Source: Minisyncoccia bacterium (GTDB lineage Bacteria; Patescibacteriota; Minisyncoccia; Phycocordibacterales; UBA9973). From it: a stretch of DNA of 64,000 nt. The notes beneath the pieces were generated by a model. That model did no database searches. It was not told the origin of the DNA and worked only from the letters and a program-made list of their open reading frames with translations. Positions 1 through 64,000 of this stretch are shown piece after piece. Positions within the stretch are counted from its first letter, which is position 1. The number at the start of each line of letters is the position of its first letter. The DNA is taken from NCBI GenBank assembly GCA_965656375.1, contig CBFHKH010000001.1, positions 409,319 to 473,318 of the forward strand. The letters are read 5' to 3'. A program made the position numbers and the translations under genes.

Positions 1-500
1 ATAAGGCGATGGGAATATCGACTAATCCGGATGAAGGAAGCAAAGATATATTGAAGGTGACCACGTTTCCTACTCGAGTCTTCCCTGTCGGGCGCCTCGA
101 TAAAGATTCTCATGGGCTCATCCTCATGACAAATGATGGTCGTGTAACTGATCGACTCCTTTCACCTAAATATGTTCATGAGAAAGAATATGTTGTCCGT
201 GTAGAACCTGCATTTTCAGATAAATTCGTAGAACTTATGTCAGCGGGAGTAAAATTCGATGGCTTTGTAAGTAAAAAGTGTAAGGTATGGCGTAAGAACA
301 AGGACACATTTCACATAGTACTTACTGAGGGTAAAAAGCGACAGATTCGCCGCATGGCAGAAGCACTTCACCATAAGGTTATCGATTTACGCCGTATTCG
401 CATCATGAATATCAAGCTCGACAAACTCCCGTTTGGCGCATACACAGAAATCAAAGGTAAAGAACTCGATGAACTCTTGAAATCTCTCAAATTGAAATGA
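1..500 (+). CDS. Pseudouridine synthase, RsuA/RluB family (5'-truncated at window edge)
   Basis: Motif GRLDKDSHGLILMTNDG typical of the RsuA/RluB catalytic core; the ORF is open to the window start. Confidence 0.7.
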   Translation, partial: KAMGISTNPDEGSKDILKVTTFPTRVFPVGRLDKDSHGLILMTNDGRVTDRLLSPKYVHEKEYVVRVEPAFSDKFVELMSAGVKFDGFVSKKCKVWRKNKDTFHIVLTEGKKRQIRRMAEALHHKVIDLRRIRIMNIKLDKLPFGAYTEIKGKELDELLKSLKLK

Positions 501-501
501 A

Positions 502-535
502 AAAGCGAATCCAGAGGATTCGCTTTTTTGTTTTT
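502..535 (+). terminator. Rho-independent terminator
   Basis: 11-bp perfect stem aaagcgaatcc/ggattcgcttt with a 3-nt loop, followed by a T-run, immediately after the stop codon. Confidence 0.65.
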
Positions 536-544
536 AACATAATT

Positions 545-919
545 TTATTGCAAAGAAACAATCGTGGTTCCCTTCTTAATGAAGAGCGATTGTATACCGC
601 TCATTTTTGTTTCTCTCCATATTGCTTTTTTGTTTCCAAGCTTTATGATTTGATATAACGCAATTCTGGTCTGTCCGTTTTCCTTGTATATAAATACATT
701 TGGGTTCTTTATGCTTAAGCCAAATAACCCGGGAACCAGTGACATATCATCTTTTGCGCTTTTCATATCAGAATAATTGGAAAAAGGAGTTCCTGAGATA
801 GTATTCACAAGGTCTGTAACAGAGTGAATATCTTTTTCCAGAAATTCAATTTTTACGTAGTTTTGAGAAAAACAAAATAACGGCATTATGCAAAGAGCAA
901 GAATTAATAACTTTTTCAT
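545..919 (-). CDS. Hypothetical small secreted protein (N-terminal signal peptide)
   Basis: ORF with hydrophobic N-terminus MKKLLILALCIMPLFCFS; no recognisable domain. Confidence 0.45.
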   Translation of the reverse strand: MKKLLILALCIMPLFCFSQNYVKIEFLEKDIHSVTDLVNTISGTPFSNYSDMKSAKDDMSLVPGLFGLSIKNPNVFIYKENGQTRIALYQIIKLGNKKAIWRETKMSGIQSLFIKKGTTIVSLQ

Positions 920-1016
920 TTGTTAGGTAGTTTGGTTATAAATAGTGATTCTTATTGTATATTATACCATTTTAAACCTAAATAGTCAAACTCCTATACT
1001 ACAAATATTTGATAGT

Positions 1017-1047
1017 AAAAAACCCTCTCAATTGAGAGGGTTTTTTA
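1017..1047. terminator. Bidirectional terminator hairpin
   Basis: ccctctcaattgagaggg stem-loop flanked by an A-run and a T-run. Confidence 0.55.
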
Positions 1048-1057
1048 CTTGAGAAAC

Positions 1058-3967
1058 TTAGTTATTTATAAAAGCAAATTCAGTCTGATACATATGGGGT
1101 GGTAACAAAGCAATATTAGTTCCTCCGGTTGTAAGCATTCCATTCGTGAATGTTCTTATCTCACGAAGAGACACTCTATAATGGCTATTTTGAGCTGATG
1201 GAGTTATAAGGGTGACAGTAAGAGTGAAATGCTTTGTAGCCCCATCATCAAGACGATATCCATTCCCTTCGATTATTGCATTAGGTGACGTCAGCGTAGA
1301 AGAAGCGATACTTGTAGTGTCTGCGATTGCAGGATTCTGCGCCGTATTAAAGACATAGGCAAGCGCATTGGTTCCAGTCGGCGTAACAGCTAGCTCGACT
1401 GTTTGTCCTATGTATTTCGTCGCCCCGACAGATGAGACTGTCAGTGGAATACTGTATGTAACCTGGGTAACATTTCCATTATTTGTAACTGTACTAATAA
1501 TCGATGTACCCATAGCAACATTTACAACACTGGTATTAAAGTATTGCGTCTGTGAGTGAGCAAATCCTGCTCTTTGCGACGGAAGTAGTTGGTCGCCATT
1601 TTGATCTAGAACTGAGAAATTTGCCGGTGTTAGTACGCTCTCATTCGTGATACCAGATATGAGACTGAACCCACTTGGGTAATTGCCACCGAGCGCTTTT
1701 ATATCCACCGCTACAGTGAATGACACTGTCGTTCCAACAGGCACAATAGTATTCCATAGATTGCTAAAGATGAACCCACATGTACTTGTACAAGAAGGGT
1801 TGTTTGTAATGACCCCTCCAACTACATCATACCCCATTCCGCCATCCATAGAATCTATCAAATCATTGCCCCGATATAATTTTATTGTATTTATAAGTGA
1901 AGATATGTTGTATGGGCCAGTAGTTATCATCACAGGAATCTTGCGTAAATCAAGATCAGATTCTTCGGCAGTAACGGTAAATTTAAGAAGAGGGACATTC
2001 TGGGTGCTTGCGGTATTGCTGACGAGTGTAGTCCTACTTGGCGGGGTCGTCGGATCAGTAGCTACTATTACTCGAGCCAGGGCGATACTGAAATTTTGAT
2101 TAGACTGATCGAGTGGTCCATATGAAGGTCCCGATGTTGGATATATTCTGACTTTGAAATTATTGCCGTAGACCATTTGCGGCCATGTAGTTGTATTTGG
2201 CAACGATACAGTCTCTGCTCCATCATTGATAGTGGTTGCCAGATGTCGAACAAGATCAGGACTACCAGTACGCGACATCACGAGATCGATAGACATCTGG
2301 GTACTCGCTGGAATCAAGCATGTCCTCCAACTAACCGGCATCTCAACGGGAAGGAAGTGTTCCCCGCCGTTTGGTGAAAGTACATCTACGGCAGGAACGG
2401 TCGTTGAATCATCAGGATTGCAAAATGTAGGAGTGATTATTACTACGCATGGCTGACCAGTCGTAACGCTGAATCCTTGGCTTGTGACGCAGCCCTGAGG
2501 TACGTTCGGATAAACTATCGTCCAGTTACATGGCTGACCGGTTGTCATGCTATAGCCATTCGCTGAATTACAGCCTGCTATCCAAGTAACAGGATTGGTA
2601 CATGGTATGCCAGTCAATGGACTATATCCGAGGAATGGGGATACACATCCTGCGGGAGCTGTTACTCCCCCTAATATAAACGGCGCATCACTAAAATCTA
2701 TTGCTAAGGTGTTATTATTGTAATCTGCTACACGTATAATGATTTCATAAAGTCCTGGTGCATAATTAGATGGAATCGTGTAGGAAAAATTCGATCCACT
2801 CGGCCCTCCTACTGGAGCACCACCAACAGCAGTACCTCCGGCTGGATTCAGAGAATGTAAAGTAATCTCAGCTCCAATGTTCGGATCGATACCTGACGCG
2901 GTCCACGAAATATTTATTGTTTGCCCTGGTTGGTAAACTTCCCCGCCATTTGGAGAAGTGACAGTAATAGAAGGAGCAAGAGAGTTAATGCGAAATGTTG
3001 TATTAGATTCATCCCAAAGATCAGTCGTGTTGTCAGCTGCGAGAGCGCTCAAGCGTATCTTGTAATTTCCTGTTATTAAGCCAGAGTAGGCACTTGTAGG
3101 AATCGGAAAGGTTTCCTCTCCATCATTCGGAGTAGAAATCGTTGGAATATTAGGATCATCGGTAAAATATATTACTGTATTGTTATCTACATTAAAGAGC
3201 CCGATGATTGCATCGTGGTTTAATGGAACATCGCAGCTTGTCCATGTTACTGTCATCTGCTGGCCTGCAGTGTATACTTCGCCACCATTTGGAGAAATAA
3301 CAGTGATGCCTGGCGTATCAGTACTATCGCAACCAGTAGGGTTGTTTTGGGTTTGAATCGTAAAAAAATTATCTGAAAGATCCATTAAATTAGGATTGCC
3401 TCCTATTGCTATGTATATTTTATAGTAATTGCCAGATGCCAATGGATGTCCGCCTTGGTAACCAATGAGAGGAAGTGTCACTATTTCACTGCCATCATTA
3501 GGAGTGATGGTTATTTCATCCCTTTCATCTGTTAACGAAGAATAAAGGGCGATAAATGCAGTAGAGCTTGAAGAATATGCACTATTCCACCTAATTTCAA
3601 TCTGCTGTCCTGGCTGATAGATTTCTCCGCCGTTTGGAGAAAGTACAGTTACTGGAGGAGTTCCAGTTGAATCAAAGTCTGCAGAAGTAGCCGTGGTATT
3701 TTTTTCATCTTGAGGTTGCTGCTCTTCGAATTTCTGAGATTCTATCAAATCAGTCGTTGCGATAGATGCATCCTTTTCTGTAATGCTATCGATGTCTAGT
3801 CTTGCATCATTAATACTAGCTGTTACATCTTGCATTACTTCATTTTGCTCAGCTTTTGCACTACTCATCTCAGTTTTATATGAAAGGGATGTATCTGCCA
3901 AAACTGCAGAAGTCGACATTACAAACATGTTATAGACTATAAACGCCCCAAGAAGGATTTTTTTCAT
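1058..3967 (-). CDS. Large secreted repeat protein (969 aa) with four SPNGGE(V/I)Y..GQ repeats and three Cys-bounded G(Y/F)S.TTGQPC repeats
   Basis: Signal peptide MKKILLGAFIVYNMFVMSTSAVLA. Internal tandem ~100-aa repeats each contain SPNGGE; a Cys-rich triple repeat lies in the middle. Function unknown. Confidence 0.8.
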   Translation of the reverse strand: MKKILLGAFIVYNMFVMSTSAVLADTSLSYKTEMSSAKAEQNEVMQDVTASINDARLDIDSITEKDASIATTDLIESQKFEEQQPQDEKNTTATSADFDSTGTPPVTVLSPNGGEIYQPGQQIEIRWNSAYSSSSTAFIALYSSLTDERDEITITPNDGSEIVTLPLIGYQGGHPLASGNYYKIYIAIGGNPNLMDLSDNFFTIQTQNNPTGCDSTDTPGITVISPNGGEVYTAGQQMTVTWTSCDVPLNHDAIIGLFNVDNNTVIYFTDDPNIPTISTPNDGEETFPIPTSAYSGLITGNYKIRLSALAADNTTDLWDESNTTFRINSLAPSITVTSPNGGEVYQPGQTINISWTASGIDPNIGAEITLHSLNPAGGTAVGGAPVGGPSGSNFSYTIPSNYAPGLYEIIIRVADYNNNTLAIDFSDAPFILGGVTAPAGCVSPFLGYSPLTGIPCTNPVTWIAGCNSANGYSMTTGQPCNWTIVYPNVPQGCVTSQGFSVTTGQPCVVIITPTFCNPDDSTTVPAVDVLSPNGGEHFLPVEMPVSWRTCLIPASTQMSIDLVMSRTGSPDLVRHLATTINDGAETVSLPNTTTWPQMVYGNNFKVRIYPTSGPSYGPLDQSNQNFSIALARVIVATDPTTPPSRTTLVSNTASTQNVPLLKFTVTAEESDLDLRKIPVMITTGPYNISSLINTIKLYRGNDLIDSMDGGMGYDVVGGVITNNPSCTSTCGFIFSNLWNTIVPVGTTVSFTVAVDIKALGGNYPSGFSLISGITNESVLTPANFSVLDQNGDQLLPSQRAGFAHSQTQYFNTSVVNVAMGTSIISTVTNNGNVTQVTYSIPLTVSSVGATKYIGQTVELAVTPTGTNALAYVFNTAQNPAIADTTSIASSTLTSPNAIIEGNGYRLDDGATKHFTLTVTLITPSAQNSHYRVSLREIRTFTNGMLTTGGTNIALLPPHMYQTEFAFINN

Positions 3968-4031
3968 AAATCAATAATTTATTAATAGGCCTTTATCTTA
4001 CCATTTTTTAATCATTTTGTCAATAATAAAA

Positions 4032-4062
4032 ATACCCTGTATCAACAGAGTATTTTTATTTC
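4032..4062. terminator. Bidirectional terminator downstream of rpsR
   Basis: ataccctgtatcaacagagtat hairpin (8/9 bp) between an A-run and a T-run. Confidence 0.45.
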
Positions 4063-4262
4063 TATTTTGCGATATAAGGTAGAAGTCCCATGAAGCGAGC
4101 ACGCTTGATAGCTTCTGCAAGCTTACGCTGGTTCTTTGCAGTTACATCAGTGCGACGTCGAGCAAGCATACGAGCGCTCGGTGCAAGGAACTTTCGGAGC
4201 AATTCGACATCTTTATAGTCGATATGCTTTATATTGTTTGATGAGAAATAATCTTGTTTCAT
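4062..4262 (-). CDS. rpsR: 30S ribosomal protein S18
   Basis: [28 protein letters not shown] signature; conserved position after ssb. Confidence 0.9.
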
Positions 4263-4289
4263 AAATTCTAGTTAATAGTTAGTAATTCT

Positions 4290-4745
4290 TTAAAATGGAA
4301 TATCTTCAGCATTGATCTGTTCGTCTGGATATTCGATCGTATCGAGTGAATCATCTCCTGCCTGGGCAGGCAAGTCCTGCGGAGTAGTTCGAGGAGCGCT
4401 TGATCCCCCGCCCATACCACCACCGCCAAACTGAACTCGATCTGCGATAACTTCTGTACGATATTTCTTTGTACCAGTACCTGCATCATCCCAGGATCGT
4501 GTCTGCATGCGGCCTTCGATCATAACCTGCGAGCCCTTCTTCATATACTGGGCCACAGTCTCTGCCTGGCGACCGAATACAACGATATTGTGGTAATCCG
4601 CTGCTTCTTGCTTTGCACCGTTTTTATCTTTCCAGACACGGTTTGTCGCAATAGAGAAGCTGCATACCTTGATCCCTGAAGGAATCGCTTTGAGTTCCGG
4701 ATCACGGGTGAGGTTACCTATGAGCAATGCTTTGTTTAAATACAT
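4290..4745 (-). CDS. ssb: Single-stranded DNA-binding protein
   Basis: OB-fold N-terminus, Gly-rich linker and acidic C-terminal tail ending DIPF; rpsF-ssb-rpsR synteny. Confidence 0.9.
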   Translation of the reverse strand: MYLNKALLIGNLTRDPELKAIPSGIKVCSFSIATNRVWKDKNGAKQEAADYHNIVVFGRQAETVAQYMKKGSQVMIEGRMQTRSWDDAGTGTKKYRTEVIADRVQFGGGGMGGGSSAPRTTPQDLPAQAGDDSLDTIEYPDEQINAEDIPF

Positions 4746-4775
4746 AGTTTTGATGAGTTATGACTAATAGGTTTA

Positions 4776-5273
4776 TTATACTACAAGCGCATCGATCTCC
4801 TTGTCTATAACTTCCTCGTTGATTGGGCCAGCATCTTCACTCTTTTGTACTCGGCGCTTTGCTCCATCAGTCTTGCCATATGGGCGTTTTGAAGACATAG
4901 TATTCTCGCGAACAGTCTTGATCATAAGGTATCGAACAAGCTTTTCGTTCTTATCGAGCATATCTTTGATGATACGAGCGGCTTCTGTCGTACATTCAAA
5001 TTTTACCCAACCAAAGTACCCATACGAGAACTTCTGTTTTTTGTTTGCAATTGAACGAGTCATCTCGTATGCAAGCTCCATCATTTTTGGATATTCATCT
5101 GAGATGAATGTAACTCCCTGCTCTCCGAGCATATCCTTAAATGTTGTGACTTCACCGCCGAGATTCTCCTCAGCTACTGTCGGTACCATAATGTACCCTA
5201 CTTCATACACACTAACCTTTCCTCCTTTTTCCTCACCTACTACTTCTACACTTTCTTCTTTTGCTTTTGCCAT
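4776..5273 (-). CDS. rpsF: 30S ribosomal protein S6 (with N- and C-terminal extensions)
   Basis: YEVGYIMVP...LAYE... pattern of S6, and its position at the head of the rpsF-ssb-rpsR operon. Confidence 0.75.
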   Translation of the reverse strand: MAKAKEESVEVVGEEKGGKVSVYEVGYIMVPTVAEENLGGEVTTFKDMLGEQGVTFISDEYPKMMELAYEMTRSIANKKQKFSYGYFGWVKFECTTEAARIIKDMLDKNEKLVRYLMIKTVRENTMSSKRPYGKTDGAKRRVQKSEDAGPINEEVIDKEIDALVV

Positions 5274-5466
5274 AAAGATAGCTTTTAGCTATTAGCAGAC
5301 TAGCTACTAGCAACCAAATAATATTGTTAATTCATAATAAAGTCTTGCTATGGACCCAATTAGACCTTTTTGGGTGTACCGGCTTCAGGGCCGGGACAAA
5401 CAAGACCTGCCTGCGATAGCCAGGCGTGCGAATATACTAACAAAAATAAGGCTTTATGTCAAAATC

Positions 5467-8400
5467 TTACTGTCCTTGTTCCCCACCTGATGGGAGGGCT
5501 TCTTGGCCTCCAGTATCATCGCTTGATGAACCAGTGGTATCTTCAGTTGAACTTGTATCAGTAGTATTACTGTCTGTACTTTCTAGAGATCCGTCGGTAT
5601 TTCCGGTGTTTCCATTTTGAGCATCCCCAGTATCAGTATCTCCATTACCACCAGATCCACTGAAAGTAGTCTGCCCACCGAGAAGTTGTTCTAGTTGATC
5701 TCCTGTTATACAGATATCACTTCCATCTCCTTTCTTCACACAAAGTTCTTCAGTGTGAATTCTCTTTGCGAACAAGTTTTCAATACCGTTACTTATATCT
5801 GCCAAGAATTGTTTGACGAGCGAACCAAGTGAATTTGAATTTGTCGTATCGAGTGAGGAGAGGCCATTCACCTTAAGATTGAGTTCTTTGAGTGCTCCAA
5901 TAGCATATGGCATGAGCCCTCCCATACTCAGGAATTTCTTTTGTGTTCCATCAATCCACAAATGATCAGTCACCAAATCTGGGAATTGTTCGGCAACTTC
6001 TTGGGCAATGAAGCCATATTGAAGCGGCGATGTCGATCCTTCAGCAAGCCAGTGATATGAGACTGGATTGAGTGCTGAGATCTTTGTAAGAAGATCCGCA
6101 GTTGAGAGAGATGCAATATCTTTTTTGAGAGTACGGTCTGATCCACATGTCGGAGCGCCGGAGTTTGCGTTGAAATCACAGGTAGAGTTTGCATCTTCAA
6201 GTCTAAGGAGAGTGGTACCGTCGGTGATTAAAGAAGAACCTACATGAAGAGTGAAAGCAGGAGCAGCTTGAGCAATACCAATTTTACCAGAGGCTGTTGG
6301 CGCAATCGAAGGATTTCCTGATGTAGTTGCATAGGTACCCGTACCAAAAAGCACACCGCCGATATTGATAGCATTCGCCGTAGCATTAGGCAGTGAGATG
6401 TTTGTACCGATGATGATGTTGTTTGCTCCTACATCATTACCTGTAAACTGCGACCCCGTATTGAACCCAAAGAAATTTGAAAATGATCCACTTGCAGTAT
6501 TTTGACCTGCCTGTCTTCCAAAGAAGTTAGAGTTATTTGCGCTTGCGGCACTCCGTCCGGCATTGTTACCAAAGAAGTTTGAGTTTGCTGCACTCGTTGC
6601 TTGATACCCTGCAGAGTTACCAAAGAAATTGGACTGCGTCGCACTTCCCGCTGTATTACCAGAAGAGTTACCAAAGAAGTTAGAATTCGCGGCACCAGTT
6701 GCATTGAGTCCGGCCGAGCTTCCAAAGAAGTTTGAGTTATTAGCGCCACTTGCGCCATTACCTGCAGATGGACCGAGGAAATTGGATGTGTTCGCTCCTG
6801 TTGCTCCAAAGCCCGCTGATGGTCCCAGGAAGTTCGAGTTATTAGCACTTGTTGCGCCCTGTCCCGCCTGCCTGCCGATGAAATTTGATTGTGTCGAGCT
6901 TGTCGCATTGAGACCAGCATTGTCTCCGATGAACAGTCCGTAGTTTACGGTCGCATGAGTTGTGTTGTTACGTACAAGAGTATTACGAACAGTTGATGGA
7001 CTAAAGAATAAATCTGTACCATCGTACTCAAATGCACCAGCTTCTACTGCAGTGAGATTGGTCCCCGAAGTAAGCTTAAGAGGTGCGGTGTTTGCGGTAG
7101 CCGTGCCTGCTTTCAAATGCAAAACTGCTGTTGGAGAAGTTGGACCAATACCAAGATTGCCTCCGTTAAGAAGCGTCATGAGCTGCGTATTGTTTGCATT
7201 GTTATTAAACGCAATCGAAGTTGTACCACTAATGAACTGCGGTGAACCTGCAGCAACTCCAATACGGAGACCACCATTCGTGCCATTCATCACACTGAGA
7301 GTGCCATTCACATCAAGTGTATATCCAGGTGTTGTGTTATTGATTCCCACCCGGTTGTTTGCTCCGTCCCATGTCATAGTATTAAAGCTAGGACTTCCCC
7401 AAGTCCAAACATTCGTATTGCTCTGATAAAAGCTATAGTAATCCGACACAGTTCCCAAGCGGAGCGCATTGGTACCAATAATCTGGAGCTTTGTCGCTGG
7501 ACTTGTTGTCCCAATCCCTACATTTCCATCTGCTCGTATTGAGAGGCGATTTGATCCTCCGCTTTCGAAACGAGCAATATAGGAAGCAGTATCAGTTGCT
7601 GCTGTTTTGACTAACAAACCATTACGAACAGTAGTATTTGAATCTCTATTTTCAATAGCAGCTACATATCCTGCGCCTGAACTTGACCACGAAAGTGAAT
7701 CGAGCGTTGTGAGAAGTCCAAATCCGGACGAATCATATACGTTAGCATTGTAGTTAGTAAAATTTGCATATGGGTTTGTTGTATTAATACCTACCATGCC
7801 ATTGAGGGTAATCAGCTGATTCCCGACAGTTGCATTTTGCTGGATATAGATAGGACTCCCGTTTTGGTCGCCAGCGTAACTACCTCGATCGATTGAGTTT
7901 ATAAATACTTGGTCAGACGCAGTCCCGCTATACCATCCACCATATGATCCGATAAAGATGTTTCTATTTCCTGTTGTATTGTTTTCTCCAGCAAGATATC
8001 CAAGATAGCTGTTGTTGCTTCCAGATGATGTTGAATGACCAACATGGTACCCGATACCTGTGTTTGAAGAACCAGATGTCATATACCGAAGTGATGCGCC
8101 TCCGACAGATACATTGTAACTTCCTGTTGGACTCGTTGTAGTGTTACGCTGAGCATCTGCACCGACAGCGGTGTTGTAACTCCCGGTCGTATTGCCTGCA
8201 AGCGCAGAATTTCCAATTGCAGTATTGAATCCTCCGGAAGTATTTCCGCCAAGAGCTTGATATCCGACACCGACAATACCTGATGCAGTATTATTCCCGA
8301 GTGCAGACAATCCAACAGCAACATTGTAGTTGCCATTTGTCGTTACGAGAGATGATTTCATACCGATTGCGATATTTCCATAGCCACTCGTGAGAGCATT

Positions 8401-9414
8401 GAGTGCTGCATCACCAAGCGCGATGTTGTTTCCTCCGCCAGTAGCAGTTAAATTACCGGCATTCCTTCCAAGGAAAATATCGAGTCCAGTGATAAGACCT
8501 GAAGTGTAATAGGTAGGATCATCTCTTAGTATCAACATACTCTCACCAGTAGGAAGCTTCACATATTTACTCGTAGGTGTTACTCCGCTTGCAAGCGCTG
8601 GCAAAATGACACTTCCGTCTATCGTAATATCACCGACTACATGAAGCGCAGTTGCAGGAGTATTTGTACCGATACCAAGCCTGTTAGTCGCATTATCCCA
8701 GAATAGATTTGTATTATCCTCCTCGAGGCCGCTTGTACCTTGAAAAGGAACAGAGCCAAGAGTAAACGACGGATTAATAGTGCCCACAACTGTACCTATG
8801 ATATTACCCGTAATAGTGAGATCTCCTCCGACAGTTGCATCTCCTACTACAGAGAGGGTTTTTGTGTCAGTACGCTCGTACAGTCTATCCGCAAGATCAG
8901 TCACTTTATTGCTTGCAGAATCAAGAACAGTGAGAATCTGAATATCGAAAAGCTTCTTAGAAACAAATTGAGATGCATCGAAACTCCCTCCACTCCCTCC
9001 TCCTGATTGATAAACTGTGGTAGTCGGATATGTATTCGTAACATACGTGACTGGTGAAGATCCTGTCACATACACAGTCTTTTGTGATGACACAAGTGAT
9101 GGAGGTATTGATACTGATTTCTTAGAATTTGTAGGGCGAGGCGAGACGTGATTTATATCGAGAGTTGTAACATGTATCGGTATATAAAAAATAGATTCAA
9201 TCACGTTACTGAGTGGCTCGATAATACGAGTCATATATGTGTTCCAAATGGAATTGCCGAGATCAAGAACAGGATTTGAAGCAAAAGCGACGGTCGGAGA
9301 TAAAGCAATCAGTAAAAGGATGCTCGAAAGTAGTTTAGAAGATCGACGTTTAATTATATTTTGAAATTTACTTTTTACCATATGATAATTGGATAGAAAA
9401 CACCCAATATACAC
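5467..9414 (-). CDS. Giant secreted tail-fibre-like protein (1315 aa) with Gly/Asn-rich NSNFFG.SAG repeats, a C-terminal Peptidase_S74 intramolecular-chaperone domain and an acidic low-complexity tail
   Basis: Signal peptide. At least 10 tandem NSNF(F/L)G.(S/N)AG repeats. CGSDRTLKKDI...GFIAQEV...P.LV matches the endosialidase/tail-spike chaperone (S74) domain at about nt 5844-6160. Confidence 0.85.
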   Translation of the reverse strand: MYIGCFLSNYHMVKSKFQNIIKRRSSKLLSSILLLIALSPTVAFASNPVLDLGNSIWNTYMTRIIEPLSNVIESIFYIPIHVTTLDINHVSPRPTNSKKSVSIPPSLVSSQKTVYVTGSSPVTYVTNTYPTTTVYQSGGGSGGSFDASQFVSKKLFDIQILTVLDSASNKVTDLADRLYERTDTKTLSVVGDATVGGDLTITGNIIGTVVGTINPSFTLGSVPFQGTSGLEEDNTNLFWDNATNRLGIGTNTPATALHVVGDITIDGSVILPALASGVTPTSKYVKLPTGESMLILRDDPTYYTSGLITGLDIFLGRNAGNLTATGGGNNIALGDAALNALTSGYGNIAIGMKSSLVTTNGNYNVAVGLSALGNNTASGIVGVGYQALGGNTSGGFNTAIGNSALAGNTTGSYNTAVGADAQRNTTTSPTGSYNVSVGGASLRYMTSGSSNTGIGYHVGHSTSSGSNNSYLGYLAGENNTTGNRNIFIGSYGGWYSGTASDQVFINSIDRGSYAGDQNGSPIYIQQNATVGNQLITLNGMVGINTTNPYANFTNYNANVYDSSGFGLLTTLDSLSWSSSGAGYVAAIENRDSNTTVRNGLLVKTAATDTASYIARFESGGSNRLSIRADGNVGIGTTSPATKLQIIGTNALRLGTVSDYYSFYQSNTNVWTWGSPSFNTMTWDGANNRVGINNTTPGYTLDVNGTLSVMNGTNGGLRIGVAAGSPQFISGTTSIAFNNNANNTQLMTLLNGGNLGIGPTSPTAVLHLKAGTATANTAPLKLTSGTNLTAVEAGAFEYDGTDLFFSPSTVRNTLVRNNTTHATVNYGLFIGDNAGLNATSSTQSNFIGRQAGQGATSANNSNFLGPSAGFGATGANTSNFLGPSAGNGASGANNSNFFGSSAGLNATGAANSNFFGNSSGNTAGSATQSNFFGNSAGYQATSAANSNFFGNNAGRSAASANNSNFFGRQAGQNTASGSFSNFFGFNTGSQFTGNDVGANNIIIGTNISLPNATANAINIGGVLFGTGTYATTSGNPSIAPTASGKIGIAQAAPAFTLHVGSSLITDGTTLLRLEDANSTCDFNANSGAPTCGSDRTLKKDIASLSTADLLTKISALNPVSYHWLAEGSTSPLQYGFIAQEVAEQFPDLVTDHLWIDGTQKKFLSMGGLMPYAIGALKELNLKVNGLSSLDTTNSNSLGSLVKQFLADISNGIENLFAKRIHTEELCVKKGDGSDICITGDQLEQLLGGQTTFSGSGGNGDTDTGDAQNGNTGNTDGSLESTDSNTTDTSSTEDTTGSSSDDTGGQEALPSGGEQGQ

Positions 9415-9504
9415 CTATAGTATAGTATATTTCTCAGTAAAATAAAATCCAAGGAAGTGGAGAAAGCGTTATGTAACAATCCAAAAGTACCAAGCAGCTG
9501 CTAT

Positions 9505-10344
9505 TTAAATATTCCAAACGCGTTTCGCGTTTGCGATCAGAGTTTGCGCAACTTCACTCTCGGGCAAGTCTTTAATGAAAGCTATTTTTTTAACTACTTC
9601 GGAGACATAGAGCGGTTCATTGCGTTTACCTCTGTGGGGTACTGGAGTTACATATGGGGCATCAGTCTCAGACATGATCATATCGATAGGTGTAGCACGA
9701 ATAACTTCATCATAACTTGATGCAAAGGTAATAACGCCTGTAAAAGAAAGCGTAAAACCAAAATCAACATATGCTTTTGCTATTTCTAGATCCCCTGCAA
9801 AAAAATGCACATCACCTTTTACTTTCGCGTGCTGCTTAAGTATATCTAATGCATCCGAATACGCATCGAATTCTTTATTATCTGGATTATTGCGGATATG
9901 AAGCATGATCGGCTTCCCTACTTCATTTGCAATCTCAATCTGCCCTATAAATGCCTTCTTCTGTCTCTCTATTGATTCTGTATCACACCTAAAATAATCG
10001 AGCCCGCATTCACCCACCCCGACAACTTTTGGGTCGCGAAGGAGCTCCAAATACTTTTCTCTATCAAATACTTCTCCGCGAGAAGTAAACTCAACTCCTC
10101 CTTCACCGAGCTCTTTTTCGTCATGAAACGACGCACCAGTATGAATCGGGTGAAGGCCAATAATGGCAAAGACTCCCTCCTTATATTGATGCGCTATTTC
10201 TACAGCTTTTCGTGATGTATCAATCTGCGTGCCAACATTGATGACCCATGTGTCGTTATCTAGAGCACGGCGAATAACTACATCTCGATCTTCGTCGAAT
10301 GCTTTAAAATTCACATGTGAATGGATATCTATATATTTAGGCAT
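9505..10344 (-). CDS. tatD: TatD-family metal-dependent DNase/hydrolase
   Basis: IDIHSHVNF...GLHP...GECGLDY...HFFAG...ETDAPY motifs. Confidence 0.85.
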   Translation of the reverse strand: MPKYIDIHSHVNFKAFDEDRDVVIRRALDNDTWVINVGTQIDTSRKAVEIAHQYKEGVFAIIGLHPIHTGASFHDEKELGEGGVEFTSRGEVFDREKYLELLRDPKVVGVGECGLDYFRCDTESIERQKKAFIGQIEIANEVGKPIMLHIRNNPDNKEFDAYSDALDILKQHAKVKGDVHFFAGDLEIAKAYVDFGFTLSFTGVITFASSYDEVIRATPIDMIMSETDAPYVTPVPHRGKRNEPLYVSEVVKKIAFIKDLPESEVAQTLIANAKRVWNI

Positions 10345-11787
10345 TTAATCTTTGCGTAAGAAAAGTGGAGCTTCAGGCTTTTTATTTTCTTTGATCAATT
10401 TCTTAAGAGTTACATTTGTTTCTGGAAGTATCGGATTAAGCATTCGAGCTATCTGGTACAAGCGAAGCACGAGATCTGTGATAAGTTCTTTTCCTTTACT
10501 TTCATCAACTTTTACAACCTTGAACGGTTCAGTCTCTTGGATAGTCTTATCGAGTTCTGCGATTTCATTCCATATATAGTCAGCTGCCTTTTTTATATCG
10601 TACGCTTCATACATTTCAAAATAGTCCGCAAAATCTGATTTCTCAGGAATTTCTGGACATCTATCTAAATACTTCTCAGAAAGAGTTAGAATTCGTGAAG
10701 CCAAGTTTCCTAAACCGTTTGCAAGGCCTGAATTGTAGGCTTCTTTGAAGCGCTCTAGTGTAAATGGTGAATCTTCGAACGAAGATACTTCTCTAAGAAG
10801 GAAGTAGCGAAGTGCATCGGTGCTATATTCTTCTACGATATCTTTTGGATCAACCACATTACCGAGAGTCTTCGACATCTTGATACCTCCATCAGCTGTG
10901 ATGAAACCGTTCACGACTATCTGGTGTGAATTGGGCACATCTGCAGCCATGAGCATTGCCTGCCACATCGCAGATTGAAAACGAGTATTGTCCTTACCAC
11001 AATATTGCGTTGGCGTTCCCTCTATCCAATATTTTTTGAAATCCCCACCTTCGTTGGGCCAGCCAAGCGTATTGATATAATTGGTAAGCGCATCAAACCA
11101 CACATACATAACATGGTCTCTATCATCTGGTACCTCTATTCCCCACGGCATTTTGGTCTTGAGTCGAGAAATTGAGAAATCTTGAAGACCTCTTTCAACA
11201 AATGCTTTTATTTCATTGAAACGAAAATCCGGAACAACGAACGTCGGATTCTCTTCGTAGAATTTTAGTAACCGCGAACCGAACTCGCTGTATTTGAAAA
11301 AGTAATTCTCTTCTTCTATGAGCTCAAGTTCAATCCCCGGATGATCTGGGCAGTGACCATCTTCATTGAGCTCTGAATCAGTTTTCTCACTCTCACAACC
11401 GACACAGTATTTAGTTTGGTATGCCTTTTTATAGATGTATCCATTATCTCGAACTCGGACCCAAAATTCTCGGGCAGACTCTTCGTGGCGCACATCTGTC
11501 GTACGAATAAAGTGAATATCATCAGTGATACCAAATATTTTAATACTCTCCTTGAATGTCTCAAATCCCTGATCAACAAAAGCTTGCGTATCAATGCCTT
11601 TCTCTTTTGCCTTTTCATAAATCTTCATTCCATGTTCATCAGTACCAGTATTAAAAAATACATCATACCCAGCAAGCTTCTTGTATCGTGCGATCGCATC
11701 AGCACGAACAAATTCAAGCGCATGCCCCATATGAAGTGGCGCATTTACGTATGGAAGAGTAGTAGTAAGATAAAAGGTCTTCTGCAT
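10345..11787 (-). CDS. metG: Methionyl-tRNA synthetase (short form)
   Basis: HMGH (HIGH) and KMSKT (KMSKS) class-I motifs. The start is chosen at MQKTFY (ATG at 11785-11787) rather than the upstream in-frame extension. Confidence 0.9.
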   Translation of the reverse strand: MQKTFYLTTTLPYVNAPLHMGHALEFVRADAIARYKKLAGYDVFFNTGTDEHGMKIYEKAKEKGIDTQAFVDQGFETFKESIKIFGITDDIHFIRTTDVRHEESAREFWVRVRDNGYIYKKAYQTKYCVGCESEKTDSELNEDGHCPDHPGIELELIEEENYFFKYSEFGSRLLKFYEENPTFVVPDFRFNEIKAFVERGLQDFSISRLKTKMPWGIEVPDDRDHVMYVWFDALTNYINTLGWPNEGGDFKKYWIEGTPTQYCGKDNTRFQSAMWQAMLMAADVPNSHQIVVNGFITADGGIKMSKTLGNVVDPKDIVEEYSTDALRYFLLREVSSFEDSPFTLERFKEAYNSGLANGLGNLASRILTLSEKYLDRCPEIPEKSDFADYFEMYEAYDIKKAADYIWNEIAELDKTIQETEPFKVVKVDESKGKELITDLVLRLYQIARMLNPILPETNVTLKKLIKENKKPEAPLFLRKD

Positions 11788-11788
11788 A

Positions 11789-12856
11789 TTAGTTTGTACG
11801 TGCAACAATTTTCTTCTTTTCAAGGTCATCGAGAAATTCGAGCAATGCAACTGCACAAGGGATCGCAAGTATTACTCCCCAGAATCCAGCAAGTGTAGCA
11901 CCGATGAGGATCGAAATAATCACAACGAGCGGAGAAATACCTGTTGCTTTCTTTACGATAAGCGGATAGATAAGGTATGTCTCGAATTGTCCGAGGACAA
12001 GGTACATAAGTGCTGTAATCGCAGATACGGTAACTCCACCATCAATATAGGCAAAAATGATTCCAGGAATTGCAGCGAGAATCAGGCCAAATGGAACAAG
12101 CTCGGCAATCACAACCAAGAGTGCAAGCACAAGTGAATATTTCACCCCGATAATTGTAAGCCCGAGGTATGTGAGCATTCCGACAATTACACCCATGAGC
12201 ATTTGCCCCTGCATCCACAAACCGATCTTGTGCTCAGTACGAAGCCAGAGTCCGATAATGTACTCTTCGTGAGCAGCCGGAGTGATGATGCGCAAAAAGC
12301 TCTGAATACCATGTTCGGTGATAGACAAATAGAACGAGACGATCATAATCAAAAGAAGATTCAGCACTCCACCAAACGCCGCACCGAAAATATTAAAGAA
12401 TCCTCCGGAAAGACTAGTTACCAAGTTCTGTGTACTTTTAATAACATCGGCAATTGATGCATTATGTGAGATCGTAGATACTACACCTTGTGCTCCTGAA
12501 ATAGTCGTCGGTTGAAATGTATTTAGAATACTCGTATCGGGAATATACTTGCCAAGTTGTGCGACAAGAGTCGACATTTCCTGGATAAAGACCGGGACAA
12601 AGACAGAAAGCAATCCTACAATGATGGCAAACGTGCAGAAATAAATCAGAAACACAGCAAGAGTACGATTTTTGATATACCGCTTCATTTTTTTGACCGC
12701 GAATCCTATAAAAGAAGCAACGACAATGGAAGTAAGTATAATGAGAATGATATTTGTGAGCTTCACTAGAGCCATAAATACCACTCCAAAGAGAATGACT
12801 CGTATGATAGATCCGTTCGAGATAGAAACAGTCTGGTTCTTAATATTTTGTTCCAT
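11789..12856 (-). CDS. AI-2E family transporter (PerM/UPF0118)
   Basis: About 8 TM helices and family-typical length; its stop abuts the metG start. Confidence 0.75.
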   Translation of the reverse strand: MEQNIKNQTVSISNGSIIRVILFGVVFMALVKLTNIILIILTSIVVASFIGFAVKKMKRYIKNRTLAVFLIYFCTFAIIVGLLSVFVPVFIQEMSTLVAQLGKYIPDTSILNTFQPTTISGAQGVVSTISHNASIADVIKSTQNLVTSLSGGFFNIFGAAFGGVLNLLLIMIVSFYLSITEHGIQSFLRIITPAAHEEYIIGLWLRTEHKIGLWMQGQMLMGVIVGMLTYLGLTIIGVKYSLVLALLVVIAELVPFGLILAAIPGIIFAYIDGGVTVSAITALMYLVLGQFETYLIYPLIVKKATGISPLVVIISILIGATLAGFWGVILAIPCAVALLEFLDDLEKKKIVARTN

Positions 12857-12889
12857 AGGGGTATTTTAGCACATTCCGATAACCTCTAC

Positions 12890-14161
12890 CTAGAACTTCA
12901 AGATCTTCTCAAATGGCTTCTTGTCTTCAAATGGACCTATGAGAGCGAGGTTTAGATGCTTTGTTTTGAATATGTGTTTTGCCATTTTTCGTATATCGTG
13001 TGCGGTAACCTTCTGTATCCCTTTTATTTTCTCATCGAGCGTTTTTAGCTCACCTTTCATAAGTTCCTGCATACCATAAAAGTTTGCGATATCGTCTGTC
13101 GCTTCGAGTGAAAGTTTGGTATTACCAATGATGAAAGATTTGACCTTTTCGAGTTCTTGCTCGCTTACTTCTTCATGTACGAGTTTGTTGCACTCTTTGA
13201 GAATTTCCTCGATGACTTCAATAGTTCGTGTATTACTTACTCCAGCTGATATCTGAAATGCACCATGATCAAGTGATGCATCGTTATGTGCGCGTACATA
13301 GTATGCAACACCAAGCTCCTCGCGAAGCTTGATGAAAAGCCGTGAACTCATTCCTGCACCAAGGAGGGCGGAGAGGACTGAAAGGATAACATTCCTCTTG
13401 TCAGAAAGCGGAAATGATCTCGTTCCAAGTACAAAATGAGTTTGATCAGTGACTTTGTGACTTAGCAGTATGCTCGGTTTTGTCTGTGTGTCTTTTGTCT
13501 TTACCTTTCCCACTTTCTTCCCAGTATGAACGGAAGCAAAATGCTTTGACACTTCTTTCTCTACATCACTTGCTGTAATACTACCAGCCACGATGATGAC
13601 CGTACTTTCTGCCACATAATGAGACGCTTTATATTTTACAAGATCGTCGCGAGCCATGCCTTTAACTCGTTCTCTCGTACCAGCGATATTGCGTCCTGCG
13701 GGCTGATCACCGTAGAGAACTTCTTGGAAAAGATCTTGTACATGACTCTGAGGCATATCTTCGTACATATTGATCTCCTCGACAATAACGCCTTTTTCTT
13801 TTTCCATTTCTTTCTCCGGAAATGTAGAGTTTAAATAAATATCAGAAATGATTTCGAAAATCTGTCTAAAACTCTTAGAATCGCTTTTTGCATAGTAGCC
13901 TGTCACCTCGTGCCCCGTAAATGCATTGTATTGACAGCCAAGCGCATCGAGTTCATGCGAAATCGCTTGGGCAGAGGGACGCTTAACAGTACCCTTGAAG
14001 CACATATGCTCAAGAAAATGCGAGATCCCATTTACTTCCTTTGCTTCATAGTTACTCCCCGTCCCTACGAGGACGAGTACAGTAACTGTCGGATTATCCT
14101 TCATTGGTATTGTCACTATCCGCAAGCCATTTTTTAATTTCTTTTTTTTAGGTTTTTGCAT
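12890..14161 (-). CDS. M16-family (insulinase/pitrilysin-like) zinc peptidase
   Basis: Inverted zinc motif HFLEH (HxxEH) near the N-terminus. Confidence 0.8.
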   Translation of the reverse strand: MQKPKKKKLKNGLRIVTIPMKDNPTVTVLVLVGTGSNYEAKEVNGISHFLEHMCFKGTVKRPSAQAISHELDALGCQYNAFTGHEVTGYYAKSDSKSFRQIFEIISDIYLNSTFPEKEMEKEKGVIVEEINMYEDMPQSHVQDLFQEVLYGDQPAGRNIAGTRERVKGMARDDLVKYKASHYVAESTVIIVAGSITASDVEKEVSKHFASVHTGKKVGKVKTKDTQTKPSILLSHKVTDQTHFVLGTRSFPLSDKRNVILSVLSALLGAGMSSRLFIKLREELGVAYYVRAHNDASLDHGAFQISAGVSNTRTIEVIEEILKECNKLVHEEVSEQELEKVKSFIIGNTKLSLEATDDIANFYGMQELMKGELKTLDEKIKGIQKVTAHDIRKMAKHIFKTKHLNLALIGPFEDKKPFEKILKF

Positions 14162-14164
14162 ATA

Positions 14165-14623
14165 TTACTTTATATCATATCGTATGAGTTTTTCACCTGT
14201 ATTACCAAGATGTATCTCACCTGTAAATGTTTCCCTTTTTACCACCTTCGGAAGCCAGATTTTGTCACTTGTCCACATCTTCTCATATGGTAGTTTGGAA
14301 ACTTCGAACCATGCCGGGATCATCTCTTCAGTTTCCACAGGTTCACCTAGAAATTTATCAATTCGGTATACGATAACCCGTTGATTCCACTCTTCTTTAT
14401 CGTCAAAGAAAAAATCAATATACCCGAGTTCAGTACATTCGTCTTTATTTGCTATTACACTGCACTCCTCTCTTACTTCACGTATAACTGCATCAAGCGG
14501 CGATTCATCTTCTTCAAGTTTTCCACCGTATCCATTCCACTTTCCTACTCCAAAACTTCTTCTCTTCATACCAAGCAGCATTTTGTCTCCTCTGAATAAA
14601 TATGCGAGAGTGGTGATTTTCAT
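14165..14623 (-). CDS. NUDIX hydrolase (MutT-like)
   Basis: Nudix box GKWNGYGGKLEEDESPLDAVIREVREECSV. Confidence 0.8.
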   Translation of the reverse strand: MKITTLAYLFRGDKMLLGMKRRSFGVGKWNGYGGKLEEDESPLDAVIREVREECSVIANKDECTELGYIDFFFDDKEEWNQRVIVYRIDKFLGEPVETEEMIPAWFEVSKLPYEKMWTSDKIWLPKVVKRETFTGEIHLGNTGEKLIRYDIK

Positions 14624-14677
14624 ATTACTATCAGTAATTATTTACTTAAAGAAATAATCTATTCTATGCATGAAAAA

Positions 14678-15622
14678 TTACAAATCTTTTGTTAGCTTCT
14701 CGTATTGTAAACGTTCCCTTTCATTTAATAATTTCTTAGCAATACTATCCTTTGTCATTTTATTATCAGCGTTAAAAAACTCTAGAGCAAATTCTGTTTC
14801 TTGTACTTCATTGTACTTAGGCTTAACAGCTGATCCTAATGCGGCTAAGAAACGCAAAGATCCTCTTCCAAAAACTTTATCAACATCTCTTAGATGCATC
14901 ATATCTCCTGTGAGCATTCCTTTCTCAAATCTTTTTTCTGTTTCTTCTATCTTTTCCTTTCGGTATTCAGATATCTTAATTAGTAATAAATCTAAAACTT
15001 TAAGATAGGGATAAGTAATAAATCTATTATTTTTTAACTCCTCTTCAGTAATATTTAAATCTTTAATGATTGCTTCATTAGATTTTATAATTGAGAGAAA
15101 AGTTTTTGCTGTTACTGCTTCATTAAGAGCATTAAAATGTTCATGACTAAGATCATCCTCAATACTTTCTACACCATACCCAAGGCGGTAATGGTTAACT
15201 CTCTTATCCTCACTGAGAGAGACTGCTGTATATGAAATCGCATGGGTCATTTCTTCTAGAAGAATAAAATACTCTTGTAATCGTTTACCAATTAATCTGC
15301 TTATGACTATGGTATGAGTATCTGGAGAATACCTTCCAATCGTACTCCCATCTTCTGGTTGAGGTAAAATATGGATGTTTTCTAAGAGAATATCTGGCTT
15401 TGCGACTCCATGAACTTTACATTTTTCTTCGAGTATTTGATTAATTTTTTTAATTATATACTTCTCTTCTTCAGTTTTTTCTAATTCACCTGGCAATCTT
15501 TCCATCCCTTCATGAAGTTTATCTTGCATATACATCCCAAGACCTTCTAGGCTTTTTGGATCTTCCTCAGCATCCTTCACACCCTTACCTACTATTTTTC
15601 CTGGCTTCCAAATATTTTCCAT
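14678..15622 (-). CDS. Hypothetical protein (314 aa), AT-rich gene
   Basis: Long ORF with no recognisable domain. Local AT content is higher than in the neighbouring genes. Confidence 0.5.
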   Translation of the reverse strand: MENIWKPGKIVGKGVKDAEEDPKSLEGLGMYMQDKLHEGMERLPGELEKTEEEKYIIKKINQILEEKCKVHGVAKPDILLENIHILPQPEDGSTIGRYSPDTHTIVISRLIGKRLQEYFILLEEMTHAISYTAVSLSEDKRVNHYRLGYGVESIEDDLSHEHFNALNEAVTAKTFLSIIKSNEAIIKDLNITEEELKNNRFITYPYLKVLDLLLIKISEYRKEKIEETEKRFEKGMLTGDMMHLRDVDKVFGRGSLRFLAALGSAVKPKYNEVQETEFALEFFNADNKMTKDSIAKKLLNERERLQYEKLTKDL

Positions 15623-15623
15623 A

Positions 15624-16943
15624 CTAACTTAATTTATCTTTTATGTATTCAACAAGCTCAGATATTGCGACACGCTCCTGGGAACCAGTATCGCGATCTC
15701 GAATTGTTACTGTGTCTTTACGTTCAGGATTCTCCTGACCGAGGGTATCAAAATCGATAACGATGCAAAATGGTGTACCGATTTCATCTTGCCTGCGATA
15801 CCGTTTACCGATATTGCCATTGTCATCCCACATAACACGACCAAATTCTGCTTTGAGCATTCCGTAAACGATATGTGCTTCTTTTACGAGTTCAGGTTTA
15901 TTTTTAAGGAGTGGAGAAACAGCACAAATAACCGGAGCAACATTCGGCTTGAGAGCTAGATAGCTTCGAGTCTCGTCATTCTGTTCATCCTCTTTATACG
16001 CAGAGACAAGAAGTGCCAGAACCATGCGATCCACGCCCATCGAAGGCTCGATAACATGCGGTACGATTTTTTCTTTCATTTCTTCATCAATGTAGTCGAG
16101 TTTGTGATTATCAAGATCAAATGATCCGCGATATGCCAAGCCAAACAATTCCTTCTGGCCAAACGGGTAATCAAACTCAACATCGATCGTGCGCTTTGAA
16201 TAGTGCGCTCGATCGCCGTCCCCCACTTCTATATCGTGTATACGAGACATATCGAGTCCGAGCTCCTCGATAAACTCAGTGACAACATCTTTCCAATACA
16301 CAAAATGCTTCTCCCAGTCTTCCGGTCGAATGAAGTATTCGATTTCCATTTGCTCGAATTCACGAACTCGGAAAACAAAATCACGAGGCGTGATCTCATT
16401 TCGGAATGCTTTACCAATCTGAGCGATACCAAACGGAAGCTTTGGATGAAATGAATCGACGACATTCTTGAAATTCACAAATACTCCTTGAGCAGTCTCT
16501 GGTCGCAGATATACAGTTGCAGATGAATCCTCGACTGCTCCGATCTGTGTTTTAAACATCATATTAAACTGTCGTGACTCGCCGAGCGTACCCTCACAAT
16601 CAGGGCATTTTGTAGCGTCAATAAGCTGATCAGCACGAAACCTATGGTGACATTTTGTACATTCCACAAGCGGATCAGAGAATCCAGCTACGTGACCAGA
16701 TGCCTCCCATACTTTTGAACTCATCAAAATCGCAGCATCAACTTCATACATATCCGTACGAGAAGAAACAAATTTCTTGCGCCAGAGATCCTTGATATTG
16801 TTCTTAAGCAGTACGCCAAGCGGACCGTAATCCCACGTACCAGCGAGTCCGCCGTAGATTTCCGAACCTTGATAGACAAAACCGCGACGCTTCGCAAGCG
16901 AGGTAATCTTTTCCATTAAATTTTCATTTTGATTTTCTTGCAT
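15624..16943 (-). CDS. glyQS: Glycyl-tRNA synthetase, alpha2 dimeric type
   Basis: Class-II GlyRS N-terminus RRGFVYQGSEIYGGLAGTWDYGPLG plus an anticodon-binding C-terminus. Confidence 0.9.
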   Translation of the reverse strand: MQENQNENLMEKITSLAKRRGFVYQGSEIYGGLAGTWDYGPLGVLLKNNIKDLWRKKFVSSRTDMYEVDAAILMSSKVWEASGHVAGFSDPLVECTKCHHRFRADQLIDATKCPDCEGTLGESRQFNMMFKTQIGAVEDSSATVYLRPETAQGVFVNFKNVVDSFHPKLPFGIAQIGKAFRNEITPRDFVFRVREFEQMEIEYFIRPEDWEKHFVYWKDVVTEFIEELGLDMSRIHDIEVGDGDRAHYSKRTIDVEFDYPFGQKELFGLAYRGSFDLDNHKLDYIDEEMKEKIVPHVIEPSMGVDRMVLALLVSAYKEDEQNDETRSYLALKPNVAPVICAVSPLLKNKPELVKEAHIVYGMLKAEFGRVMWDDNGNIGKRYRRQDEIGTPFCIVIDFDTLGQENPERKDTVTIRDRDTGSQERVAISELVEYIKDKLS

Positions 16944-16947
16944 TGTA

Positions 16948-18855
16948 TTATTCTACCACGCGTTCGTTGCCAGGCTCAAAGCTTGCGTCACTGATAAGCT
17001 GTGTAGTGATCGGTCCGCGAGAATTCTTGATCACAGTACCAGTGAATGAATCCGTACCAGTCAGATACACATTCTTCATGAGTTGCGGTACCGACCCTAT
17101 CTGCGAGAGAGATGGTTTGAGCGCAATGATGAAGGAAACCTCGCGATTCGTATTTACACCGGTGTTGGGCATAACAGTACCGATATTCCAGATTACTTCA
17201 CGTGTCGTAGCATTGTAAGAAACTTTTTCAATCGATCCTGATTCAAGCTGTGTTCCTACCCACGATACGTATATCGGAAGTGCGGAACGTGCTTCAGCTT
17301 TATTTACTGTATTAGCAGAGTTTGCAAGCGTCCATGTTACCTTGTATCTCGTTTCAGTTTCTGCTTTTGGTGGAAGTGCACCGGATGAATAGCTTGCCGA
17401 TGAGGCAATCTGAAGATCAGAGACAATCTTTACGACTTTCTTTGCAAAGTTATTTACATCACTAAATGTCGATCCGATAGAAGGCTGGCTTCCTTTAATG
17501 CTGACATCGAGAACAACTTCAGGATCCTTGAGCGTATAGATCGATCCGACAAGAGAAACTGGTTTGAAGCTAAAGCTCACCGTACCACTTTGTCCCGGTT
17601 CAACACTTGCAAAGTCAGAAACGGTGTTTTTATCCCAGACGATTCTGCTGTTTGTGGAATCGTAGAATCCTTCGAGCGGATTAACCTCGCTTCGATTGAA
17701 TGCATTCCCGGAAAGATTGGCAATTATTTGCACATCAGCGATTCGAGTCGAGAGATTATTGACCCATGTGATTTGTGCGTTTACGGTCTCGCCTCCCGAA
17801 GCAGTATAGGTAGACAGATCTTGCCCGTTCACCAAGACTTTCGCTTCGAGGAATGGCTTTGTAATTGTCATAGTTTGAAGGAGCGACGTATATACAACCT
17901 TCACTGTCGAAGCATCAGTCGGATTTGTGGTTCCAGCATACACATGAAATACTTGCTCATCTCCATCCTGGCCAATGAGACGACCTTCTACCTTTATCGT
18001 TACTGGTGTTGTTTGCGTTAGACCTTCGAGACTCCAGACAGATTGCCCAACAGATGGAGCTGGAGTCGCAGTATCAAATACGAAATTAGTCGGGTACACA
18101 ATCTGAAGCATTGTCTTATCTTGTGTTGGAAGCGTGGTATTGAGTGATGCAGTAACAGTAAATGATACGAGCTGATTGGCAGTGGCTTCTGTTGGAGCAT
18201 CAATGCGTAGCGAGAGAGGGGCTGAACTTATCGTAACTGGATATTCTTTTGATTTCGTGAAGATGGCATTTGATCCTTCAGGATGGTATTCGAGACTGAT
18301 CTTTACATTGCGAACAAGCTTCTCGTCCCCAAAGAGTGTGACTTTTACATTGCGAGTGATACTCTGCCCTTTTTGGATAGTACCGATAGCTTCGCGAGGA
18401 AGACGAATAACTTCATTCGGATTGTCATTTGCACCGCGTGGATATTCGATCAGAAGATCAGCAAGCTCGAGGCTCGCGTTGTTACGGTTTGTGATCTCGA
18501 TCTGAAGCGGAAGCTCTTCACCCCCCTTTGCAAATGCGTTGCCTAAGACAGTGATGTCGATATTGTCATTCGACACTGATACACCGCCCGTACTATACAT
18601 ATACACTGCGAATCCTACTGCACACACAAAAAAGACAACCGCTCCTATGAAGAATTTCTTTAGAAGTGATGTTCGTGGCTTTTTTACTGTCGTCATGGAT
18701 GATGTTACATCTGGCTTGGATTCACTTTTCCATTCTTTTTCTACTTTGAAATTCTGAGGGTGAAGCACTCCAGTACTGCGATGGTCAGCAGTGGTATCTT
18801 TTGGATCATAGAGACGGCGTTTTATCTCTTCGATCCTGTTATGTTCATTCTCTGC
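16948..18855 (-). CDS. Membrane-anchored surface protein with Ig-like/CARDB-like beta repeats (hypothetical)
   Basis: N-terminal cytoplasmic segment, one TM helix (FFIGAVVFFVCAVGFAVYMY), then about 550 aa of beta-rich repeats. Start chosen at MAENEH. Confidence 0.6.
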   Translation of the reverse strand, partial: AENEHNRIEEIKRRLYDPKDTTADHRSTGVLHPQNFKVEKEWKSESKPDVTSSMTTVKKPRTSLLKKFFIGAVVFFVCAVGFAVYMYSTGGVSVSNDNIDITVLGNAFAKGGEELPLQIEITNRNNASLELADLLIEYPRGANDNPNEVIRLPREAIGTIQKGQSITRNVKVTLFGDEKLVRNVKISLEYHPEGSNAIFTKSKEYPVTISSAPLSLRIDAPTEATANQLVSFTVTASLNTTLPTQDKTMLQIVYPTNFVFDTATPAPSVGQSVWSLEGLTQTTPVTIKVEGRLIGQDGDEQVFHVYAGTTNPTDASTVKVVYTSLLQTMTITKPFLEAKVLVNGQDLSTYTASGGETVNAQITWVNNLSTRIADVQIIANLSGNAFNRSEVNPLEGFYDSTNSRIVWDKNTVSDFASVEPGQSGTVSFSFKPVSLVGSIYTLKDPEVVLDVSIKGSQPSIGSTFSDVNNFAKKVVKIVSDLQIASSASYSSGALPPKAETETRYKVTWTLANSANTVNKAEARSALPIYVSWVGTQLESGSIEKVSYNATTREVIWNIGTVMPNTGVNTNREVSFIIALKPSLSQIGSVPQLMKNVYLTGTDSFTGTVIKNSRGPITTQLISDASFEPGNERVVE

Positions 18856-18884
18856 CATATAAGAAGTATTATAGCACAAGAATA

Positions 18885-19469
18885 TTAAAGTTGGCTTTCG
18901 TTTAGGGCTTTGTTTATATGGGCGATTATGGATTGGCGTTCGCGAAGAAGCGATTCTATTCCTACACTCGCAAAGTCAGATTCCAAGTATTCTTTCAGAA
19001 TATCAGAGTCACCTATATACCCGAGTGTGTTCATAATCCGAAGGACGAGATGAAGCTCGAGCGCTGTACGAGTTTCGGGTGCGGTAGCAGTGTCATCGAG
19101 GATAGTGAGAGCCTGTATAAAGTCGTGGAATATGCTTTCATGCGCTTCCTCTCCATCGCAAAGGCGTTCGAGCAATTTACTAATACGAGCAATGAGAAGA
19201 AGTGAATCTCTATTAGAACGGGCATATGGAAAAGAGCTGATTGTAGTTGCCGAAGTTATTCGCCAAATGTCGCGACCGCGAACAAGATCGATTCGTGCAT
19301 ATGAAAAATCCTGTAATGCAAAGCGAAGCTTTGACTTATTAAGTCGTACTCCTTGCGCAACTGCGCGGACAAGTCCCATCTCTTTTGTATAGATAGTAAA
19401 AAGCTTGTTCGCTTCACCTCTCGGCCGCGAACTCGTAATAAACCCATGTGTGTGGTAAATATGGTGCAT
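18885..19469 (-). CDS. recO: DNA repair protein RecO (short, no zinc-finger)
   Basis: N-terminal OB-fold pattern GFI..SRP.GE..KLFTI.T.E.G.VRAVAQGVR..KS.L and a C-terminal helical domain. No CxxC motifs. Confidence 0.65.
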   Translation of the reverse strand: MHHIYHTHGFITSSRPRGEANKLFTIYTKEMGLVRAVAQGVRLNKSKLRFALQDFSYARIDLVRGRDIWRITSATTISSFPYARSNRDSLLLIARISKLLERLCDGEEAHESIFHDFIQALTILDDTATAPETRTALELHLVLRIMNTLGYIGDSDILKEYLESDFASVGIESLLRERQSIIAHINKALNESQL

Positions 19470-20050
19470 TATTTTTCCATCATTCTTAGTAATGTATCTA
19501 ACGCTTCAGGTAATTTATACCATCCACTTTCATCATTTAAATGACCTCCACCATGAATAACTATAAGTGGACATGAGAGGAGTTCACTTACTTCTTTCGC
19601 TTGTGCCAAAGGAACAAGTCCATCATTATCTGCATGTATAAGAGCGATCGCATTAGAAACTTTTTTCACATGGGAAAAATCAAATGGTCGATTAAAAAAA
19701 TTTCGCAATATAAACCATTTTGCTAAACCTGCGACATTCTTTATTGCGATCTTTTTAGGGGAAGATACGAGAACAATACCACCAATTTTTGAAGAGAGTG
19801 GAAGTGATTCAAGATAGCGCAGAACTGCTGGTCCTCCTAAACTATGTCCAATGAGAAAAGTATCTGGAGTGGGTTCACCGACCGCATTCTTGATAGTTTT
19901 TACCCATTCTTTTTCTTTTGGAAAGTTAGAGTTTGGCATAGAGAGGAGTTCTACTGCTACCCCACTCTTTTCGAGTTCAGTTTTTAACCACGGCCTCCAT
20001 CCCCCTTCAGGCATTCCCTGAAACCCGTGTATCATAATTACCTTTTTCAT
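19469..20050 (-). CDS. Alpha/beta hydrolase, RBBP9/YdeN family serine hydrolase
   Basis: IMIHGF...GHSLGG nucleophile elbow and a C-terminal D...HGGGH triad. Start chosen at MKKVIMIHG. Confidence 0.7.
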   Translation of the reverse strand: MKKVIMIHGFQGMPEGGWRPWLKTELEKSGVAVELLSMPNSNFPKEKEWVKTIKNAVGEPTPDTFLIGHSLGGPAVLRYLESLPLSSKIGGIVLVSSPKKIAIKNVAGLAKWFILRNFFNRPFDFSHVKKVSNAIALIHADNDGLVPLAQAKEVSELLSCPLIVIHGGGHLNDESGWYKLPEALDTLLRMMEK

Positions 20051-20484
20051 ATATCCTCTGAAGTAAGAATTAATTTTCCTTCTGGTCCAGTCCAGTCTGT
20101 GTATCGCCACCATGTTGGAGTGAAGGAAAATACAACGTCAGAAGATGGGTCATAAGCTTTCTTAGATTTCTCAGGGAATTTACCGTAGTAGACAGTATCG
20201 AATAGACCTTTTTCCTCTGCCTTGATCAAAACAGCTTCGCCATCTAGCTGAAGTGTTTTCATATTATTTTCATCAAAGCCAATTACTATTGAAGCACGTG
20301 ATTTCTCTTTGCCGAAAAGTGGTTCAGATTTACGATAGGAACGAGAGGTTTTGAAGAAAAAAGTAAGAGAGTCCTCATCAAACGCAAAATGCAATGTCGA
20401 AGCATGAGGTGAACCATCAATCATTTCAATAGAAAAAACACATATTCTCTGACTTTGTATAAAATCAATAATTTTCTTTTCCAT
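20047..20484 (-). CDS. PNPOx-like FMN-binding split-barrel protein (general stress protein 26-like)
   Basis: Size and pattern are typical of the pyridoxamine 5'-phosphate oxidase-like fold; the similarity is weak. Confidence 0.45.
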   Translation of the reverse strand: MEKKIIDFIQSQRICVFSIEMIDGSPHASTLHFAFDEDSLTFFFKTSRSYRKSEPLFGKEKSRASIVIGFDENNMKTLQLDGEAVLIKAEEKGLFDTVYYGKFPEKSKKAYDPSSDVVFSFTPTWWRYTDWTGPEGKLILTSEDI

Positions 20485-20485
20485 A

Positions 20486-21127
20486 TTATAAATCTTCTTC
20501 TTTTCCTATCTCGAGAACTTTAAATTCAATACCATTCTTTGAGAGTACAGTTTTGGGTAAGTTGTATATAGGTCCAGGCTTATCTTCTTTTATCATTCCA
20601 TCATGAACTGGGAAACAAACTCTTGGTTTCAATTGTAAAGTGTACTCTATAGCATTTTTAATTTTCATCCATGGACCAGCGACAGGTAACGCAAGTATTT
20701 CTACTGCTTTTTTTGGATTTGTAAAAGCATCACCTGGATAGAAAAATTTACTATCTATAAAATAACCAGTATTTTGAACCTGCCCAAATTCTTCATAAAC
20801 CTCAGCATGCGTATCACCATACCCTTCAAATTTGACTCCATTAAATTCACCACTTTGTCCTTCTTCTAAGTTTTCATATTTGATTCCAGCTTCATCCAAA
20901 ATCGTACCTACTGCAGTATTTGTGATTATTGTTACGTCTTTATTATTTTCTAAAATTTTCTTCAGAGAATCTACGTGTAGGTGATCTTGGTGTTCATGGG
21001 TAATAAGAATGATATCGATATTTCTTTCTTCAATTTGGAGTGTAGAATAAGAACCCGGATCAGTCATGATCCGTTTACCATTGATCTCGATGATCAAACA
21101 GCAGTGGCCTAGTTTCTTTATCTTCAT
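20486..21127 (-). CDS. MBL-fold metallo-hydrolase
   Basis: ILITHEHQDHL (HxHxDH) motif. Confidence 0.8.
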   Translation of the reverse strand: MKIKKLGHCCLIIEINGKRIMTDPGSYSTLQIEERNIDIILITHEHQDHLHVDSLKKILENNKDVTIITNTAVGTILDEAGIKYENLEEGQSGEFNGVKFEGYGDTHAEVYEEFGQVQNTGYFIDSKFFYPGDAFTNPKKAVEILALPVAGPWMKIKNAIEYTLQLKPRVCFPVHDGMIKEDKPGPIYNLPKTVLSKNGIEFKVLEIGKEEDL

Positions 21128-21131
21128 CCCT

Positions 21132-21563
21132 CTATTTTACCATATTTAGGTATTTTTGTGCTTTTTCTAGGGTCTCTTTACGAGTGCTAAAAGTAAACAA
21201 TTCCAAGGCTTCTTCGTACGTTGCCCATTTGTAGTTAGATATTTCACTATTGTCTATATCTACATCTTTATTATCCACAAAGCCCATGAAGTGTTCATTC
21301 ACTTTGAGCTTTCTTTCTCCATCACGAGAGATCTCATATTCTTCATAGATAAGAGGAATATCGAGCAAATCGATTTTAGATATTCCTGTTTCTTCTTTCA
21401 GTTCCCGTAACGCTGTTTCTTTTGGTGACTCACTCCCTTCATGATGCCCTTTGGGGAACGTCCACCAACTCGGGGTATTGTTGTATGTCTGCTGTAAGAT
21501 CAGGAAGAGATTTTGCTCTCCTTTGTATACAACAATAACTCCATAGCATTGTTCTTTTGGCAT
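21132..21563 (-). CDS. NUDIX hydrolase
   Basis: Nudix box GHHEGSESPKETALRELKEETGI. Confidence 0.8.
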   Translation of the reverse strand: MPKEQCYGVIVVYKGEQNLFLILQQTYNNTPSWWTFPKGHHEGSESPKETALRELKEETGISKIDLLDIPLIYEEYEISRDGERKLKVNEHFMGFVDNKDVDIDNSEISNYKWATYEEALELFTFSTRKETLEKAQKYLNMVK

Positions 21564-24500
21564 TACTTTAAAAGTTTAACCTTAAATTCTAATTCATCGA
21601 TCTTGATCTCGATTCCGTTTGTCTTCCCTATCGCTACATCTTTTGCCCCAACAATTTTCATAAGTTCATCTTTAAATGTATTTACTATATCTTTGCCTTG
21701 GTCACTCGTCTCAATTTCAAGTGTGATAACATCGCTTGGATTTAATCCTTCTTTCTTGCGCATATCTTGAATTGCACGAACAAGTTCACGATACTGACCT
21801 TCTTTCTTGAGTTCAGGAGTAATTTCTAATTCCATGCTAATTTCGGTCATAGTTAAATTTTCAATTTCAGTTATTTCTACGTCCTTTATATTTAACTCGT
21901 CTTTAATTATGGAAAGATAATTCTCTGTTTTAGGAAAACCAATGCTGGAGTTTATTCTCACATTTGCTTTATTTAATGGTTGTCTAACTTTTATTTTATT
22001 TTTTTGTCTATTTTCAAGACCTAGAGTAATAACCATTCTCACAAATTCCATATTTTGAATAACATTCCCGCCCATTTCTAGTACTTTAGGCCATTCTACA
22101 AGATGCACACTTTCTTGATCAGAATCATTCTTCAACTTCTGCCAAATATCTTCCGCTGCAAATGGTGCAAACGGTGCCATAATTTTTGTAAGGGTCTTGA
22201 GCACAAAGTAAAGCGTTCGCTTTGCATCTCTATCATCATCTTTCAGGCGATCGCGTGAACGACGTACATACCAAGTAGAGAGTTCATCGATAAATTCTCG
22301 AATACCCCGTACAGGCTCGAGAAGCTTGTAGGTATCCATATGCTTTGTCGCATCTGTAATGAGCATATTAAGTCTTGCTAGTATCCACTGATCAAGAATA
22401 TTTGCGCTTTCAGGATTCGAATTTTCATTTTCGATTTCTTTGTCTCGATAGAGTTCATAGAATGCGAGCACATTGTAGAGCAAATTGAATACCTGCTGGT
22501 GAAGTAGCGAAACAGTTTTTTCATCGAAGTTCTTTGATTCACCTGGCTGATTCACCGAATACATCCACAGACGAAGCGTGTCCACGCCATATTTTTCCAT
22601 CATGAGCCATGGGTCAACGATATTGCCTTGGGATTTCGACATTTTTTTACCTTTCTCATCGAGAATATGACCAAGACAAATAACATTTGTATATGCTTTG
22701 CCCCGCTCCATAAGTACGCCGATCGCATGGAGTGTATAGAACCATCCACGAGTCTGATCGATAGCTTCACAGATAAAGTCTGCAGGGAATCCTTTTCTAT
22801 CAATCCATTCCTTATTTTCAAATGGATAGTGATCCTGTGCAAATGGCATAGCTCCAGAATCGAACCATACATCCATCACCTCTTTGACTCGCACCATCTC
22901 TTCACCATCGGATCCGATGAGCGTTACTTGGTCGATATATGGCTTGTGGAAGTCGAGTTCGTATTCTTCATTGTGTGGAATCGGAACAAATGGCAATTCT
23001 CGGACTTCAGCATTGCTAAATCTTTTGAAATCAGAAACGAACACATGAGTATTTGCAACTTGGTAATCTTTACCCTTTGGAGTGAATAACCCTGCATTGA
23101 CGTAGCACACCCAGGCAGGTCCACCGTGAGTAACAATGAGAATATTCTTTCCTTTATATTTTTCTTCGAGCTCATAGAGGACCGCAGCTGTTCGCTTCTG
23201 TACATCTTTAAGAGATTCCCCACCGCCAATATGCTCAGTAAACCACCCTGGTCCCCCATGCTTGTATACATAGTCATGATATTCGTTCCAATTCTTGCCA
23301 TCAAAATCGCCGGGATTGATCTCAACCAATCGGTCATCGTATATAATTGCGCTCTTGTCTATCCCAATATTCTCAGCGACGAGTTCTGCGGTCTCGCGAG
23401 TACGAGTAAATGAAGATGCGATAATGATATCTATATTCTTGTGTTTGAGATCATGTTCTGCAGTTTTGATAACTCCTTCTCTACCTGCCTCTGTCAGGTT
23501 GTCATCAACTTGTAGTTTGTAACTCACGAGTTCATGGGCATTGCCTTCTGTTCCTCCATGACGCATGACAAAATATTTGTTACCGGACTTCTTTGTCTTT
23601 TCTTTGAGCTCATCCAAGCTTCCAATAACTAGAAATGTACCATCTGCCTTCTGCCAGATCGGAAGTGGTGTACCCCAATATCGCTCACGAGAGATTGCCC
23701 AGTCTTTAATGTCTTTGAGCCATTCGCCAAAGCGTCCCACGCGAATATGTGACGGCTCCCAATTGATGGATTTATTTTGCTCGATTAATTCTTGCTTTAC
23801 ATGCTCATTCGACATGCGGATATACCATGAATCACGTGCATAGTAGATGAGCGGAGTTTTACAACGCCAACAGTGTGGATATGAGTGCTCGTATTTTTCC
23901 TTCTTGAACAGGAGTCCTCGATGTGCCAAGTTTTTGATGATATCGACGGCGACATCTTCGTCTTTGACAAATCGTTTAGAGAGGAAGTCCGTCCCTTCGA
24001 TAAAGTGCCCAGATGCATCGACGGTATGGAATTTTGGAAGCCCGATTTTCGTTCCAAGATCAAAGTCATCAGCACCATACATCACTGCTGTATGTACGAT
24101 ACCCGTCCCATCTTCGGTATTCACGAAATCCGCTTCGTAGACTTTGTATGCTTCTTTCAATCGTGGGTCGTCCTTACCAAGCTCTGCTAAATATGGATAC
24201 AATGGTTCATATTCCATACCTACCATCTCAGACCCTTTATGTTCTGCTACAATTTCATAATTCTCTGTAACTATAGAGAGTCTTTCTTTTGCAAGGACAA
24301 GAATTTCTTCTCCAACTTTTACTTCTACATACACAATATCTTTCCCAACAGCGAGAGCGACATTACCAGGTAGTGTCCATGGTGTTGTCGTCCAGGCGAG
24401 AAAGTATCCATTATCGCTAAAGTTTCCTTTTGCTTTGATTTTGAATTTTGCCGTTACAGAGAGATCCTTCACATCTTCATATCCTTGAGCAAGCTCGTGT

Positions 24501-25075
24501 GATGAAAGCGCAGTACCACAACGTGGACACCACGGTACGACTTTGTAATCTTTATAAAGAAGATTCCTCTTCTGTACTTCTTTGAGCACATTCCATACTG
24601 ATTCAATATATTCATTGTGATAGGTCACATACGGATTCTCCTGGTCTACCCAGTAGCCAATACGCTTTGTGAATTTATTCCAAATATCGAGATATTCCCA
24701 TACAGATTCCTTGCATTCCTTGTTGAATGCTGCGATGCCATACTCCTCGATTGCTTTCTTTGAATCAAGTCCGAGCTTCTTTTCTACTTGAAGTTCCACA
24801 GGCAGACCATGAGTATCCCAGCCTCCCTTGCGACGAACATGATATCCACGCATTGTCTTGTATCGTGGAATTGCATCCTTGAACGCACGTGCTTCGAGGT
24901 GGTGGATTCCTGGCTTGCCATTGGCAGTTGGTGGGCCCTCGTAGAATACGAATTCCTTTTTGCCCTCGGACTGAGAAAGAGATTTTGCGAAAATATTATT
25001 CTCTTTCCAGAATTCCAAGATCCGCTCTTCTCGAGCGGAAGCTTCACTATTTTTGTTTTCTTTTTCTTTATCCAT
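21563..25075 (-). CDS. ileS: Isoleucyl-tRNA synthetase (type 2, Thermus/eukaryote-like) carrying an inserted histidine-phosphatase (PGM/GpmB-like) domain
   Basis: PPTANG...; CP1 editing signature WTTTPWTLPGN; WAISRERYWGTPLPIW; DVWFDSG; KMSKS. About 190 aa (aa 497-690, nt 23006-23587) between PLPIW and HKPYID match RHGGTEGN...IIASSFTRTRETAE...DDRL.E...GGES...LIVTHGG of histidine phosphatases. Confidence 0.95.
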   Translation of the reverse strand: MDKEKENKNSEASAREERILEFWKENNIFAKSLSQSEGKKEFVFYEGPPTANGKPGIHHLEARAFKDAIPRYKTMRGYHVRRKGGWDTHGLPVELQVEKKLGLDSKKAIEEYGIAAFNKECKESVWEYLDIWNKFTKRIGYWVDQENPYVTYHNEYIESVWNVLKEVQKRNLLYKDYKVVPWCPRCGTALSSHELAQGYEDVKDLSVTAKFKIKAKGNFSDNGYFLAWTTTPWTLPGNVALAVGKDIVYVEVKVGEEILVLAKERLSIVTENYEIVAEHKGSEMVGMEYEPLYPYLAELGKDDPRLKEAYKVYEADFVNTEDGTGIVHTAVMYGADDFDLGTKIGLPKFHTVDASGHFIEGTDFLSKRFVKDEDVAVDIIKNLAHRGLLFKKEKYEHSYPHCWRCKTPLIYYARDSWYIRMSNEHVKQELIEQNKSINWEPSHIRVGRFGEWLKDIKDWAISRERYWGTPLPIWQKADGTFLVIGSLDELKEKTKKSGNKYFVMRHGGTEGNAHELVSYKLQVDDNLTEAGREGVIKTAEHDLKHKNIDIIIASSFTRTRETAELVAENIGIDKSAIIYDDRLVEINPGDFDGKNWNEYHDYVYKHGGPGWFTEHIGGGESLKDVQKRTAAVLYELEEKYKGKNILIVTHGGPAWVCYVNAGLFTPKGKDYQVANTHVFVSDFKRFSNAEVRELPFVPIPHNEEYELDFHKPYIDQVTLIGSDGEEMVRVKEVMDVWFDSGAMPFAQDHYPFENKEWIDRKGFPADFICEAIDQTRGWFYTLHAIGVLMERGKAYTNVICLGHILDEKGKKMSKSQGNIVDPWLMMEKYGVDTLRLWMYSVNQPGESKNFDEKTVSLLHQQVFNLLYNVLAFYELYRDKEIENENSNPESANILDQWILARLNMLITDATKHMDTYKLLEPVRGIREFIDELSTWYVRRSRDRLKDDDRDAKRTLYFVLKTLTKIMAPFAPFAAEDIWQKLKNDSDQESVHLVEWPKVLEMGGNVIQNMEFVRMVITLGLENRQKNKIKVRQPLNKANVRINSSIGFPKTENYLSIIKDELNIKDVEITEIENLTMTEISMELEITPELKKEGQYRELVRAIQDMRKKEGLNPSDVITLEIETSDQGKDIVNTFKDELMKIVGAKDVAIGKTNGIEIKIDELEFKVKLLK

Positions 25076-25097
25076 AGTGTTATAAAATCCCGCAAAT

Positions 25098-25103
25098 TAT
25101 ATT
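25098..25103 (-). promoter_or_regulatory. Possible proximal -10 (TATAAT) for ileS
   Basis: TATAAT on the minus strand about 22 nt upstream of the ileS ATG; no clear -35. Confidence 0.3.
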
Positions 25104-25195
25104 CTTTCCTCGGGTCCTCGGGTTGGTTCACCAGACCGGCTCGGAAATAAAATAATTTGCTCGATTTCTTTTCTTATAACTTGCTTCAATGAATG

Positions 25196-25285
25196 GAGCG
25201 AATTATTTTATGAAAAACAGTCTGGCCTCGCTCCGCTCCCGAATTTAGTGCGAGGAGATCCGAGGACTTTTTTCAGAATATAATT
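25196..25285. repeat. About 90-bp intergenic repeat element, copy A (imperfect palindrome; ends in TTTTTTCAGAATATAATT)
   Basis: About 90% identical to 38953-39046, including a CCTCGC...GCGAGG inner stem and AAAAAAGTC/GACTnTTTTT outer arms. Both copies sit just upstream of minus-strand genes. Confidence 0.7.
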
Positions 25286-25299
25286 CGCGTAATGACCAT

Positions 25300-25660
25300 A
25301 ATAATTAAAACTCGTCCACGTACAACAATTAAATAATTGCTATACAAGGACGAGTTTCACTTCGTGGTACCACCTTGTTTACTTCTCATTTGTAGGGCTC
25401 TACTCCCCCGTAAGGGTTTCTTCCCAAAGCTCCAGGGTGATAGCCCTTTCACTGCTTATACTTTAAGAATACAATCAAAAAGCGAATTTTGCAATACGGC
25501 TTGCATTTTAATGAAAAGTGAGTAGGATACTAGCATACGTTGTACATTCCGCTTTGTGTTTAGCTACTAGGGGTAATACCCTATCACTGATTACTTGTCG
25601 GGCCCACTTAAACGTCTCACCCGAGTATCTAACCTGTGATCAGACAGATAAACACACTGG
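25300..25660 (-). ncRNA. T-box riboswitch leader of ileS (antiterminator 25345-25377; terminator 25300-25358)
   Basis: Minus-strand antiterminator CAAGG-UGGUACC-ACGA(AGUGAAAC)UCGU-CCUUG with the canonical 7-nt UGGNACC bulge. The overlapping terminator AAACUCGUCC...GGACGAGUUUUAAUU shares the 3' strand. Upstream GUAAUCAG offers an AUC(A) specifier candidate. A TTGTAT-N18-TATATT promoter lies at about 25660-25695. Confidence 0.6.
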
Positions 25661-25736
25661 TACAACTACTCAATATATAAAAAGCTCCCCGATCCATACA
25701 AAGGGGGCTTTTTTTTATTAACATCTTGCACATAAA

Positions 25737-25771
25737 AATGCCATCGGTTATAACCGATGGCATTTTATCAT
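25737..25771. terminator. Bidirectional terminator
   Basis: aatgccatcgg-ttataa-ccgatggcatt perfect 11-bp hairpin with T-runs on both strands; terminates the 25784-26275 gene. A second weaker hairpin gctcccc...gggggc with a T-run lies at 25683-25712. Confidence 0.65.
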
Positions 25772-25783
25772 TCGAAAAAAGCA

Positions 25784-26275
25784 CTACTTAAAAATATCTT
25801 TAAAAGCTATGAAAAACTTTTGCCATTTTATACGCTTCTCTGCAAGCGTACCAATACCACCTTCAAGCAGGTATGGCCTGAGCCACAGTTTATCTTTCGC
25901 ATCCTTATAGATCTCTTCTTCCAAGGCAACAATTGCTGCCAGAAAAGAATACGGACCTCCAGGCCACAAAAGTTTCATCAGTGCTTCGTTTGGCACTATA
26001 TCGAAATTTGTTGACACTGAAAGTATCCCCGATCCCTGGGGACCAACTTTTACTACCAAATTAAAGCCACGTAATTGGCCAGGTGTTTGGAGGCCGTAGA
26101 ACGTGAGGGCAAGGTTGTGCTTGTCTTCAGTTACAGCTACATACGCTGTATCTTTCTTTTTTTCCCACGCTGTAAGGTAGAAATGAAGAGGTTCTTTTTC
26201 ACGCTCAGGATATACCGTAAGAGCGCCTTCCTTGTTTTGGGCAAGGGCGAATGTGTTTACTACGTAATTTTTCAT
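25784..26275 (-). CDS. Hypothetical protein (163 aa)
   Basis: ORF with no recognisable motif. Confidence 0.5.
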   Translation of the reverse strand: MKNYVVNTFALAQNKEGALTVYPEREKEPLHFYLTAWEKKKDTAYVAVTEDKHNLALTFYGLQTPGQLRGFNLVVKVGPQGSGILSVSTNFDIVPNEALMKLLWPGGPYSFLAAIVALEEEIYKDAKDKLWLRPYLLEGGIGTLAEKRIKWQKFFIAFKDIFK

Positions 26276-26336
26276 CTTTTAAAATTTTAAATTTCCTGTA
26301 GTATAACAGGTTATTTTAAAAAGTATAGAGATGAAA

Positions 26337-28034
26337 TTACATCTTCTCTGGAGTCTTTATACCAAGGAGATAAAGACCATTTTGCATCGTCTGATGAAAC
26401 GCTTCAACTAATGCTACGCGATAATTTGAATATGGATCACTTTTATTCACAATCATTGTATTGCCATAGAATGTATTGAACGCGCTCGCAAGCTCTGTAA
26501 GATACGTAGCGATATGATGTGGCTCAAGGAGTGTATAGGAACGTGCTACAACTTCTGGAAATTGATACAAAGTCTTCTCGAGTATTGTGATTTCACTTGG
26601 AATGTCTGTATATGCTGCACAGATACCTTCCGCTTCTGCCTTCTTTTGTATGGAGTTTGCGCGCACAGCTGTGTATTGTAAATATGGTCCTGAATCTCCG
26701 TCAAATGAAATAGATTTCTCGAAATCGTAGATAATATCACCAGTGAGTGATGAGCGGAGTATCGAATATTTTACTGCCGATACACCGACTATCTTTGCGA
26801 TATTTTCTTTTTCTTCATCACTGAGGTCTCTTTCTTTTACTTTCTCACCAACGACATCCATAGAGTCACGGATGAGCGACTCACCAGTAATGACATTCCC
26901 TTTTCGGGAAGACATCTTTCCTGAAGCAAACTTCATCATGCCGTGAGTAATATGCTTCATCCGCTTTTCATAGTCAGGATGAATGAGTGACACTGCTTTC
27001 TGGACTACTTTCATGTATTCTCCTTGTTCGATCGCTGTGATAATAATAGAAAGATCAGGATTTTCCTTTTCAAACTTGGTCATCATGAGACCAATCTCTT
27101 TTGTCTCATAAAGTGGAATACCCATAGAAGTAATAAATACCCGAGTATGGAGCTTGGGATCATAATTCTCTGCATGGAAAACTATCGCTCCATCGCTTTC
27201 TGTAAATACACTGCCGAGATTCTCTTCAACGATCTTCTTTCCAATTGGCGCCATTTCACTTTCAAAGAAATAGTGATTAAACCTTGTTCCGAGAAGCGCA
27301 TAGATCTCTTCAAATGCATCAAGAGTTACTTTCCTTCCCCAATCATATATTGTATTAATCTCATCATCACTTCGGTCATACACTTTTTTGTTTATGGAAT
27401 CAATTTCTTTTTTCTTTGCTTCATCTGTATCATATGCATCACTTCCTTTTGCATACTGCTCGCCGATCCAGAGCGCACCTTTGCCTTCGTATGATTCACC
27501 AGAATTCATAATACCGTAGATAGCTTTGGCAACATGGGGGCCAACATCACCTTGGTAGTTTGCACGAATTGTATCTGCTCCAGAATATTCAGTAATACGA
27601 GCGATGGATTCGCCGATAGCATTCGTCATAAGGTGTCCAATGTGGAATGGCTTGAATGGATTCGGATCAGTGTATTCCACCATAATCTTTTTACCTTTGA
27701 CTTCTTCATTTTTTCCCCAGTTTTCCTTTTTCTTCAAAATCTCTTTAACACTCTCTGCAAAGAATTCATGTGAAAGATAAAAGTTTATGAATCCCGCACC
27801 GGCAACTTCTAGTTTCGAGATTTCCTTTGGTTGTTCTTTTTCGATTTCTGCTTTTATCTTCTCTGCGAGTTCTCGAGGGTTACTGCCAACTTGTTTTGCG
27901 TATGCCATTGCAACATTTGTCGAATAGTCACCAAAATTTATATCAGAAGGATGCTCAAGGGCAATAGACCCGGCTTCGATACCGAGATTCTTTAATGCTT
28001 CTTTTATTGATGATGAGAGTATATCTTTAATCAT
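26337..28034 (-). CDS. argS: Arginyl-tRNA synthetase
   Basis: N-terminal Add-1 domain, HIGH (FHIGHLM) and a KMSK-like MSSRKGN motif, plus the DALR anticodon-binding C-terminus. Confidence 0.9.
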   Translation of the reverse strand: MIKDILSSSIKEALKNLGIEAGSIALEHPSDINFGDYSTNVAMAYAKQVGSNPRELAEKIKAEIEKEQPKEISKLEVAGAGFINFYLSHEFFAESVKEILKKKENWGKNEEVKGKKIMVEYTDPNPFKPFHIGHLMTNAIGESIARITEYSGADTIRANYQGDVGPHVAKAIYGIMNSGESYEGKGALWIGEQYAKGSDAYDTDEAKKKEIDSINKKVYDRSDDEINTIYDWGRKVTLDAFEEIYALLGTRFNHYFFESEMAPIGKKIVEENLGSVFTESDGAIVFHAENYDPKLHTRVFITSMGIPLYETKEIGLMMTKFEKENPDLSIIITAIEQGEYMKVVQKAVSLIHPDYEKRMKHITHGMMKFASGKMSSRKGNVITGESLIRDSMDVVGEKVKERDLSDEEKENIAKIVGVSAVKYSILRSSLTGDIIYDFEKSISFDGDSGPYLQYTAVRANSIQKKAEAEGICAAYTDIPSEITILEKTLYQFPEVVARSYTLLEPHHIATYLTELASAFNTFYGNTMIVNKSDPYSNYRVALVEAFHQTMQNGLYLLGIKTPEKM

Positions 28035-28453
28035 TTTTTGCCTGTGCTTCCAAAACTTCCTTCTCCACGTGCTGATTCACTTAATGTATCAGTTTCCTCA
28101 AGTTCTGCAATAGCTACTGGATAGATGATGAGCTGTGAGACTTTATCACCTGCTTCTATTGTATATGGCTCTGTGCCGAGATTCACCAAATGCGTATTGT
28201 ATTCACCTCGGTATCCCGCATCAAATACTCCTCCCATAGTATGGAGATATGCTTTTGAAATACTGGATTTATCCTTCACAATAGCGGCATAACCAACCTC
28301 AAACTCAAGAGCAAACCCATGCCAAATCCGCATATGCCCCATCGGAGGTATAATTACCGCTTCCGTAGCATAGAGATCCATCCCTACATCTCCTGGATGT
28401 GCATAGGTCGGAAGTTTTGCTTCATCTTTTAATTTTTTAACTTTGATATGCAT
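28031..28453 (-). CDS. dut: dUTP diphosphatase
   Basis: Conserved dUTPase motifs (GxDL, ...RGEGSFGSTG at the C-terminus); overlaps argS by 4 nt. Confidence 0.9.
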   Translation of the reverse strand: MHIKVKKLKDEAKLPTYAHPGDVGMDLYATEAVIIPPMGHMRIWHGFALEFEVGYAAIVKDKSSISKAYLHTMGGVFDAGYRGEYNTHLVNLGTEPYTIEAGDKVSQLIIYPVAIAELEETDTLSESARGEGSFGSTGKK

Positions 28454-28457
28454 TCTA

Positions 28458-29150
28458 TTATTTTAAAACCTTCCTTACTTTTTCATATACCGTTTCATGG
28501 ATCGCATCTCGAGACAATATCTTCTTTTTCGGAGCACAATCAATCTTGAGGAAATTTTTCTGTGTCTTTGCAAGCCAAAGTGCGCTCGCGCGTGAATTCT
28601 TTTGGAATTCTGTATCTACTTCATGAACATCTTTTTTTGTACCAACATAATTTCTCTTTGAAGCGAGATTGCGCTCTTTCATCATCTTTAAACTCAGATC
28701 AAGTGGTACTGATAGATAGAGAACGATATCTGGCTTTGGAATCTTGAAAACTTTGTATTCCATTTCGTTGAGCCATTCTATGAATGCCTGACGCTTGGCT
28801 GCACTCTTTATCTTGCCTCCTTGGTGAATCTGATTTGCACTCACATATCGATTCGCAATTACTATGTATCCCTTCTTTAACCACAATTCCATTTCTCCTT
28901 TTGATTCAGAACGATCAGCCGCATAGAGTACCGATGCGATCTTTGGATGCACTTTTACAAAGTTATAGTATTGCTCAGAAAGACAGTGGCCAATAAATTT
29001 ACCGAAAAAATTTTTGTAGTATTCTGGAAAGTCTACAGTCTTTACCGTATACCCGTCTTTTTTCAATCGTTTCACTAAAAGGCCAACTTGCGTCGCCTTT
29101 CCTGATCCATCTGTACCATCGATAACAATTAATTTTCCTTTTTTATTCAT
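28458..29150 (-). CDS. tmk: Thymidylate (dTMP) kinase
   Basis: P-loop IVIDGTDGSGKAT and a DRY-like motif. Confidence 0.9.
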   Translation of the reverse strand: MNKKGKLIVIDGTDGSGKATQVGLLVKRLKKDGYTVKTVDFPEYYKNFFGKFIGHCLSEQYYNFVKVHPKIASVLYAADRSESKGEMELWLKKGYIVIANRYVSANQIHQGGKIKSAAKRQAFIEWLNEMEYKVFKIPKPDIVLYLSVPLDLSLKMMKERNLASKRNYVGTKKDVHEVDTEFQKNSRASALWLAKTQKNFLKIDCAPKKKILSRDAIHETVYEKVRKVLK

Positions 29151-29499
29151 TTTCTTTTATTTGTGGCGGATTCTTTGAATCCAAAATGATCTTTTCGAGA
29201 TCCTCTGTTTGTTTAATATTTCTGAGTCGTACTATCAATGCATTATAGAAAGAAATCAATTCCTGATAGTATGTATCTTTCTTTATATCAGTTGATAGTT
29301 CTAATTTTCGATCATCTAATTGTTCAGCAAATGTCATGAGAGTAGATACATTCTGGCGTATCGTTTCAACCGACGCTTTTCCTTTCGATAAAAAGTCAAA
29401 TCCTGCTATCTGATTTTTCATGTCATTAACAAGCTCCATAAAATCTTCATGTTCTGTGATTGTCTTTTTTTGTTCTGGTTTATTTAATCCTTCAGGCAT
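29143..29499 (-). CDS. Hypothetical small coiled-coil protein
   Basis: ORF inside the dTTP operon. Start chosen at MPEGLNK to avoid overlap with the upstream Nudix gene. Confidence 0.4.
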   Translation of the reverse strand: MPEGLNKPEQKKTITEHEDFMELVNDMKNQIAGFDFLSKGKASVETIRQNVSTLMTFAEQLDDRKLELSTDIKKDTYYQELISFYNALIVRLRNIKQTEDLEKIILDSKNPPQIKENE

Positions 29500-29504
29500 A
29501 TTAT

Positions 29505-29966
29505 TTATTCTCCTAATTCTTTTAATGCTTCTTCTGCATAGAATCGTATATTTGGTACAAGATCCATTGTGGCAAGATCTTCTTTTGTGCACCATCTGAT
29601 TTCAACGCCTTTTTCATGATCAAGTATTGAATCAGAGATCGTATCTGACTTGCATGTTGCAAAATATACCATAAACACGTGTTCATGGATATCATTAACT
29701 TTATTTCGTCCCATATATCGTGGAGAAGGAATAGGTTTTATCAAGTCATCAGTTGGTGGAACCTTGCCAGATGCAATTACGATATCAAGACCTACTTCCT
29801 CTTTTGCTTCTCTGATTACAGCTTCGATTGGATCTTCATCCAATTCTATATGACCTCCAGGCACGAGCCACCGGTGATGCTTTTCATGCATACGAAGAAG
29901 AACTTTATTCTTGTACACAATAAATACATCTACAGTGAAATCTATTTTTTCATGAATATGGGGCAT
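29505..29966 (-). CDS. NUDIX hydrolase
   Basis: Nudix box GGHIELDEDPIEAVIREAKEEVGL. Confidence 0.8.
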   Translation of the reverse strand: MPHIHEKIDFTVDVFIVYKNKVLLRMHEKHHRWLVPGGHIELDEDPIEAVIREAKEEVGLDIVIASGKVPPTDDLIKPIPSPRYMGRNKVNDIHEHVFMVYFATCKSDTISDSILDHEKGVEIRWCTKEDLATMDLVPNIRFYAEEALKELGE

Positions 29967-29970
29967 ATTA

Positions 29971-30543
29971 TTATAAATAATCTTTTAGTATTTCATAAAT
30001 TTCGGGCCGCTCTTTTTCTAAATAGGCTCGGGATTTAAGCGGTAACTTTTTTATTTCTAATCCATATGTATTGGCAAGTTTTAGAATTTTATCTTCAGCT
30101 TCCTTCGCTTTATCTTTATCATCTACCATAACTTCAATCTCAACAGCATTATAACCAAAGCTCGTTTCATCTATATCAATATTAAAATCTTCTTTTTTGT
30201 ATTTTTTTCTTTTCGTAGTGAAATCACATACATATTGCATATCATTCAAAACAATTTCATTGAGAGAACGTGTGTCTTTTGTAAATCCGAGAAAATCTTT
30301 TATCTCTTGATCATTTTCAATTTCTCGAGCAATCTCGATAGTAGATACTGTATCAGGCTGGTAAATCTTCATTTCGTATCCAGAATCTCTTTTGCGTAAT
30401 CTATTTCCTGATTTGTATATTCTAAAATCAGGAAAATCATAATATAAATCACGTATATTTTTTTCTCCAAGAAATTCTGCGTCTTCAAGTAAAGCTGCCA
30501 TCTGTTCTTCTGTTGGTTGGAATTTTCTTTCTACTTCTATCAT
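29971..30543 (-). CDS. CYTH-domain protein (triphosphate tunnel metalloenzyme; class IV adenylyl cyclase/thiamine-triphosphatase-like)
   Basis: N-terminal EVERKF (ExExK) signature of CYTH. Start chosen at MIEVERKF, directly after the glyA stop. Confidence 0.7.
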   Translation of the reverse strand: MIEVERKFQPTEEQMAALLEDAEFLGEKNIRDLYYDFPDFRIYKSGNRLRKRDSGYEMKIYQPDTVSTIEIAREIENDQEIKDFLGFTKDTRSLNEIVLNDMQYVCDFTTKRKKYKKEDFNIDIDETSFGYNAVEIEVMVDDKDKAKEAEDKILKLANTYGLEIKKLPLKSRAYLEKERPEIYEILKDYL

Positions 30544-30544
30544 A

Positions 30545-31801
30545 TTAGATAAAACTCTTTGGTATTGGATGCTTATGGGCAAGAGCTTTAACTTTGTCTT
30601 TAATCTCGGCCTTCTTGCTTGCATCATCTTTATTTCTAAGTGTCTCTATGAGAAGCTTTGCAACTTCCGCACAATCTTCTTCTTTAAATCCTCGCGTTGT
30701 AATCGCAGGTGTTCCAAAGCGAATACCAGACGGATCAAGTGGTTTACGAGTATCGTTTGCTATCGAGTTCATATTAAGCGTAATTCCTACCTCATCAAGG
30801 ACTGTCTGTGCTTCCTTGCCTGTTACTCCGAGCGAGCCGAAAACATCGGCGAGAATAAGATGATTGTCTGTTCCTCCACCAATCATACGCACACCTTCAT
30901 CCTTGAGAACTTTTTCCATTGCTTTCGCATTTTTGAGTACCTGCTGGGCATATTCTTTGAATTCCGGGCGAAGTGCTTCACCAAATGCAATCGCTTTTGC
31001 TGCAATCGTATGCATGTGTGGACCACCTTGAATTCCAGGAAAAATAGATTTGTCGATCTTCTTTGCGATTTCTTCGTCCTCACGAGTAAGTATCATTCCT
31101 CCGCGTGGACCACGAAGTGTCTTGTGAGTAGTAGTTGTAATGATGTCGAATCCAAAATCAAATGGATTCGGAAGTGCCTTCGCAGCGATGAGCCCCGCGA
31201 TGTGCGCCATGTCTGCCATTGTGATCGCACCGACTTCTCGGGCTATATCTACGAACTTCTGATAGTCCAGAGTGCGTGAATATGCAGAGAATCCAGCAAG
31301 GATGATCTTTGGTTTTGTTTCGAGTGCAACTTCTCGAAGAGCATCATAATCTATCTCTCCTGTTTCTGGATCTTTCATTTTGTAGGTGACGAAGTTATAG
31401 ATCTTTGCAGGCAGAGTCATAGGATGACCGTGCGTTAGGTGTCCGCCATGAGAAAGATCCATACCAAGGACAGTATCTCCCGGAGAAAGAAGTGCAGCAT
31501 AGACTGCAAGATTTGCAGGCGCACCAGAGTGTGGCTGAACATTAGCATACTTGGCACCAAAGAGTTCGCATGCACGCGCTATTGCAAGTCTCTCGACTTG
31601 GTCTGTAAAATCCTGTCCACCATAGTATCGCTTGCCTGGATATCCTTCAGAATATTTGTTTGTGAATACTGAGCCGTTAGCTTCTCGGACTGCCATCGAG
31701 ACATAGTTTTCTGATGGTATGAGCTCGAGTCCATCCTCCTCACGAGTAATCTCCCCGTCTATAGCTTTTTGCACCTCTTCGTCCTGTAGTTCGATATACA
31801 T
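30545..31801 (-). CDS. glyA: Serine hydroxymethyltransferase
   Basis: LELIPSENYVS...TTTTHKTLRGPRGG (PLP-lysine) motifs. Confidence 0.95.
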   Translation of the reverse strand: MYIELQDEEVQKAIDGEITREEDGLELIPSENYVSMAVREANGSVFTNKYSEGYPGKRYYGGQDFTDQVERLAIARACELFGAKYANVQPHSGAPANLAVYAALLSPGDTVLGMDLSHGGHLTHGHPMTLPAKIYNFVTYKMKDPETGEIDYDALREVALETKPKIILAGFSAYSRTLDYQKFVDIAREVGAITMADMAHIAGLIAAKALPNPFDFGFDIITTTTHKTLRGPRGGMILTREDEEIAKKIDKSIFPGIQGGPHMHTIAAKAIAFGEALRPEFKEYAQQVLKNAKAMEKVLKDEGVRMIGGGTDNHLILADVFGSLGVTGKEAQTVLDEVGITLNMNSIANDTRKPLDPSGIRFGTPAITTRGFKEEDCAEVAKLLIETLRNKDDASKKAEIKDKVKALAHKHPIPKSFI

Positions 31802-31852
31802 ATGCCAATTTTAGCACGTTGAACAAGAAAGCAAAAACTGTATAATGAAACT

Positions 31853-32794
31853 ATGAAAGAAGACCATGTAGACCTAATTTATCTCGACCTTTTAGAGCGT
31901 ATCAAGCGTGAAGGTGCAAAGAAAACTGATCGTACAGGTACTGGTACCCTCTCTCTCTTAGGTCACCAGATGCGTTTTGATCTATCAAAAGGATTCCCGC
32001 TACTCACAACAAAAAAGCTGCCGATCAAAGCGATCATCCATGAATTGATTTGGTTTCTTCGTGGCGATACAAATTTAAAATATCTTGCAGATAACAATGT
32101 ACATATTTGGGATGAGTGGCCGTACAAAGCGTACCTACTTAAAAACAACATCGAAGTTCCGAAAACTGGAAGTGATGAATGGAATACTGGTATTAAAGAA
32201 TTCATTGAAAGAATAAAAACAGATGATCAATTTGCAAAAGAGTATGGCAACTTGGGTCCTATTTATGGATACCAGTGGCGAAACTGGCCAGCTCCGAATG
32301 GCGAACATATTGATCAGTTAAAAAATGTTATAGATCAAATAAAACAAACTCCAGATTCTCGCAGACTTATAGTTTCTGCTTGGAATGTCGCGGATATAGA
32401 CGAGATGGCAAAAGCGGGACTCCCCCCATGTCATTGTCTTTTTCAATTTTATGTTGCTGATGGCAAGCTCTCGTGCCAACTCTACCAGCGTAGTTGTGAT
32501 ACATTCTTAGGTGTGCCGTTTAACATTGCATCATATGCTTTGCTTACAATGATAATCGCTCAAGTTACAGGACTTACTCCTGGAGAATTTGTATGGACTG
32601 GTGGAGACACGCATCTGTATCTCAATCATTTGGAACAAGCAGACCTCCAACTCTCAAGAAAAGACGACATTCGCCCAATGCCAACAATGAAAATCAATCC
32701 AGAAAAGAAAAGTATAGAAGACTTTACTATAGAAGACTTCGAACTTGTCGATTACAATCCTCACGATGCTATCAAAGCACCGATCGCTGTATAG
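31853..32794 (+). CDS. thyA: Thymidylate synthase (ThyA type)
   Basis: Catalytic Cys motif [11 protein letters not shown] plus other conserved ThyA blocks. Confidence 0.95.
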
Positions 32795-32796
32795 GT

Positions 32797-33315
32797 ATGA
32801 TCATCTCGCAAATAGCTGCAGTTGCACAAAATGGTGTCATTGGAGGAGGTAATACCCTCCTTTGGGATTTGCCTGCTGATATGAAGCACTTTCGTGACAC
32901 TACTCGCGGACATACTGTCATAATGGGAAGGAAGACATTTGAAAGTATTGGTAAACCATTACCAAATAGAAAAAATATCGTGATAACACGTGATGCAAGC
33001 TATACTCATGATGGAATAGATGTAGTAGGCTCCCTTGAAGAAGCATTGCGCCTGGCCGCGCTCGAACAAGGGAAAGAATTTGAGGAAAATCAGGAAGAAG
33101 TCGAGGTGTTTGTAATCGGTGGAGGAGAAATATACAAACAGGCAATGGAGAAAGCAAATAAACTCTATATTACGGAAATCCATCAAGACTTCGAAGGAGA
33201 TACGCTATTTCCTACCATTGATAAAAATATATGGAAGGAAACAGTCCGCGAAGATCACAAAGATGAATCAATTCCTTATTCATTTATAGAATACAAAAAG
33301 ATTGACCAAAAATAG
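32797..33315 (+). CDS. folA: Dihydrofolate reductase
   Basis: MIISQIAAVAQNGVIGGGNTLLWDLPADMKHFRDTTRGHTVIMGRKTFESIG. The ATG is 2 nt after the thyA stop, the classic thyA-folA pairing. Confidence 0.9.
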   Translation: MIISQIAAVAQNGVIGGGNTLLWDLPADMKHFRDTTRGHTVIMGRKTFESIGKPLPNRKNIVITRDASYTHDGIDVVGSLEEALRLAALEQGKEFEENQEEVEVFVIGGGEIYKQAMEKANKLYITEIHQDFEGDTLFPTIDKNIWKETVREDHKDESIPYSFIEYKKIDQK

Positions 33316-33336
33316 CTAATATGCGAAACTCATACC

Positions 33337-33873
33337 ATGATCCTCTCTGACACAAAAATTTTAGAACATATAGAAAAGGGCGACATTGTTATCACACCAT
33401 TTGATCCTGTGAACATGGGTGGCAATTCATATGATGTACATTTGAGTAAATATTTTGCTCAATATGTAGATGATGAAATAGATGCCAAGAAGCACAATCA
33501 AATTAAACATTTCGAAATTCCTGATGAAGGATTTGTCCTTATGCCTGGAGAATTGTATCTCGCCTCAACTCTTGAATACACAGAATCCCACATCCATGTA
33601 CCCTTCCTCGAAGGAAAGTCATCGACAGGAAGACTTGGGATTGATATCCATGCTACAGCAGGTAAGGGTGATGTTGGATTCTCTGGCTACTGGACGCTTG
33701 AGATTTCAACATCAAAACCTGTACGAATATATCCTGGCATGCCGATCGGACAACTAATCTATTATGTTGTCGAAGGTCCTGTAGAGCGCGTCTATCACAA
33801 AAAAGAAACTGCAAAGTATAGTGATCAAGGAAAACTACCAAAAGAATCCATGATGTGGAAAAATCTTCAATAA
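33337..33873 (+). CDS. dcd: dCTP deaminase
   Basis: dCTP deaminase/dUTPase-fold motifs, with a high match over the full length. Confidence 0.9.
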   Translation: MILSDTKILEHIEKGDIVITPFDPVNMGGNSYDVHLSKYFAQYVDDEIDAKKHNQIKHFEIPDEGFVLMPGELYLASTLEYTESHIHVPFLEGKSSTGRLGIDIHATAGKGDVGFSGYWTLEISTSKPVRIYPGMPIGQLIYYVVEGPVERVYHKKETAKYSDQGKLPKESMMWKNLQ

Positions 33874-33877
33874 TAAA

Positions 33878-33906
33878 AACTCCTCAGTATTTGAGGAGTT
33901 TTTATT
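33878..33906. terminator. Bidirectional terminator between dcd and htrA
   Basis: aaaaactcctcagtatttgaggagttttt perfect hairpin. Confidence 0.7.
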
Positions 33907-33908
33907 AT

Positions 33909-35228
33909 TTACATTCCATCTGGTGCAGCATCGAGGGTAAGCGTGAGCGTTTTCTCAACTCCTTTCGAAAGGACCTTTAGTGTTATCCTATCGCCTACTT
34001 TTTTAGATCGTATAAGAGATGCGAAATCATTGTCTTCTTTTATCTTTGTACCATTCATCTCAAGTACGATATCATTCTCAACGATACCTGCACGATCAGC
34101 AGGCGATCCGGGGATAACTGCGATTTCGGCCGCTCCCTTGCCACGGGCGACTAACACTCCATAGTCAACAGAAAGATTGTTCTTCGTTTTCAGATCAGAA
34201 GTAATGGTAACATACCGGAATCCTACATACGGCCGTACAATCTTCCCGGTTCTTTTCACTGAATCTATTGCACTTTTTACACTATTCACAGGGAGCGCAA
34301 ATCCTACATTTGAAGATCCCTGAACAACTGCGACATTAATACCGATCACATTGCCATGAAGATCAAGCAATGGGCCACCAGAATTCCCAGGATTAATCGC
34401 TGCATCAGTTTGAATTACTTTATCGAGTCTCTCCGACATTCCTTGTCCATCACCTGCAATCACTGAGCGGGAAAGTCCAGAGACAACACCGACTGAAACA
34501 GTATTTTTAAATTCACCAAGTGCATTGCCGATAGCGATGACACTCTGCCCTACTTCGAGAGCATTCGAGTCGCCAAGATTCAAATACGGAAGCCCACTTG
34601 CTGTAATTTTTATAAGTGCTATATCGAGAATTCCGTCTCGTGCGAGAACTGTCGCATTGTATTTAGTCCCATTATTCAGAAGTACTTCGTAAACCGCATT
34701 TGTATCAGAAACGACATGCTTGTTCGTTACGATCAAACCATCTGAAGATATGAGAAATCCGGAGCCGCTACCAATCTGCTTCTTTTCAGTTCCGTTCTCC
34801 TTATACGTTGGAGTCTGGAACAATCCCGGGAACATTCCACCGAATGGATCACTTCCTTGGTCATACGATACCTCATATTTTGGAACTTCTTTACTCACAA
34901 CGATAGATACGACTGCTGGTCGTGCTATCTTTACAGCATCCACTACGGTTTCCTGTCGTGTAGAAGCTGTTTGAAGCGGTACTGTGTCAGCGACTTTAGC
35001 TGCTAGATCCCCTGGCAAGGTTATATCGTTTGTACTGGCAATTTGATTTTGCTCTTTGGTATATCCCGTTGCTAAAACTTTAAAAATAGCTGCTCGATAA
35101 TGCCATGCAAGAAGTGCAAATAGAGAAAGTGTGATAATCACCGTGGCAAGACTGATAAGGATAGTCCGAACCACAGGATCCCTAAACATTTCCTTTATTT
35201 TCTTTACGGTCAAACGTGAATTTTCCAT
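33909..35228 (-). CDS. HtrA/DegP-family serine protease with PDZ domain
   Basis: N-terminal TM; catalytic H (TNKHVV), D and GNSGGPL Ser motif; C-terminal PDZ. Confidence 0.85.
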   Translation of the reverse strand: MENSRLTVKKIKEMFRDPVVRTILISLATVIITLSLFALLAWHYRAAIFKVLATGYTKEQNQIASTNDITLPGDLAAKVADTVPLQTASTRQETVVDAVKIARPAVVSIVVSKEVPKYEVSYDQGSDPFGGMFPGLFQTPTYKENGTEKKQIGSGSGFLISSDGLIVTNKHVVSDTNAVYEVLLNNGTKYNATVLARDGILDIALIKITASGLPYLNLGDSNALEVGQSVIAIGNALGEFKNTVSVGVVSGLSRSVIAGDGQGMSERLDKVIQTDAAINPGNSGGPLLDLHGNVIGINVAVVQGSSNVGFALPVNSVKSAIDSVKRTGKIVRPYVGFRYVTITSDLKTKNNLSVDYGVLVARGKGAAEIAVIPGSPADRAGIVENDIVLEMNGTKIKEDNDFASLIRSKKVGDRITLKVLSKGVEKTLTLTLDAAPDGM

Positions 35229-35280
35229 ATACGTTGTATTATATCAAAACTTATTTTATAAATAAAAATACTTTTTTACC

Positions 35281-36075
35281 TTACGCAAAAAAGCCTTCAT
35301 TTTTCAGATTGTCATACTCACGCTCAATGATTTCCTTAGCATACGGCAATACATGAATGAGAGAGCGCTTTGTCGTCGTATGGTCTACTGTATAGCTTCG
35401 AATAATCGCTCCGCGAACCTCACGAATTGATCCTTTGAATGTGCTCTGACGTGTATGGTGTTTGCTCTTACGACTTGGGTTCGGAATCGTCATTTTTAAA
35501 AATACTCCATAATCCATGAGTGCGTTGTACCATTCCTTAGGATATTCACTATCCATATATTTTCCTATAAGCGGTAGAAGTTTCGTATCGGGAATTTTCT
35601 TTGATTTTGGAAAAAAGAAATGAATGAACACTGCTCGTATGTTTGTTTCAATAAGAACTTGTGACTTTTCATAGGCAAACACCATAATCGCAGATGCGGT
35701 ATACGGACCGATACCAGGAAGAGCGCAGAGCTCTTCATATGTTTTTGGGAATATTCCTTTATAATGTTTTACAACTGTCCGTGCGATACGAGAGAGATAC
35801 AACGCCCGACGATTATATCCAAGCCCTTGCCACATTTCCAATACCTCTCTCGTAGATGCGGTGGCGAGAACTTTAATAGTAGGAAACTTTTTCAGGAATG
35901 CTTTGTATTTTGGAATAACTCTCGGTGCTTGTGTTTGCTGGAGCATAAGCTCAGAGACGAGAACCTTGTATGGATCACGCGTTTCTCGCCATGGCAGGGA
36001 GCGTTTATTTTTCCTGTAGTAGGTATACATTTTCGATTGGAATGCTTTCTTTGTAAGGCGATTTGGAGTATCCAT
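35281..36075 (-). CDS. HhH-GPD DNA glycosylase, MutY/Nth-like, lacking the Fe-S cluster loop
   Basis: LPWR..DPYKVLVSE.MLQQT...; HhH with GIGPYTA; catalytic MDYG Asp. Only one Cys in the whole protein, so no C-x6-C-x2-C-x5-C loop. Confidence 0.75.
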   Translation of the reverse strand: MDTPNRLTKKAFQSKMYTYYRKNKRSLPWRETRDPYKVLVSELMLQQTQAPRVIPKYKAFLKKFPTIKVLATASTREVLEMWQGLGYNRRALYLSRIARTVVKHYKGIFPKTYEELCALPGIGPYTASAIMVFAYEKSQVLIETNIRAVFIHFFFPKSKKIPDTKLLPLIGKYMDSEYPKEWYNALMDYGVFLKMTIPNPSRKSKHHTRQSTFKGSIREVRGAIIRSYTVDHTTTKRSLIHVLPYAKEIIEREYDNLKNEGFFA

Positions 36076-36097
36076 TTTTCTACTATACTATAGAGGT

Positions 36098-37744
36098 ATG
36101 AGGAGGCTCAAATACATATTCATCATAGTTATATCATTCAGCATTCTGCACAGCGCAGAAGCGCTTGATATACAATACGGAAGTATCTTGAGTGTAAAAG
36201 GAACGAATGTCCTTATCGAATATTATGGTATTGGCAAAAAGCAGAATTATCTCTGTAGTGTTACTACAAGATCCTGCAGTGCTACAAAAAAAGTTACTCT
36301 TGGCATTCCTCCTACCCAAAAAATTCAAGCATCACTCGAACAAGAATTAAAAGAAAAGAAAGCAGGTCACGTAACTCTATCCCCTGATGAAAAACTCGTC
36401 GCCTATTATAGAGGAGGGACAGATGCGAATCCCACTCGCATATACACAGTCAGAGATTTGGAAACGAAAAAAGAATACAGTATCTCAAGCTCTGTCGCAT
36501 ATTGGGATCTTGTAGATGATCAGGGACGAGTATTTGATTTCTCTCCAGATAGCAAAAGTCTCGCGTATATCGATGATAAAGATGGAACTATTGCACTCTA
36601 TATCACAGACACGACAAAGCTCACAGATGAAGTAATCACAAGCACAAAACTATCGACAACCGCCTACCAAGTCGATGACTTTCTTTTTACCGATAAAGAT
36701 ACGATGTATTATGTCGGCAATACAAAAGAAAACCCATATGGATGGTCACTGTATAGATATAATCTTAAGACAAACAAAGATGTAGTTGTAGAATCGAACG
36801 TCTCATATAGTAGCCCGATCAGAAAAATCGGGACTTCTCTTGTATTCGGCAAACTCCAAGCAAAAGGATATGGGCCAGAAATCTATAATTTAAATACCAA
36901 GAAGATCGCACAATTCTCAATTCCGAAAATAAGCACAAAGAAAAGCATCACTAACCAAGAGATCATACAAACAGATACGGTAAAGGGAGTACTGATGACT
37001 CCAACAAAAAAGGATACTAAAAAATCATATCCACTCGTCATCTGGCTTCATGGTGGACCATATCGCCAGACAAGTTACGGATACCATCCATTCCATAGTT
37101 ATGGCCTATACGATTCTATACTCGAACTGTTGCGCAAGAATAACGTCGTAGTGCTCAAGCTTGACTATAGAGGAAGCTTTGGATTCGGGCGTGCATATGC
37201 TGAAGGTATCAAGGGTGCAGTGGGTAAAAGTGATGTGGAAGATGTCATGAACGCGATCACCTACGCGAAGAGTCGCTACAATATAAAAGATGTCTACCTC
37301 ATGGGCAATAGCTATGGTGGATATATGTCCCTCCGAACACTTGTCGAACATCCAGATGCATTTACTGGAGTAGTATCTATCAATGGAGTCACAGACTGGG
37401 AGAGTTTGCTCGTAAAGATGCAAACTTCAATATTTAATACTGAATTTAATGGTCTACCGGATCCGAGCAACCGAGCCCTCTATGACAAAGCTTCCATTGC
37501 TGACAAAATTGAAAATATCGGCAACCAGAAAATCGCAATAATCGCAGGTGAAGCTGACCGAACCATCCCCTTCTGGCAAGCGTCTGATTTCTATAAGAAA
37601 TTAAAAGAAGCAGGTAAAAATGTCACCCTTACATCATATCCGAACGAAGACCATGTGTATAAAGAAAAGAAAACTATGCAAAGTCTCTGTACTGAACTAT
37701 TCAATTTTGTAGGAGTCAAAGTAGATTCAGAATGCAAAAAATAG
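36098..37744 (+). CDS. S9-family serine peptidase (prolyl oligopeptidase/dipeptidyl-peptidase-like), secreted
   Basis: Signal peptide; beta-propeller-like N-terminal region; GNSYGG nucleophile elbow and C-terminal Asp/His. Confidence 0.8.
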   Translation: MRRLKYIFIIVISFSILHSAEALDIQYGSILSVKGTNVLIEYYGIGKKQNYLCSVTTRSCSATKKVTLGIPPTQKIQASLEQELKEKKAGHVTLSPDEKLVAYYRGGTDANPTRIYTVRDLETKKEYSISSSVAYWDLVDDQGRVFDFSPDSKSLAYIDDKDGTIALYITDTTKLTDEVITSTKLSTTAYQVDDFLFTDKDTMYYVGNTKENPYGWSLYRYNLKTNKDVVVESNVSYSSPIRKIGTSLVFGKLQAKGYGPEIYNLNTKKIAQFSIPKISTKKSITNQEIIQTDTVKGVLMTPTKKDTKKSYPLVIWLHGGPYRQTSYGYHPFHSYGLYDSILELLRKNNVVVLKLDYRGSFGFGRAYAEGIKGAVGKSDVEDVMNAITYAKSRYNIKDVYLMGNSYGGYMSLRTLVEHPDAFTGVVSINGVTDWESLLVKMQTSIFNTEFNGLPDPSNRALYDKASIADKIENIGNQKIAIIAGEADRTIPFWQASDFYKKLKEAGKNVTLTSYPNEDHVYKEKKTMQSLCTELFNFVGVKVDSECKK

Positions 37745-37793
37745 TACTGAACTTGAAACGATGTTCGAAATATCATTTTGAGTACAAAATATA

Positions 37794-37827
37794 AAAGGCT
37801 TCTTGGAAAATCCAAGAAGCCTTTTGA
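37794..37827. terminator. Bidirectional terminator
   Basis: aaaggcttcttgg-aaaat-ccaagaagcctttt hairpin. Confidence 0.65.
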
Positions 37828-37845
37828 ATTGATCAAAACAATACT

Positions 37846-38322
37846 TTATAGCTGTGCATATTCATAAATTCCAATTAAACCTCTTTGATGATCAATATAC
37901 CGTACTTTTATTGAAGTTTGAGTAGCCAACTCGGCACTTTCTTCATCTGATTGAACCATCACTAAGCCTCCTTTTCGAACGAATTTGAAGCATTTGCTTT
38001 TTAGTAATAATTTTTGATTTTCCGTAATGGGTGATACATTAAGTACTACTAAATATATTTCGTTTTCACAATTGAAATATACTAACCACAAGCCTACTAA
38101 GTACTTTTCAATTGAAAACACTTCACATTGTTTTCCAACTAAATCTACGTAATTATAAAAGTACTTTTCTGCTCTTTTGTATTCAATCTTAATGTGTGGC
38201 GGATCTATGATTTTTTGAATTTCCCTTTTAAGTTTTTTAGGGATAAACTTTTTAAAAAATGTTGTTACAGTAATAAGTATCTGAGCCAGATACCAACTTT
38301 TCGGGATTGTTTGACTTTTCAT
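37846..38322 (-). CDS. Hypothetical protein (158 aa) in a strongly AT-rich segment
   Basis: ORF with no recognisable domain; flanked by very AT-rich DNA (37750-38507). Confidence 0.45.
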   Translation of the reverse strand: MKSQTIPKSWYLAQILITVTTFFKKFIPKKLKREIQKIIDPPHIKIEYKRAEKYFYNYVDLVGKQCEVFSIEKYLVGLWLVYFNCENEIYLVVLNVSPITENQKLLLKSKCFKFVRKGGLVMVQSDEESAELATQTSIKVRYIDHQRGLIGIYEYAQL

Positions 38323-38469
38323 TTTTTATCAATTTTAGATTTTCCAATTTATTAAATTACTTTAGCTTCCATATTGAAAACCAAAATAATTTAATAAATC
38401 TAAATACAAAATATATTGAGGAGCAATAATTAAGAGTACATTATAATATATTTCATTTTGTGTCAATAA

Positions 38470-38497
38470 GAAAAATCCCTCATTGTGAGGGATTTTA
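38470..38497. terminator. Hairpin/terminator
   Basis: aaaaatccctcattgtgagggatttt. Confidence 0.5.
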
Positions 38498-38507
38498 CAT
38501 TTTACAT

Positions 38508-38945
38508 CTAGTTGATCTTTAGGGGTTGGACAGGAGTATCTCGTAATTGTATCTGTTCTGCACTCACACTACCATCTGCATTTACTTTACCCGTAATCAT
38601 GACATTCTTGCCGATAGCAATATCTTCAGATGTTCCTGCAATTGATTTCATGACTGGAGTAGTAGCTGTAAAGAGAATGATCTTTGATCCACCATCTTGA
38701 AGCTTTACTGTCATGCTCGTTGCATCTTTTGCTATAACTTCTCCCGATGTAAATCCACCATTTGCACCGCTGCGCATCATGGCACCATCTGGGCGGACAC
38801 CCATGCCGTTTTGTGATCGAAAATTACCAGAACGCATAGTATTCTTTCCTTTTGCTTGGGCGTACTTCATACCCCCATAAAAGAATGCCCCCGCAACCAC
38901 AATTATACTTATAGCGATAATTGAAACTAATTTATTTTTCTTCAT
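38508..38945 (-). CDS. Small exported beta-rich protein (hypothetical; paralogue-like to 42518-43024)
   Basis: N-terminal signal-anchor. ATG start at 38943-38945 is preferred over the upstream TTG extension. Confidence 0.5.
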   Translation of the reverse strand: MKKNKLVSIIAISIIVVAGAFFYGGMKYAQAKGKNTMRSGNFRSQNGMGVRPDGAMMRSGANGGFTSGEVIAKDATSMTVKLQDGGSKIILFTATTPVMKSIAGTSEDIAIGKNVMITGKVNADGSVSAEQIQLRDTPVQPLKIN

Positions 38946-38952
38946 ATATATC

Positions 38953-39046
38953 GAGCGAAACAAATTACTTTATGAAAAATAGTCTGGCCTCGCTCCTTTA
39001 GAAATTTAGTGCGAGGAGAACCGAGGACTTTTTTCAGAATATAATT
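38953..39046. repeat. About 90-bp intergenic repeat element, copy B
   Basis: About 90% identical to 25196-25285. Lies between the MacB-like permease stop and the start of the 38508-38945 gene. Confidence 0.7.
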
Positions 39047-39074
39047 TGTGAAGCTTATCAACTACTAATAATTC

Positions 39075-40295
39075 TTACTCATATCGCAATGCTTCGATAG
39101 GATTGAGCTTCGAAGCACGCGAAGCGGGATAATATCCAAATATAATGCCGATACCTGCTGACACGCCGAATGCAAGAAGAATTGATTTGAGCGATACCGA
39201 TGTCGCGATGATTCCAGTCTTTGCTACTAAAAATGCAATCCCCCACCCGAGAATGACTCCAATCACCCCTCCAATAAATGTAAGTGCAACCGCCTCTACC
39301 AGAAATTGCTTGCTGATGTCTCTCCGCTTTGCACCAATTGCTTTTCTGAGTCCGATCTCGCGAGTACGCTCAGTCACTGTGGTGAGCATCATGTTCATGA
39401 TTCCAATACCACCGACGAGGAGTGAAATCCCTGCAACTGCAGCCAGAAGCGTCGTAAATGTACTCGTCACAGAAGATGCAGTCGCAATAATGTCAGCTTG
39501 ATTAAGCGTGTTGAAGTCTGCTTGAGTTGGATCTTTTATGTTATGCGCATCAAGCAATGCGAGTGTAACATCAGATTGGACTTGCGTAGTAACCTCAGCA
39601 CTCTCGGCTTGAACAGAGATGCTCGTCACATATTGGTCACCTGAGAAATATCGCTGTGCAGTCGAGAGCGAAATATAAATGACATCATCAGGATTCTGGA
39701 AACCTGAACCCCCTTTTGTCTTTGTGATACCGATAATTTTAAATTGTGTACCTTTGATTCGAATTGTCTGTCCGACTGCACTCGCACCCTCTCCAAACAA
39801 GTCATCTCGAGCTGAAGGACCGAGTACTGCAACTTTTGCTCCACTTGTAACATTTTGATCAGTGATAAATACTCCTTCATCTACTTCTACATTGCGAACG
39901 CTCGGATAGCTTGTAGTTACTCCAGTTACAGATGTATTTGTATTTGTTCCTTTTGCAGTAACTTGATATCTACCTGTAACTTCAGGAGCAACAGCTTTTA
40001 CCCCAGAGATACTTGTAAGTACCTCCACGTCTTCGAGTGTAAGTGATTTTGCTGATCCTCTTCCTGAGCTCACTTGTACCCCCGCACCACGCCCTGCCCC
40101 CGGTGAGACAATAATCAGATTCGATCCAATAGACTGAATAGAGCTTTGGATAGATGCTTGCGCACCCTGACCAATAGCGGTCATAGCAATGACAGAAGCG
40201 ATACCGATGATGATGCCAAGCATCGTAAGCCCTGATCGAACTTTGTTTGATGAGAGTGCAGAATATGTTTCTTGGAATATATCTTTTGTAGTCAT
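39075..40295 (-). CDS. ABC transporter permease, MacB/FtsX family with large extracytoplasmic domain
   Basis: FtsX/MacB topology (TM1, then about 220-aa periplasmic domain, then 3 TM). Start chosen at MTTKDIF. Confidence 0.85.
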   Translation of the reverse strand: MTTKDIFQETYSALSSNKVRSGLTMLGIIIGIASVIAMTAIGQGAQASIQSSIQSIGSNLIIVSPGAGRGAGVQVSSGRGSAKSLTLEDVEVLTSISGVKAVAPEVTGRYQVTAKGTNTNTSVTGVTTSYPSVRNVEVDEGVFITDQNVTSGAKVAVLGPSARDDLFGEGASAVGQTIRIKGTQFKIIGITKTKGGSGFQNPDDVIYISLSTAQRYFSGDQYVTSISVQAESAEVTTQVQSDVTLALLDAHNIKDPTQADFNTLNQADIIATASSVTSTFTTLLAAVAGISLLVGGIGIMNMMLTTVTERTREIGLRKAIGAKRRDISKQFLVEAVALTFIGGVIGVILGWGIAFLVAKTGIIATSVSLKSILLAFGVSAGIGIIFGYYPASRASKLNPIEALRYE

Positions 40296-40296
40296 A

Positions 40297-40986
40297 CTAT
40301 TTTGCATCAGTCTTACGATCACTTAAAAGTAATCCATCTTTTATATGAATAATACGATCAGCATGCTCTGCCACATCAGGTTCGTGAGTAATGAGTATAA
40401 TTGTACGACCGAGTTCACGATTAAGCTTCTGAAATGTCGCAAGGACGATCTCTCCCGTTTTTGAATCAAGATTCCCTGTCGGTTCATCAGCAAGTATAAG
40501 CGTCGGATCATTAACGAGCGCTCGTGCAATAGCGACACGCTGAATCTGACCGCCAGAGAGCTGGTTTGAAAGATGATGAAAGTGAGCTTCATCAAACCCT
40601 GCAGAAATAAGTGCGCTTTTTGCACGCTCAATTCTTTGCCCTTCTGCTACCCCCTCATATACAAGCGGTAGTGATACGTTGCGGAGTACGCTTGCACGAG
40701 GAAGCAGATTGAATGCTTGAAATACGAAACCAATTTTATCCCTCCTAATATCGGCAAGCTCATCATCAGAGAGAAGTGATACGTCTTTGCCGTCGAGAAA
40801 GTATTCACCTTCGGTCGGGTTATCAAGCGCTCCCAAGATATGCATAAGCGTCGACTTTCCTGAACCAGATGGACCCATGATAGCTACAAACTCTCCGTCT
40901 TTGATTGTGAAGCTCACACCTTTGAGCGCTTGAAATTTATTCTCTCCTGAGTTATATGTCTTTGTTATATTTTTTATTTCTATCAT
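40297..40986 (-). CDS. ABC transporter ATP-binding protein (MacB/LolD-like)
   Basis: Walker A GPSGSGKST, signature LSGGQ, Walker B ILADEPTGNLD. Confidence 0.9.
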   Translation of the reverse strand: MIEIKNITKTYNSGENKFQALKGVSFTIKDGEFVAIMGPSGSGKSTLMHILGALDNPTEGEYFLDGKDVSLLSDDELADIRRDKIGFVFQAFNLLPRASVLRNVSLPLVYEGVAEGQRIERAKSALISAGFDEAHFHHLSNQLSGGQIQRVAIARALVNDPTLILADEPTGNLDSKTGEIVLATFQKLNRELGRTIILITHEPDVAEHADRIIHIKDGLLLSDRKTDAK

Positions 40987-42512
40987 CGTGTTATTGCTCT
41001 TGTCGCACCTCGTGCACCCGCATTACCAAAGAGGCTCGGTGTACTTACAGTCGAAGGCTTTGTCGTGTTCGATGTGATAGTACGAGAGACGACCTGGTCA
41101 CCTTCCTTTAGTCCCGTTGTAACTTCTGTAGATGTATCATCTGATACACCAACTTCGACAGCGACTTGTTCTGGTAACACTTCTGAGAGTGAACCTTGAG
41201 CACTTGCTGCTGTACCTACAGGAAGCGCAGGATTGAAAATTTCTACATAACTTCCGCGTGTATCAGTCTTGATGGCAGATGCTGGAATGACGAGCACTCC
41301 CTGTTTCATAGCAGTAATTACAGAAGCAGAGACGCTCATACCTGGCTTTATGCGAGCATCATCAGTATCAAAGCTAATTTTTACCGTATACGATACTACT
41401 CCTTGAGTAACAGTTCCTACTCCGTCGATCTCTACAACTTCGCCAGTAATCGTCAGATTTTCTACTGCATCAAACGTAAGCGTCGCTTTCTGTCCGAGGC
41501 TAACCTTTGATACATCGACTTCATTAAGAGTGATAGAAGCAACTTTTTGTTTCGTAATAATAGTGCCGAGTGTATCTGATGCAGTATTGCCAACGATAGC
41601 AGTTACACTTGCGATAGTGCCATCAAATGGCGCAGATACATAGTAATCAGAAAGAGTTCTCTGTGCATCTATCAAGGCATTCTGTTTTTGAACGAGAGCG
41701 AGTTCACGCGATTTTACTGTTTCTTCAGCATTTTCTATATCTTGTGGAATAGAAAGCTTACCTTCTTCATATGCTCGCAATTTTGCTGCATAGGTAGTTG
41801 ACGCGAGAGATGGTAAATCGATATACCACTCTTCCCCTGTCTTTGGAAGTGAAGTGAATGTAACATAGAGCCCTCGATCACCAAGCTTTTGTGGAACATT
41901 TGTTTTAATTGCAAATGATCCCGATTCGAGTCCACGGTAGGTTATACACTGACCACCTGAACACTCATATACTTCGAGGGTATATCTCCCTTGAACTGTA
42001 GAAGTATATGTTCCCGATACATTCACTATATTAGTATTTACATTATCACTCTCTGGCATAGCAACCACCGATGAGTTTAAATCAAGCAAGAGATTCTTAA
42101 GAGCAGTATCCTTGGAAACTTTTGTATTTTCATAATCTTTTTTTGCACTCGCAAGATCACTTTCTGCGATTTGTAGACTTAATTTTGCGTCACGCACACC
42201 TTTAAGAGCATCCGAGCCATCGATTACGAATAGAGTTTGACCTTTTCTGACATATGAACCTGCTGTCACATTTACTTGTGTGATAGTCCCTGATGATTTT
42301 GCTTTAAGTTCTATTGTGCTTGTTGCTTCTACTTGACCGGTTCCAGTGATAGAGGAAATAATATCTCCTTTCTCTACAATTGCTGTCACATAGCGGACTT
42401 CTGCAGTCGCATTACTTTTAAACATGAAGTAAGAACTAATAATAAGAATGAGTGCAATAGCTCCGCTTATAATTTTATGACCTACAATGAATGTTTTTAT
42501 TTTCTGTATCAT
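40983..42512 (-). CDS. Membrane-fusion/periplasmic adaptor protein (HlyD/MacA-like)
   Basis: N-terminal TM, long coiled-coil, beta-barrel and lipoyl-like segments; overlaps the ATPase gene by 4 nt. Confidence 0.75.
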   Translation of the reverse strand: MIQKIKTFIVGHKIISGAIALILIISSYFMFKSNATAEVRYVTAIVEKGDIISSITGTGQVEATSTIELKAKSSGTITQVNVTAGSYVRKGQTLFVIDGSDALKGVRDAKLSLQIAESDLASAKKDYENTKVSKDTALKNLLLDLNSSVVAMPESDNVNTNIVNVSGTYTSTVQGRYTLEVYECSGGQCITYRGLESGSFAIKTNVPQKLGDRGLYVTFTSLPKTGEEWYIDLPSLASTTYAAKLRAYEEGKLSIPQDIENAEETVKSRELALVQKQNALIDAQRTLSDYYVSAPFDGTIASVTAIVGNTASDTLGTIITKQKVASITLNEVDVSKVSLGQKATLTFDAVENLTITGEVVEIDGVGTVTQGVVSYTVKISFDTDDARIKPGMSVSASVITAMKQGVLVIPASAIKTDTRGSYVEIFNPALPVGTAASAQGSLSEVLPEQVAVEVGVSDDTSTEVTTGLKEGDQVVSRTITSNTTKPSTVSTPSLFGNAGARGATRAITR

Positions 42513-42517
42513 ATAGT

Positions 42518-43024
42518 TTAACGATTATCACTATTCTTTTCTCGCATCATCTCAGGAGATGGTGCAGGAAGTATACGAATTAATTTTGCTTCAATCTGAC
42601 CTTCCGTATTTGGTGAGCCGATAACGACGACATATGAATCTACGTTGATATCATCTTTAGTTCCATCTTCACGCATTTTGCGGAATTGCGTATCATCCGT
42701 AATGAGAATAACCTTTTCGGTATTATCTTTGTCTGCGACGATCATTGTTGGAAATTCAACTTTGATCACCTTTCCGATAGATCCGTGTGCATTCGGGAAA
42801 TTCTCAGGGGACCCTTTCATCATCATCTTGCCTCCACGACGTGGGCCAAAATTCTTTGAGAAATTGCCATCCATATCATGTCGATATGATGCCTTATGAA
42901 AACCGACAAACATCCCTGCTTGGAATATGAGTGATGCTATGAACAAAGCTCCAAACCCATACATGATCTTCTTAAAAATCTTTGGTTCTGATAATTTATT
43001 AACGTATGTTTTTATTTTTTCCAT
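42518..43024 (-). CDS. Small exported beta-rich protein (hypothetical)
   Basis: Signal-anchor followed by a beta-rich domain; lies between the anti-sigma gene and the MFP gene. Confidence 0.5.
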   Translation of the reverse strand: MEKIKTYVNKLSEPKIFKKIMYGFGALFIASLIFQAGMFVGFHKASYRHDMDGNFSKNFGPRRGGKMMMKGSPENFPNAHGSIGKVIKVEFPTMIVADKDNTEKVILITDDTQFRKMREDGTKDDINVDSYVVVIGSPNTEGQIEAKLIRILPAPSPEMMREKNSDNR

Positions 43025-43034
43025 AATGATACTG

Positions 43035-43433
43035 TTATGCTATTGATAATTGATTTCTATTTCTCAATACGAGACGTCTCATCGAGAACGCGAGTACAAA
43101 GAGTAAGAGTAAGGATACTGTAATGCTCGTAAGTGGGAGTGATTCAGCAATAGAGAGTATAAATTCCTTCCAATACGCGGTAAACGCTCCGCTTTCTCTG
43201 GCGAGTGACATATATTCATAGAATCCAGATTGGGACAATCCAGTTAGAACATCTCGCACTACAAATACAAACCCTGACAAAGAGAGCACGAGAACTCCGA
43301 TATATTTAAAATATGAGATCTTCTTTCTCTTTTCTTCTTTGAGACTGATTGTTCGCCAGATATCGGCAGAGAGCTTCATCTCCCCATGATACGAGGCATT
43401 TTTGAATAGTTCTTGTAAACGTTTTCCATCCAT
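43035..43433 (-). CDS. Putative membrane anti-sigma factor
   Basis: Small two-TM protein immediately downstream of the ECF sigma gene. Confidence 0.45.
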   Translation of the reverse strand: MDGKRLQELFKNASYHGEMKLSADIWRTISLKEEKRKKISYFKYIGVLVLSLSGFVFVVRDVLTGLSQSGFYEYMSLARESGAFTAYWKEFILSIAESLPLTSITVSLLLLFVLAFSMRRLVLRNRNQLSIA

Positions 43434-43469
43434 ATTGGTATATACGATATAACATATACAAGTGGTGCA

Positions 43470-44021
43470 CTAGACATCAAGCAATCCACGTAGTCTTTTG
43501 ATAGCTCGGAAATGATAATTTTTAACGGTATTGAGAGGCTTACCAAGCACTTTCCCTATTTCCTTAAATGTCATATCTTCTTGGTAGTAGAGCATGAGGA
43601 CTGTTTGATAGTCGGTAGGTAATTGCGAGAGAAGCTCATTGAGCAATTTCGTATCTTCGAGTTTTACAATGGCAACATCGGGGAGGATAGTTTCGTCTTG
43701 TATACTCTCTGAAAAAGAATCTTCTTCCGTATCAAGATCAGAAAATACAGTCGACTTTTTCTTACGTAAAAAGTCAGTTGTCGTATTGCGTGCAATGGTA
43801 AAAAGCCACGTCTTGAATTGAGCACGTTTTACTTTGAACTTTTTTATATTTCTCCAGACCTTTATAAATACATCCTGAGTAACGTCAGGCGCATTAGTCG
43901 CACCTACAAAACGGATTACAAAATTGTATATCTCGGGCGTATATCTCTCAATCAGTATTTTCAGAGCTTCCTGATTTCCAGCAATATATTCTCTGATTAA
44001 TTCTTCATCCGTCTCTCGCAT
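43470..44021 (-). CDS. ECF-family RNA polymerase sigma factor
   Basis: Sigma-70 region 2 (DVTQDVFIKVW) and region 4 (MTFKEIGKVLGKPLNTVK). Confidence 0.85.
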   Translation of the reverse strand: MRETDEELIREYIAGNQEALKILIERYTPEIYNFVIRFVGATNAPDVTQDVFIKVWRNIKKFKVKRAQFKTWLFTIARNTTTDFLRKKKSTVFSDLDTEEDSFSESIQDETILPDVAIVKLEDTKLLNELLSQLPTDYQTVLMLYYQEDMTFKEIGKVLGKPLNTVKNYHFRAIKRLRGLLDV

Positions 44022-44065
44022 TACTCCACTATACTAGAAAATTAAAATTTCAAAGAATAGTAAAA

Positions 44066-44094
44066 AACCTTCCTATTATTAGGAAGGTTTTTTA
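44066..44094. terminator. Bidirectional terminator
   Basis: aaaaccttccta-tta-ttaggaaggtttttt hairpin. Confidence 0.65.
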
Positions 44095-45594
44095 CTTCTC
44101 GAGATCGAGGATGTCATCGATTCGAATCTGTGAGACGAATTCAGGAACGTGAGAGACGAGAATCATCGCACCTTCGTATGAATCGAGAGCCTTAGCAATG
44201 ACTGGTAGATGGCGAAAGTTGATATGATTTGTCGGCTCATCTAGAATAAGTAGTCCTGGTCGAAGCAGAACAAGACTTGCAAATGCAACCAGACCTTTCT
44301 GTCCTTCAGAAAGACTACCAATACGAGTATGCACCATATCCCCTGCGATCAAAAACGATGCAGCAACAGCACGAATATTCTGCTCATCGACACGACCAGT
44401 CACCATACGACTGATTTCAGAAAGCGATTCAAGAACAGTGTGTTCGAAATTAAGGGTTGAGAAATCCTGACGATAGTATCCTACACGTGTACCATTTTGT
44501 ATTACTGCACCTGCCTGCGCAGGCAGGCCATCAGCTTTACCGCTTGCAAGTGATTCAAGAAGTGTACTCTTGCCGATGCCATTCGGACCAGAGAGTAATA
44601 AATGTTTATTCTTGCGAAGTGAAAGGCTTACTTTCTTTTTCGATGGTTTTCCTTTTTTAAGTATTGATACAGATGAGAGGGTGAGGATATCGCCGATAAG
44701 GTCGCCCTGGAATGGAATAGTGAACGGTCGGATCGTCTTGTCTTCTTTTCGCACATCGACTTTCTCTTCTTCGAGTTCTTCTGCAAGATCTCGCATGCGC
44801 TTGGCAACTGCACGAAGATTTCCCCCCTTCATCGCAAAGGCATTGGCCTGATCTTTCTTTGCTTGGATTTCTTTCGAAAGAAGTGCGTTCTTCCTATTTT
44901 CTCGTTCCATCCGAGCAGTGATCTGATCACGTACATCTGTATAGTTACCGACATATTGCTCGATTTTGCGAGTATAGACATCGAGGTACAGCACCGCATC
45001 AGTGAATGCATTCAAGAAGTGCGCATCGTGGGAAATCACGATCACTGTCTTTTTGTATTTGATAAGAAAGTCTGTAAGATGCGCAATCCCTGCTTTGTCC
45101 AAATTGTTTGTTGGCTCATCGAGAAGGAGGATATCAGGTTCTTGGATTAGAGCGCTTGCAAGAAGCAAGCGTGCCTGCTGTCCGCCAGAGAAAGATTTCA
45201 CGATGCGATCATGGACCTTTTCATGACCTTTCAAATTCACCACCTCAAGCGCATCATCAATCCGAGGATCAATATCGTATACCTTCTCCTTGAAACACTT
45301 TTCAAAAAATTCTCGGACTGTAAGGTCGAGTTCATCGCGAGGAATAACCTGGCGAGAAAGCGCAATTGTCGTGCGCTGAGCCAGATTGATCTTGCCATTT
45401 TCAGGCACATGAGCACCAGTAATAAGGCCAAAGAGCGTACTTTTGCCTGCACCATTCTGTCCCATGATAGTAACCTTCATCCCGCGGCGAATAGAAAAAT
45501 CAACCGTGTCCAAGATCGGTTTGTTGTGCCCATATTCAAATGAGACTTTCTCGAATCGTATTACGACTTCGCCATGTAAAGGTTTTTCTGCCAT
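44092..45594 (-). CDS. ABC-F family ATPase (two ABC domains, no TMD)
   Basis: Two Walker A motifs (GQNGAGKST, GPNGIGKST), two signature motifs and two Walker B motifs. Confidence 0.85.
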   Translation of the reverse strand: MAEKPLHGEVVIRFEKVSFEYGHNKPILDTVDFSIRRGMKVTIMGQNGAGKSTLFGLITGAHVPENGKINLAQRTTIALSRQVIPRDELDLTVREFFEKCFKEKVYDIDPRIDDALEVVNLKGHEKVHDRIVKSFSGGQQARLLLASALIQEPDILLLDEPTNNLDKAGIAHLTDFLIKYKKTVIVISHDAHFLNAFTDAVLYLDVYTRKIEQYVGNYTDVRDQITARMERENRKNALLSKEIQAKKDQANAFAMKGGNLRAVAKRMRDLAEELEEEKVDVRKEDKTIRPFTIPFQGDLIGDILTLSSVSILKKGKPSKKKVSLSLRKNKHLLLSGPNGIGKSTLLESLASGKADGLPAQAGAVIQNGTRVGYYRQDFSTLNFEHTVLESLSEISRMVTGRVDEQNIRAVAASFLIAGDMVHTRIGSLSEGQKGLVAFASLVLLRPGLLILDEPTNHINFRHLPVIAKALDSYEGAMILVSHVPEFVSQIRIDDILDLEK

Positions 45595-45629
45595 AGATTC
45601 CCTATACTACCGTATTTAGAGAGAATCTG

Positions 45630-46028
45630 CTAGTAATTTTGGGATAAAATGGTGTTTATCTCTTCTATATCGCGCGCGATCTGAAGCGCAAGTGCGTGGG
45701 CATCTTCAAATTTTCTCACTTCGCGTATACGTTTGATCATATCAATTTGAATTACTGTTTGATCCGTAGAAGGTACAGTCTCATCAGTCATATCAATCAA
45801 GTGCACTTCCATCGTCTTCTCTGGCAAATCAAATGTCGGAATGGAACCGTAGTGAAGCGCACCATTGTATGTTTTACCATCTATCGTAACAAGTACTGCA
45901 TAGATACCCTCCTCTAGTGCGAGATCCTCTGGGACAACTAGATTTATCGTGGGGAATCCAACACTATGTCCGCGACCGTTACCTTTAATTTGTTTGGATT
46001 GGAAGAGCATGGTGTTGTAAGCGAGCAA
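45630..46028 (-). CDS. Riboflavin kinase (monofunctional flavokinase)
   Basis: GNGRGHSVGFPTINL and E.H.ID motifs of the RibF C-terminal kinase domain; no FAD-synthetase domain. Confidence 0.7.
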   Translation of the reverse strand: MLAYNTMLFQSKQIKGNGRGHSVGFPTINLVVPEDLALEEGIYAVLVTIDGKTYNGALHYGSIPTFDLPEKTMEVHLIDMTDETVPSTDQTVIQIDMIKRIREVRKFEDAHALALQIARDIEEINTILSQNY

Positions 46029-46914
46029 TTTTGTACATTGCTAATACTAATACAAGTGCAGCCATAAACTGAGAGACTGAGAGCGTCGTATGATAGAGTG
46101 TCATATCAATAAATATCGCGATGAATGGAAATGTGAGTTCAAGAATTGTAGAAATATGCACTGGTGTGCGAGAAAGTCCACGATAATAGATCATGAGCGC
46201 GACCATTCCTGTCGAGATAGCAATCAAAGCAAACAAGCTAAACTGAGGCACAGTCACCGATGAGAGTGAAGTTCCATATCCAAAGAGAATGACTACAACA
46301 AGCGCAATGAGAGTAGTGAATAGGAATCGATAGAATGTGCTCGTCTTATGCGAGATTTTGGTAAGGACCATTTTCGAAAATGTAGTCGATGTCCCCCACG
46401 CAAAGGCTGCACCAAATGCATAAATCGCTGCAATGACACTTTCCTCACCTGTTTTTAGATTTACATATCCATTTGGAAATGTCACAAAAAATGCAGCGAT
46501 AAGGGCAAGTACCGCCCACTTGATATATCGCTTGTCGAATTTTTCCTTGAGAAAGATTGATGCAGAACCTATTGCAAATATCGGCTGCAACTTCTGAAGC
46601 AGGAATACCACAGAAAACGATATGAAATGTACTTTGAGAAGTGCTGTGGTGAACCAGAGTGTTCCCAAGAGACCGCTTAACAGTGCAACAAGAAGCAGTA
46701 ACCATATCTCTCTCTTCCCTATTTTCTCTGTTCTGATGTTCTTGTAAATAAATGGAGCAAGGATGATAAGACCAATCAAATGCTCAAAGAATATAATAGT
46801 GATCGGAGGTAACGTATACAAATATCTACGTATTACTCCATCAAATGCCCATAAAAATGCTGCGATTATGATCAGGACTGGACCGTTCACGCCTCTATTC
46901 TTAAATAGTTTCAT
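45985..46914 (-). CDS. EamA/DMT-superfamily transporter
   Basis: 10 predicted TM helices in two EamA repeats. Confidence 0.8.
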   Translation of the reverse strand: MKLFKNRGVNGPVLIIIAAFLWAFDGVIRRYLYTLPPITIIFFEHLIGLIILAPFIYKNIRTEKIGKREIWLLLLVALLSGLLGTLWFTTALLKVHFISFSVVFLLQKLQPIFAIGSASIFLKEKFDKRYIKWAVLALIAAFFVTFPNGYVNLKTGEESVIAAIYAFGAAFAWGTSTTFSKMVLTKISHKTSTFYRFLFTTLIALVVVILFGYGTSLSSVTVPQFSLFALIAISTGMVALMIYYRGLSRTPVHISTILELTFPFIAIFIDMTLYHTTLSVSQFMAALVLVLAMYKIARLQHHALPIQTN

Positions 46915-46975
46915 TGGTCCAGTATATCATACTCCACCCTTACAATATCGACTATATTTGATATACTAGACATAT

Positions 46976-48241
46976 ATGAACAGGGAGGGGCATCGTAATA
47001 CTACAAATGAATCGCCACTAGTTGGACCGAAAATACCCGAAACAGGTGTCGCTTTTCGAGGAGAAGATGCGAACGAGCGATCCGCTCCCGATACTAAACT
47101 GCGCTCAATTAATACGGCATCGGATGCGCACGAACAAGCAATACAAAATGCAAAGGAAGGAGTCATCGCAAAGTACCCTCCAGACCCGATACCAAACGAG
47201 AGAAACATTCCCGTAGCTACAGGCCCGAGAAATACATTTACGTACACACACAAAGAGAAGGATGCTTCAAAAATAAAATCCTTTTTAAAAAATGCGCAGA
47301 GAAAACTATTTATGAGTCTCGGGTTGCTTACACTCGGAACGAGCGCAATAAAAGCGGAAAGTGGAAACAGCGCAGAGAAAACATTTTCTGACCCGTTAGA
47401 GAAAAAGACAGAGAAGAAAGTAGGAGTCGGTAAGGACAATAGAATCGAACGAGATTCTTTGATAAAGGAATACGGAGAAGTCATGGCTGGAAGATGGGAT
47501 GATTTCAAGATACTTAACAAGAAAACTCCTGAAGGGAAAACGTACAGACAAATATTCAATGAACTTGGTGAAGAATACGGCATCGCACCAGAGATCCTAT
47601 TCGCATCAGCAGCAGAAGAAGGACTTCGAAACTATCTTATAAATCCATATGATACACAAGATAAGGTATATAAAGTAAGCGGGTTTGAAAATTTTGGCTT
47701 GGATCACTTTGCTGAAGCGTTTCCGATCCTTCTTAAAAAGAAATTATTAGATGCTGATTTTTCTTTTAAAGAATCAATCCATACAAATGAAAAAGGTATC
47801 TCAGTAAAATCAGCAGATTTCAAAACTCCAGAAGATGCTATTCGAGCTAAAGTCGCTCTCTTGCGATTAAATAGTGACAAGATTGTAGAGTTTGCAGATA
47901 AAAACGGAATAGGATTGTCGGATACTGCTCTCGATTTCTTTATGCTTATCGCCTACAATGCAGGATTTACGAATGCGACTAAAATGCTCACTGATTATCA
48001 CGGTATCGGTGCACTTGATGATGATGCATTTTTAAAAGCAAGACCAACAAAAGGAAGCGGCACTATACTCTTGAAAGAAAATTCATGGGAGCAACCATAT
48101 ACAAATGTTATTCGAAGAATAAAACCAGCTGAAGCATGGAAAAATAAAGGCGTTATGGAAGAATCAAGTACCGTAAAGAAACTAGGTCAAAGTCAGACAA
48201 ATTCTCCGAATACCGCAAAGGTCACAATGGCATCAAAGTAA
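46976..48241 (+). CDS. Hypothetical membrane-anchored protein, possible lytic-transglycosylase-like C-terminal domain
   Basis: Long open frame with a hydrophilic N-terminus, a signal-anchor MSLGLLTLGTSAIKA (alternative start 47312) and an IAYNAGF motif reminiscent of SLT AYNAG. Confidence 0.5.
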   Translation: MNREGHRNTTNESPLVGPKIPETGVAFRGEDANERSAPDTKLRSINTASDAHEQAIQNAKEGVIAKYPPDPIPNERNIPVATGPRNTFTYTHKEKDASKIKSFLKNAQRKLFMSLGLLTLGTSAIKAESGNSAEKTFSDPLEKKTEKKVGVGKDNRIERDSLIKEYGEVMAGRWDDFKILNKKTPEGKTYRQIFNELGEEYGIAPEILFASAAEEGLRNYLINPYDTQDKVYKVSGFENFGLDHFAEAFPILLKKKLLDADFSFKESIHTNEKGISVKSADFKTPEDAIRAKVALLRLNSDKIVEFADKNGIGLSDTALDFFMLIAYNAGFTNATKMLTDYHGIGALDDDAFLKARPTKGSGTILLKENSWEQPYTNVIRRIKPAEAWKNKGVMEESSTVKKLGQSQTNSPNTAKVTMASK

Positions 48242-48246
48242 GATAA

Positions 48247-48277
48247 AACACCTCTCAAGCGCGAGGTGTTTTATCTT
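48247..48277. terminator. Bidirectional terminator
   Basis: aacacctc-tcaagcgc-gaggtgtt hairpin. Confidence 0.55.
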
Positions 48278-48278
48278 A

Positions 48279-48722
48279 CTAAAGTCCTTTGTGATTCTTG
48301 TGCGCTTGTTTTTCAATATCTTCGAGCCTCTTTGAGATCTCGACAAGTTCTTTTTGAATATCACTGATCGCACTGAGCTCGTCTTTTATCTCAGCATCAT
48401 TTCTCTCTGTAAGTTTCTTCTCACCTCGAAGTCCAGAGAGGATAAGTTCATTCCCGATAAAACTCGAAGTAAACGCTCCCGTAAAAGAAAGGAGTACAAC
48501 ACCGACACATAATGAGAGCGGTCCATCCCACCACGGGGCAAACATAATACTCGTCGAACCATCAGAATAGATACCATCTATCAGCGTATGGATATTATCA
48601 ACACTATGCCAGACTCCTCGCCAAAAAAGCACTATTCCGATACCGACAATAAATGCATAGAATTTGGGATGATGACTCAGAATGTTTTGAATCCGCAGTT
48701 CCAAGTTTTTTACAGTCTTCAT
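48279..48722 (-). CDS. Hypothetical membrane protein with C-terminal coiled coil
   Basis: Two or three TM segments followed by a coiled-coil tail. Confidence 0.5.
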   Translation of the reverse strand: MKTVKNLELRIQNILSHHPKFYAFIVGIGIVLFWRGVWHSVDNIHTLIDGIYSDGSTSIMFAPWWDGPLSLCVGVVLLSFTGAFTSSFIGNELILSGLRGEKKLTERNDAEIKDELSAISDIQKELVEISKRLEDIEKQAHKNHKGL

Positions 48723-48743
48723 ATATGTAGTATACCAGATTCA

Positions 48744-48779
48744 AATACAGTCTTCGAGAATATTCTCGAAGACTGTATT
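48744..48779. repeat. Perfect 36-bp palindrome (16-bp arms, 4-nt spacer)
   Basis: aatacagtcttcgaga-atat-tctcgaagactgtatt, located between the FN3-protein gene stop and the next gene start. Confidence 0.7.
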
Positions 48780-48802
48780 GGTAGCGCTTATACTTTGATA
48801 CA

Positions 48803-49891
48803 CTATCGTTTTGTAGTGAAGGATACAGTTTTACCGTAGACTGTACCATGATCGTTCATACCAACAAGGCGATAATAATATTTTGTATTCGACGAAAGAT
48901 TGTTTACATTGATCTCTACCTCTTGTGTGTCCATACCAGAGAGTGTCCTCTTTGGAGTACCACTTCCTATCAAGTTTCCAAGAAGAGAGTCAGTACTATA
49001 CTCGAACCAATAGGTCGTCTGTGCATCATTTGGATTTATCCGTCCATTGAATACTGCATCAGAAGAGCTAATGCTGCTTGCATTTAGAGTCTCAACAGAT
49101 GGCTTGCTTGATTGCGCAGGGCCAGACGTAGTGAAATTCATAGTTGTTCCATTCACTGTACCGTACTGATTCTGTGCATTCAAGCGGAAGTAATATTTTG
49201 TAAGAGGTTCGAGTCCTGTGAGAGACATTGGAACAGACATAAATGTCGTACCTGAATTTGTAGCTCGGTATCCGGTTACAGACCCGAAGCTATTGTCCGT
49301 TCCGTATTCATACCAGTAGCTCGTGTCTGTACCATTTGGATTTACTTGGCCATTGATAGTAGCAGAGGTACGAGCAATATCACCTGCAGCATTTGTGCGC
49401 GTTGAAGGAGCTTTCGCCTGAGGTGGTGAGGTCATGTTTGTCTGGAAAGTATATGTAGTGCCATTCACAGTTCCGAATTTATTCTGTGCACTTAAGCGAT
49501 AGTAGTAGAGCGTGTTTGCTTTAAGACCTGTGATGAATGCAGGTGTTGGGGTAACATAATATCCTGAACCAATTGCTTGTGATGTACTCCGAGTGCCGAG
49601 TGCTGTTGTTTCCCCATATTCGTACCAGTATGTTGTAGCTGCTCCATTCGGCTTTACTGTTCCTGTGACTGCTGCAGTTGAGCTTGAAGTGTTGGCATTT
49701 GAATTTGTCACTACGATTGGTGCAGCTGGCGTTGCTACAGTCGAGGTTGGTGTGGGTGTAGTACCCTCTTCTGTAATAACAGGAAGTACTGTGGTATTGT
49801 CTACCATTACTTTATCTTTTGTTGATATATAGTATCCGAGTCCGATGATGATTATTAAGATCAATAATCCGATTACTGTATTTTTATTCAT
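48803..49891 (-). CDS. Membrane-anchored surface protein with three FN3-like NPNG..T.YW(F/Y)EYGT...YY(Y/F)RL.A.N repeats
   Basis: N-terminal TM, Thr/Pro linker, then three roughly 95-aa repeats of identical pattern. Confidence 0.7.
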   Translation of the reverse strand: MNKNTVIGLLILIIIIGLGYYISTKDKVMVDNTTVLPVITEEGTTPTPTSTVATPAAPIVVTNSNANTSSSTAAVTGTVKPNGAATTYWYEYGETTALGTRSTSQAIGSGYYVTPTPAFITGLKANTLYYYRLSAQNKFGTVNGTTYTFQTNMTSPPQAKAPSTRTNAAGDIARTSATINGQVNPNGTDTSYWYEYGTDNSFGSVTGYRATNSGTTFMSVPMSLTGLEPLTKYYFRLNAQNQYGTVNGTTMNFTTSGPAQSSKPSVETLNASSISSSDAVFNGRINPNDAQTTYWFEYSTDSLLGNLIGSGTPKRTLSGMDTQEVEINVNNLSSNTKYYYRLVGMNDHGTVYGKTVSFTTKR

Positions 49892-49970
49892 AAAATCAAA
49901 ATTAGTTAGTAAAATTACAATTATTTATAAATGAGTGCGACCTTTATACCTAATAAGCCTACCATGTAGG

Positions 49971-49997
49971 TAGACGGCCCAGTAATTACAATCTTAC
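49971..49997 (-). promoter_or_regulatory. ECF-type promoter GGTAAG-N16-CGTCTACC upstream of the FN3-repeat protein gene
   Basis: Minus-strand GTAAG (49993-49997), 16-nt spacer, CGTCTA (49971-49976). Same motif as three other sites in the window. Confidence 0.5.
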
Positions 49998-50023
49998 CAG
50001 TGAAAATAGGTACCTGAGTATCT

Positions 50024-50452
50024 TTATCTAAGTTTGCCTTGTTCGGTAAGCACTCTTTTAATATTGAAACGCATAGAGAGAATTCGCCCAAGCATGGCGC
50101 CTTCGATAAAACTAAATGTAAACGCAGAGAGGATCGCGCCAGTAAGCCAATGCTCAAAGATAAAATGGCGAGAAAAAGAGAATATAATATATAGCACGAG
50201 AACGACAATTCCTATCCTATCGAGTCTACCGATCACCTTTTCCTCTTCGGCATGCCATTCGATCGAGAACATTCGCCCAGCAATAAATCCTATCCCGACA
50301 CCAAGGAAAATCCCCAGGATTAAAAGAAGAATCTTGATATGGCTTATATATACTTCATATACAAGCACACCGGACATGATCGCGAGAATTACCACAAATA
50401 TTCTCAATCTCCGTATCAATTTCTTATCTACATGTACATGCTCATCTTGCAT
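50024..50452 (-). CDS. Hypothetical 4-TM membrane protein
   Basis: ORF with 4 hydrophobic helices, downstream of the sigma/anti-sigma pair. Confidence 0.5.
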   Translation of the reverse strand: MQDEHVHVDKKLIRRLRIFVVILAIMSGVLVYEVYISHIKILLLILGIFLGVGIGFIAGRMFSIEWHAEEEKVIGRLDRIGIVVLVLYIIFSFSRHFIFEHWLTGAILSAFTFSFIEGAMLGRILSMRFNIKRVLTEQGKLR

Positions 50453-50468
50453 GTATGTATTTTATCTT

Positions 50469-51509
50469 TTATCTCCACTCGTGTCTATTTTCGTCTGGAA
50501 ACGATTGTTCTTTGATGCTATTTCTATCACGTTTTGAATGAGTATTTTCTTCTTTCAATTGAAGTCCTGCTTTCAAAAAGATATCGGCTTCTGTAACTGA
50601 ATTTTCAGATTCAAGAAGCTTTGAGTATGCGTTCTCTTTATTTTCTTCGATATTGCCTTCATCAGACTCTTTCAACAGTTGTGCCGCCTGATCGAGTGTC
50701 TCCTGAGCGGTATTGATCACTCGTTGCTGCACTCGTGAATCCTTGCTCTCTGTACGATCTAGATTTTTATTTGTCGAATCTATGAGTGATTTAACCATTT
50801 CTTTTTTCTTGTTGTATCGTTCAGATGAATTGATCTCCTTGGTTTTCCAATTTGTTCGTATTGTATCGACGCTCGCACGAGCTGTCTTTGAGATCTCATT
50901 TCCTTCTGGTGTGTCTTCCTCTTTCTGATCAGAATCGATGATATCAAGAACTTTCGCATGGGCATTCATTCCCGCTTGGAAATTACGTACGATATCATCA
51001 ATTTTGTCCGATGATTTTTCTTTATCGAGCTCTATAAGACTTTTTTCCAAAGCCTTCGTATGAGTTTCCAAGAGGACAGCTATTTCTTTTTGCTTTGTCT
51101 CATCAAGGTTACCTGTCGAGGCAAGAGTCTCTGCTTCAACCATACGCTTTTTTGCACGGGTGCTTTCATATTCTGCTTTTGCTTCTTGTGAAAACGTAAG
51201 GCGAGCTCGAACAGGTTCTACAATATTTACTTTTACCGCATAGAGAGCGTCTCCCGGCAAACTCTCTTCTGAAGCAAATACTGCTTCTCGGCCGCCGACA
51301 AACACGATCAATAACATCGCAATACTTGCATAGAAAAAGCGATGCCGTTTTGAGAATATAAAAGAATACGACACCCATGAACTCTGTACTGGTTTTTTTA
51401 CAACTTGCGACGTACTCAAAATACGACCGAGCATGCGTTCTTTCTCAGCATCAGTCATGGTGATTTTTTTTATCTGTTGTATTCCTTTGTGTAATTTTTC
51501 GTCTTCCAT
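50469..51509 (-). CDS. Putative anti-sigma factor (DUF5667-like; single TM; LPGDALYAVK motif)
   Basis: Follows the ECF sigma with a 1-3 nt overlap. Cytoplasmic N-terminus, TM, then an extracytoplasmic domain with a PGD.LY motif and a Lys/Glu-rich tail. Confidence 0.55.
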   Translation of the reverse strand: MEDEKLHKGIQQIKKITMTDAEKERMLGRILSTSQVVKKPVQSSWVSYSFIFSKRHRFFYASIAMLLIVFVGGREAVFASEESLPGDALYAVKVNIVEPVRARLTFSQEAKAEYESTRAKKRMVEAETLASTGNLDETKQKEIAVLLETHTKALEKSLIELDKEKSSDKIDDIVRNFQAGMNAHAKVLDIIDSDQKEEDTPEGNEISKTARASVDTIRTNWKTKEINSSERYNKKKEMVKSLIDSTNKNLDRTESKDSRVQQRVINTAQETLDQAAQLLKESDEGNIEENKENAYSKLLESENSVTEADIFLKAGLQLKEENTHSKRDRNSIKEQSFPDENRHEWR

Positions 51510-51510
51510 T

Positions 51511-52038
51511 TTAATTTCCTTCTTCAATACTATACCCTGTCTTTTTTCGCAGCTCGAGCAATCCGCGATTAACCCGAACTGACGCTGCGTTGGCAGATAT
51601 GCCAAGACTTTCTCCTATCTCTCCTGGTGATAATCCTTCTACATACCGCAAATACACAGGATCTCGATATGTCGGAGACAATTCATTGATTTTCTCCAAG
51701 AGATATCTACCTTCTGGCCCAAGATCAAGATTGTCTGCTGTGCTCGCATCGATGACATCATACTCCCCCGTCTCTTCATCTGCCATTTTGCTGAACACAA
51801 TGCTCTTCTTCTTGCGATACCAGTCGATAATCAGGTGTCGAATGATGGTAAAGAGAAATGCTCTCGTATTTTGTATTTCATCCCCTTTTTGCATCGTTTG
51901 CCAGAGGCGAACAAAAGCTTCCTGGGTGATATCGAGAGCTTGCTCTCTATCAGACACGCGAGTCAAGCAAAATCGGAATAGGGTGTCTGACTCTGTAGTG
52001 TATATCTCTTCAAATGTATGGGTAATATCAGGTTTCAT
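51511..52038 (-). CDS. ECF-family RNA polymerase sigma factor
   Basis: Regions 2 and 4 (IIDWYRKKKS...LSPGEIGESLGISANAASVR). Paralogue of 60519-61031. Confidence 0.85.
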   Translation of the reverse strand: MKPDITHTFEEIYTTESDTLFRFCLTRVSDREQALDITQEAFVRLWQTMQKGDEIQNTRAFLFTIIRHLIIDWYRKKKSIVFSKMADEETGEYDVIDASTADNLDLGPEGRYLLEKINELSPTYRDPVYLRYVEGLSPGEIGESLGISANAASVRVNRGLLELRKKTGYSIEEGN

Positions 52039-52130
52039 TGGGAAAGACGAACAAAAGCGCTATTTCTTACGTACTCGTACGGCCGTTGCTATCTAGATAT
52101 AAAATACAATATATATCATCCAATGTCTAT

Positions 52131-52158
52131 GTAAGGAAAGAGAATAGAGCTCCGTCTA
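52131..52158 (+). promoter_or_regulatory. ECF-type promoter GTAAG-N17-CGTCTACC upstream of the PKD/FN3 protein gene
   Basis: Plus-strand GTAAG at 52131-52135 and CGTCTA at 52153-52158, followed by the palindrome tataggg-atatat-accctata (52166-52186). Confidence 0.45.
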
Positions 52159-52237
52159 CCATAGTATAGGTTACTTATAGGGATATATACCCTATAAAAA
52201 GCCTTCAAATTATCAAATTAATTGAGTAAATAAAATT

Positions 52238-53479
52238 ATGAAAAAAACAAAATTTATAACAAGTTCGCTTTTGATTCTATCCATGGCTATCGTGCCGTTC
52301 GTAAGTTCTGCGGATAATGGATTTCTTTTCCGTGGAGACGATAATAATCGCAGTATCCGAGTAGAAACTCGGGCTGACCTTGATGCGAAAGCAAAAGTAG
52401 ATCTAAAACATGAAAGTAATAAAAATAAAGAAGATAAAGATAAGGATCGAGATTCTCGTTCCAATAAATCAATCTTGGGTGCGTTATTTGGTTCATCTGA
52501 GAATCGCGTAAATGCAGAAGTAAAAGCAAATAGTAATGCGAGCTTTAACCGTAACAACATACCGATTATTTCTGGGATTACTGCTCCAACAATGTTGAAG
52601 GTTGGAGAAACAGGTACATGGACAGTAAATGCATCTGATTCATCTAATGGATCACTCTCATACTCAGTTAACTGGGGTGACAGAAAAGACGATAGTACTG
52701 CAAAGATGTCATCAGAATCATTTACTCAGACAAGTACATTTACCCATGCATATGCGAACCCGGGAACATACAAGATCGCATTCGCAGTTAAAAATAGTGC
52801 AGGGCTTTCAGCAGTTTCCACTACAACAGTCCGCGTAACAAGTACAAATACAGTTGCCGCACCAGTTATTAGTAATGTTTCTGTTACATCAACAAAGCCA
52901 CATCAGGCTACAGTAACATGGACTACAGATGTCCGTTCAACGAGCCTCGTTTGGTACAGCAAAACATCACCAGTTAACACTTCAGGAAATGCAAACATTG
53001 CTCGAAATTCATTCTGGAATTCTTTCTGGAACGTGAAGGGTCGTGATCACAAGGTTACTCTTACAAAACTAGAACCAGGTACGACATACTATGTAATAGT
53101 AGGTTCCGCAAATGCTTCTGGCAAGACTCTATCATCAGAAGTATCTGTAACAACACCTGCTCTTCCAAATTCAAGTAACGCACCAGTGATAACAAGCCTT
53201 ACAGGAAATACATCAGTAGTAGTGGGACAAACAGCAACAATTACAGTTAACGCCTATGATCCAGATAACGGTTCCCTTACCTACACAGCAGACTGGGGTG
53301 ATAACACAAGTTCTACATTCTCACTCAAAGCTGGCACTGATGTGTATACACAGACAAGCACATTTACCCACGTTTATGATGTAGCAGGTACATATAAAGC
53401 CACATTCACCGCACAAAACAGTAAAGGATTGAAAGCATCTTCATCAGTAAATATCACAGCACAAGCTGCTACTCAATAA
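52238..53479 (+). CDS. Secreted protein with two PKD domains flanking an FN3-like domain
   Basis: Signal peptide. The W.GDxxD...P.H.Y...GTYK pattern occurs twice (SYSVNWGDRKDD / YTADWGDNTSS); central VTWTT...YYVIV FN3-like domain. Confidence 0.75.
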   Translation: MKKTKFITSSLLILSMAIVPFVSSADNGFLFRGDDNNRSIRVETRADLDAKAKVDLKHESNKNKEDKDKDRDSRSNKSILGALFGSSENRVNAEVKANSNASFNRNNIPIISGITAPTMLKVGETGTWTVNASDSSNGSLSYSVNWGDRKDDSTAKMSSESFTQTSTFTHAYANPGTYKIAFAVKNSAGLSAVSTTTVRVTSTNTVAAPVISNVSVTSTKPHQATVTWTTDVRSTSLVWYSKTSPVNTSGNANIARNSFWNSFWNVKGRDHKVTLTKLEPGTTYYVIVGSANASGKTLSSEVSVTTPALPNSSNAPVITSLTGNTSVVVGQTATITVNAYDPDNGSLTYTADWGDNTSSTFSLKAGTDVYTQTSTFTHVYDVAGTYKATFTAQNSKGLKASSSVNITAQAATQ

Positions 53480-53527
53480 CAACAGTCGTGTGAGAAAAGC
53501 ATCATTATCAGTTAATCAAATACATAT

Positions 53528-54040
53528 ATGATTACAACAGCAGGAATCTTTAGGACTCATTTAGAAGCAGAACGAGCAATCAATGAATTACACGCATTCG
53601 GTGTCGCTACAAGTGATATGTCATACGTATATATCGATGTTGATGGAGAAATAATCGATGCACACACAGATAGTAAAATAGGTTCAGGCCTTGCTTCTGG
53701 CGCAACGACAGGGTCAGTCCTTGGAGCAATCGCTGGCCTTGCTATCGCAAACGGCATCTTGCCAGGACTTGGTTCACTCATAGTAGCTGGACCACTCGCA
53801 GCAGCGCTCGGATTTACGGGTGTAGCAGCTACAACAGTAGCAGGTGCAGCTACGGGCGCAATGGCAGGAGGATTCATCGGGGCACTCAGCAATATGGGTG
53901 TAGAAAGTGCTGATGCAGCGATCTATGAGAACTCTGTCCGCTTAGGAGAAGTATTAGTCGTCGTAAAGTCACAAAATCTCGTTACAAAAGATATCTTCGA
54001 AAAAGCAGGGGCTCGCGAGATCAGAGAGTACATACATTAA
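53528..54040 (+). CDS. General stress protein YflT-like (DUF1269) with glycine-zipper membrane region
   Basis: N-terminus GIFRTHLEAERAINELHAFGV resembles B. subtilis YflT; central Gly/Ala-zipper repeats. Confidence 0.6.
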   Translation: MITTAGIFRTHLEAERAINELHAFGVATSDMSYVYIDVDGEIIDAHTDSKIGSGLASGATTGSVLGAIAGLAIANGILPGLGSLIVAGPLAAALGFTGVAATTVAGAATGAMAGGFIGALSNMGVESADAAIYENSVRLGEVLVVVKSQNLVTKDIFEKAGAREIREYIH

Positions 54041-54052
54041 ATAAAATAGAAA

Positions 54053-54088
54053 ATCCCGACAGAGAAAGATTACTGTCGGGATTTTCTA
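54053..54088. terminator. Bidirectional terminator
   Basis: atcccgacag...ctgtcgggat 10-bp hairpin with T-runs on both strands; overlaps the nfi stop. Confidence 0.6.
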
Positions 54089-54762
54089 TATACATTCACG
54101 CCGAGATGCGCTTGGCGAGTCGGCTCAGGAAGACGATATCCCCGAAGACAACTTTCTACAAAGGATACTGACTCATCGATCGTAATCAAATGTCCAGGAG
54201 AGATGATAAGTGGATTAGATCCCTTTTTCGTTTTGAATGCTTTGCCAATTTTCTCTCGAGTTTTTGGATCAACGATATCATTCTTGGTGCCCACATCTAT
54301 AGGAACTTCGTATGTACCATAGAGCTTACTTTTGCCGACTCCAATAGTAGGTACACCTGCAAGAATTCCGAAATGACTTGCAATACCGAGCCGTCTCGGA
54401 TGAGCGATACCTTGGCCATCTACCATGACGAGATCTGGTTTTTGTTTGAGTTTTTTCCATGCTTCAAGCAGTCCTGGTATTTCTCTGAATGAAAGGAGTC
54501 CAGGGATGTATGGGAACTTTGCCTCAAGTTTTACATATGCCTGATCAATTATCGCAAGTTCAGGATATGAGAGAACCACGATTCCCGCATACAAATCTTT
54601 TCCAAACATATTGAGTGAAACATCAGCCCCGCCGATCGTCCGTATCTGTTTTTGAAGTGGAGAAAGAGTAACCGCATCCGTGAGTGTTTTTTGAATCGCA
54701 ATTGCTTCGCGCGCAGATACATCCCATGCATGAGATATGTTGTTTTCTTTTGAGTGCTTCAT
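54070..54762 (-). CDS. nfi: Endonuclease V
   Basis: GADVS...PGLLSFRE...DGQGIAHPRRLGIASHFG...PTIGVGK motifs. Confidence 0.85.
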   Translation of the reverse strand: MKHSKENNISHAWDVSAREAIAIQKTLTDAVTLSPLQKQIRTIGGADVSLNMFGKDLYAGIVVLSYPELAIIDQAYVKLEAKFPYIPGLLSFREIPGLLEAWKKLKQKPDLVMVDGQGIAHPRRLGIASHFGILAGVPTIGVGKSKLYGTYEVPIDVGTKNDIVDPKTREKIGKAFKTKKGSNPLIISPGHLITIDESVSFVESCLRGYRLPEPTRQAHLGVNVYRKSRQ

Positions 54763-55922
54763 ATATCTTTCTTCCAATATTTCTGACCTTGTATCTTCTC
54801 TGGCAAGAGATCCTCTTTGGTATATTTCTCATACCCCTTGTGATAGCCGAGATCCTTCATAAGTTTCGTCGGTGCATTTCGTATCTTAAGCGGGATCGGC
54901 AAGTTGCCATGCTTCTTTGCGTCTTCTAGTGCTGCGAGGTATGCATAATATGCAGCTTTACTTTTTGGGGCTTCTGCGAGATAAATTACGCCATGTGAGA
55001 GATTAATCCCCGCTTCGGGATATCCGATCGTTTCCACTGCTCGAAAGACGGCATTCGCAACTACAAGCGCCTGTGGATCTTCCATACCGATATCTTCAGA
55101 AGCAAATATTACCATTCGTCGGGCGATGAATTTTGGATCTTCCCCAGCCTCGATCATTCGAGCGAGATAGTACAAACTTGCATCAGGCTGACTTGCGCGC
55201 ATGCTTTTTATAAATGCTGAAATTGTATTGTAATGTTCCTCGCCTTTTTTGTCGTAACGCAGATGTTTTGACTGAAGTGTCTGAGTTAGATTGGTGACTG
55301 TTATATCGCCATAGAGACGAGCAGTATTTTCAATCATAGCAATAGCTTGCCGTGCATCACCTGAAGCCATTTCAATCAGCCAATCAATTGCCTTCTCATC
55401 AAGTTCGTATCCTGTGCGTGCGATAATCTCTTTCATATTCTCGCCACTCAATTCTTCCATAACAAACACACGACATCGAGACAAGAGCGCTGAGATCACT
55501 TCAAATGATGGGTTTTCAGTTGTCGCGCCGATGAGGATTAATTTACCAGATTCTACTTGAGGAAGGAGAAAATCCTGCTGCGCTTTGTTAAAGCGATGAA
55601 TCTCGTCGAGAAAGAGAATTTTCGGACCAAACAAATCTCCACTTCCCTCTACGATTCTCCGAATATCATCCTTCCCTGCGGAAACAGCTGAAAGCTCGTG
55701 ATATTCTGCGTTGAGAGCTTTTGCATAGATACGCGCAAGTGTCGTTTTCCCGACTCCAGGCGGTCCCCAGAGAATAAATGAGAATATATGACCTTCTTCT
55801 ATCGCCACTCGAAGTGGTCCTTTGGCAATACCTTTCTTTATATCACCTATACCTACAAGGTGCGTTTGCCCAATGAATTCATCGAGGTTTTTGGGTCTAA
55901 TTTTTGATGCTAATGGCTCCAT
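54759..55922 (-). CDS. rarA: Replication-associated recombination protein A (AAA+ ATPase)
   Basis: N-terminus IRPKNLDEFIGQ; Walker A GPPGVGKTT; MgsA/RarA C-terminal domains. Confidence 0.9.
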   Translation of the reverse strand: MEPLASKIRPKNLDEFIGQTHLVGIGDIKKGIAKGPLRVAIEEGHIFSFILWGPPGVGKTTLARIYAKALNAEYHELSAVSAGKDDIRRIVEGSGDLFGPKILFLDEIHRFNKAQQDFLLPQVESGKLILIGATTENPSFEVISALLSRCRVFVMEELSGENMKEIIARTGYELDEKAIDWLIEMASGDARQAIAMIENTARLYGDITVTNLTQTLQSKHLRYDKKGEEHYNTISAFIKSMRASQPDASLYYLARMIEAGEDPKFIARRMVIFASEDIGMEDPQALVVANAVFRAVETIGYPEAGINLSHGVIYLAEAPKSKAAYYAYLAALEDAKKHGNLPIPLKIRNAPTKLMKDLGYHKGYEKYTKEDLLPEKIQGQKYWKKDI

Positions 55923-55989
55923 ATCTCTATTATACTCTCCTCGTCAATCCCTTTATAGTTATTTAAATCAAAGAGAGTATAATTAAAAT

Positions 55990-56838
55990 ATGAAAAAGAA
56001 AGTGCCTAAAAAACAATACCGAAGACCAGGACTCCAGTCGAAGATGAATCCAAAGCCAAAAAGCGACACTTCTGCGACCAAGAATACTCCTCGATTACAA
56101 GATAAGGTTGCGATAATCACCGGAGGAGATAGCGGTATTGGTCGTGCAGTAGCTATCGCATTTGCCAAAGAAGGCGCACAGGTGGCTATTGTATATCTCA
56201 ACGAGCACAAGGACGCAAAGGAAACAAAGCATCTTGTTGAAGAGTATGGAGGAGAGTGTATGCTCATCGCAGGTGATATCGGCCGAGAATCATTCGTAAA
56301 AAAAGCAGTAGGAAGCGTGAAGAAACACTTTAAGAAGATCGACATCATAGTCAACAACGCAGCCGAACAGCATCCACAAAAATCAATATTACAAGTAAGC
56401 GAGCGTCAGATTGAGCGGACATTTCGGACAAATATTTTTGCTCAGTTTTTCATGGTTAAAGCTGCGCTTCCCTATCTCAAAAAAGGAAGTACTATTATAA
56501 ACACCGCATCTGTGACTGCATATCGCGGAAGTAAAGATCTGCTTGATTATTCAGCGACAAAAGGTGCCATCGTAGCGTTCACTCGATCGCTGTCTGAATC
56601 CCTCGCAAAGAAAGGTATTCGAGTAAATGCAGTCGCACCTGGTGCAGTCTGGACTCCCCTCATTCCGTCTACATTTTCCAAAAAGAAAATGAAGAAATTC
56701 GGAACACAGAACCCTATGGAACGAGCAGGTGAACCGGCAGAGATAGCTCCGGCATTCGTATATTTGGCAAGCGAAGACTCGTCATTCATGACAGGCCAAG
56801 TACTCCATCCGAATGGAGGAGAAATAATAAACGGATAG
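55990..56838 (+). CDS. SDR-family oxidoreductase, YghA/YhdF (general stress protein 39)-like
   Basis: N-terminal extension KQYRRPGLQSKMNPKPK parallels YghA; TGGDSGIGR cofactor motif; catalytic YSATK. Confidence 0.85.
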   Translation: MKKKVPKKQYRRPGLQSKMNPKPKSDTSATKNTPRLQDKVAIITGGDSGIGRAVAIAFAKEGAQVAIVYLNEHKDAKETKHLVEEYGGECMLIAGDIGRESFVKKAVGSVKKHFKKIDIIVNNAAEQHPQKSILQVSERQIERTFRTNIFAQFFMVKAALPYLKKGSTIINTASVTAYRGSKDLLDYSATKGAIVAFTRSLSESLAKKGIRVNAVAPGAVWTPLIPSTFSKKKMKKFGTQNPMERAGEPAEIAPAFVYLASEDSSFMTGQVLHPNGGEIING

Positions 56839-56867
56839 GAGCTATTTTTATTGCTATAGCGATATAT

Positions 56868-58988
56868 TTATAGTCCGAGGTCCTTCATCATCACAGCGTG
56901 TGTGATCGGACCGACGACACCGTCGATGCGAGTGATATTTTTCATCTTTTGATATGTTTTCACTGCATTAAATGTTCGCATACTGAACAGATCTGTTTCT
57001 TTGCCTGGTGCACCTGCCCCATCTGTTGCAAGTACTGCATCGTGCGCATTCAAAAATTGCTGCAATTTTCGTACATCTTCTTTTTTGTTTCCATATCTGA
57101 GCGTTGGATAAAAAGGATACTTAGATGGAATAACTGGTAGAGTTACAAGTGGAGTTGTAGCTGGAAGAGTATTTGTGACTACAGGTTTATAGTTAGGAAT
57201 CTTGTATCCTGATGAGTGATATGGTCGAGACACTGCCACAAATGGACCAATCGTAAGCGTATTTGATTGATTACCAGCGGCATCAGTCGAATAGAATGTG
57301 CAGGAATATGTCTGATTGAGAACAAGAGTAGTGAAAGTTACTTTACCCGACCCTTCATCGGCTATTGGTTGTGACGTTCCACCACATGTACTAATTGTAT
57401 ACGTACCAGATTCAGTCGTAGAAAAACTATAGAATGGGCTCGTATCGACATACACCGGTGCGGCAACTGGTGCGACTTGTGTAAGCACAGGAGCAGTAAG
57501 ATCAATCACAACAGATCCGGCAGCTGAATACGCTGAATCATTTTGAGCATTGTCTCTTGCCGCTACACAGAAATACCACGTACCAGCGGTAAAGATTCCA
57601 CCTGGTGGAGTATATGTTCCGCTTGGGCCCGTTGTGGTAGTGTAGTCATAACAATCTGGAGTCTGTGCCCATTTGAGTAGATACCGTTCAAGCCCAGAGC
57701 CAGAATCAGTTGATTCGCTCCATGTCCATGTAGGAGTAGTGTCATTTGTCGGTGATGGAGTCGAAGGTGTACCCGGAACTGTCGGCGGAGTAAAATCTCC
57801 AGTCGTAAAATTCCATGTTGTACCAAGCGAGATGCCAGCGTAGAAGTTATTTGACCCATCTTTGAATGCAGTTCCCGGGATAGTGACATAATATCCCGTC
57901 AAATCAACTAACGTTGTAGCCGGATTTATCGTGATAGTACTTGTACCGCTACCGGTAACTTTTAGGCCAGTTACATCTATTGTCTCTATAGTAGAATCGT
58001 CTGAGGTCTTCTTGATAAGGATGTCGCCGCTATTTACAGTTACTGCGGTACTAAACGTAAGTACAAGATTACTATTTGGATTTACATTCGTTGCATTATC
58101 AACTGGAGAAAAAGTACTCACTGTTGGATTTGTACCCGTTGTGATGGAGATGTTCTTTGCTATCACTGTCGGCAAATTTCCAGGCGTACCGAATTCAGCT
58201 ACATACCCTGCGAGATTACTACCAGAACATGGCAAGTCATTCCACTTACCAGTCGAGATATAAAATTGGGCACAGTCTTCATTGCCACTGCTATCATTCG
58301 GTTCACCACTCGCCCAGTTTGCATAATTACCTCCTACGGTACTACCGCCACCTGCTCCTGACCAGAATTGCGTTCCGCTTTCTGGACCAGTTACCCATCT
58401 CCAGTTACCTTCTATCGCGCTATCGCTTGCACCAAACCATCCATCACCAACGAGACGAGCCGCAACGAAATCATTTTCAGATTGTGAAGTGATCGTCGCA
58501 AGGTATCCATTTACCCCGTACGCTGTTTGACTCGGAGCCGCCGCTTGAGCTCCATTCCATGTGATGCTTCCACTAATAAATTTATAAAGGTGATTATTCT
58601 CAGAGAAAAATACTTCTCCTGAATTCACGAGAGATACTTCGAGTGTATCTGTACCGGTACTGCCTCGGGTATATGTAAGCGTCGCGAGTGCTGCGTTAAT
58701 ATTTGCGAGTGTTCCAGAGAAGTAGAGCGTCGATCCAGTTGGTGACCCGGTAAATGTAAGTCCTGTTGTTGTGGACATCGCAAGCGTGCCACTCGTAACA
58801 CGAAGTTTAACTGGTGTGGTAGATGGAGTTGTACCGGATATTTGTAGATCAGTAATAGGCATCGCCACACTCACAGTGCCAGAGAAGCTGTTGCTACCGG
58901 TAAGCGCAAGGTCATCCGCGTAGGCGAAATTCGTACTCGAAACAATAAAGAGTAAAATGAAAAAACTTACAAAAAAATAACGTCGCAT
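56868..58988 (-). CDS. Secreted C-type-lectin-domain protein with Ig-like domains and a C-terminal peptidoglycan-binding (PG_binding_1) domain
   Basis: Signal peptide. CTLD with EPN (GEPNDSSGNEDCA) and WND (GKWNDLPCSGS) motifs at about 58190-58600. C-terminal LQQFLN...DGVVGPIT PG-binding domain at about 56868-57090. Confidence 0.75.
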   Translation of the reverse strand: MRRYFFVSFFILLFIVSSTNFAYADDLALTGSNSFSGTVSVAMPITDLQISGTTPSTTPVKLRVTSGTLAMSTTTGLTFTGSPTGSTLYFSGTLANINAALATLTYTRGSTGTDTLEVSLVNSGEVFFSENNHLYKFISGSITWNGAQAAAPSQTAYGVNGYLATITSQSENDFVAARLVGDGWFGASDSAIEGNWRWVTGPESGTQFWSGAGGGSTVGGNYANWASGEPNDSSGNEDCAQFYISTGKWNDLPCSGSNLAGYVAEFGTPGNLPTVIAKNISITTGTNPTVSTFSPVDNATNVNPNSNLVLTFSTAVTVNSGDILIKKTSDDSTIETIDVTGLKVTGSGTSTITINPATTLVDLTGYYVTIPGTAFKDGSNNFYAGISLGTTWNFTTGDFTPPTVPGTPSTPSPTNDTTPTWTWSESTDSGSGLERYLLKWAQTPDCYDYTTTTGPSGTYTPPGGIFTAGTWYFCVAARDNAQNDSAYSAAGSVVIDLTAPVLTQVAPVAAPVYVDTSPFYSFSTTESGTYTISTCGGTSQPIADEGSGKVTFTTLVLNQTYSCTFYSTDAAGNQSNTLTIGPFVAVSRPYHSSGYKIPNYKPVVTNTLPATTPLVTLPVIPSKYPFYPTLRYGNKKEDVRKLQQFLNAHDAVLATDGAGAPGKETDLFSMRTFNAVKTYQKMKNITRIDGVVGPITHAVMMKDLGL

Positions 58989-59052
58989 ATAGAATAAGTA
59001 TATCAAAATGACAAGGTGCCAACAAGTATAAATCTACGTATATATACTCTAA

Positions 59053-59436
59053 TTACCTTTCGATTACCTTTGTGATAGTGAATATCCCTTTCATATTATA
59101 TTTCTCCCACTGATTGGAACTGAGTGCTTCCTTGATGACAACAAACCCCTCTGCAGTTATAGTTTCCCCACTCTTAAATTGCATCATCGCATCAGCTGAC
59201 GCACCAAAGTTTACGGCATAATAGGTATTCTCATCTGTCTGTAGCCCAAATGCACATTCGAGTGTCTGTGGTCCGCGTGTATCAAGATGCGGCAAGCATA
59301 CATATTTGCCAGTGAGAGTAACATTTTGTGGAGTTGGATCAAGGTCAGCAGGTGCTGTATTTTTATGTGGACGGACAATCAGATACCCGAGAGTAAAAGC
59401 GCAGATGATAATAATCAGAGATATAATAGTTTTCAT
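59053..59436 (-). CDS. Hypothetical exported protein
   Basis: Signal-anchor MKTIISLIIIICAFTLGYLIV. Confidence 0.45.
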   Translation of the reverse strand: MKTIISLIIIICAFTLGYLIVRPHKNTAPADLDPTPQNVTLTGKYVCLPHLDTRGPQTLECAFGLQTDENTYYAVNFGASADAMMQFKSGETITAEGFVVIKEALSSNQWEKYNMKGIFTITKVIER

Positions 59437-59615
59437 ATGTTGAGTAGTCATATAGAGAGTATACACTAAACTACTATTATTTAGTTTCCCCTACTGCTAG
59501 AAAAAGATCCAGTAGATGATAAGCGCAAGGATAAGTCCACCTCCGAGAAACCACGATATTACAGATGCTTTAAGAAAGTTCCACATATAATTATATAAGT
59601 TTATTTCTGTTAAAA

Positions 59616-60125
59616 TTATTCTTCTTCCTCGCTCTCTTCTTCGACTCGTTCAAGATTTTCCGTACAAGCTTCCGCAAGTTTTTCATCAGCTGCAACTTCT
59701 TCTTCGAGTGTCATTTCTAAAAGTTCTACTGCATCATCGAGTCCTAGATTCTGTGCTTCTTCTATAGCCCCCATATAACCAGCCATCTCGTAATGCTCTG
59801 CATATCGAGCAGCAGAAGCAAGCATACTATCTTTGAGAGCACTTGGTGCATCCAATTTCGCGACCCAGTCTCCATCTTTTATTATGCCTTTGATTCCTTC
59901 GCAAGTTACTTTCTTTGGTTTTTCCTCAAGAAGAGAAAATATTTTCTCTAATCTCATACTATGTTCTTTTGTTTCTTCTAAGTGGGAAAGAAACCCTTTT
60001 TTAAGAACAGGATCAGTAGATGCTTTTGCAAGTTTGGGAAGGGCTTTTTCGAGTTGTCTTTCTATATCATAGAGTGCTTGGATTTTTATAACGAATGCAC
60101 TTTCTGTGTCATTTATTTTTTTCAT
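59616..60125 (-). CDS. Ferritin-like DUF892 (YciE/YciF-family) stress protein
   Basis: ALYDIERQL...LSHLEETKEH..RLE pattern typical of YciF/YciE; acidic C-terminal tail. Confidence 0.65.
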   Translation of the reverse strand: MKKINDTESAFVIKIQALYDIERQLEKALPKLAKASTDPVLKKGFLSHLEETKEHSMRLEKIFSLLEEKPKKVTCEGIKGIIKDGDWVAKLDAPSALKDSMLASAARYAEHYEMAGYMGAIEEAQNLGLDDAVELLEMTLEEEVAADEKLAEACTENLERVEEESEEEE

Positions 60126-60211
60126 ATATATTTATAATTAAACTTATAATGTCGACATTAATTATTGTATTGATCTCCCCTTATGATGACGTCTTACAAA
60201 TGAAATACTTT

Positions 60212-60249
60212 CTCAAGCAAAAAGCCACCGAAGTGGCTTTTTGCTTGAG
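60212..60249. terminator. Terminator hairpin (17-bp perfect stem) downstream of small protein 1
   Basis: ctcaagcaaaaagccac-cgaa-gtggctttttgcttgag. Confidence 0.6.
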
Positions 60250-60251
60250 AA

Positions 60252-60407
60252 TTATTCTCCGTCATTCATATTAGTGCCCTTGTTTTCACTACCAGAATTA
60301 TTTTCATTCCCATTGTTGCCATTATTTTGATTCTGGTTCTTATTCTCGTTCTCATTTTCATTTCGAGAGTCTGCGTCATTTCGAGTCTGATTGTTATTGT
60401 TTGCCAT
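60252..60407 (-). CDS. Small Asn-rich hydrophilic protein 1 (51 aa; MANNNNQTRNDADSRNENENENKNQNQNNGNNG...)
   Basis: ATG at 60405-60407, stop at 60252. ECF-type promoter and conserved 5'UTR upstream, strong terminator downstream. Paralogue of 61165-61287. Confidence 0.45.
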   Translation of the reverse strand: MANNNNQTRNDADSRNENENENKNQNQNNGNNGNENNSGSENKGTNMNDGE

Positions 60408-60473
60408 AAAATGTATTGAATGGTTATGGTTAGAAATCTAACCTCCTTATAATATTCGACCCTCGCACTAGAG

Positions 60474-60502
60474 TAGACGTGCGAGGGTGTGAAAGTCTTT
60501 CC
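60474..60502 (-). promoter_or_regulatory. ECF-type promoter GGAAAG-N17-CGTCTACT
   Basis: Minus-strand GGAAAG (60497-60502) and CGTCTA (60474-60479). The 5'UTR shares GGGTCGA.TATTA.AAG(G/A)AGGT with copy 2. Confidence 0.5.
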
Positions 60503-60518
60503 TGTCTAAAATTTAAAT

Positions 60519-61031
60519 TTAATACTGATATCCGGATATTTTTCGAAGTGCGGTGAGCGCTTTACTGATACGTACTGATGCAGCATTTGCAGACACACCA
60601 AGTTTCTCTCCTATTTCTTTTGGAGATAGACCCATCATAAAGCGAAGGTTAAGTATTTCTTTATGCGTGTGAGTAAGTTCATTTACTTTCTGCCAGATAA
60701 GCCTCGATTCAGGCCCAAAGCTCAAATTGTCCATTGATTTTTCATCAATGACTTCATTCACAAATTCCCCCTCACTCATTTCTTCAAGAGATACGCTTTT
60801 TTTCTTGCGGTACCAATCAATGATAAGTCGACGGGTTATAGTGAATATATATGCTTTGCCATTCTTTATAGTCTTGCCAATTGAAAGGCTCTGCCACAGT
60901 CGCAAAAATGCTTCCTGACTGATGTCTTCTGCTTGCTCTTTATTGGATACACGTAACATACAGAATTTCATAATGAGTCCTGATGTTTCTTCGTATATCT
61001 TCTTAAATGTAATAACAATGTGTTTTCTCAT
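60519..61031 (-). CDS. ECF-family RNA polymerase sigma factor
   Basis: Regions 2 and 4; about 45% identical to 51511-52038 (IIDWYRKKKS, LSFGPE, GLSPKEIGEKLGVSANAASVR). Confidence 0.85.
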   Translation of the reverse strand: MRKHIVITFKKIYEETSGLIMKFCMLRVSNKEQAEDISQEAFLRLWQSLSIGKTIKNGKAYIFTITRRLIIDWYRKKKSVSLEEMSEGEFVNEVIDEKSMDNLSFGPESRLIWQKVNELTHTHKEILNLRFMMGLSPKEIGEKLGVSANAASVRISKALTALRKISGYQY

Positions 61032-61164
61032 AAGTAGAAATATCGCACTATTTCATTATATACCTACTTTATAATATTAGAAATATCGAAATTCTTTCTT
61101 TTATGTACACACAGCTACATACCCTAATACAAGGCCACGCTTGTGGCTTTGTATTAGAGTATGT

Positions 61165-61287
61165 TTATTTACCGCTTATATTTGAACCCCTTTCATTGCG
61201 ATTATTGTTTTTGTTCCTGTTATTTCCAGCTCTATTACGGTTAGCGCTTCTATTCTCAGAAGCATTTCGATTTTGATTGTTTGGCAT
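61165..61287 (-). CDS. Small Asn/Arg-rich hydrophilic protein 2 (40 aa; MPNNQNRNASENRSANRNRAGNNRNKNNNRNERGSNISGK)
   Basis: ATG at 61285-61287, with the same promoter/5'UTR architecture as protein 1. The ORF-track upstream extension was not used. Confidence 0.4.
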   Translation of the reverse strand: MPNNQNRNASENRSANRNRAGNNRNKNNNRNERGSNISGK

Positions 61288-61338
61288 ATTGTATATATTA
61301 ATTACTATTACCTTCTTAATACTCGACCCACATCTAAG

Positions 61339-61366
61339 TAGACGGGGTGGAAGTCGTATCCTTTCC
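61339..61366 (-). promoter_or_regulatory. ECF-type promoter GGAAAG-N16-CGTCTACT
   Basis: Minus-strand GGAAAG (61361-61366) and CGTCTA (61339-61344). Confidence 0.5.
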
Positions 61367-61390
61367 CTTTGAAAAAATATGTGTGATTTT

Positions 61391-62422
61391 CTATTCAAAT
61401 GCCCGCGAAGAGTCAGCTAGCGCTCGTTTTTTTGCGATGTACGAATCAAGACTATATATTCCAGCTCCCGTCACAACGAGCATCGACAGCGCTCCGAAAA
61501 GCGTCACATGCGAATAAACGGATTCCTTGAAATAGAAAAATGAGAGCGAAATGACAATAAAGGAAACGACAGAAACCAGCCGTACCTCGAAACCGAGAAT
61601 AAGTAATACTCCAAGAAGAAACTCAACGAGTCCTGCTCCGAGAACCCACAGAGCCGGAGATATGGGAATCGCTCGAGCAAGATTATATGTTTGAACAACG
61701 AGTTCGGAATCATGCGGATTAAGAAACTTTTCATACATCGCAAGAAAAATGAATGCACTACCCAAGCCAAGCCGCAAAACAAGCGGTGCATACCTCTGGT
61801 ATTTCGAAGTGTTGTTCTTGCCAATACCAAGCATATCATCAAGGCCAGGACGTTTTGATCCAAGCAAAAGGAGAGCAGTGGCAAGCGCCAGTATATCTAC
61901 ATTACCGATAAGGTACGATGAATGGATAAAACCGAAAAAGAAAAGTGCGATAGCTACAATGAGTGCGGGTGTAATCAAAAATCCAGCAAGCAAGAGGAAT
62001 CCGAGCACAATTTCAGTAAATGCTATAAGTGGTGTCGCCAAAAGTACCGGCGAGATAAATGCGTTTAGAGTACCTGCCCCGAGAAATAGAATGCCGAGAG
62101 AAAGCCGCGCCATCCACGGAAGCAATTCATAGTACGAAGCGAGTTTCTCTCGTACCTTCGAAAGGAATCGCTGTGAACGAGGACGGCTGCGGAAATACAA
62201 GATTGCCCCTACGACAACAAGAAGGACCAAGGATGCACTAACAACAGCCATCGGCGATTGTACTATTCCTGATAAAAGGAAGAGAGGATCACTTCCTTCA
62301 TGTGCGATAAATTCATCATGAGAGATAACATAGCCCACATGTGCGCGTGCGATGTACGGAAAGAGTGACATCGCAAGGCCAACGAGAAATACATTTGTAA
62401 AAAGCGAGTGGATTCTTTTCAT
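61391..62422 (-). CDS. DoxX-like integral membrane protein (duplicated 4-TM halves) with N-terminal signal peptide
   Basis: Signal peptide, then about 8 TM helices; weak DoxX-family pattern. Confidence 0.5.
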   Translation of the reverse strand: MKRIHSLFTNVFLVGLAMSLFPYIARAHVGYVISHDEFIAHEGSDPLFLLSGIVQSPMAVVSASLVLLVVVGAILYFRSRPRSQRFLSKVREKLASYYELLPWMARLSLGILFLGAGTLNAFISPVLLATPLIAFTEIVLGFLLLAGFLITPALIVAIALFFFGFIHSSYLIGNVDILALATALLLLGSKRPGLDDMLGIGKNNTSKYQRYAPLVLRLGLGSAFIFLAMYEKFLNPHDSELVVQTYNLARAIPISPALWVLGAGLVEFLLGVLLILGFEVRLVSVVSFIVISLSFFYFKESVYSHVTLFGALSMLVVTGAGIYSLDSYIAKKRALADSSRAFE

Positions 62423-62442
62423 AGATAGTATGATGTTTACAG

Positions 62443-62958
62443 TTATATAGATATCCCAAGTATTTTGAGAACTGTTCCAGCAATAGGGTCAGCAGTAACT
62501 CCGTATACCAGTACCCCACCGAGTAAGCCGGTAAGAGAAATAGCAACGATACCACAAAGGGCAAGAATAAGAGATACCACTCTCTTCGTAAGTAATCGTT
62601 CTAGAAAAAGAGTGAGTTTTGCTATCGATCCTGGAAGCAATTTCGGAATATACTTTTTATTTAGAAATGCGAGAATCTCTCCGGACAAAAGAAGTCCGTA
62701 CATCCATGTAGCGAGTGTCGCAAAAAAGGAATGTGCCTCGACGAGCGTATGAGTAGGACGAACGAGATGTTCGGCTGTCTCACCGGTTGAAAGAGCTACA
62801 AACGCTCCCATTACACCAAGTGCAAGGAAGGTGAACTCGATCTCTCTCCAAGCAATAGTCGGAAACCAGCGTTTGAGCGGTACGATTCGTAACACTGAAT
62901 ACACAAAAAGAAGCGCAATAGGAAAATGTACAAAAAGTGGATGAATGTTATATGTCAT
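62443..62958 (-). CDS. DUF2231-family membrane protein
   Basis: N-terminal HPLFVHFPIAL signature and 4 TM helices. Confidence 0.6.
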   Translation of the reverse strand: MTYNIHPLFVHFPIALLFVYSVLRIVPLKRWFPTIAWREIEFTFLALGVMGAFVALSTGETAEHLVRPTHTLVEAHSFFATLATWMYGLLLSGEILAFLNKKYIPKLLPGSIAKLTLFLERLLTKRVVSLILALCGIVAISLTGLLGGVLVYGVTADPIAGTVLKILGISI

Positions 62959-62970
62959 AAGCTTAGTATA

Positions 62971-63552
62971 TCACTTTTTCTTTCGCAAAATAAACACTGT
63001 CATAACGGTATTGGTACAGATCATGGCGATAGAGTGGAACATAGTTGCGATATTGTATGTTTCAAGAGAAAAAAGTGTCAGTATGTGTCGAGAAATATTC
63101 ATCTCGTAGAGAAGAGGTTTTTCAGTTTCCGGATGTGTCCATGTCTTTCTCAAGGTCGGAATAAACGCAATCATATCAATACAAACCACGATAATCACGG
63201 ATAGAGTAGGATCTTTGGTCAGTACCCAAGGGATGAGACCGACAAGTGCGGCAATAAGAAAATAGGTATCTATCCTTCGTGTACGCCCTGCTTCTTGGTG
63301 AAAGAGATATTTCAACGAAAATACAAAGATGATCAGCGTAAATCCCTCTGCAATACCTGTCGGCAGAGCTCCAATACCTGCGCCTTTTGTAAGACCGCCA
63401 AAGAACGTCGTCATCGAAACGATGGACCAAATGAACCACGTATAGGGATGCGGTTTTACCTTTCCGCGAAATGTATCTCTCAGATACGAAATGTTGCCGA
63501 CAATAGCAAGAATAGATGCGACAATAGCGATGACTGTTTTAAGATCAAACAT
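62971..63552 (-). CDS. Hypothetical 6-TM membrane protein
   Basis: ORF with multiple TM helices. Start chosen at MFDLKTV. Confidence 0.5.
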   Translation of the reverse strand: MFDLKTVIAIVASILAIVGNISYLRDTFRGKVKPHPYTWFIWSIVSMTTFFGGLTKGAGIGALPTGIAEGFTLIIFVFSLKYLFHQEAGRTRRIDTYFLIAALVGLIPWVLTKDPTLSVIIVVCIDMIAFIPTLRKTWTHPETEKPLLYEMNISRHILTLFSLETYNIATMFHSIAMICTNTVMTVFILRKKK

Positions 63553-63557
63553 GGAAA

Positions 63558-64000
63558 TTACTGCTCGCGCATGAGGTCCCCTCGATGCCACGGTGTACCA
63601 ATCATACGAAGCAACCAGTAATCAAGACCAATAAATCCAGCAACACGCCATGCAAGCATAAGTCCAAGAGCAAGTACAAAAAGGATAGGGTTAGTGCTCA
63701 CTGTCCCCGCCAGAAGATAATTGAGATTCATAAAGAGACCGAAGAATGCGGCAATACCAGCAAATAATCCAAGGATAAGAGCGACCCCAACAATTACTTC
63801 ACCATATGCAACCGCATGAGACCAGAGTGATGTATGCGGCAATACAGCATGCTCTAAAAACCATGCGTACCAGCCTTGTACATCAGGATGTGCTCCGCCA
63901 GTCTTTGCGAGTGCACCATTAAGGAAACCTGAGAGAGCAGCTCCTGCTTGTGGGCCAACCCATGCTTGATTGTGTATTTTATCCCATCCAGCTACCAACC
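63558..64000 (-). CDS. DoxX-family membrane protein (5' end beyond window)
   Basis: WYAWFLEHAVLP...VAYGEVIVGVALILGLF pattern of DoxX/DoxD-like proteins. The ORF is open to the window end. Confidence 0.55.
   Translation of the reverse strand, partial: LVAGWDKIHNQAWVGPQAGAALSGFLNGALAKTGGAHPDVQGWYAWFLEHAVLPHTSLWSHAVAYGEVIVGVALILGLFAGIAAFFGLFMNLNYLLAGTVSTNPILFVLALGLMLAWRVAGFIGLDYWLLRMIGTPWHRGDLMREQ

What the first reader, a model, noticed from the sequence alone, without database searches (positions are those of the whole stretch)
5467..9414. 1315-aa cellular tail-fibre-like protein with Peptidase_S74 intramolecular-chaperone domain and an extra acidic tail, in a housekeeping neighbourhood
The protein has a signal peptide, then beta-helix-like Gly/Asn repeats. 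One class is NIAIG..AL.....G.YN.A.G; the other is 10 or more tandem NSNF(F/L)G.SAG units. Then comes CGSDRTLKKDI...VSYHW...GFIAQEVAEQFPDLV at about nt 5844-6160. This is the autoproteolytic C-terminal chaperone of phage tail spikes and endosialidases, which normally cleaves at the conserved Ser and is released. Here it is followed by about 125 aa more, including a Thr/Asp/Gly-rich acidic tail. There is no phage context: the neighbours are rpsF-ssb-rpsR and tatD/metG. This suggests a host surface fibre (adhesin, S-layer-like or episymbiont attachment) that has co-opted the phage trimerisation/chaperone module.
Basis: partly seen in the sequence, partly recalled or inferred. Interest (0 to 1): 0.55.

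Follow-up and report, generated by a model that had tools for sequence, protein, structure and literature searches.

The report
Self-cleaving surface fibre of a Saccharibacterium
This is a chromosomal gene of a tiny parasitic (Saccharibacteria/Patescibacteria) bacterium for a long phage-tail-fibre-like surface fibre whose self-cleaving assembly domain carries an extra, previously undescribed conserved end-piece, and whose middle is swapped between strains, making it a candidate host-recognition protein rather than a prophage remnant.

Summary
ORF 5467..9414(-) most likely starts at the ATG at 9381 (1304 aa). It encodes a Sec-signal protein with two classes of Gly/Asn repeats, five 'capping-loop' motifs and a Peptidase_S74 intramolecular-chaperone (IMC) domain (E 4.9e-15). 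The Ser1092/Lys1097 SDxxxK dyad is intact. About 125 further residues follow.

The context is housekeeping, not phage. The gene sits between tatD and rpsF at a locus that is syntenic in two related Saccharibacteria assemblies. Flanking genes there are 66-90% identical, but the fibres share only shuffled blocks.

The general idea, a cellular fibre using the phage S74 module, is already known from the Bdellovibrio MAT fibres (2024) and from NCBI's 'tail fiber domain-containing protein' annotation.

What is new is the 'extra tail'. It is a conserved module of about 55 aa (helix, then a hairpin with two invariant Cys, then a helix) followed by a disordered acidic tail. The module occurs in at least 2,057 protein clusters and almost always lies directly after an IMC. 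Every named carrier is a Patescibacterium. It was not found in phage S74 proteins, in the PDB or in Pfam.

Best reading: a secreted, trimeric, self-cleaving, mosaic adhesion fibre with a lineage-specific enlarged propeptide. This is a new variant of a known kind, of moderate interest.

The parts
5467..9381 (-). Fibre gene from the probable ATG start, including the stop codon. The mechanical ORF extends to the GTG at 9414.
   Evidence: The 1304-aa product P0001 is identical. Gene calls at orthologous loci start at the equivalent Met.
9280..9381 (-). Sec-type signal peptide, aa 12-45, with the predicted cleavage site AFA|SN.
   Evidence: Read from the sequence. 80 of 101 full-length family members have an N-terminal hydrophobic stretch. 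No SignalP run.
8629..9279 (-). Lineage-restricted N-terminal region, aa 46-262. It holds a P/S/T linker, a Gly linker, a probable coiled coil and the first capping loop LGIGTNTPATALHV. It is the presumed cell-proximal or anchoring end.
   Evidence: 51% identical to the syntenic L002 orthologue and 69% to L095. Only 12 weak hits among 5.8 billion proteins.
7780..8457 (-). Repeat class 1, aa ~320-545: N-[ITV]-[AS]-[ILV]-G beta-roll or beta-helix units of 16-20 aa.
   Evidence: PHROG tail spike 4636 E 1.2e-16, and virion structural proteins.
6925..7557 (-). Central shaft, aa 620-830, with three capping-loop motifs at aa 632, 689 and 754.
   Evidence: The motifs fit the MAT consensus VG(G/N)xxxPxxxL (PMC10769870). 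phmmer hits to Bdellovibrio Bd2133 (8OND, E 3.5e-4) and to 8OJN.
6430..6897 (-). Repeat class 2, aa 840-995: nine in-phase 17-aa SNF[FLI]G units plus degenerate flanking units.
   Evidence: Tandem Repeats Finder reports a 51-nt period. This block is 53% identical to a block of the 3721-aa probable paralogue P0168.
6142..6327 (-). Pre-cleavage stalk, aa 1030-1091, with the fifth capping loop (IGIAQAAPAFTLHV) and the Cys1079/Cys1090 pair.
   Evidence: Conserved in orthologues (67%). C1090 is invariant in alignments A1 and A4.
5845..6141 (-). Intramolecular chaperone / Peptidase_S74 domain, aa 1092-1190. Catalytic Ser1092 is nt 6139-6141 and Lys1097 is nt 6124-6126.
   Evidence: PF13884 E 4.9e-15. 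The dyad is invariant in 50/50 sequences. The AF2 core has pLDDT 83-97. Foldseek: 7DC3 E 3.9e-6, then 3GW6 and 3GUD. PDB profile hits 8JOV, 6F45, 7DC3, 8HQZ and 3GUD.
5677..5844 (-). Post-chaperone extension module, aa 1191-1246: an amphipathic helix, a beta-hairpin carrying invariant Cys1225 (nt 5740-5742) and Cys1235 (nt 5710-5712), and a short helix.
   Evidence: Conserved in relatives. 2,057 representative clusters at E<=1e-3. Hairpin and helix pLDDT 85-91. No Pfam match at E<=10. No PDB or phage counterpart.
5470..5676 (-). Acidic low-complexity tail, aa 1247-1315. Net charge -13 and predicted disordered.
   Evidence: Composition. pLDDT below 50. The same kind of tail follows the module in the family: median 77 aa, 98% net acidic, no TM segment and no LPxTG.

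Best explanation
The gene encodes a secreted, homotrimeric, phage-tail-fibre-like surface fibre of a Saccharibacteria (Patescibacteria) cell. It has the same design as the S74 class of Bdellovibrio MAT fibres.

Proposed mechanism:
1. The chain is exported by Sec and the signal peptide is removed after Ala45. This step is inferred.
2. Three chains are brought into register from the C-terminal end by the intramolecular-chaperone (S74) domain, which templates the upstream beta-helical shaft. The domain, its dyad and its fold are shown; trimerisation is inferred from the family.
3. Ser1092, with Lys1097, then cuts the chain between Gly1091 and Ser1092. This releases a 224-aa, 23-kDa, pI-4.2 propeptide and leaves a mature subunit of about 107 kDa (aa 46-1091). 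This step is inferred from the family.
4. The lineage-specific N-terminal region holds the fibre on the cell, and the shaft or tip binds a ligand on the host bacterium. This step is inferred.

The propeptide is enlarged relative to phage and Bdellovibrio versions. After the IMC comes a conserved helix, Cys-hairpin and helix module, then a disordered acidic tail. I take these to be an accessory to extracellular folding. The module would extend and lock the trimeric chaperone, with the two invariant Cys forming a cross-strand disulfide. The acidic tail would keep the aggregation-prone chain soluble or hold it near the envelope until the trimer forms. Both pieces would be discarded with the chaperone.

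The gene occupies a fixed chromosomal locus, but its internal blocks are exchanged between strains and with paralogues, as in phage tail fibres. That pattern fits a specificity determinant under diversifying pressure.
For: S74 domain: Pfam E 4.9e-15. SDxxxK is present and invariant in 50 diverse members. The AF2 model has pLDDT 84 and matches only IMC structures: MyRF ICA 7DC3 at E 3.9e-6, endosialidase 3GW6 and phi29 gp12 3GUD. There are 288 viral S74 structure hits.

Fibre body: phage tail-spike and tail-fibre PHROGs. Similarity to the Bdellovibrio MAT structures 8OND and 8OJN. Five capping-loop motifs fit the published MAT consensus (PMC10769870).

Secretion: an N-terminal signal peptide. 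The protein has only four Cys, arranged as two close pairs.

Cellular, not phage: housekeeping flanks. The same AI2E-metG-tatD-fibre-rpsF-ssb order recurs in two other assemblies.

Mosaicism: flanking genes are 66-90% identical, while the three syntenic alleles share only different blocks. Window vs L002 share aa 1-261 and 1043-1250. Window vs L095 share aa 12-548 and 1030-1245. L095 vs L002 share a central block that is absent from the window. A 3721-aa protein from a contig of the same length (840,184 bp) shares the 17-aa repeat block and the C-terminal module.

Extension: 2,057 clusters carry it. 135 of 155 inspected sequences have an IMC directly upstream, and most of the rest are N-terminally truncated fragments. 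The tails are 98% net acidic, without a TM segment or a sortase motif. The Bdellovibrio precedent for S74 self-cleavage and surface display is in PMC10769870.
Against: Nothing here shows trimerisation, cleavage, surface display or binding; all four are inferred from homology. Only monomer models could be made.

The N-terminal region could not be compared with the conserved MAT N-terminal domain, and no anchoring mechanism is evident.

The segment just upstream of the cleavage site is the receptor-binding cleft in endosialidase, T5 pb1 and Bd3182. Here it is conserved between alleles (67%), while the variable part is central. Where specificity resides is therefore unclear.

The role assigned to the extension and tail is a guess. 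A module conserved this strongly, with two invariant Cys and one invariant Asn, could have a function of its own after release.

The similarity to MAT structures is marginal (E 3.5e-4) and lies in low-complexity-like sequence.
Confidence: 0.6

Rival explanations
1. Prophage or phage-remnant tail fibre (or tailocin fibre) that happens to lie among housekeeping genes.
For: The repeats and the S74 domain are shared with phage tail fibres and spikes.
Against: No phage gene lies within about 10 kb on either side in the window, in L001 or in the syntenic L002. The gene holds the same position between tatD and rpsF in three assemblies whose flanks are 66-90% identical. It has a Sec signal peptide, which a virion protein assembled in the cytoplasm would not need. 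Its C-terminal extension was found in 0 of 80 viral S74 loci and in none of 42 GenBank phage hits.
Confidence: 0.03
2. The fibre is made as described, but the released or retained C-terminal piece (IMC, Cys module and acidic tail) is functional in its own right. It could be a cap that masks the binding cleft until contact, a cation- or cell-wall-binding retention element, or the part that docks the fibre to the envelope, so that the N-terminus would be the distal end.
For: The module is conserved as strongly as the chaperone itself: invariant N1209, C1225 and C1235 in 50 sequences. It is present in at least 2,057 clusters. The tails are almost always acidic and are sometimes followed by further domains such as an Ig-like domain or a second Cys motif. 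MyRF shows that S74 domains can be followed by functional C-terminal parts (7DC3 is the best structural match).
Against: There is no TM segment, LPxTG or known wall-binding domain in 155 tails. The tails are low-complexity and variable in length and sequence, which is typical of spacers or solubility tags. The catalytic dyad is invariant, so the piece is expected to be cut off.
Confidence: 0.25
3. A structural envelope component (S-layer-associated spike or general biofilm/surface adhesin) with no role in recognising the host bacterium.
For: Nothing ties the protein to a host ligand. S74 'tail fiber domain-containing proteins' also occur in free-living Bacteroidota.
Against: Block-wise replacement of the shaft at a conserved locus, and multiple paralogues sharing cassettes, are the signature of specificity determinants. 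The experimentally studied cellular relatives act in prey recognition (PMC10769870).
Confidence: 0.15
4. Trimeric autotransporter adhesin. JGI gives this name to several homologues.
For: YadA-head-like N-x-A-I-G repeats, and JGI names on several hits.
Against: No YadA anchor or any other TAA domain appears in Pfam at E<=1. The C-terminus is an S74 chaperone plus a soluble acidic tail, not a beta-barrel. From established knowledge, Patescibacteria are generally considered to lack an outer membrane for a TAA anchor.
Confidence: 0.01

Closest known systems
Bdellovibrio bacteriovorus MAT (mosaic adhesive trimeric) fibres, S74 subgroup, e.g. Bd3182 (Caulton et al. 2024, PMC10769870)
   Same: A chromosomal cellular gene. 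A signal peptide. A shaft of about 1,000 aa with capping loops of consensus VG(G/N)xxxPxxxL. A C-terminal S74 chaperone with SDxxxK. Several paralogues per genome and cassette mosaicism. An organism that lives by attaching to other bacteria. Direct sequence similarity to Bd2133 (8OND) and to 8OJN.
   Different: By the construct and cleavage-site numbers the paper gives, Bd3182 has about 140 aa from its cleavage Ser782 to residue 922. Here there are 224 aa, because a conserved Cys module and an acidic tail follow the chaperone. Homology of the N-terminal ~130-aa MAT domain was not shown. The phylum and envelope type differ. There are no experimental data. The paper's list of MATs in other phyla does not include Patescibacteria.
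Phage tail-fibre and tail-spike intramolecular chaperone domains: K1F endosialidase (3GW6), T5 L-shaped fibre pb1 (8HQZ here; 4UW8 as cited in PMC10769870), phi29 gp12 (3GUD), S16-type long tail fibre (6F45), 8JOV
   Same: Same domain family (PF13884), same Ser/Lys motif and same fold. Shared repeat types in the shaft.
   Different: The phage proteins lack a signal peptide, are encoded among virion genes, and end at the last chaperone helix. All 42 GenBank phage hits stop at or before about query residue 102 of 168, and all 80 IMG/VR hits stop by about residue 119 of 165 (most by 110). The extension HMM hit 0 of 80 viral loci, and a direct pattern scan of IMG/VR found none.
Myelin regulatory factor (MyRF) ICA domain (7DC3)
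   Same: It is the best structural match of the predicted chaperone (E 3.9e-6). Its stalk carries the capping-loop motif, as noted in PMC10769870. The S74 domain is internal, with further sequence after it.
   Different: MyRF is a eukaryotic membrane-bound transcription factor. From established knowledge, what follows its domain is a TM helix and a luminal domain, which are unrelated to the Cys module and acidic tail here.
NCBI PGAP 'tail fiber domain-containing protein' of Patescibacteria
   Same: Three extension-bearing relatives are already named this way in Candidatus Paceibacterota MAGs, and an S74 homologue from Ca. Nomurabacteria carries the same name. The gene class is therefore annotated in databases.
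   Different: This is an annotation label only. No paper in the searched library describes these proteins in Patescibacteria or their C-terminal module.

Membership tests
Peptidase S74 / intramolecular chaperone auto-processing domain | Match to PF13884 above the gathering score | tested here: met
   56 bits against a cut-off of 22, E 4.9e-15, aa 1092-1149, profile positions 1-58 of 58.
Peptidase S74 / intramolecular chaperone auto-processing domain | Catalytic Ser-Lys dyad in an SDxxxK motif at the start of the domain | tested here: met
   S1092-D-R-T-L-K1097. Ser and Lys are invariant in 50 of 50 diverse relatives.
Peptidase S74 / intramolecular chaperone auto-processing domain | IMC fold | tested here: met
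   The AF2 model has pLDDT 84, with the core at 83-97. Foldseek finds only IMC structures with prob 1.00: 7DC3, 3GW6 and 3GUD.
Peptidase S74 / intramolecular chaperone auto-processing domain | Trimerisation-dependent autoproteolysis that releases the domain | not testable with these tools
   This needs a trimer model and an expression experiment (wild type against S1092A).
MAT fibres (Bdellovibrio type) | Signal peptide and cellular, non-phage genomic context | tested here: met
   Signal peptide read from the sequence. Housekeeping and syntenic context.
MAT fibres (Bdellovibrio type) | Beta-helical shaft with capping loops V-G-G/N-pi-x-x-P-x-x-x-L | tested here: met
   Five motifs at aa 246, 632, 689, 754 and 1045. 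Sequence hits to 8OND (E 3.5e-4) and 8OJN (E 5e-3).
MAT fibres (Bdellovibrio type) | Conserved beta-rich N-terminal domain of ~130 aa directly after the signal peptide | not tested
The N-terminal region here is lineage-restricted, with 12 weak hits.
MAT fibres (Bdellovibrio type) | Surface display and a role in binding the prey or host cell | not testable with these tools
   Requires experiment.
Prophage / phage tail fibre | Encoded next to phage structural or morphogenesis genes | tested here: not met
   None within about 10 kb on either side in the window, L001 or L002.
Trimeric autotransporter adhesin | C-terminal YadA-type beta-barrel anchor | tested here: not met
   No such Pfam hit at E<=1. 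The C-terminus is S74, extension and acidic tail.

The most novel reading that the evidence does not exclude
Patescibacteria as a group build their host-attachment fibres with a lineage-specific version of the phage chaperone. In it, the self-cleaving S74 domain is fused to a disulfide-locked mini-domain and a polyanionic tail. This composite adapts triple-beta-helix assembly to folding outside a cell. The mosaic fibres at fixed loci, such as tatD-fibre-rpsF, are the main determinants of which host bacterium an episymbiont can attach to.
Probability: 0.25. Interest if true: 0.7.

Novelty: new variant of a known kind. Interest (0 to 1): 0.48.

Why it matters
How ultrasmall episymbiotic bacteria (Saccharibacteria and other Patescibacteria) recognise their host bacteria is largely open. 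The papers retrieved here implicate type IV pili in the episymbiotic association.

This locus offers a concrete, testable second candidate. It is a phage-like fibre whose shaft cassettes are exchanged between closely related strains while the neighbouring genes stay conserved.

The finding also defines a large conserved sequence module (at least 2,057 clusters at 50% identity) that no searched library describes. The module sits behind the self-cleaving chaperone and may show how a virion-assembly device was adapted to secretion.

If the fibre idea is wrong, the result is still useful for annotation. These genes should not be counted as prophage signals in Patescibacteria genomes.

Tried and rejected
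1. Prophage origin. Rejected on context and synteny.

2. The 'extra 125 aa' as an artefact of the short Pfam model. Rejected. PDB and phage matches all end by profile or query position ~107-119, and the rest is additional.

3. A suspected relationship between the extension helix (aa 1196-1216) and the N-terminal helix after the signal peptide (aa 52-76), prompted by weak sub-threshold hits. Tested on 80 full-length members against shuffled and internal controls, it is no better than chance.

4. The extension as a known domain. No Pfam hit in 12 members at E<=10, no NCBIfam hit, no PDB sequence or fold match beyond the IMC, and no BFVD match covering it.

5. A profile for the central shaft to strengthen the MAT link. 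Too few good local homologues were available, so this was abandoned.

6. Word-index search with the extension profile. Only 4 fragments were returned, which is uninformative. The exhaustive search was used instead.

7. The first AF2 model, with 13 sequences, was poor (pLDDT 56). It was replaced by the 50-sequence model.

8. Looking up the genomic place of the probable paralogue P0168. It is not on record.

9. The first genome scan with the 12-sequence alignment failed for lack of a conserved stretch. It was repeated with 4 sequences.

10. The source genome itself was not among the species representatives. The organism is therefore inferred from the closest syntenic MAGs, which are labelled Candidatus Saccharibacteria.

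Full report
**1. The observation**

The minus-strand ORF 5467..9414 is real: 1315 codons from a GTG. The identical protein in public data (P0001) and the gene calls at two orthologous loci begin at the ATG of codon 12, nt 9381, giving 1304 aa. The stretch between the GTG and that ATG looks like promoter or leader sequence. I number residues from the GTG.

Residues 12-45 (MVKSKFQNIIKRRSSKLLSSILLLIALSPTVAFA|SN) have the three regions of a Sec signal peptide. I read this from the sequence; no predictor was available.

- N-[ITV]-[AS]-[ILV]-G units lie at about aa 330-500. They match phage tail-spike and virion-protein PHROGs at E about 1e-16.
- Nine SNF[FLI]G units sit at an exact 17-residue period, aa 843-979, with degenerate units on both sides.

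Pfam finds one family, PF13884 Peptidase_S74, at aa 1092-1149 (E 4.9e-15, 56 bits against a cut-off of 22). The profile begins exactly at the Ser of G-S1092-D-R-T-L-K1097.

The statement that about 125 further residues follow is therefore correct. The last 69 residues are G/T/S/D-rich, carry a net charge of -13 and contain no Lys or Arg.

**2. Context and organism**

The downstream genes are rpsF, ssb and rpsR, followed by a 969-aa Ig-like protein. The upstream genes are tatD, metG, an AI-2E transporter, an M16 peptidase, a NUDIX protein and more housekeeping genes. No gene within about 10 kb on either side has a phage function.

The window ends 5.4 kb to the left of the gene. The syntenic locus L002 continues there with a pseudouridine synthase, an MFS transporter, RNase J and a solute-binding protein.

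The closest loci in one-genome-per-species GTDB data are MAGs labelled 'uncultured Candidatus Saccharibacteria bacterium', followed by Nomurabacteria, Paceibacteria and other Patescibacteria. L002 has the same gene order, M16-AI2E-metG-tatD-fibre-rpsF-ssb, with flanking proteins 66-86% identical to the window's. A third assembly, L095, has the order AI2E-metG-tatD-fibre-rpsF-ssb with flanks 77-90% identical.

P0001 is recorded on an 840,184-bp contig, a size in the range expected for a complete Saccharibacteria genome (this comparison rests on general knowledge). The gene is therefore a resident chromosomal gene of a Saccharibacteria lineage, not a prophage gene.

**3. What the protein is related to**

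Sequence search of the PDB returns two structures from the Bdellovibrio bacteriovorus fibre study: Bd2133 (8OND, E 3.5e-4) and 8OJN (E 5e-3).

That study (PMC10769870) defined the MAT (mosaic adhesive trimeric) fibre family:
- The proteins are cellular and are annotated as phage tail fibres.
- They have a signal peptide, a conserved N-terminal domain and a trimeric beta-helical shaft with capping loops of consensus V-G-G/N-pi-x-x-P-x-x-x-L.
- They end either in an S74 chaperone with SDxxxK or in other tip domains.
- For Bd3182, self-cleavage at the Ser and its loss in a Ser-to-Ala mutant were shown.

The present protein has five capping-loop motifs that fit the consensus: LGIGTNTPATALHV (aa 246), VGIGTTSPATKLQI (632), VGINNTTPGYTLDV (689), LGIGPTSPTAVLHL (754) and IGIAQAAPAFTLHV (1045).

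Homologues are also already labelled 'tail fiber domain-containing protein' by NCBI in Patescibacteria MAGs.

The supplementary list of MATs in other phyla in that paper names Oligoflexia, a PVC-group predator, Micavibrio, FCB-group bacteria and Omnitrophica, but not Patescibacteria. I found no paper in the searched library that describes such fibres in Patescibacteria.

**4. The chaperone domain**

In an alignment of 50 diverse relatives, Ser1092 and Lys1097 are invariant.

An AlphaFold2 monomer model built on that alignment has a mean pLDDT of 84, with 83-97 across the chaperone core. Foldseek against the PDB returns only intramolecular-chaperone structures with probability 1.00: the MyRF ICA domain (7DC3, E 3.9e-6), the K1F endosialidase chaperone (3GW6) and phi29 gp12 (3GUD). 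Against predicted viral structures there are 288 hits, all of them S74 tail fibres and the like.

A sequence profile of the domain also finds solved phage fibres (8JOV, 6F45, 8HQZ, 3GUD) and MyRF. Membership of the S74 family is met on every feature that can be tested in silico. Trimerisation and cleavage cannot be tested here.

**5. The 'extra tail' is a conserved, undescribed module plus an acidic tail**

Aligning the C-termini of relatives shows that the sequence after the last chaperone helix is not random. The consensus reads roughly L-S-S-L-D-x(4)-N-S-L-G-S-L-I-K-x-F-L-A-D-x-x-N-G-I-x-x-L-F-x(5-15)-T-x-x-L-C-V-x(2-7)-T-C-I-T-x-x-Q-L-x-x-L-L. One Asn (N1209) and two Cys (C1225, C1235) are invariant.

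The model predicts three elements:
- an amphipathic helix, aa 1196-1209;
- a beta-hairpin whose two strands (aa 1223-1227 and 1233-1237) place the two Cys opposite each other;
- a short helix, aa 1238-1246.

The hairpin and last helix have pLDDT 85-91. The loop between the Cys varies from 4 to 9 residues across the family while the Cys never vary. That pattern fits a cross-strand disulfide; the disulfide itself is an inference.

An exhaustive profile search of 1.84 billion representative proteins finds the module in 2,057 clusters at E<=1e-3 and in 505 at E<=1e-10. In the listed hits it almost always lies 50-180 residues from the C-terminus.

Of the 155 sequences I could inspect, 135 have an S74 domain directly upstream, with a median of 90 residues from domain start to module start. 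Most of the remainder are N-terminally truncated fragments or have a divergent chaperone such as S-T-R-D-T-K.

What follows the module is, across the family, a low-complexity tail:
- Its median length is 77 aa.
- It is rich in T, P, S, D, E and G and almost free of K, R and aromatic residues.
- It is net acidic in 98% of cases.
- No hydrophobic segment and no LPxTG motif occurs in any of the 155 tails.

The module has no Pfam match in 12 members even at E<=10 and no NCBIfam match. No PDB sequence match reaches past the chaperone; all stop at profile position 107 or earlier out of 157.

Phage proteins do not show it:
- All 42 GenBank phage hits stop at or before about query residue 102 of 168, and all 80 IMG/VR hits stop by about residue 119 of 165, most by 110.
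- The module HMM hits 0 of 80 viral loci but 7 of 14 cellular loci.
- A direct pattern scan of 2.9 million viral contigs found nothing.

Every extension-bearing protein or locus that carries an organism name is a Patescibacterium: Saccharibacteria, Nomurabacteria or Paceibacterota. S74 loci from Rikenellaceae, Flavobacteriales and Buchananbacteria lack it. The named sample is small, about a dozen, so 'Patescibacteria-specific' is a working statement.

**6. Mosaicism**

The three alleles at the same chromosomal position share only blocks.
- Window vs L002: aa 1-261 (51%) and 1043-1250 (67%), with nothing alignable across the ~780 residues between.
- Window vs L095: aa 12-548 (69%) and 1030-1245 (43%).
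- L095 vs L002: the N-terminus (47%), a central block of about 400-440 aa (52%) that the window lacks, and the C-terminus (36%).

P0002 is a 2194-aa relative at a different housekeeping locus. It shares aa 172-644 at 79% and the C-terminus at 64%.

P0168 is a 3721-aa protein recorded on a contig of the same length as P0001's (840,184 bp), so it is very probably a paralogue in the same genome. It shares the 17-aa repeat block (53%) and the S74-plus-extension end (34%) but has a different N-terminus.

This is the cassette exchange typical of phage tail fibres and of MATs, and it contrasts with the conserved flanks.

**7. Mechanism proposed**

Shown: the domain content, the dyad, the fold, the secretion signal, the chromosomal context, the conservation of the extension and the mosaicism.

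Inferred from the family: Sec export; C-terminal nucleation of a homotrimer by the chaperone; cutting before Ser1092; release of a 224-aa, 23.4-kDa, pI-4.2 fragment; and a mature subunit of 106.6 kDa, aa 46-1091.

Further inferred:
- The N-terminal lineage-specific region holds the fibre on the cell.
- The fibre binds the host bacterium.
- The extension and tail assist folding outside the cell, by bundle extension, disulfide locking and a solubilising polyanion.

An unresolved point is where specificity lies. In endosialidase, T5 pb1 and Bd3182 the binding cleft is just upstream of the cleavage site. Here that segment is conserved and the centre varies.

**8. Rivals**

Prophage origin and trimeric autotransporter are essentially excluded, the latter by the absence of an anchor and the former by context. 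Two rivals remain open. In one, the C-terminal piece has its own function as a cap, a retention element or a docking element. In the other, the fibre is a general envelope or biofilm component.

**9. Verdict**

The new elements are the Patescibacteria setting, the fixed-locus mosaic alleles and, above all, the conserved post-chaperone module with its acidic tail. This is a new variant of a known kind, of moderate interest.

Noticed in passing
window 21563..25075 (-): The 1170-aa isoleucyl-tRNA synthetase (TIGR00392, E 3.7e-267) carries a complete histidine-phosphatase domain (PF00300 His_Phos_1, aa 502-684, E 3e-31). The insert splits the catalytic tRNA-synt_1 match into two stretches. This is an unusual insertion for an aminoacyl-tRNA synthetase.
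   Followed up: partly
window 1058..3967 (-): A 969-aa protein with a Kre9/KNH-MG2-type Ig-like domain lies directly downstream of rpsF-ssb-rpsR. Its counterpart in the syntenic locus L002 is only 385 aa, and 41% identical over the C-terminal third. It may be a second fast-evolving surface protein next to the fibre.
   Followed up: partly
P0168 (3721 aa; not in the window, recorded on a contig of the same length, 840,184 bp, as the window's fibre protein): A giant probable paralogue of the fibre in the same genome, with the same S74-extension-acidic-tail end. Its tail and those of several relatives carry a further small Cys motif, CPNIDGDQAxVPDxMHxDxxNNCV.
   Followed up: partly
whole window 1..64000: No tRNA gene (ARAGORN) and no Rfam family at gathering threshold in 64 kb of densely coding sequence.
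   Followed up: no
P0024 (1857 aa, Candidatus Nomurabacteria): A homologue annotated as a tail fiber domain-containing protein has a MerR/HTH_17 DNA-binding domain at its N-terminus (aa 18-65) and an S74 domain at aa 1515-1572. It is either a mis-called start or fusion, or a MyRF-like arrangement of a DNA-binding domain released by S74 cleavage.
   Followed up: no
window 5434..5462 (-): A near-consensus promoter-like site (TTGACA, 17 nt, TG-n-TAGTAT) lies just after the fibre stop codon and upstream of rpsF. This suggests that the ribosomal-protein operon is transcribed independently of the fibre gene.
   Followed up: no

Follow-up and report, generated by a model that had tools for sequence, protein, structure and literature searches.

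A predicted histidine phosphatase nested in the CP3 subdomain of a type-2 isoleucyl-tRNA synthetase from Paceibacteria-type bacteria

Aminoacyl-tRNA synthetases (aaRSs) are among the most conserved enzymes, and to our knowledge bacteria have rarely gained new catalytic domains within the catalytic bodies of these enzymes. The ileS gene considered here interrupts its isoleucyl-tRNA synthetase (IleRS) with what reads as a second enzyme. This raises the questions of whether the arrangement is real, where the additional domain came from, and what it may do for its host protein. NCBI annotates such proteins as no more than "class I tRNA ligase family protein", and both functions are therefore under-annotated. 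Throughout, the window is the whole 64-kb stretch of DNA that was analysed. A literature search for fusions of IleRS with a histidine phosphatase found no prior description, and a 2026 survey of IleRS domain evolution (10.64898/2026.02.03.703510) mentions neither a phosphatase nor Patescibacteria.

The synthetase and its signature motif

The ORF is predicted to encode the housekeeping type-2 IleRS (IleRS2) of a Paceibacteria/Parcubacteria-type (CPR, Minisyncoccota) bacterium. The NCBIfam ileS equivalog TIGR00392 matched it with 888.9 bits (cutoff 621.4), and the best PDB matches were the IleRS2 structures 8c8w (812 bits) and 8c8u, together with 1ile. The C-terminus has the type-2 organisation, Anticodon_1 plus DUF5915 with no C-terminal zinc-binding domain. 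The editing domain of the T. thermophilus IleRS (1wk8) aligned to aa 198-401 with E=2.6e-33; the TTTPWT motif of this domain is kept in all 73 relatives compared, and GTG(I/V/M)(V/A)H is also conserved. KMSKS is found in 68 of these 73, the remaining ones having conservative variants. The synthetic, editing and anticodon-binding motifs of the window IleRS are intact. Within the 64-kb window there is no second ileS and no standalone His_Phos gene, and the sole other tRNA-synt_1 match is a MetRS-like gene (10345-11868). In the AlphaFold model of the full-length protein (pTM 0.63) the Rossmann core was poorly predicted, with a pLDDT of ~30 at aa 36-90.

The preliminary description had singled out a permuted HIGH motif. 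GIHH is indeed present at aa 56-59, but as an anomaly it does not stand: G/AXHH is a natural non-canonical motif found in 86 of 163 IleRS2 sequences (PMC10485003), is regarded as a functional form of the signature in this class, and renders the enzyme hyper-resistant to mupirocin (PMC10485003; Brkic et al. 2023). The hyper-resistant class is marked by a millimolar Ki for mupirocin (Brkic et al. 2023). The window IleS has Gly at position 1 and His at position 3 on an IleRS2 backbone, and its GIHH is of the same type as the motif in the engineered GVHH PmIleRS2 of 8c8w. We read its GxHH as a distinct trait that is known from other IleRS2 and goes with mupirocin hyper-resistance, and not as something new. 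Because insert-bearing IleS proteins with a canonical HYGH also exist, the motif is independent of the insert. GxHH, KMSKS, CP1 and the type-2 C-terminus are common to the window IleS and the G/AXHH enzymes (D. radiodurans, S. griseus, and the engineered P. megaterium enzyme). Unlike these, the window IleS has ~205 extra residues in CP3, the phosphatase, where PmIleRS2 has ~20, and its CP3 zinc-knuckle cysteines are absent. The acquired mupirocin-resistance enzymes MupA and MupB (NF000257 and NF000258) were considered and rejected, at 800.7 and 783.8 bits, respectively, against a cutoff of 1900.

The nested phosphatase and its place in CP3

Pfam reports tRNA-synt_1 in two pieces (aa 19-497, then onward), with His_Phos_1 between them. 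The latter profile scored 109.1 bits (cutoff 21.7) over positions 2-182 of its 194. A histidine phosphatase had already been proposed for 23006-23587 (aa 497-690) in the preliminary description, and all the phosphatase motifs quoted there (RHG at 505-507, N512, FTRTRET, LVEINPG, and VTHGG) are in place. The boundaries of the inserted module were set against the insert-less IleS of a relative (locus L083, …LEKLSGKK-IPK-DLHRPFID…); in a sliding-window comparison, identity breaks sharply near residues ~480 and ~740. The coordinates are collected in Table 1.

Table 1. Features of the ileS locus, in window coordinates
Feature	Coordinates	Strand	Basis
Nudix hydrolase gene, translationally coupled to ileS (TAATG stop/start overlap)	21132..21563	-	Pfam NUDIX E=3e-18
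ileS, type-2 isoleucyl-tRNA synthetase	21563..25075	-	single uninterrupted ORF, 1170 aa; TIGR00392
DUF5915, type-2 IleRS C-terminal domain (aa 1077-1168)	21572..21847	-	Pfam E=9.1e-16
Anticodon_1, anticodon-binding domain (aa 895-1035)	21971..22393	-	Pfam E=9.9e-31
KMSKS loop motif (aa 811-815)	22631..22645	-	translation
CP3 subdomain including insert (~aa 468-733); zinc-knuckle cysteines absent	22877..23674	-	alignment to 6ldk
Inserted module (aa 501-705): phosphatase domain and conserved C-terminal linker …AEVRELPFVPIPHNEEY	22961..23575	-	
His_Phos_1 (PF00300), aa 502-684	23024..23572	-	Pfam E=3e-31
H650, second catalytic His, in VTHGG	23126..23128	-	73/73 conserved
E585, predicted general acid, in LVEINPG	23321..23323	-	73/73 conserved
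R558, second catalytic Arg, in FTRTRET	23402..23404	-	73/73 conserved
N512, phosphate-pocket residue	23540..23542	-	73/73 conserved
R505-H506 of RHG (505-507); H506 is the predicted phospho-acceptor nucleophile	23558..23563	-	73/73
CP1 editing domain (aa 198-401), TTTPWT and GTGIVH intact	23873..24484	-	1wk8 match
Class I signature, non-canonical G56-I57-H58-H59 (GxHH)	24899..24910	-	translation
argS, arginyl-tRNA synthetase, upstream synteny anchor	26337..28034	-	Pfam Arg_tRNA_synt_N/tRNA-synt_1d/DALR_1

The core of the phosphatase domain was modelled by AlphaFold with a pLDDT of 90-98. In Foldseek, the top matches were PspA, Rv2419c, the riboflavin-pathway HFP, PhoE, TIGAR, and CobC; the probability was 1.00 to PspA, Rv2419c, PhoE and the dPGMs, a dPGM-like alpha/beta fold, and the E-value to the phosphoserine phosphatase PspA (4ij6) was 3.8e-13. 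The closest structures in the sequence search were PhoE (1h2e) and PspA (4ij5). The insert shares its fold, the RHG/N/R/E/H set and a similar cap length with PhoE/YhfR (1h2e/1ebb) and PspA (4ij5), at E ~1e-10 by sequence, E ~1e-12 in Foldseek, and ~22-27% identity. Unlike these enzymes, it is nested inside another one and has a conserved C-terminal linker of ~45 aa. The insert is thus far best described as a predicted bona fide branch-1 histidine phosphatase (PF00300) with a full catalytic set, and it is apparently complete and active.

The scores to the curated families CobC TIGR03162 (80.8 vs 162.9), GpmB NF002901 (49.9 vs 261) and PspA NF045917 (55.2 vs 350) fall below the respective cutoffs, and SixA TIGR00249 is absent among the 25 best families listed for the window protein. 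The free-standing homologue P0016 is likewise below the curated cutoffs, the insert and P0016 together ranging over 81-88 bits for CobC, 50-69 for GpmB and 55-67 for PspA. Since every curated NCBIfam equivalog cutoff failed, no known specificity is transferable to the insert. The bifunctional RNase H/acid phosphatase proteins (Rv2228c/SCO2299, NF005567) place a His_Phos_1 of the same CobC/PhoE-like subgroup on a nucleic-acid enzyme, with 27-31% identity to the insert and 74.6 bits against a cutoff of 326. Theirs is an end-to-end fusion with RNase H, whereas the window domain is nested in an aaRS.

CP3 comprises residues 473-534 in the C. albicans IleRS (6ldk) and is structurally variable among IleRSs (PMC7191050). 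Alignment to the type-2 structure 8c8w (P. megaterium) mapped the insertion point to this subdomain, query residues 478-701 (~222 aa) standing for chain residues 460-480 (~20). In 24 of the 73 relatives, the flanking cysteine pairs W-x-C-x-x-C and C-x-C-G-G are retained on either side of the insert; this places the phosphatase within the hairpin of the CP3 zinc knuckle. Of the 73 insert-bearing proteins, 47-49 no longer have the zinc ligands, and among them is the window protein, which has no Cys beside the insert. The window lineage has evidently lost all four knuckle cysteines after the insertion. The preliminary description had the phosphatase in place of the zinc knuckle. This is right about the missing knuckle in the window protein, but replacement is the wrong relation, given the relatives that keep CxxC…CxC around the domain.

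The ileS_w_GNAT family (NF040702) and the ARD2 "INS" insertion of IleRS2, as presented in the survey (10.64898/2026.02.03.703510), show that an IleRS can accommodate added domains and insertions; these involve another domain and another position than the window phosphatase. The window protein itself was rejected as a member of NF040702 (328.9 bits vs 1999), and Pfam gave no acetyltransferase match.

Spread, selection and the free-standing relatives

In GTDB species-representative genomes, we found at least 554 matching stretches. The best 80 of these, all from Paceibacteria/Parcubacteria MAGs, contain the insert in frame with both IleS halves, the exceptions being contig-end truncations and two C-terminal frameshifts. 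PF00300 and PF00133 are both present in each of the 120 best full-length database homologues, and 595 representative clusters (50% identity) score E<=1e-10. The long insert matches that were checked are all IleS. The nested architecture is real and lineage-wide. The claim of an in-frame fusion, as opposed to two genes, was thereby borne out, with both flanks of the single ORF being IleS.

That the gene is an assembly chimera, or two or three genes read as one, has a negligible probability: two relatives have several gene calls across the region (404+315+442 aa in L001, many pieces in L002), but tblastn resolved these into collinear pieces separated by a single in-frame TAA where a Ser codon is otherwise conserved and one frameshift in L001 and by multiple frame changes in L002, splits typical of error-laden assemblies, while a single frame runs across 80 independent species-level assemblies and the GC content of the insert (0.425) is close to that of the remainder of the gene (0.406). 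A stop or frameshift separating the parts is very unlikely because the 80 assemblies agree. A natural three-gene arrangement in L001 and L002 was rejected in favor of assembly errors or pseudogenisation. We also rejected an intein or other mobile element, as the protein matches six Pfam families only, none of them Hint, homing endonuclease or transposase, and the GC values just given show no break.

The residues R505, H506, N512, R558, E585 and H650 are invariant in all 73 relatives, while the inserts share 40-68% identity. The dN/dS values are 0.036-0.073 for the insert and 0.03-0.11 for the core; purifying selection on the phosphatase is as strong as on the IleRS core. Two divergent IleRS2 backbones, one with GxHH and one with HYGH, occur among close relatives, and both bear the insert. 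Some relatives have 2-4 tandem copies of the insert, with RHG kept in each. This persistence through backbone swaps, together with the tandem amplification, argues for a real link between a phosphomonoesterase and isoleucyl-tRNA synthesis. We know of no current model of aaRS function that predicts such a link. In some relatives a C-terminal HD phosphohydrolase domain is added; classification of these domains as SpoT/SAH-like or CCA-enzyme-like returned generic HD/HDIG only.

In sister lineages, a standalone phosphatase gene sits between argS and ileS (the order argS–His_Phos–ileS in L089, L090 and L094). Of the standalone genes nearest to the inserts, all seven tested (P0016, P0018, P0022, P0024, P0025, P0026, and P0028) are co-directional with an ileS, which they overlap or precede by 0-27 nt. 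In five of the seven loci, where the contig reaches CP3, the neighboring ileS is insert-less; these synthetases are 952-959 aa long with an intact zinc knuckle. The more distant standalones P0020 and P0021 are without ileS adjacency. In the phylogeny, the inserts and the ileS-adjacent standalones form one clade with 91% bootstrap support, within which the adjacent group receives 96% and the inserts 68%. The seven cases of adjacency may descend from one ancestral event, so that they would not be seven independent observations. The standalones resemble the inserts in an N-terminal (K/N)KY(F/Y)xxRHG block, an …LE(E/K)KYKGKNILIV(S/T)HG block and part of the C-terminal tail; they differ in that each is a gene of its own (180-211 aa) ahead of an ileS that lacks the insert. 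A 163-aa ORF between argS and ileS in the window (25784-26275) was considered as a relic of such a standalone gene and rejected; it has no Pfam match, no phmmer similarity to the phosphatase insert and no counterpart in relatives.

The phosphatase and IleRS probably work together. The phosphatase would have begun as an operon partner of ileS and later moved into CP3, a structurally plastic surface subdomain. Hundreds of species from a major lineage of uncultivated bacteria have kept it, either inside or beside the essential ileS.

Candidate activities of the nested domain

The explanation that we judge best, with about an even chance of being right, is a PhoE/PspA-like phosphatase of operon origin housed in CP3 of a bifunctional IleRS and hydrolysing a small phosphomonoester. 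Such a protein would charge tRNA-Ile and proofread normally, and would separately hydrolyse phosphomonoesters. Hydrolysis would proceed through a phospho-His506 intermediate, with R505, R558, N512 and H650 holding the phosphate and E585 acting as the general acid. Tethering would give a fixed 1:1 expression and co-localisation with IleRS, and not a new step in aminoacylation. The histidine phosphatase family of PspA, PhoE, Rv2419c and CobC works on phosphomonoesters. Because of the PhoE-sized cap and the closest fold matches, the most likely guess for the substrate class is a small phosphomonoester, be it a nucleotide or the phosphate of a sugar acid or amino acid. The locus offers a testable entry point: the protein is clonable, its predicted nucleophile (H506) is defined, and split as well as fused forms occur in nature. 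Work on it could inform the physiology of CPR bacteria, the regulation and repair of aaRSs, and the birth of nested domain insertions from operon neighbors.

A plain hitch-hiking metabolic phosphatase would not obviously explain the exclusive association with IleS, the survival through backbone replacement, or the unusually strong positive charge of the standalones. We consider it unlikely that the synthetase has in its nested phosphatase a third catalytic site for the macromolecular substrate itself, one that clears the tRNA acceptor end of a blocking 2'/3'-phosphate or pyrophosphate, or IleRS of a phosphate installed by a toxin. If this were true, these episymbiotic bacteria would have a repair or anti-toxin function built into an aaRS, the phosphatase being at first an operon partner and then a CP3 insert.

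Taken alone, the first of these two activities, in which the 3' end of tRNA-Ile or of tRNAs at large is freed of a 2'/3'-phosphate or (pyro)phosphate, is unlikely. Charging would thereby be linked to end-healing or detoxification, e.g. as a defence against a toxSAS-type pyrophosphorylation of the CCA end; toxins are known to block aminoacylation by pyrophosphorylating the CCA end, and can do so with specificity for certain tRNAs (10.1101/2021.04.30.441581; PMC11559606). The partner of the phosphatase, as neighbor and as host, is exclusively a tRNA-handling enzyme; the need for such a function in IleRS alone would nevertheless be unexplained. The ileS-adjacent standalones have +9 to +16 charges per 100 aa, near the RNA-binding SmpB (+12 to +14) and above ArgS/IleS of the same loci (+2 to +6), but this signal is confounded by the proteome-wide basic bias of the low-GC genomes in which the standalones occur and is a weak lead only. 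The standalones have a pI of ~10, whereas the nested inserts are acidic (median pI 5.8). The RNase H/acid phosphatase proteins matched by the insert are a precedent for a phosphatase on a nucleic-acid enzyme, and the HD domain of some relatives would fit as well; the closest folds and sequences, however, are small-molecule phosphatases, the HD domain has no SpoT/SAH-like character but is of a generic kind, and we found no member of the histidine phosphatase family that acts on tRNA ends.

It is improbable that the domain is a protein phosphatase with IleRS itself or a partner as its target. It would undo a phosphorylation that inhibits the synthetase (e.g. one close to the KMSKS/ATP site) and that stems from a HipA/HipT-like kinase or from an effector of a host or competitor. 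The histidine phosphatase superfamily includes the protein phosphatases SixA, Sts-1, PGAM5 and TFIIIC tau55; yet the SixA model gave only 25 bits for P0016 (cutoff 74.5), and a PhoE-like cap with a Glu general acid is typical of small-molecule enzymes. The strict 1:1 tethering and the retention across backbone swaps would fit self-protection, and aaRSs are known targets of toxin kinases, GltX of HipA and TrpS of HipT (PMC6581861), but no kinase partner was found in the window or in those loci of relatives that were examined.

About equally improbable is a role in processing products or by-products, in which the domain would hydrolyse AMP, another nucleotide or pyrophosphate from the ATP-demanding activation and editing cycle. 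PhoE-type enzymes have a broad specificity that includes nucleotides. The window is rich in genes for nucleotide salvage and hydrolysis, the Nudix gene coupled to ileS being followed by genes for dUTPase, Tmk, another Nudix protein, ThyA and dCTP deaminase, and HAD and HD hydrolase genes are found 3' of ileS in relatives; these downstream hydrolase genes, however, differ between relatives and are not conserved. The destruction of AMP would be costly for a salvage-dependent organism. This role is close to the substrates suggested in the preliminary description (aminoacyl-adenylate, Ap4A/Ap3A, and ppGpp), for which we found no support: like PPi, they are anhydrides and unusual substrates for the family, and the nearest characterised enzymes are phosphomonoesterases.

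Finally, a catalytically irrelevant module that replaces the stabilisation of CP3 by the zinc knuckle, or adds a docking surface, is very improbable: although the zinc ligands are gone from most insert-bearing proteins and CP3 is variable in structure (PMC7191050), the knuckle and the insert coexist in 24 of 73 proteins, the six catalytic residues are fixed in 73 of 73 even as the insert drifts to 40% identity, RHG is kept in every tandem copy, and the ileS-adjacent standalone homologues are ordinary free phosphatase genes.

Architecture of the insert-bearing synthetase

The ileS gene of the window is a single open reading frame whose product matched tRNA-synt_1 in two stretches in a Pfam search, with His_Phos_1 between them at residues 502-684 (E=3e-31; 109 bits, gathering score 21.7). 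Anticodon_1 and then DUF5915 follow C-terminal to the split catalytic domain, and the NCBIfam ileS equivalog TIGR00392 was matched with 889 bits (cutoff 621). The preliminary description had placed an in-frame phosphatase domain at 23006-23587, corresponding to residues 497-690. The profile match over the inserted segment bore this out, and all the motifs that had been cited were recovered: R505-H506-G507, N512, R558 (FTRTRET), E585 (LVEINPG), and H650 (VTHGG). Alignment to a type-2 IleS structure mapped the insertion point, residues 478-701 replacing residues 460-480 of the P. megaterium IleRS2 (8c8w). The IleRS motifs are intact and conserved; among 73 full-length insert-bearing proteins, TTTPWT is present in all, GTGxxH is conserved, and KMSKS is found in 68, with conservative variants elsewhere.

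Features of the window discussed in the text
Feature	Position	Strand	Remarks
ileS reading frame	25075 to 21563	-	unbroken, 1170 aa
Inserted module	22961-23575	-	aa 501-705; bounds from the insert-less locus L083 (…LEKLSGKK-IPK-DLHRPFID…)
163-aa ORF	25784-26275	-	between argS and ileS, where sister lineages place the standalone phosphatase
Overlap of ileS stop and Nudix start (TAATG)	21561-21565	-	Nudix hydrolase gene 21132-21563 downstream
Pyrimidine/nucleotide-salvage cluster	28031-33873		upstream of argS; dUTPase, thymidylate kinase, second Nudix, SHMT, thymidylate synthase, dCTP deaminase

Alignment to the C. albicans IleRS (6ldk), together with the domain boundaries of PMC7191050, mapped the insert to CP3, the connector from CP2 to the second half of the Rossmann fold (PMC7191050). 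The topology of CP3 differs in every solved IleRS, and in the Thermus enzyme it contains a zinc motif (PMC7191050). Both cysteine pairs (W-x-C-x-x-C … L-x-C-x-C-G-G) still flank the insert in 24 of the 73 proteins, which places the phosphatase inside the CP3 zinc knuckle; the knuckle cysteines are absent in 47-49, including the protein of the window. The domain thus does not simply stand in place of the knuckle, as the earlier wording had it; the zinc knuckle decayed after nesting, in some lineages.

A permuted HIGH motif had also been reported. The position does read G56-I-H-H59; however, this is not new, but the known G/AXHH of IleRS2, a natural non-canonical motif present in 86 of 163 IleRS2 sequences; only the active site of IleRS2 tolerates it, and it raises the mupirocin Ki up to 1000-fold (PMC10485003). 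The best PDB match of the window's IleS, 8c8w, is an engineered GVHH form of the P. megaterium enzyme (PMC10485003). The GxHH motif is independent of the insert, because one of the two insert-bearing backbone clades (clade B, below) has HYGH.

Distribution and backbone mosaic

Scanning a single genome of each GTDB species with a pattern returned at least 554 stretches coding for relatives of the insert. The best 80 of these all came from Paceibacteria/Parcubacteria-type MAGs (Nomurabacteria, Zambryskibacteria, Vogelbacteria, Minisyncoccia, and RAAC4_OD1_1), some of which bear loose labels from third-party bin sets. Apart from contig-end truncations and two C-terminal frameshifts, the insert is in frame with both IleS halves in these 80 loci, and in the window its GC content (0.425) matches that of the remainder of the gene (0.406), which argues for one gene and not a chimera. 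The same insertion recurred widely among orthologues: PF00300 and PF00133 were found together in all 120 of the best full-length homologues in a collection of 5.8 billion proteins, and when the representatives of 50%-identity clusters were searched exhaustively, 595 clusters scored E<=1e-10, many of whose representatives are ~1150-1200 aa long with the domain at about 490-710.

Multi-gene calls at two related loci, L001 and L002, could be read as separate genes; this reading was rejected, since an in-frame TAA and frameshifts occur there in otherwise collinear DNA. The L001 gene (GCA_034680565.1) has its TAA at a conserved Ser codon (4932-4934) and a frameshift at ~5891-5899, so that the gene in this MAG is either misassembled or a pseudogene. 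One Parcubacteria-type insert-bearing ileS (L081) lies on a contig of a record titled Nitrospira sp. MAG, probably through bin contamination, and many TPA records titled 'uncultured Candidatus Saccharibacteria' seem to be loosely labelled Paceibacteria.

Thousands of such proteins are found in public databases, where both Pfam domains are precomputed but the names given are just 'isoleucyl-tRNA synthetase' or 'class I tRNA ligase family protein'; the PGAP name is the latter, not isoleucine--tRNA ligase. Presumably the insert disrupts the naming rules, so that the IleRS of the whole clade is under-annotated. No description of an IleRS with a nested phosphatase was found in the literature searched, and a term search gave none in a 2026 preprint that surveys how IleRS domains evolved, the latest of its kind among the literature found. 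The enzyme and the domain are each known; what is new is the undescribed nesting of one in the other throughout the lineage, together with evidence that the two are functionally coupled.

By backbone, the insert-bearing proteins form two clades. Clade A carries GxHH or AxHH ('PGIHHLEAR'), and its N-terminal core is 63-85% identical to that of the window, whereas clade B carries the canonical 'PHYGHILGS', is 43-53% identical, and is relatively nearer to eukaryote-type IleRS. Insert similarity is uncoupled from backbone similarity, with sharp switches at ~aa 480 and ~aa 740: identity to the window is 46% for the core and 68% for the insert at locus L003, and 78% and 42%, respectively, at L077. 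In their flanking genes (ArgS 77%, RecO 59-71%), L003, L071, and L075 of clade B are as near to the window organism as L027 of clade A, from which we infer that recombination has reshuffled divergent backbones and insert types at a single conserved locus. The mosaic points to ileS segments having been replaced more than once by homologous sequence, with antibiotics that target IleRS as a possible driver. The phosphatase is retained in every backbone and insert combination, a further indication that selection favours the pairing.

The two IleRS2 backbones (GxHH and HYGH) share ~45% identity and are paired variously with two or more insert types at the argS…recO locus; the mosaic is seen in L003, L011, L019, L042, L071, and L075 compared with L027, L077, and the window's ileS. 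Tandem His_Phos_1 domains occur at CP3 in some proteins (two in P0213, P0237, P0255, and P0279, four in P0170), with RHG in every copy. Others have an extra C-terminal generic HD phosphohydrolase domain and reach ~1345-1392 aa (P0141, P0152, L025, L059, and L072), and the P0244 gene call includes a GNAT domain and an IS200-like transposase match.

Free-standing relatives of the insert

Among standalone phosphatases, P0016, P0018, P0022, P0024, P0025, P0026, and P0028 are nearest to the insert. In 7 of 7 cases tested, which may stem from one ancestral event and are then not independent, the gene immediately precedes a co-oriented ileS, the spacing being -4 to +27 nt. The adjacent ileS is insert-less wherever the contig reaches CP3, and encodes 952-959 aa when complete. 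Split loci whose contigs extend far enough upstream have the order SmpB / argS / phosphatase / ileS; the window has argS / 163-aa ORF / insert-bearing ileS, with recO downstream as in L083. The 163-aa ORF had no Pfam match, did not resemble the insert, and lacked a counterpart in all 18 related loci checked. Two more distant standalone phosphatases (P0020 and P0021) are not adjacent to ileS.

In a distance-based neighbour-joining phylogeny with 300 bootstraps, the inserts and the ileS-adjacent group formed one clade (91%), within which the ileS-adjacent group was monophyletic with 96% and the inserts with 68% support. P0016 and the insert have the N-terminal 'KNKYYILRHG' in common, as well as a portion of the C-terminal tail. 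These sequences point to an IleS-associated phosphatase subfamily, present as operon partner or as nested domain, in a Rosetta-stone pattern.

Charge per 100 aa is +9 to +16 in the standalone phosphatases, unusually high beside the +2 to +6 of ArgS and IleS encoded in these loci, whereas SmpB has +12 to +14; the comparison is confounded by a proteome-wide basic bias. In the genomes with the split arrangement (L083, L089, L090, and L092), GC content is 32-37% and nearly all proteins examined are basic (pI ~9-10); in basicity the standalone phosphatase exceeds even the enzymes encoded next to it and is on par with SmpB.

Predicted activity and possible substrates

All six catalytic positions of the phosphatase are conserved in 73 of 73 proteins; overall identity of the insert to that of the window goes down to 40%. 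For six close pairs with usable dS, dN/dS was 0.036-0.073 in the insert and 0.03-0.11 in the IleRS core, the same range, at dS values (0.9-2.2) near saturation. AlphaFold pLDDT was 90-98 over the phosphatase domain, the full-length model being weak in the Rossmann core. The best Foldseek match among solved structures was the phosphoserine phosphatase PspA (E=3.8e-13), and other top matches were Rv2419c, a riboflavin-pathway histidine phosphatase, PhoE, TIGAR, and CobC; a sequence search also returned PhoE and PspA. Given the conserved catalytic residues, the purifying selection, the predicted fold, and these matches, the insert is almost certainly an active phosphomonoesterase. Neither the insert nor P0016 reached any curated NCBIfam specificity model.

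Beyond what is observed, namely the architecture, the intact motifs of both enzymes, the purifying selection, and the link through neighbourhood and fusion, we propose that the protein would be a bifunctional IleRS-phosphatase, its phosphatase acting via phospho-His506. The cap resembles that of PhoE, and this and the nearest fold matches favour a small phosphomonoester as substrate, with tethering providing fixed stoichiometry and co-localisation; we consider this the most likely reading, though one held tentatively. Room is left for a macromolecular substrate, either a blocked tRNA 3' end, comparable to the CCA end pyrophosphorylated by toxSAS (10.1101/2021.04.30.441581; PMC11559606), or phosphorylated IleRS, for which HipA/HipT offer a comparison (PMC6581861). 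The restriction of the phosphatase association to IleS and its persistence through backbone swaps would agree with such a substrate, as would the unusually high positive charge of the standalone forms, subject to the basic bias noted above. Ile-AMP, Ap4A, and ppGpp, put forward in the preliminary description, are not favoured, as these are anhydrides and the chemistry of the family disfavours them. A purely structural role is contradicted by the invariant active site.

The TAATG overlap implies translational coupling of ileS and the downstream Nudix gene. The Nudix protein scored below every NCBIfam equivalog cutoff, its best matches being the dihydroneopterin-triphosphate and RNA pyrophosphohydrolase types. 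Two very large ORFs with signal-peptide-like N-termini are also present on the minus strand, at 1058-3967 (969 aa) and 5467-9414 (1315 aa).

Follow-up and report, generated by a model that had tools for sequence, protein, structure and literature searches.

T-box riboswitches are regarded as a trait of the Firmicutes, Actinobacteria, Chloroflexi, and Deinococcus-Thermus (TBDB preprint), and a search of the available literature for T-boxes in CPR, Patescibacteria, Parcubacteria, or Saccharibacteria found no report. Among described T-boxes, an ultrashort Stem I has so far been reported only for the translational ileS T-boxes of actinobacteria (PMC7583486; TBDB preprint). The ileS T-boxes of Mycobacterium and Nocardia constitute "class II" of TBDB, and structures are available for them (6UFG and 6UFM; PMC7583486). 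Three modules have been assigned weighty roles in model systems: the distal part of Stem I, which binds the tRNA elbow, has been called essential in transcriptional T-boxes; tRNA binding fell about 1200-fold when the Stem IIA/B pseudoknot was deleted; and Stem III has been called "indispensable" (all PMC7583486). The ileS T-box of M. tuberculosis has both the IIA/B pseudoknot and Stem III (PMC11297988). In the Stem II domain of T-boxes the pseudoknot is absent only in the glycine T-boxes; the flanks of Stem III hold conserved purines (5'-RRRxG ... AA-3') that are part of the discriminator; and a G·U wobble in helix A2 next to the antiterminator bulge has been described as a steric sensor.

The locus considered here is the leader of ileS in a 64-kb stretch of Patescibacteria DNA (the window), in which all features described below lie on the minus strand unless otherwise indicated. 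The gene (21563–25075; TIGR00392 ileS, 889 bits) encodes an IleRS of 1170 amino acids with an inserted histidine-phosphatase domain (PF00300, amino acids 502–684). Its leader very probably contains a tRNA-Ile-sensing T-box that controls ileS by transcription attenuation and that has a very reduced form. An initial annotation of the window had proposed T-box regulation of ileS in a CPR-like organism, and this proposal is borne out: a T-box leader with an antiterminator/terminator switch is supported by an Rfam match, by conservation among relatives, by covariation, and by folding energies. The element is nonetheless a reduced variant of the T-box, not a canonical member.

With default settings, which apply the gathering threshold, an Rfam search of the window returned no match; taken literally, the refuting test that came with the initial annotation, which asked for an RF00230 hit, is thus failed at this threshold. 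A search with the T-box family RF00230, proposed with the initial annotation as a check, did find the element when run in E-value mode, at 25461–25343 (E = 8e-9 for a local search; 5e-7 for the whole window against all of Rfam), but at 46.2 bits, half of the gathering score of 93 bits. The alignment takes in GGUGGUACC.CG and the K-turn. The threshold was reached by none of the 20 relatives tested, and nine relatives that were scored individually gave 39–68 bits. Thus, because scores in this clade fall below the Rfam threshold, the elements are missing from standard annotation.

We built a covariance model, R1, for the ileS-upstream element. R1 gives one match in the window (130.9 bits) and places the element 5' of ileS in 42 of 80 related Paceibacteria-type (Patescibacteria) genomes, about half of the related genomes being without a T-box at ileS; it also detects the element in 77 of the 80 metagenome loci that were searched. 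A minimal layout like that of the window is found in 21 of the 42 genome members and in 58 of 120 metagenome matches. Of the cells in the genome set, 95.6% are paired, two-sided changes occur at 15 of 24 pairs, and there are 93 compensatory cells as compared with 25 ± 5 in shuffles; when the pairing partners were slid, only 30–56% of cells paired. The corresponding values for the independent metagenome set are 95.5% of cells paired, two-sided changes at 19 of the 24 pairs, and 216 compensatory cells as compared with 62. Each of the six helices is backed by compensatory changes.

Within about 113 nt, the sensing domain comprises a K-turn, a 4-bp Stem I, Stem II and its S-turn, a purine linker, and the antiterminator. 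Stem I (25457–25427), delimited by the Rfam alignment and by covariation, is ultrashort: a basal helix (AAGC/GCUU), the K-turn, a 4-bp helix (AGGG/CCCU), and a 6-nt terminal loop (CUAUCA). The K-turn at its base is predicted from the sequence, which has a bulge, AGU, and tandem G·A pairs in the motif AAGC-AGU-GA...GA-GCUU. RF00230 aligns the element to the base of its Stem I, with 76 distal model positions deleted and 6 nt in their place. Both helices of Stem I covary (92–98% of cells paired, with AU/UA/GC exchanges).

The terminal loop of Stem I contains the isoleucine codon AUC (25441–25439), followed by a purine, A25438. AUC and a following purine are present in the Stem I loop of every related ileS leader that was read by eye, and AUC is the loop codon in 31 leaders among those that the model aligned with a simple terminal loop. 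In metagenomes the same loop position is occupied by GUC before valS, by GAC before aspS, and by AAC before an Asp-tRNA(Asn)/AsnRS-like operon. Loop codon and downstream gene agree for Ile, Val, Asp, and Asn, and this agreement confirms that the codon in the loop is the specifier. The initial annotation had placed the specifier in GUAAUCAGUGA (about 25597–25587), a site that turns out to lie outside the element and 5' of the conserved promoter and to score 2.5 bits with the family model. The 190 nt around it (25500–25690) have a counterpart in no relative. This segment also holds a 24-nt piece (25594–25571; TAATCAGTGATAGGG-TATTACCC) that resembles the real Stem I, with a local alignment score of 26 as compared with 16.7 ± 2.3 in shuffles, of which two in 500 scored as high; the piece could be a relic of a duplication or could be due to chance. 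A tandem T-box in the segment was considered and rejected, as no T-box core follows the Stem I-like piece.

Stem II (25425–25395; GGG-AAGAAA-CCCU-UAC-GGGG-GAGUAGAG-CCC) was recognized from conservation and covariation. The pattern GGGAAGAAA...AGUAGARCCC is kept among relatives, GAAGAAA/AGUAGA is present in the Stem II of the window, and the inner helix covaries strongly (CG/UA/GC/AU exchanges). In L050, a relative with a fuller element, Rfam aligns the region to its own Stem II with AGUA. Stem II is followed by a purine-rich single-stranded linker, UACAAAUGAGAAGUAAA (25394–25378), at the site of IIA/B and Stem III in relatives; its motif AUGAGAAG is conserved among them.

The element of the window lacks three T-box modules. 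The distal, elbow-binding part of Stem I, with its AG bulge and interdigitated T-loops, is absent, the 4-bp helix leading straight into the 6-nt loop. The Stem IIA/B pseudoknot, which in relatives takes the form of an element of approximately 21 nt (GACGGGUAAGCCCGUUAUAGC), is absent as well. So is the helix of Stem III: AGAAG-U is joined directly to AAACAA-GG, with the flanking purines kept, at the point where a covarying hairpin occurs in some relatives (L060, L063, and L028, for example). Stem II and the T-box are separated by 21 nt in the window, as compared with 38–74 nt in relatives with IIA/B, Stem III, or both. The initial annotation spoke of a textbook antiterminator and expected a Stem I long enough to carry distal AGAGA/GNUGA-type motifs. 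Stem I does have the K-turn and an Ile codon in its loop, but it has no distal portion for such motifs, and IIA/B and Stem III are missing too. When the sensing domain was folded alone, the minimum-free-energy fold was no better than that of shuffles (z = -0.28) and did not reproduce the comparative structure. Such a result is expected for an RNA composed of non-canonical motifs, and our structural claims therefore rest on covariation.

The antiterminator, CAAGG-UGGUACC-ACGA-AGUGAAAC-UCGU-CCUUG (25377–25345), is evident in the sequence and in the RF00230 alignment and lies 270–302 nt 5' of the ileS ATG (25075). Helices A1 (CAAGG/CCUUG) and A2 (ACGA/UCGU) are separated by the 7-nt bulge UGGUACC (25372–25366), and A2 is capped by the loop AGUGAAAC. 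In the alignments of relatives A1 and A2 are paired in 97–99% of cells, compensatory changes included, and the closing pair of A2 exchanges between A-U and G-C. Downstream, an intrinsic terminator hairpin (25359–25306; core stem 25354–25311) dominates the minimum-free-energy fold. Its stem, AAACUCGUCC...GGACGAGUUU, has an inner extension, GUAUAGCAAUU/AAUUGUUGUAC, and is followed by the U-rich tail UUUUAAUUAUUAU (25310–25298). The switch that had been claimed upstream of ileS is indeed present, the 3' strand of the antiterminator being common to the terminator; the two folds overlap at 25345–25359 and are therefore mutually exclusive. Computed folding gives -5.3 kcal/mol for the antiterminator versus -30.4 kcal/mol for the terminator. 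Nearly all relatives have an equivalent hairpin of about 17–22 bp followed by a tract of 6–8 U, and the tract UUUUAAUUAUUAU of the window is weaker than the 6–8 consecutive U found at the same position in these relatives.

The bulge begins with UGGU in all leaders read. This sequence predicts A73 in the cognate tRNA, and A73 is usual for bacterial tRNA-Ile. No tRNA gene was found in the 64-kb window, and a search of all 200 loci for tRNA-Ile(GAU) found none among only six tRNAs; a tRNA-Ile(UAU) with A73 is present in one metagenome locus.

From these features we infer tRNA binding, a transcription start, and termination in vivo, as follows. Transcription would start at about 25460 from the adjoining promoter, and the nascent RNA would fold into the ultrashort Stem I, presenting AUC in the terminal loop. 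Stem II would form next, and its S-turn would be expected, by analogy with the actinobacterial ileS T-boxes, to clamp the codon–anticodon duplex. Once uncharged tRNA-Ile(GAU) is bound, its 3' ACCA end would pair with UGGU (25372–25369), which would stabilize the weak antiterminator (25377–25345) and allow RNA polymerase to read through into ileS. When the tRNA is charged or absent, the far more stable terminator (25359–25306 and the U-rich tail) would form instead, and transcription would stop. The element would do all of this although the distal part of Stem I, the Stem IIA/B pseudoknot, and Stem III are missing.

The promoter is predicted from positional conservation: a -35 box, TTGCAA (25494–25489), and a -10 box, TATTCT (25471–25466), are set apart by a 17-nt spacer, and the pattern TTGnnn-16/17-TAnnnT directly abuts the element in 25 of 38 related leaders. 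The basal helix of Stem I begins at 25457, 8 nt after the end of the -10 box; transcription is predicted to start a few nucleotides 5' of the K-turn, at about 25460. The promoter proposed in the initial annotation, TTGTAT-N18-TATATT (25701–25672), coincides in part with a terminator-like hairpin that belongs to the upstream gene, and the comparative data lend it no support. A generic promoter scan picked up neither it nor the conserved promoter. The T-box had further been offered as the explanation of a non-coding region of about 700 nt. It explains a part: promoter and T-box account for about 200 nt, and the remainder is made up of two terminator-like hairpins (about 25770–25682), about 190 nt of unique sequence, and repeat units.

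These repeats are two hairpin units of about 95 nt, located between the terminator and ileS (25292–25085). Unit A (25292–25200), which is in the 5' UTR and outside the T-box, has a second copy at 38963–39046 and a further copy in another locus of the collection (L008); its closing stem, GCRAAUUAU/AUAAUUYGC, covaries. Unit B (25195–25085) ends about 10 nt before the ATG and is inverted relative to its copies in L001, L005, and L020. The whole 236-nt spacer folds with a z of -4.8. Inspection of the units by eye for a promoter that would bypass the switch revealed only weak -35-like matches before TATATT in a repeat arm; such a promoter could conceivably exist.

Several observations count against the T-box reading: the absence of three modules reported to be important in model T-boxes, an RF00230 score of half the gathering threshold, a weaker U tract in the window, and an A2 pair next to the bulge that is A-U or G-C, not a G·U wobble. 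Conceivably, the locus is a T-box that acts on translation through a sequestrator and anti-sequestrator, as do the ultrashort actinobacterial ileS T-boxes. Its decoding module, an ultrashort Stem I with Stem II, is of the actinobacterial type (PMC7583486); the hairpin ends only 10–20 nt before the ATG in some relatives; and as these genes have no obvious Shine–Dalgarno sequence, a big hairpin nearby could hinder initiation. However, nearly all members have a run of 6–8 U after the alternative hairpin, whose base is rich in GC, a combination characteristic of intrinsic terminators. Moreover, the distance from hairpin to ATG varies from 10 to 275 nt among the leaders in which our script picked the terminator hairpin, a range that fits termination rather than masking of the start site. 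In the window the terminator ends 225 nt 5' of the ATG, and it does not pair with any sequence close to the start codon. We consider translational control unlikely here.

If anything a shade less likely still is that the element is a decaying relic, in which tRNA sensing has been lost and the hairpin is inert or serves as a constitutive partial terminator, ileS then depending for its expression on read-through or on a promoter within the repeat units. The missing modules would fit such decay, as would the shortened U tract, the insertion of about 210 nt of repeat elements downstream, and the lack of an ileS T-box in about half of the related genomes. Decay is hard to square, though, with the recurrence of the same minimal layout in half of the genome members and nearly half of the metagenome matches (21/42 and 58/120), with AUC and UGGUACC unchanged and the AUGAGAAG linker conserved in the members read, and with minimal forms whose GUC, GAC, and AAC are matched to valS, aspS, and the AsnRS-like gene. 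Compensatory changes in every helix, meanwhile, point to purifying selection on a folded, codon-presenting RNA. As for a chance resemblance, with UGGUACC occurring by accident in an ordinary terminator or in a spacer rich in hairpins, one might cite the lack of any match at the Rfam gathering threshold and the shuffle-like z of the sensing domain. This explanation is already refuted, and we give it next to no credence: the E-value for the whole window against all of Rfam, the occurrence of the element at the same position in 42 related genomes, the covariation in both sets, and the agreement of loop codon and downstream gene across members all speak against it.

A tRNA-Ile-sensing attenuator thus remains our preferred reading of the ileS leader. 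Going beyond this one locus, we lean, with only slightly better than even confidence, toward the view that the Patescibacteria have a distinct, unannotated class of T-boxes in which an actinobacterial-style decoder is joined to a Firmicute-style terminator and of which roughly half, the member in the window included, are sensors of about 113 nt. The class would serve at least ileS, valS, aspS, and the AsnRS-like gene, and its members of about 113 nt would work without the elbow contact, the IIA/B pseudoknot, or Stem III. If so, they would be the smallest natural T-boxes and a counter-example both to a need for the elbow contact in co-transcriptional T-boxes and to the indispensability of Stem III. 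Alternatively, a lineage-specific factor may compensate for the missing parts. The relatives offer a natural series of one riboswitch in forms that have or lack the distal Stem I, the IIA/B pseudoknot, and Stem III. The series bears on which modules are required for fast co-transcriptional recognition of a tRNA and its charging state, and its smallest members could serve structural studies and the engineering of tRNA sensors as very small scaffolds. The elements are also evidence for cis-regulatory RNA control of aminoacyl-tRNA synthetases in the CPR, organisms thought to be poor in regulation, and the presence of T-boxes there bears on the branching position of the CPR or on gene transfer.

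How, finally, does the element compare with known T-boxes? The actinobacterial ileS T-boxes likewise pair ileS with AUC-A in the loop that caps a very short Stem I just above a K-turn, likewise have no elbow-binding distal domain, and share with the element an S-turn Stem II that follows immediately, a purine run at almost the same positions, and a UGGNACC bulge with helices A1 and A2. With the first base of the basal helix of Stem I as 1, AUC occupies positions 17–19 and the purine A position 20 here, as compared with C18/A19 in N. farcinica. The two differ in the expression platform, which is a Shine–Dalgarno sequestrator in the actinobacteria and an intrinsic terminator far from the start codon in the window, and in that the actinobacterial RNAs have the IIA/B pseudoknot and Stem III, whereas the member in the window has neither. 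Also, the actinobacterial class was described for ileS, whereas the Patescibacteria design is found at Val, Asp, and Asn genes as well.

With the T-boxes of Firmicutes, such as those of B. subtilis tyrS and glyQS, the element shares its logic, in which a codon–anticodon match and UGGN/NCCA pairing are set against a terminator, as well as the K-turn at the base of Stem I, the S-turn of Stem II, the preference for NNC specifiers, and a match to AGGGUGGNACCGCG at 12 of 14 positions. The Firmicutes RNAs, in contrast, have a sensing domain of about 180–220 nt (about 113 nt here), a long Stem I with a specifier internal loop, an AG bulge, and distal interdigitated T-loops, all absent here, as are their IIA/B pseudoknot and Stem III; their A2 closing pair is G·U, where that of the window is A-U. 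The glycine T-boxes of glyQS, the natural "minimal" T-boxes known so far, are likewise reduced and likewise equipped with a terminator. The parts dispensed with differ: glyQS leaders have no Stem II or IIA/B but retain a full-length Stem I, the elbow contact, and Stem III (PMC7583486, PMC11297988), whereas in the element of the window Stem II is retained and the distal Stem I, IIA/B, and Stem III are gone.

The gene for isoleucyl-tRNA synthetase in the window (ileS, 21563..25075, minus strand; 1170 amino acids; TIGR00392, 889 bits) is preceded by a T-box leader, as the initial annotation had proposed; a match to RF00230, Rfam's T-box family, occurrence in 42 of 80 relatives and covariation uphold that call in a member of the Candidate Phyla Radiation (CPR; Patescibacteria). 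With default settings, Rfam reported nothing in the window. In E-value mode RF00230 matched 25461..25343 with E = 8e-9 (5e-7 for the whole-window search), but its 46.2 bits fall below the gathering score of 93. The alignment is good over the K-turn, the antiterminator and the T-box sequence; the score is low because 6 nucleotides stand in for 76 Stem I model positions and because the regions of Stem II and Stem III are either deleted or wrongly aligned. The T-box observation is real and far beyond chance, but the "textbook" form originally ascribed to it does not hold.

We compared 80 related ileS loci. In 42 of them (one truncated by a contig end) the exact core GGTGGNACC(A/G)CG occurs 80-340 nt before ileS, and the sequences around it can be aligned. 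A covariance model (R1) built from seven sequences of the short form, whose six helices we assigned by eye, found exactly one match in the window (130.9 bits) and, across the 80 loci, the same 42 as the core-sequence search and none besides. Standard pairs occupy 95.6% of cells in the genome-set alignment, with two-sided changes in 15 of 24 pairs; compensatory cells number 93 versus 24.9 +/- 4.6 in shuffles (none of 500 as high), and pairing falls to 30-56% when the pairing partners are slid. A pattern scan of metagenome contigs yielded at least 120 further instances, and R1 matched 77 of the 80 metagenome loci searched. In this independent set 95.5% of cells were paired, 19 of 24 pairs showed compensatory change and compensatory cells numbered 216 versus 62 in shuffles, the outer Stem II helix being uninformative here as it was fixed by the search pattern. 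The remaining 38 related genomes have no T-box upstream of ileS (L002, L007 and about 36 others); in L002, with 82% IleRS identity, ileS starts about 35 nt after argS. The distribution of the riboswitch is thus patchy even among close relatives.

The element is compact, and its parts all lie on the minus strand. Of 38 relatives, 25 have a promoter of the form TTGnnn-16/17-TAnnnT that ends 5-8 nt upstream of the first helix. In the window it occupies 25494..25466, with a predicted -35 element TTGCAA (25494..25489), a 17-nt spacer and a predicted -10 element TATTCT (25471..25466) recognized by sequence and by positional conservation; it replaces the promoter formerly placed at about 25660-25695. 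Since it adjoins the first helix, transcription is predicted to begin nearly at Stem I. This stem (25457..25427) consists of a basal helix (AAGC/GCUU), a K-turn made up of a 3-nt bulge and tandem G.A, and a helix of 4 bp capped by the loop CUAUCA, which holds the specifier AUC (25441..25439) followed by A. Then come Stem II, an S-turn (AGUA/GAA) stem of the form GGG-AAGAAA-[variable, covarying inner helix]-GAGUAGAG-CCC (25425..25395), a 17-nt purine-rich linker strand (25394..25378) and the antiterminator (25377..25345), whose bulge is UGGUACC.

We assign the specifier to the terminal loop because the loop is conserved as NNAUC(A/G) in related ileS leaders, also those with extra hairpins, because the Rfam alignment puts the specifier hairpin at the base of Stem I, and because the codon changes with the downstream gene. 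AUC is the loop codon in 31 genome-set leaders, among those aligned by the model with a simple terminal loop. Among metagenome matches, GUC in the loop is followed by valS (in the five loci tested, at 489-838 bits to valS models), GAC by aspS (two loci), and AAC by an operon for an HD hydrolase and an Asp-tRNA(Asn)/AsnRS-type ligase (GUC, GAC and AAC loci: L083, L084, L095, L096, L098, L101, L107, L120, L121, L125, L129, L148, L151, L154, L176, L184 and L200), so the compact class is not confined to ileS. The bulge reads UGGU in all members read, from which A73 is predicted as the discriminator base of the tRNA. The specifier first suggested, GUAAUCAGUGA, at about 25597..25587, is rejected: it is located 5' of the conserved promoter, in a stretch without counterpart in any relative. 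That stretch contains a 24-nt Stem-I-like piece, TAATCAGTGATAGGG-TATTACCC (25571..25594, minus strand), whose equivalent loop has AUU-A; just 2 of 500 shuffles reach its score and no T-box core follows it, and it may be a duplication relic or chance.

The antiterminator has the sequence originally read for it, CAAGG-UGGUACC-ACGA-AGUGAAAC-UCGU-CCUUG, and its 3' half doubles as the 5' half of a long hairpin, the terminator (25359..25306, minus strand; U-rich tail to 25298), with UUUUAAUUAUUAU directly 3' of it. In the minimum-free-energy fold of 25461..25296 this hairpin is a 24-bp helix with one internal mismatch; alone it is worth -30.4 kcal/mol versus -5.3 kcal/mol for the antiterminator, and on these computed energies (-30 versus -5) the predicted default state is termination. 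Nearly all relatives have a hairpin about 17-22 bp long with 6-8 U after it; where our script picked that hairpin, it lies 10 to 275 nt from the ATG (in the window, the terminator ends 225 nt before it). Such distances fit transcription attenuation rather than occlusion of a ribosome-binding site. The Val, Asp and Asn leaders read by eye likewise have a hairpin and U tract 3' of the antiterminator. By homology with studied T-boxes we infer tRNA binding and charge sensing, and the element is very probably a functional tRNA-Ile-responsive attenuator.

Relatives differ in the modules they retain. Classed by the distance from Stem II to the T-box sequence, 8 of 42 genomes combine the IIA/B pseudoknot element (GACGGGUAAGCCCGUUAUAGC-like) with a covarying Stem III hairpin, 8 carry IIA/B without Stem III, 5 have Stem III without IIA/B, and 21, the window and its closest relatives included, have neither. 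The minimal type makes up 58 of 120 among the metagenome matches listed, by a pattern blind to members with both modules. In L050, the most complete relative shown, the modules align to Rfam's own Stem II, IIA/B (CCGUUA) and Stem III positions and are thus homologous to the canonical ones. Their absence from the window would most simply be a loss, a direction of change that we infer, and the interspersion of module classes relative to IleRS identity suggests repeated loss. Relatives score only 39-68 bits with RF00230, the complete ones included, because Stem I is ultrashort in all. Some carry an extra hairpin inside the A2 terminal loop, absent from the window (L005, L025, L027, L004, L039, L049, L062 and L075); it recalls the "stem Sa" insertion reported for staphylococcal glyS T-boxes (PMC9177973).

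The T-box had also been held to explain the roughly 700-nt non-coding region. With its promoter it accounts for about 200 nt; the remainder is hairpins, unique sequence and repeats. Upstream, on the same strand, lie argS (26337..28034) and a 163-aa ORF (25784..26275) with no Pfam or NCBIfam match, followed by two terminator-like hairpins (25770..25682) and about 190 nt unique to the window's genome (25680..25500), which includes the Stem-I-like fragment. In L008, L020 and L040 the T-box promoter comes almost directly after the argS stop codon, so the ORF and its flanks (25500..26275) look like an insertion specific to the window's genome. Between terminator and ATG are two hairpin repeat units of about 95 nt (25292..25085, minus strand), without an Rfam match, whose closing stem GCRAAUUAU/AUAAUUYGC shows compensatory changes. 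Unit A is found again in L008 and, within the window, in front of another gene (38963..39046); the copies of unit B in L001, L005 and L020 have the opposite orientation to the one here. The units, of two subtypes and in either orientation, stand just 5' of ileS in L001, L005, L008 and L020, each in a 5' leader and ending about 10-35 nt before a start codon; they may represent either mobile, MITE-like hairpins or an RNA element of the leader. The synthetase itself has a histidine-phosphatase-superfamily domain inserted between the two halves of its core (22976..23590, minus strand; residues ~495-700; PF00300, E = 3e-31; RHG motif "MRHGG"), seen in 79 of 80 related ileS loci, T-box or no T-box; a literature search on this insertion found no paper. 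The protein's nearest relatives (63-86% identity; query, N-terminal 400 residues) come from metagenome-assembled genomes labeled Paceibacterota, Nomurabacteria, Zambryskiibacteriota and "uncultured Saccharibacteria".

The element belongs to a compact, sub-threshold T-box class, to which the window contributes one of the most reduced members, and this makes it more interesting than first proposed. Our literature search, of incomplete coverage and no proof of absence, found no report of T-boxes in CPR, Patescibacteria, Parcubacteria or Saccharibacteria. An ultrashort Stem I is described as a trait of translational, mostly actinobacterial T-boxes (2020 review, PMC7583486), a 2026 review still equates the ultrashort class with the translational ileS class (PMC12990946), and the TBDB short-Stem-I model was run in Actinobacteria only (PMC7778990). 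Deletion of the IIA/B pseudoknot cuts tRNA binding ~1200-fold, and Stem III has been called "indispensable" for the discriminator (PMC7583486). The window's element shares the core features of the T-box family and is predicted to work alike, but it departs from both described subclasses in several features: it joins an actinobacterial-class decoder to a Firmicute-class expression platform, and in the window's genome it has neither pseudoknot nor Stem III. A smaller difference concerns the described steric sensor, a G.U wobble in A2 beside the bulge, where the window's class has A-U or, in 7 of 41 members, G-C.
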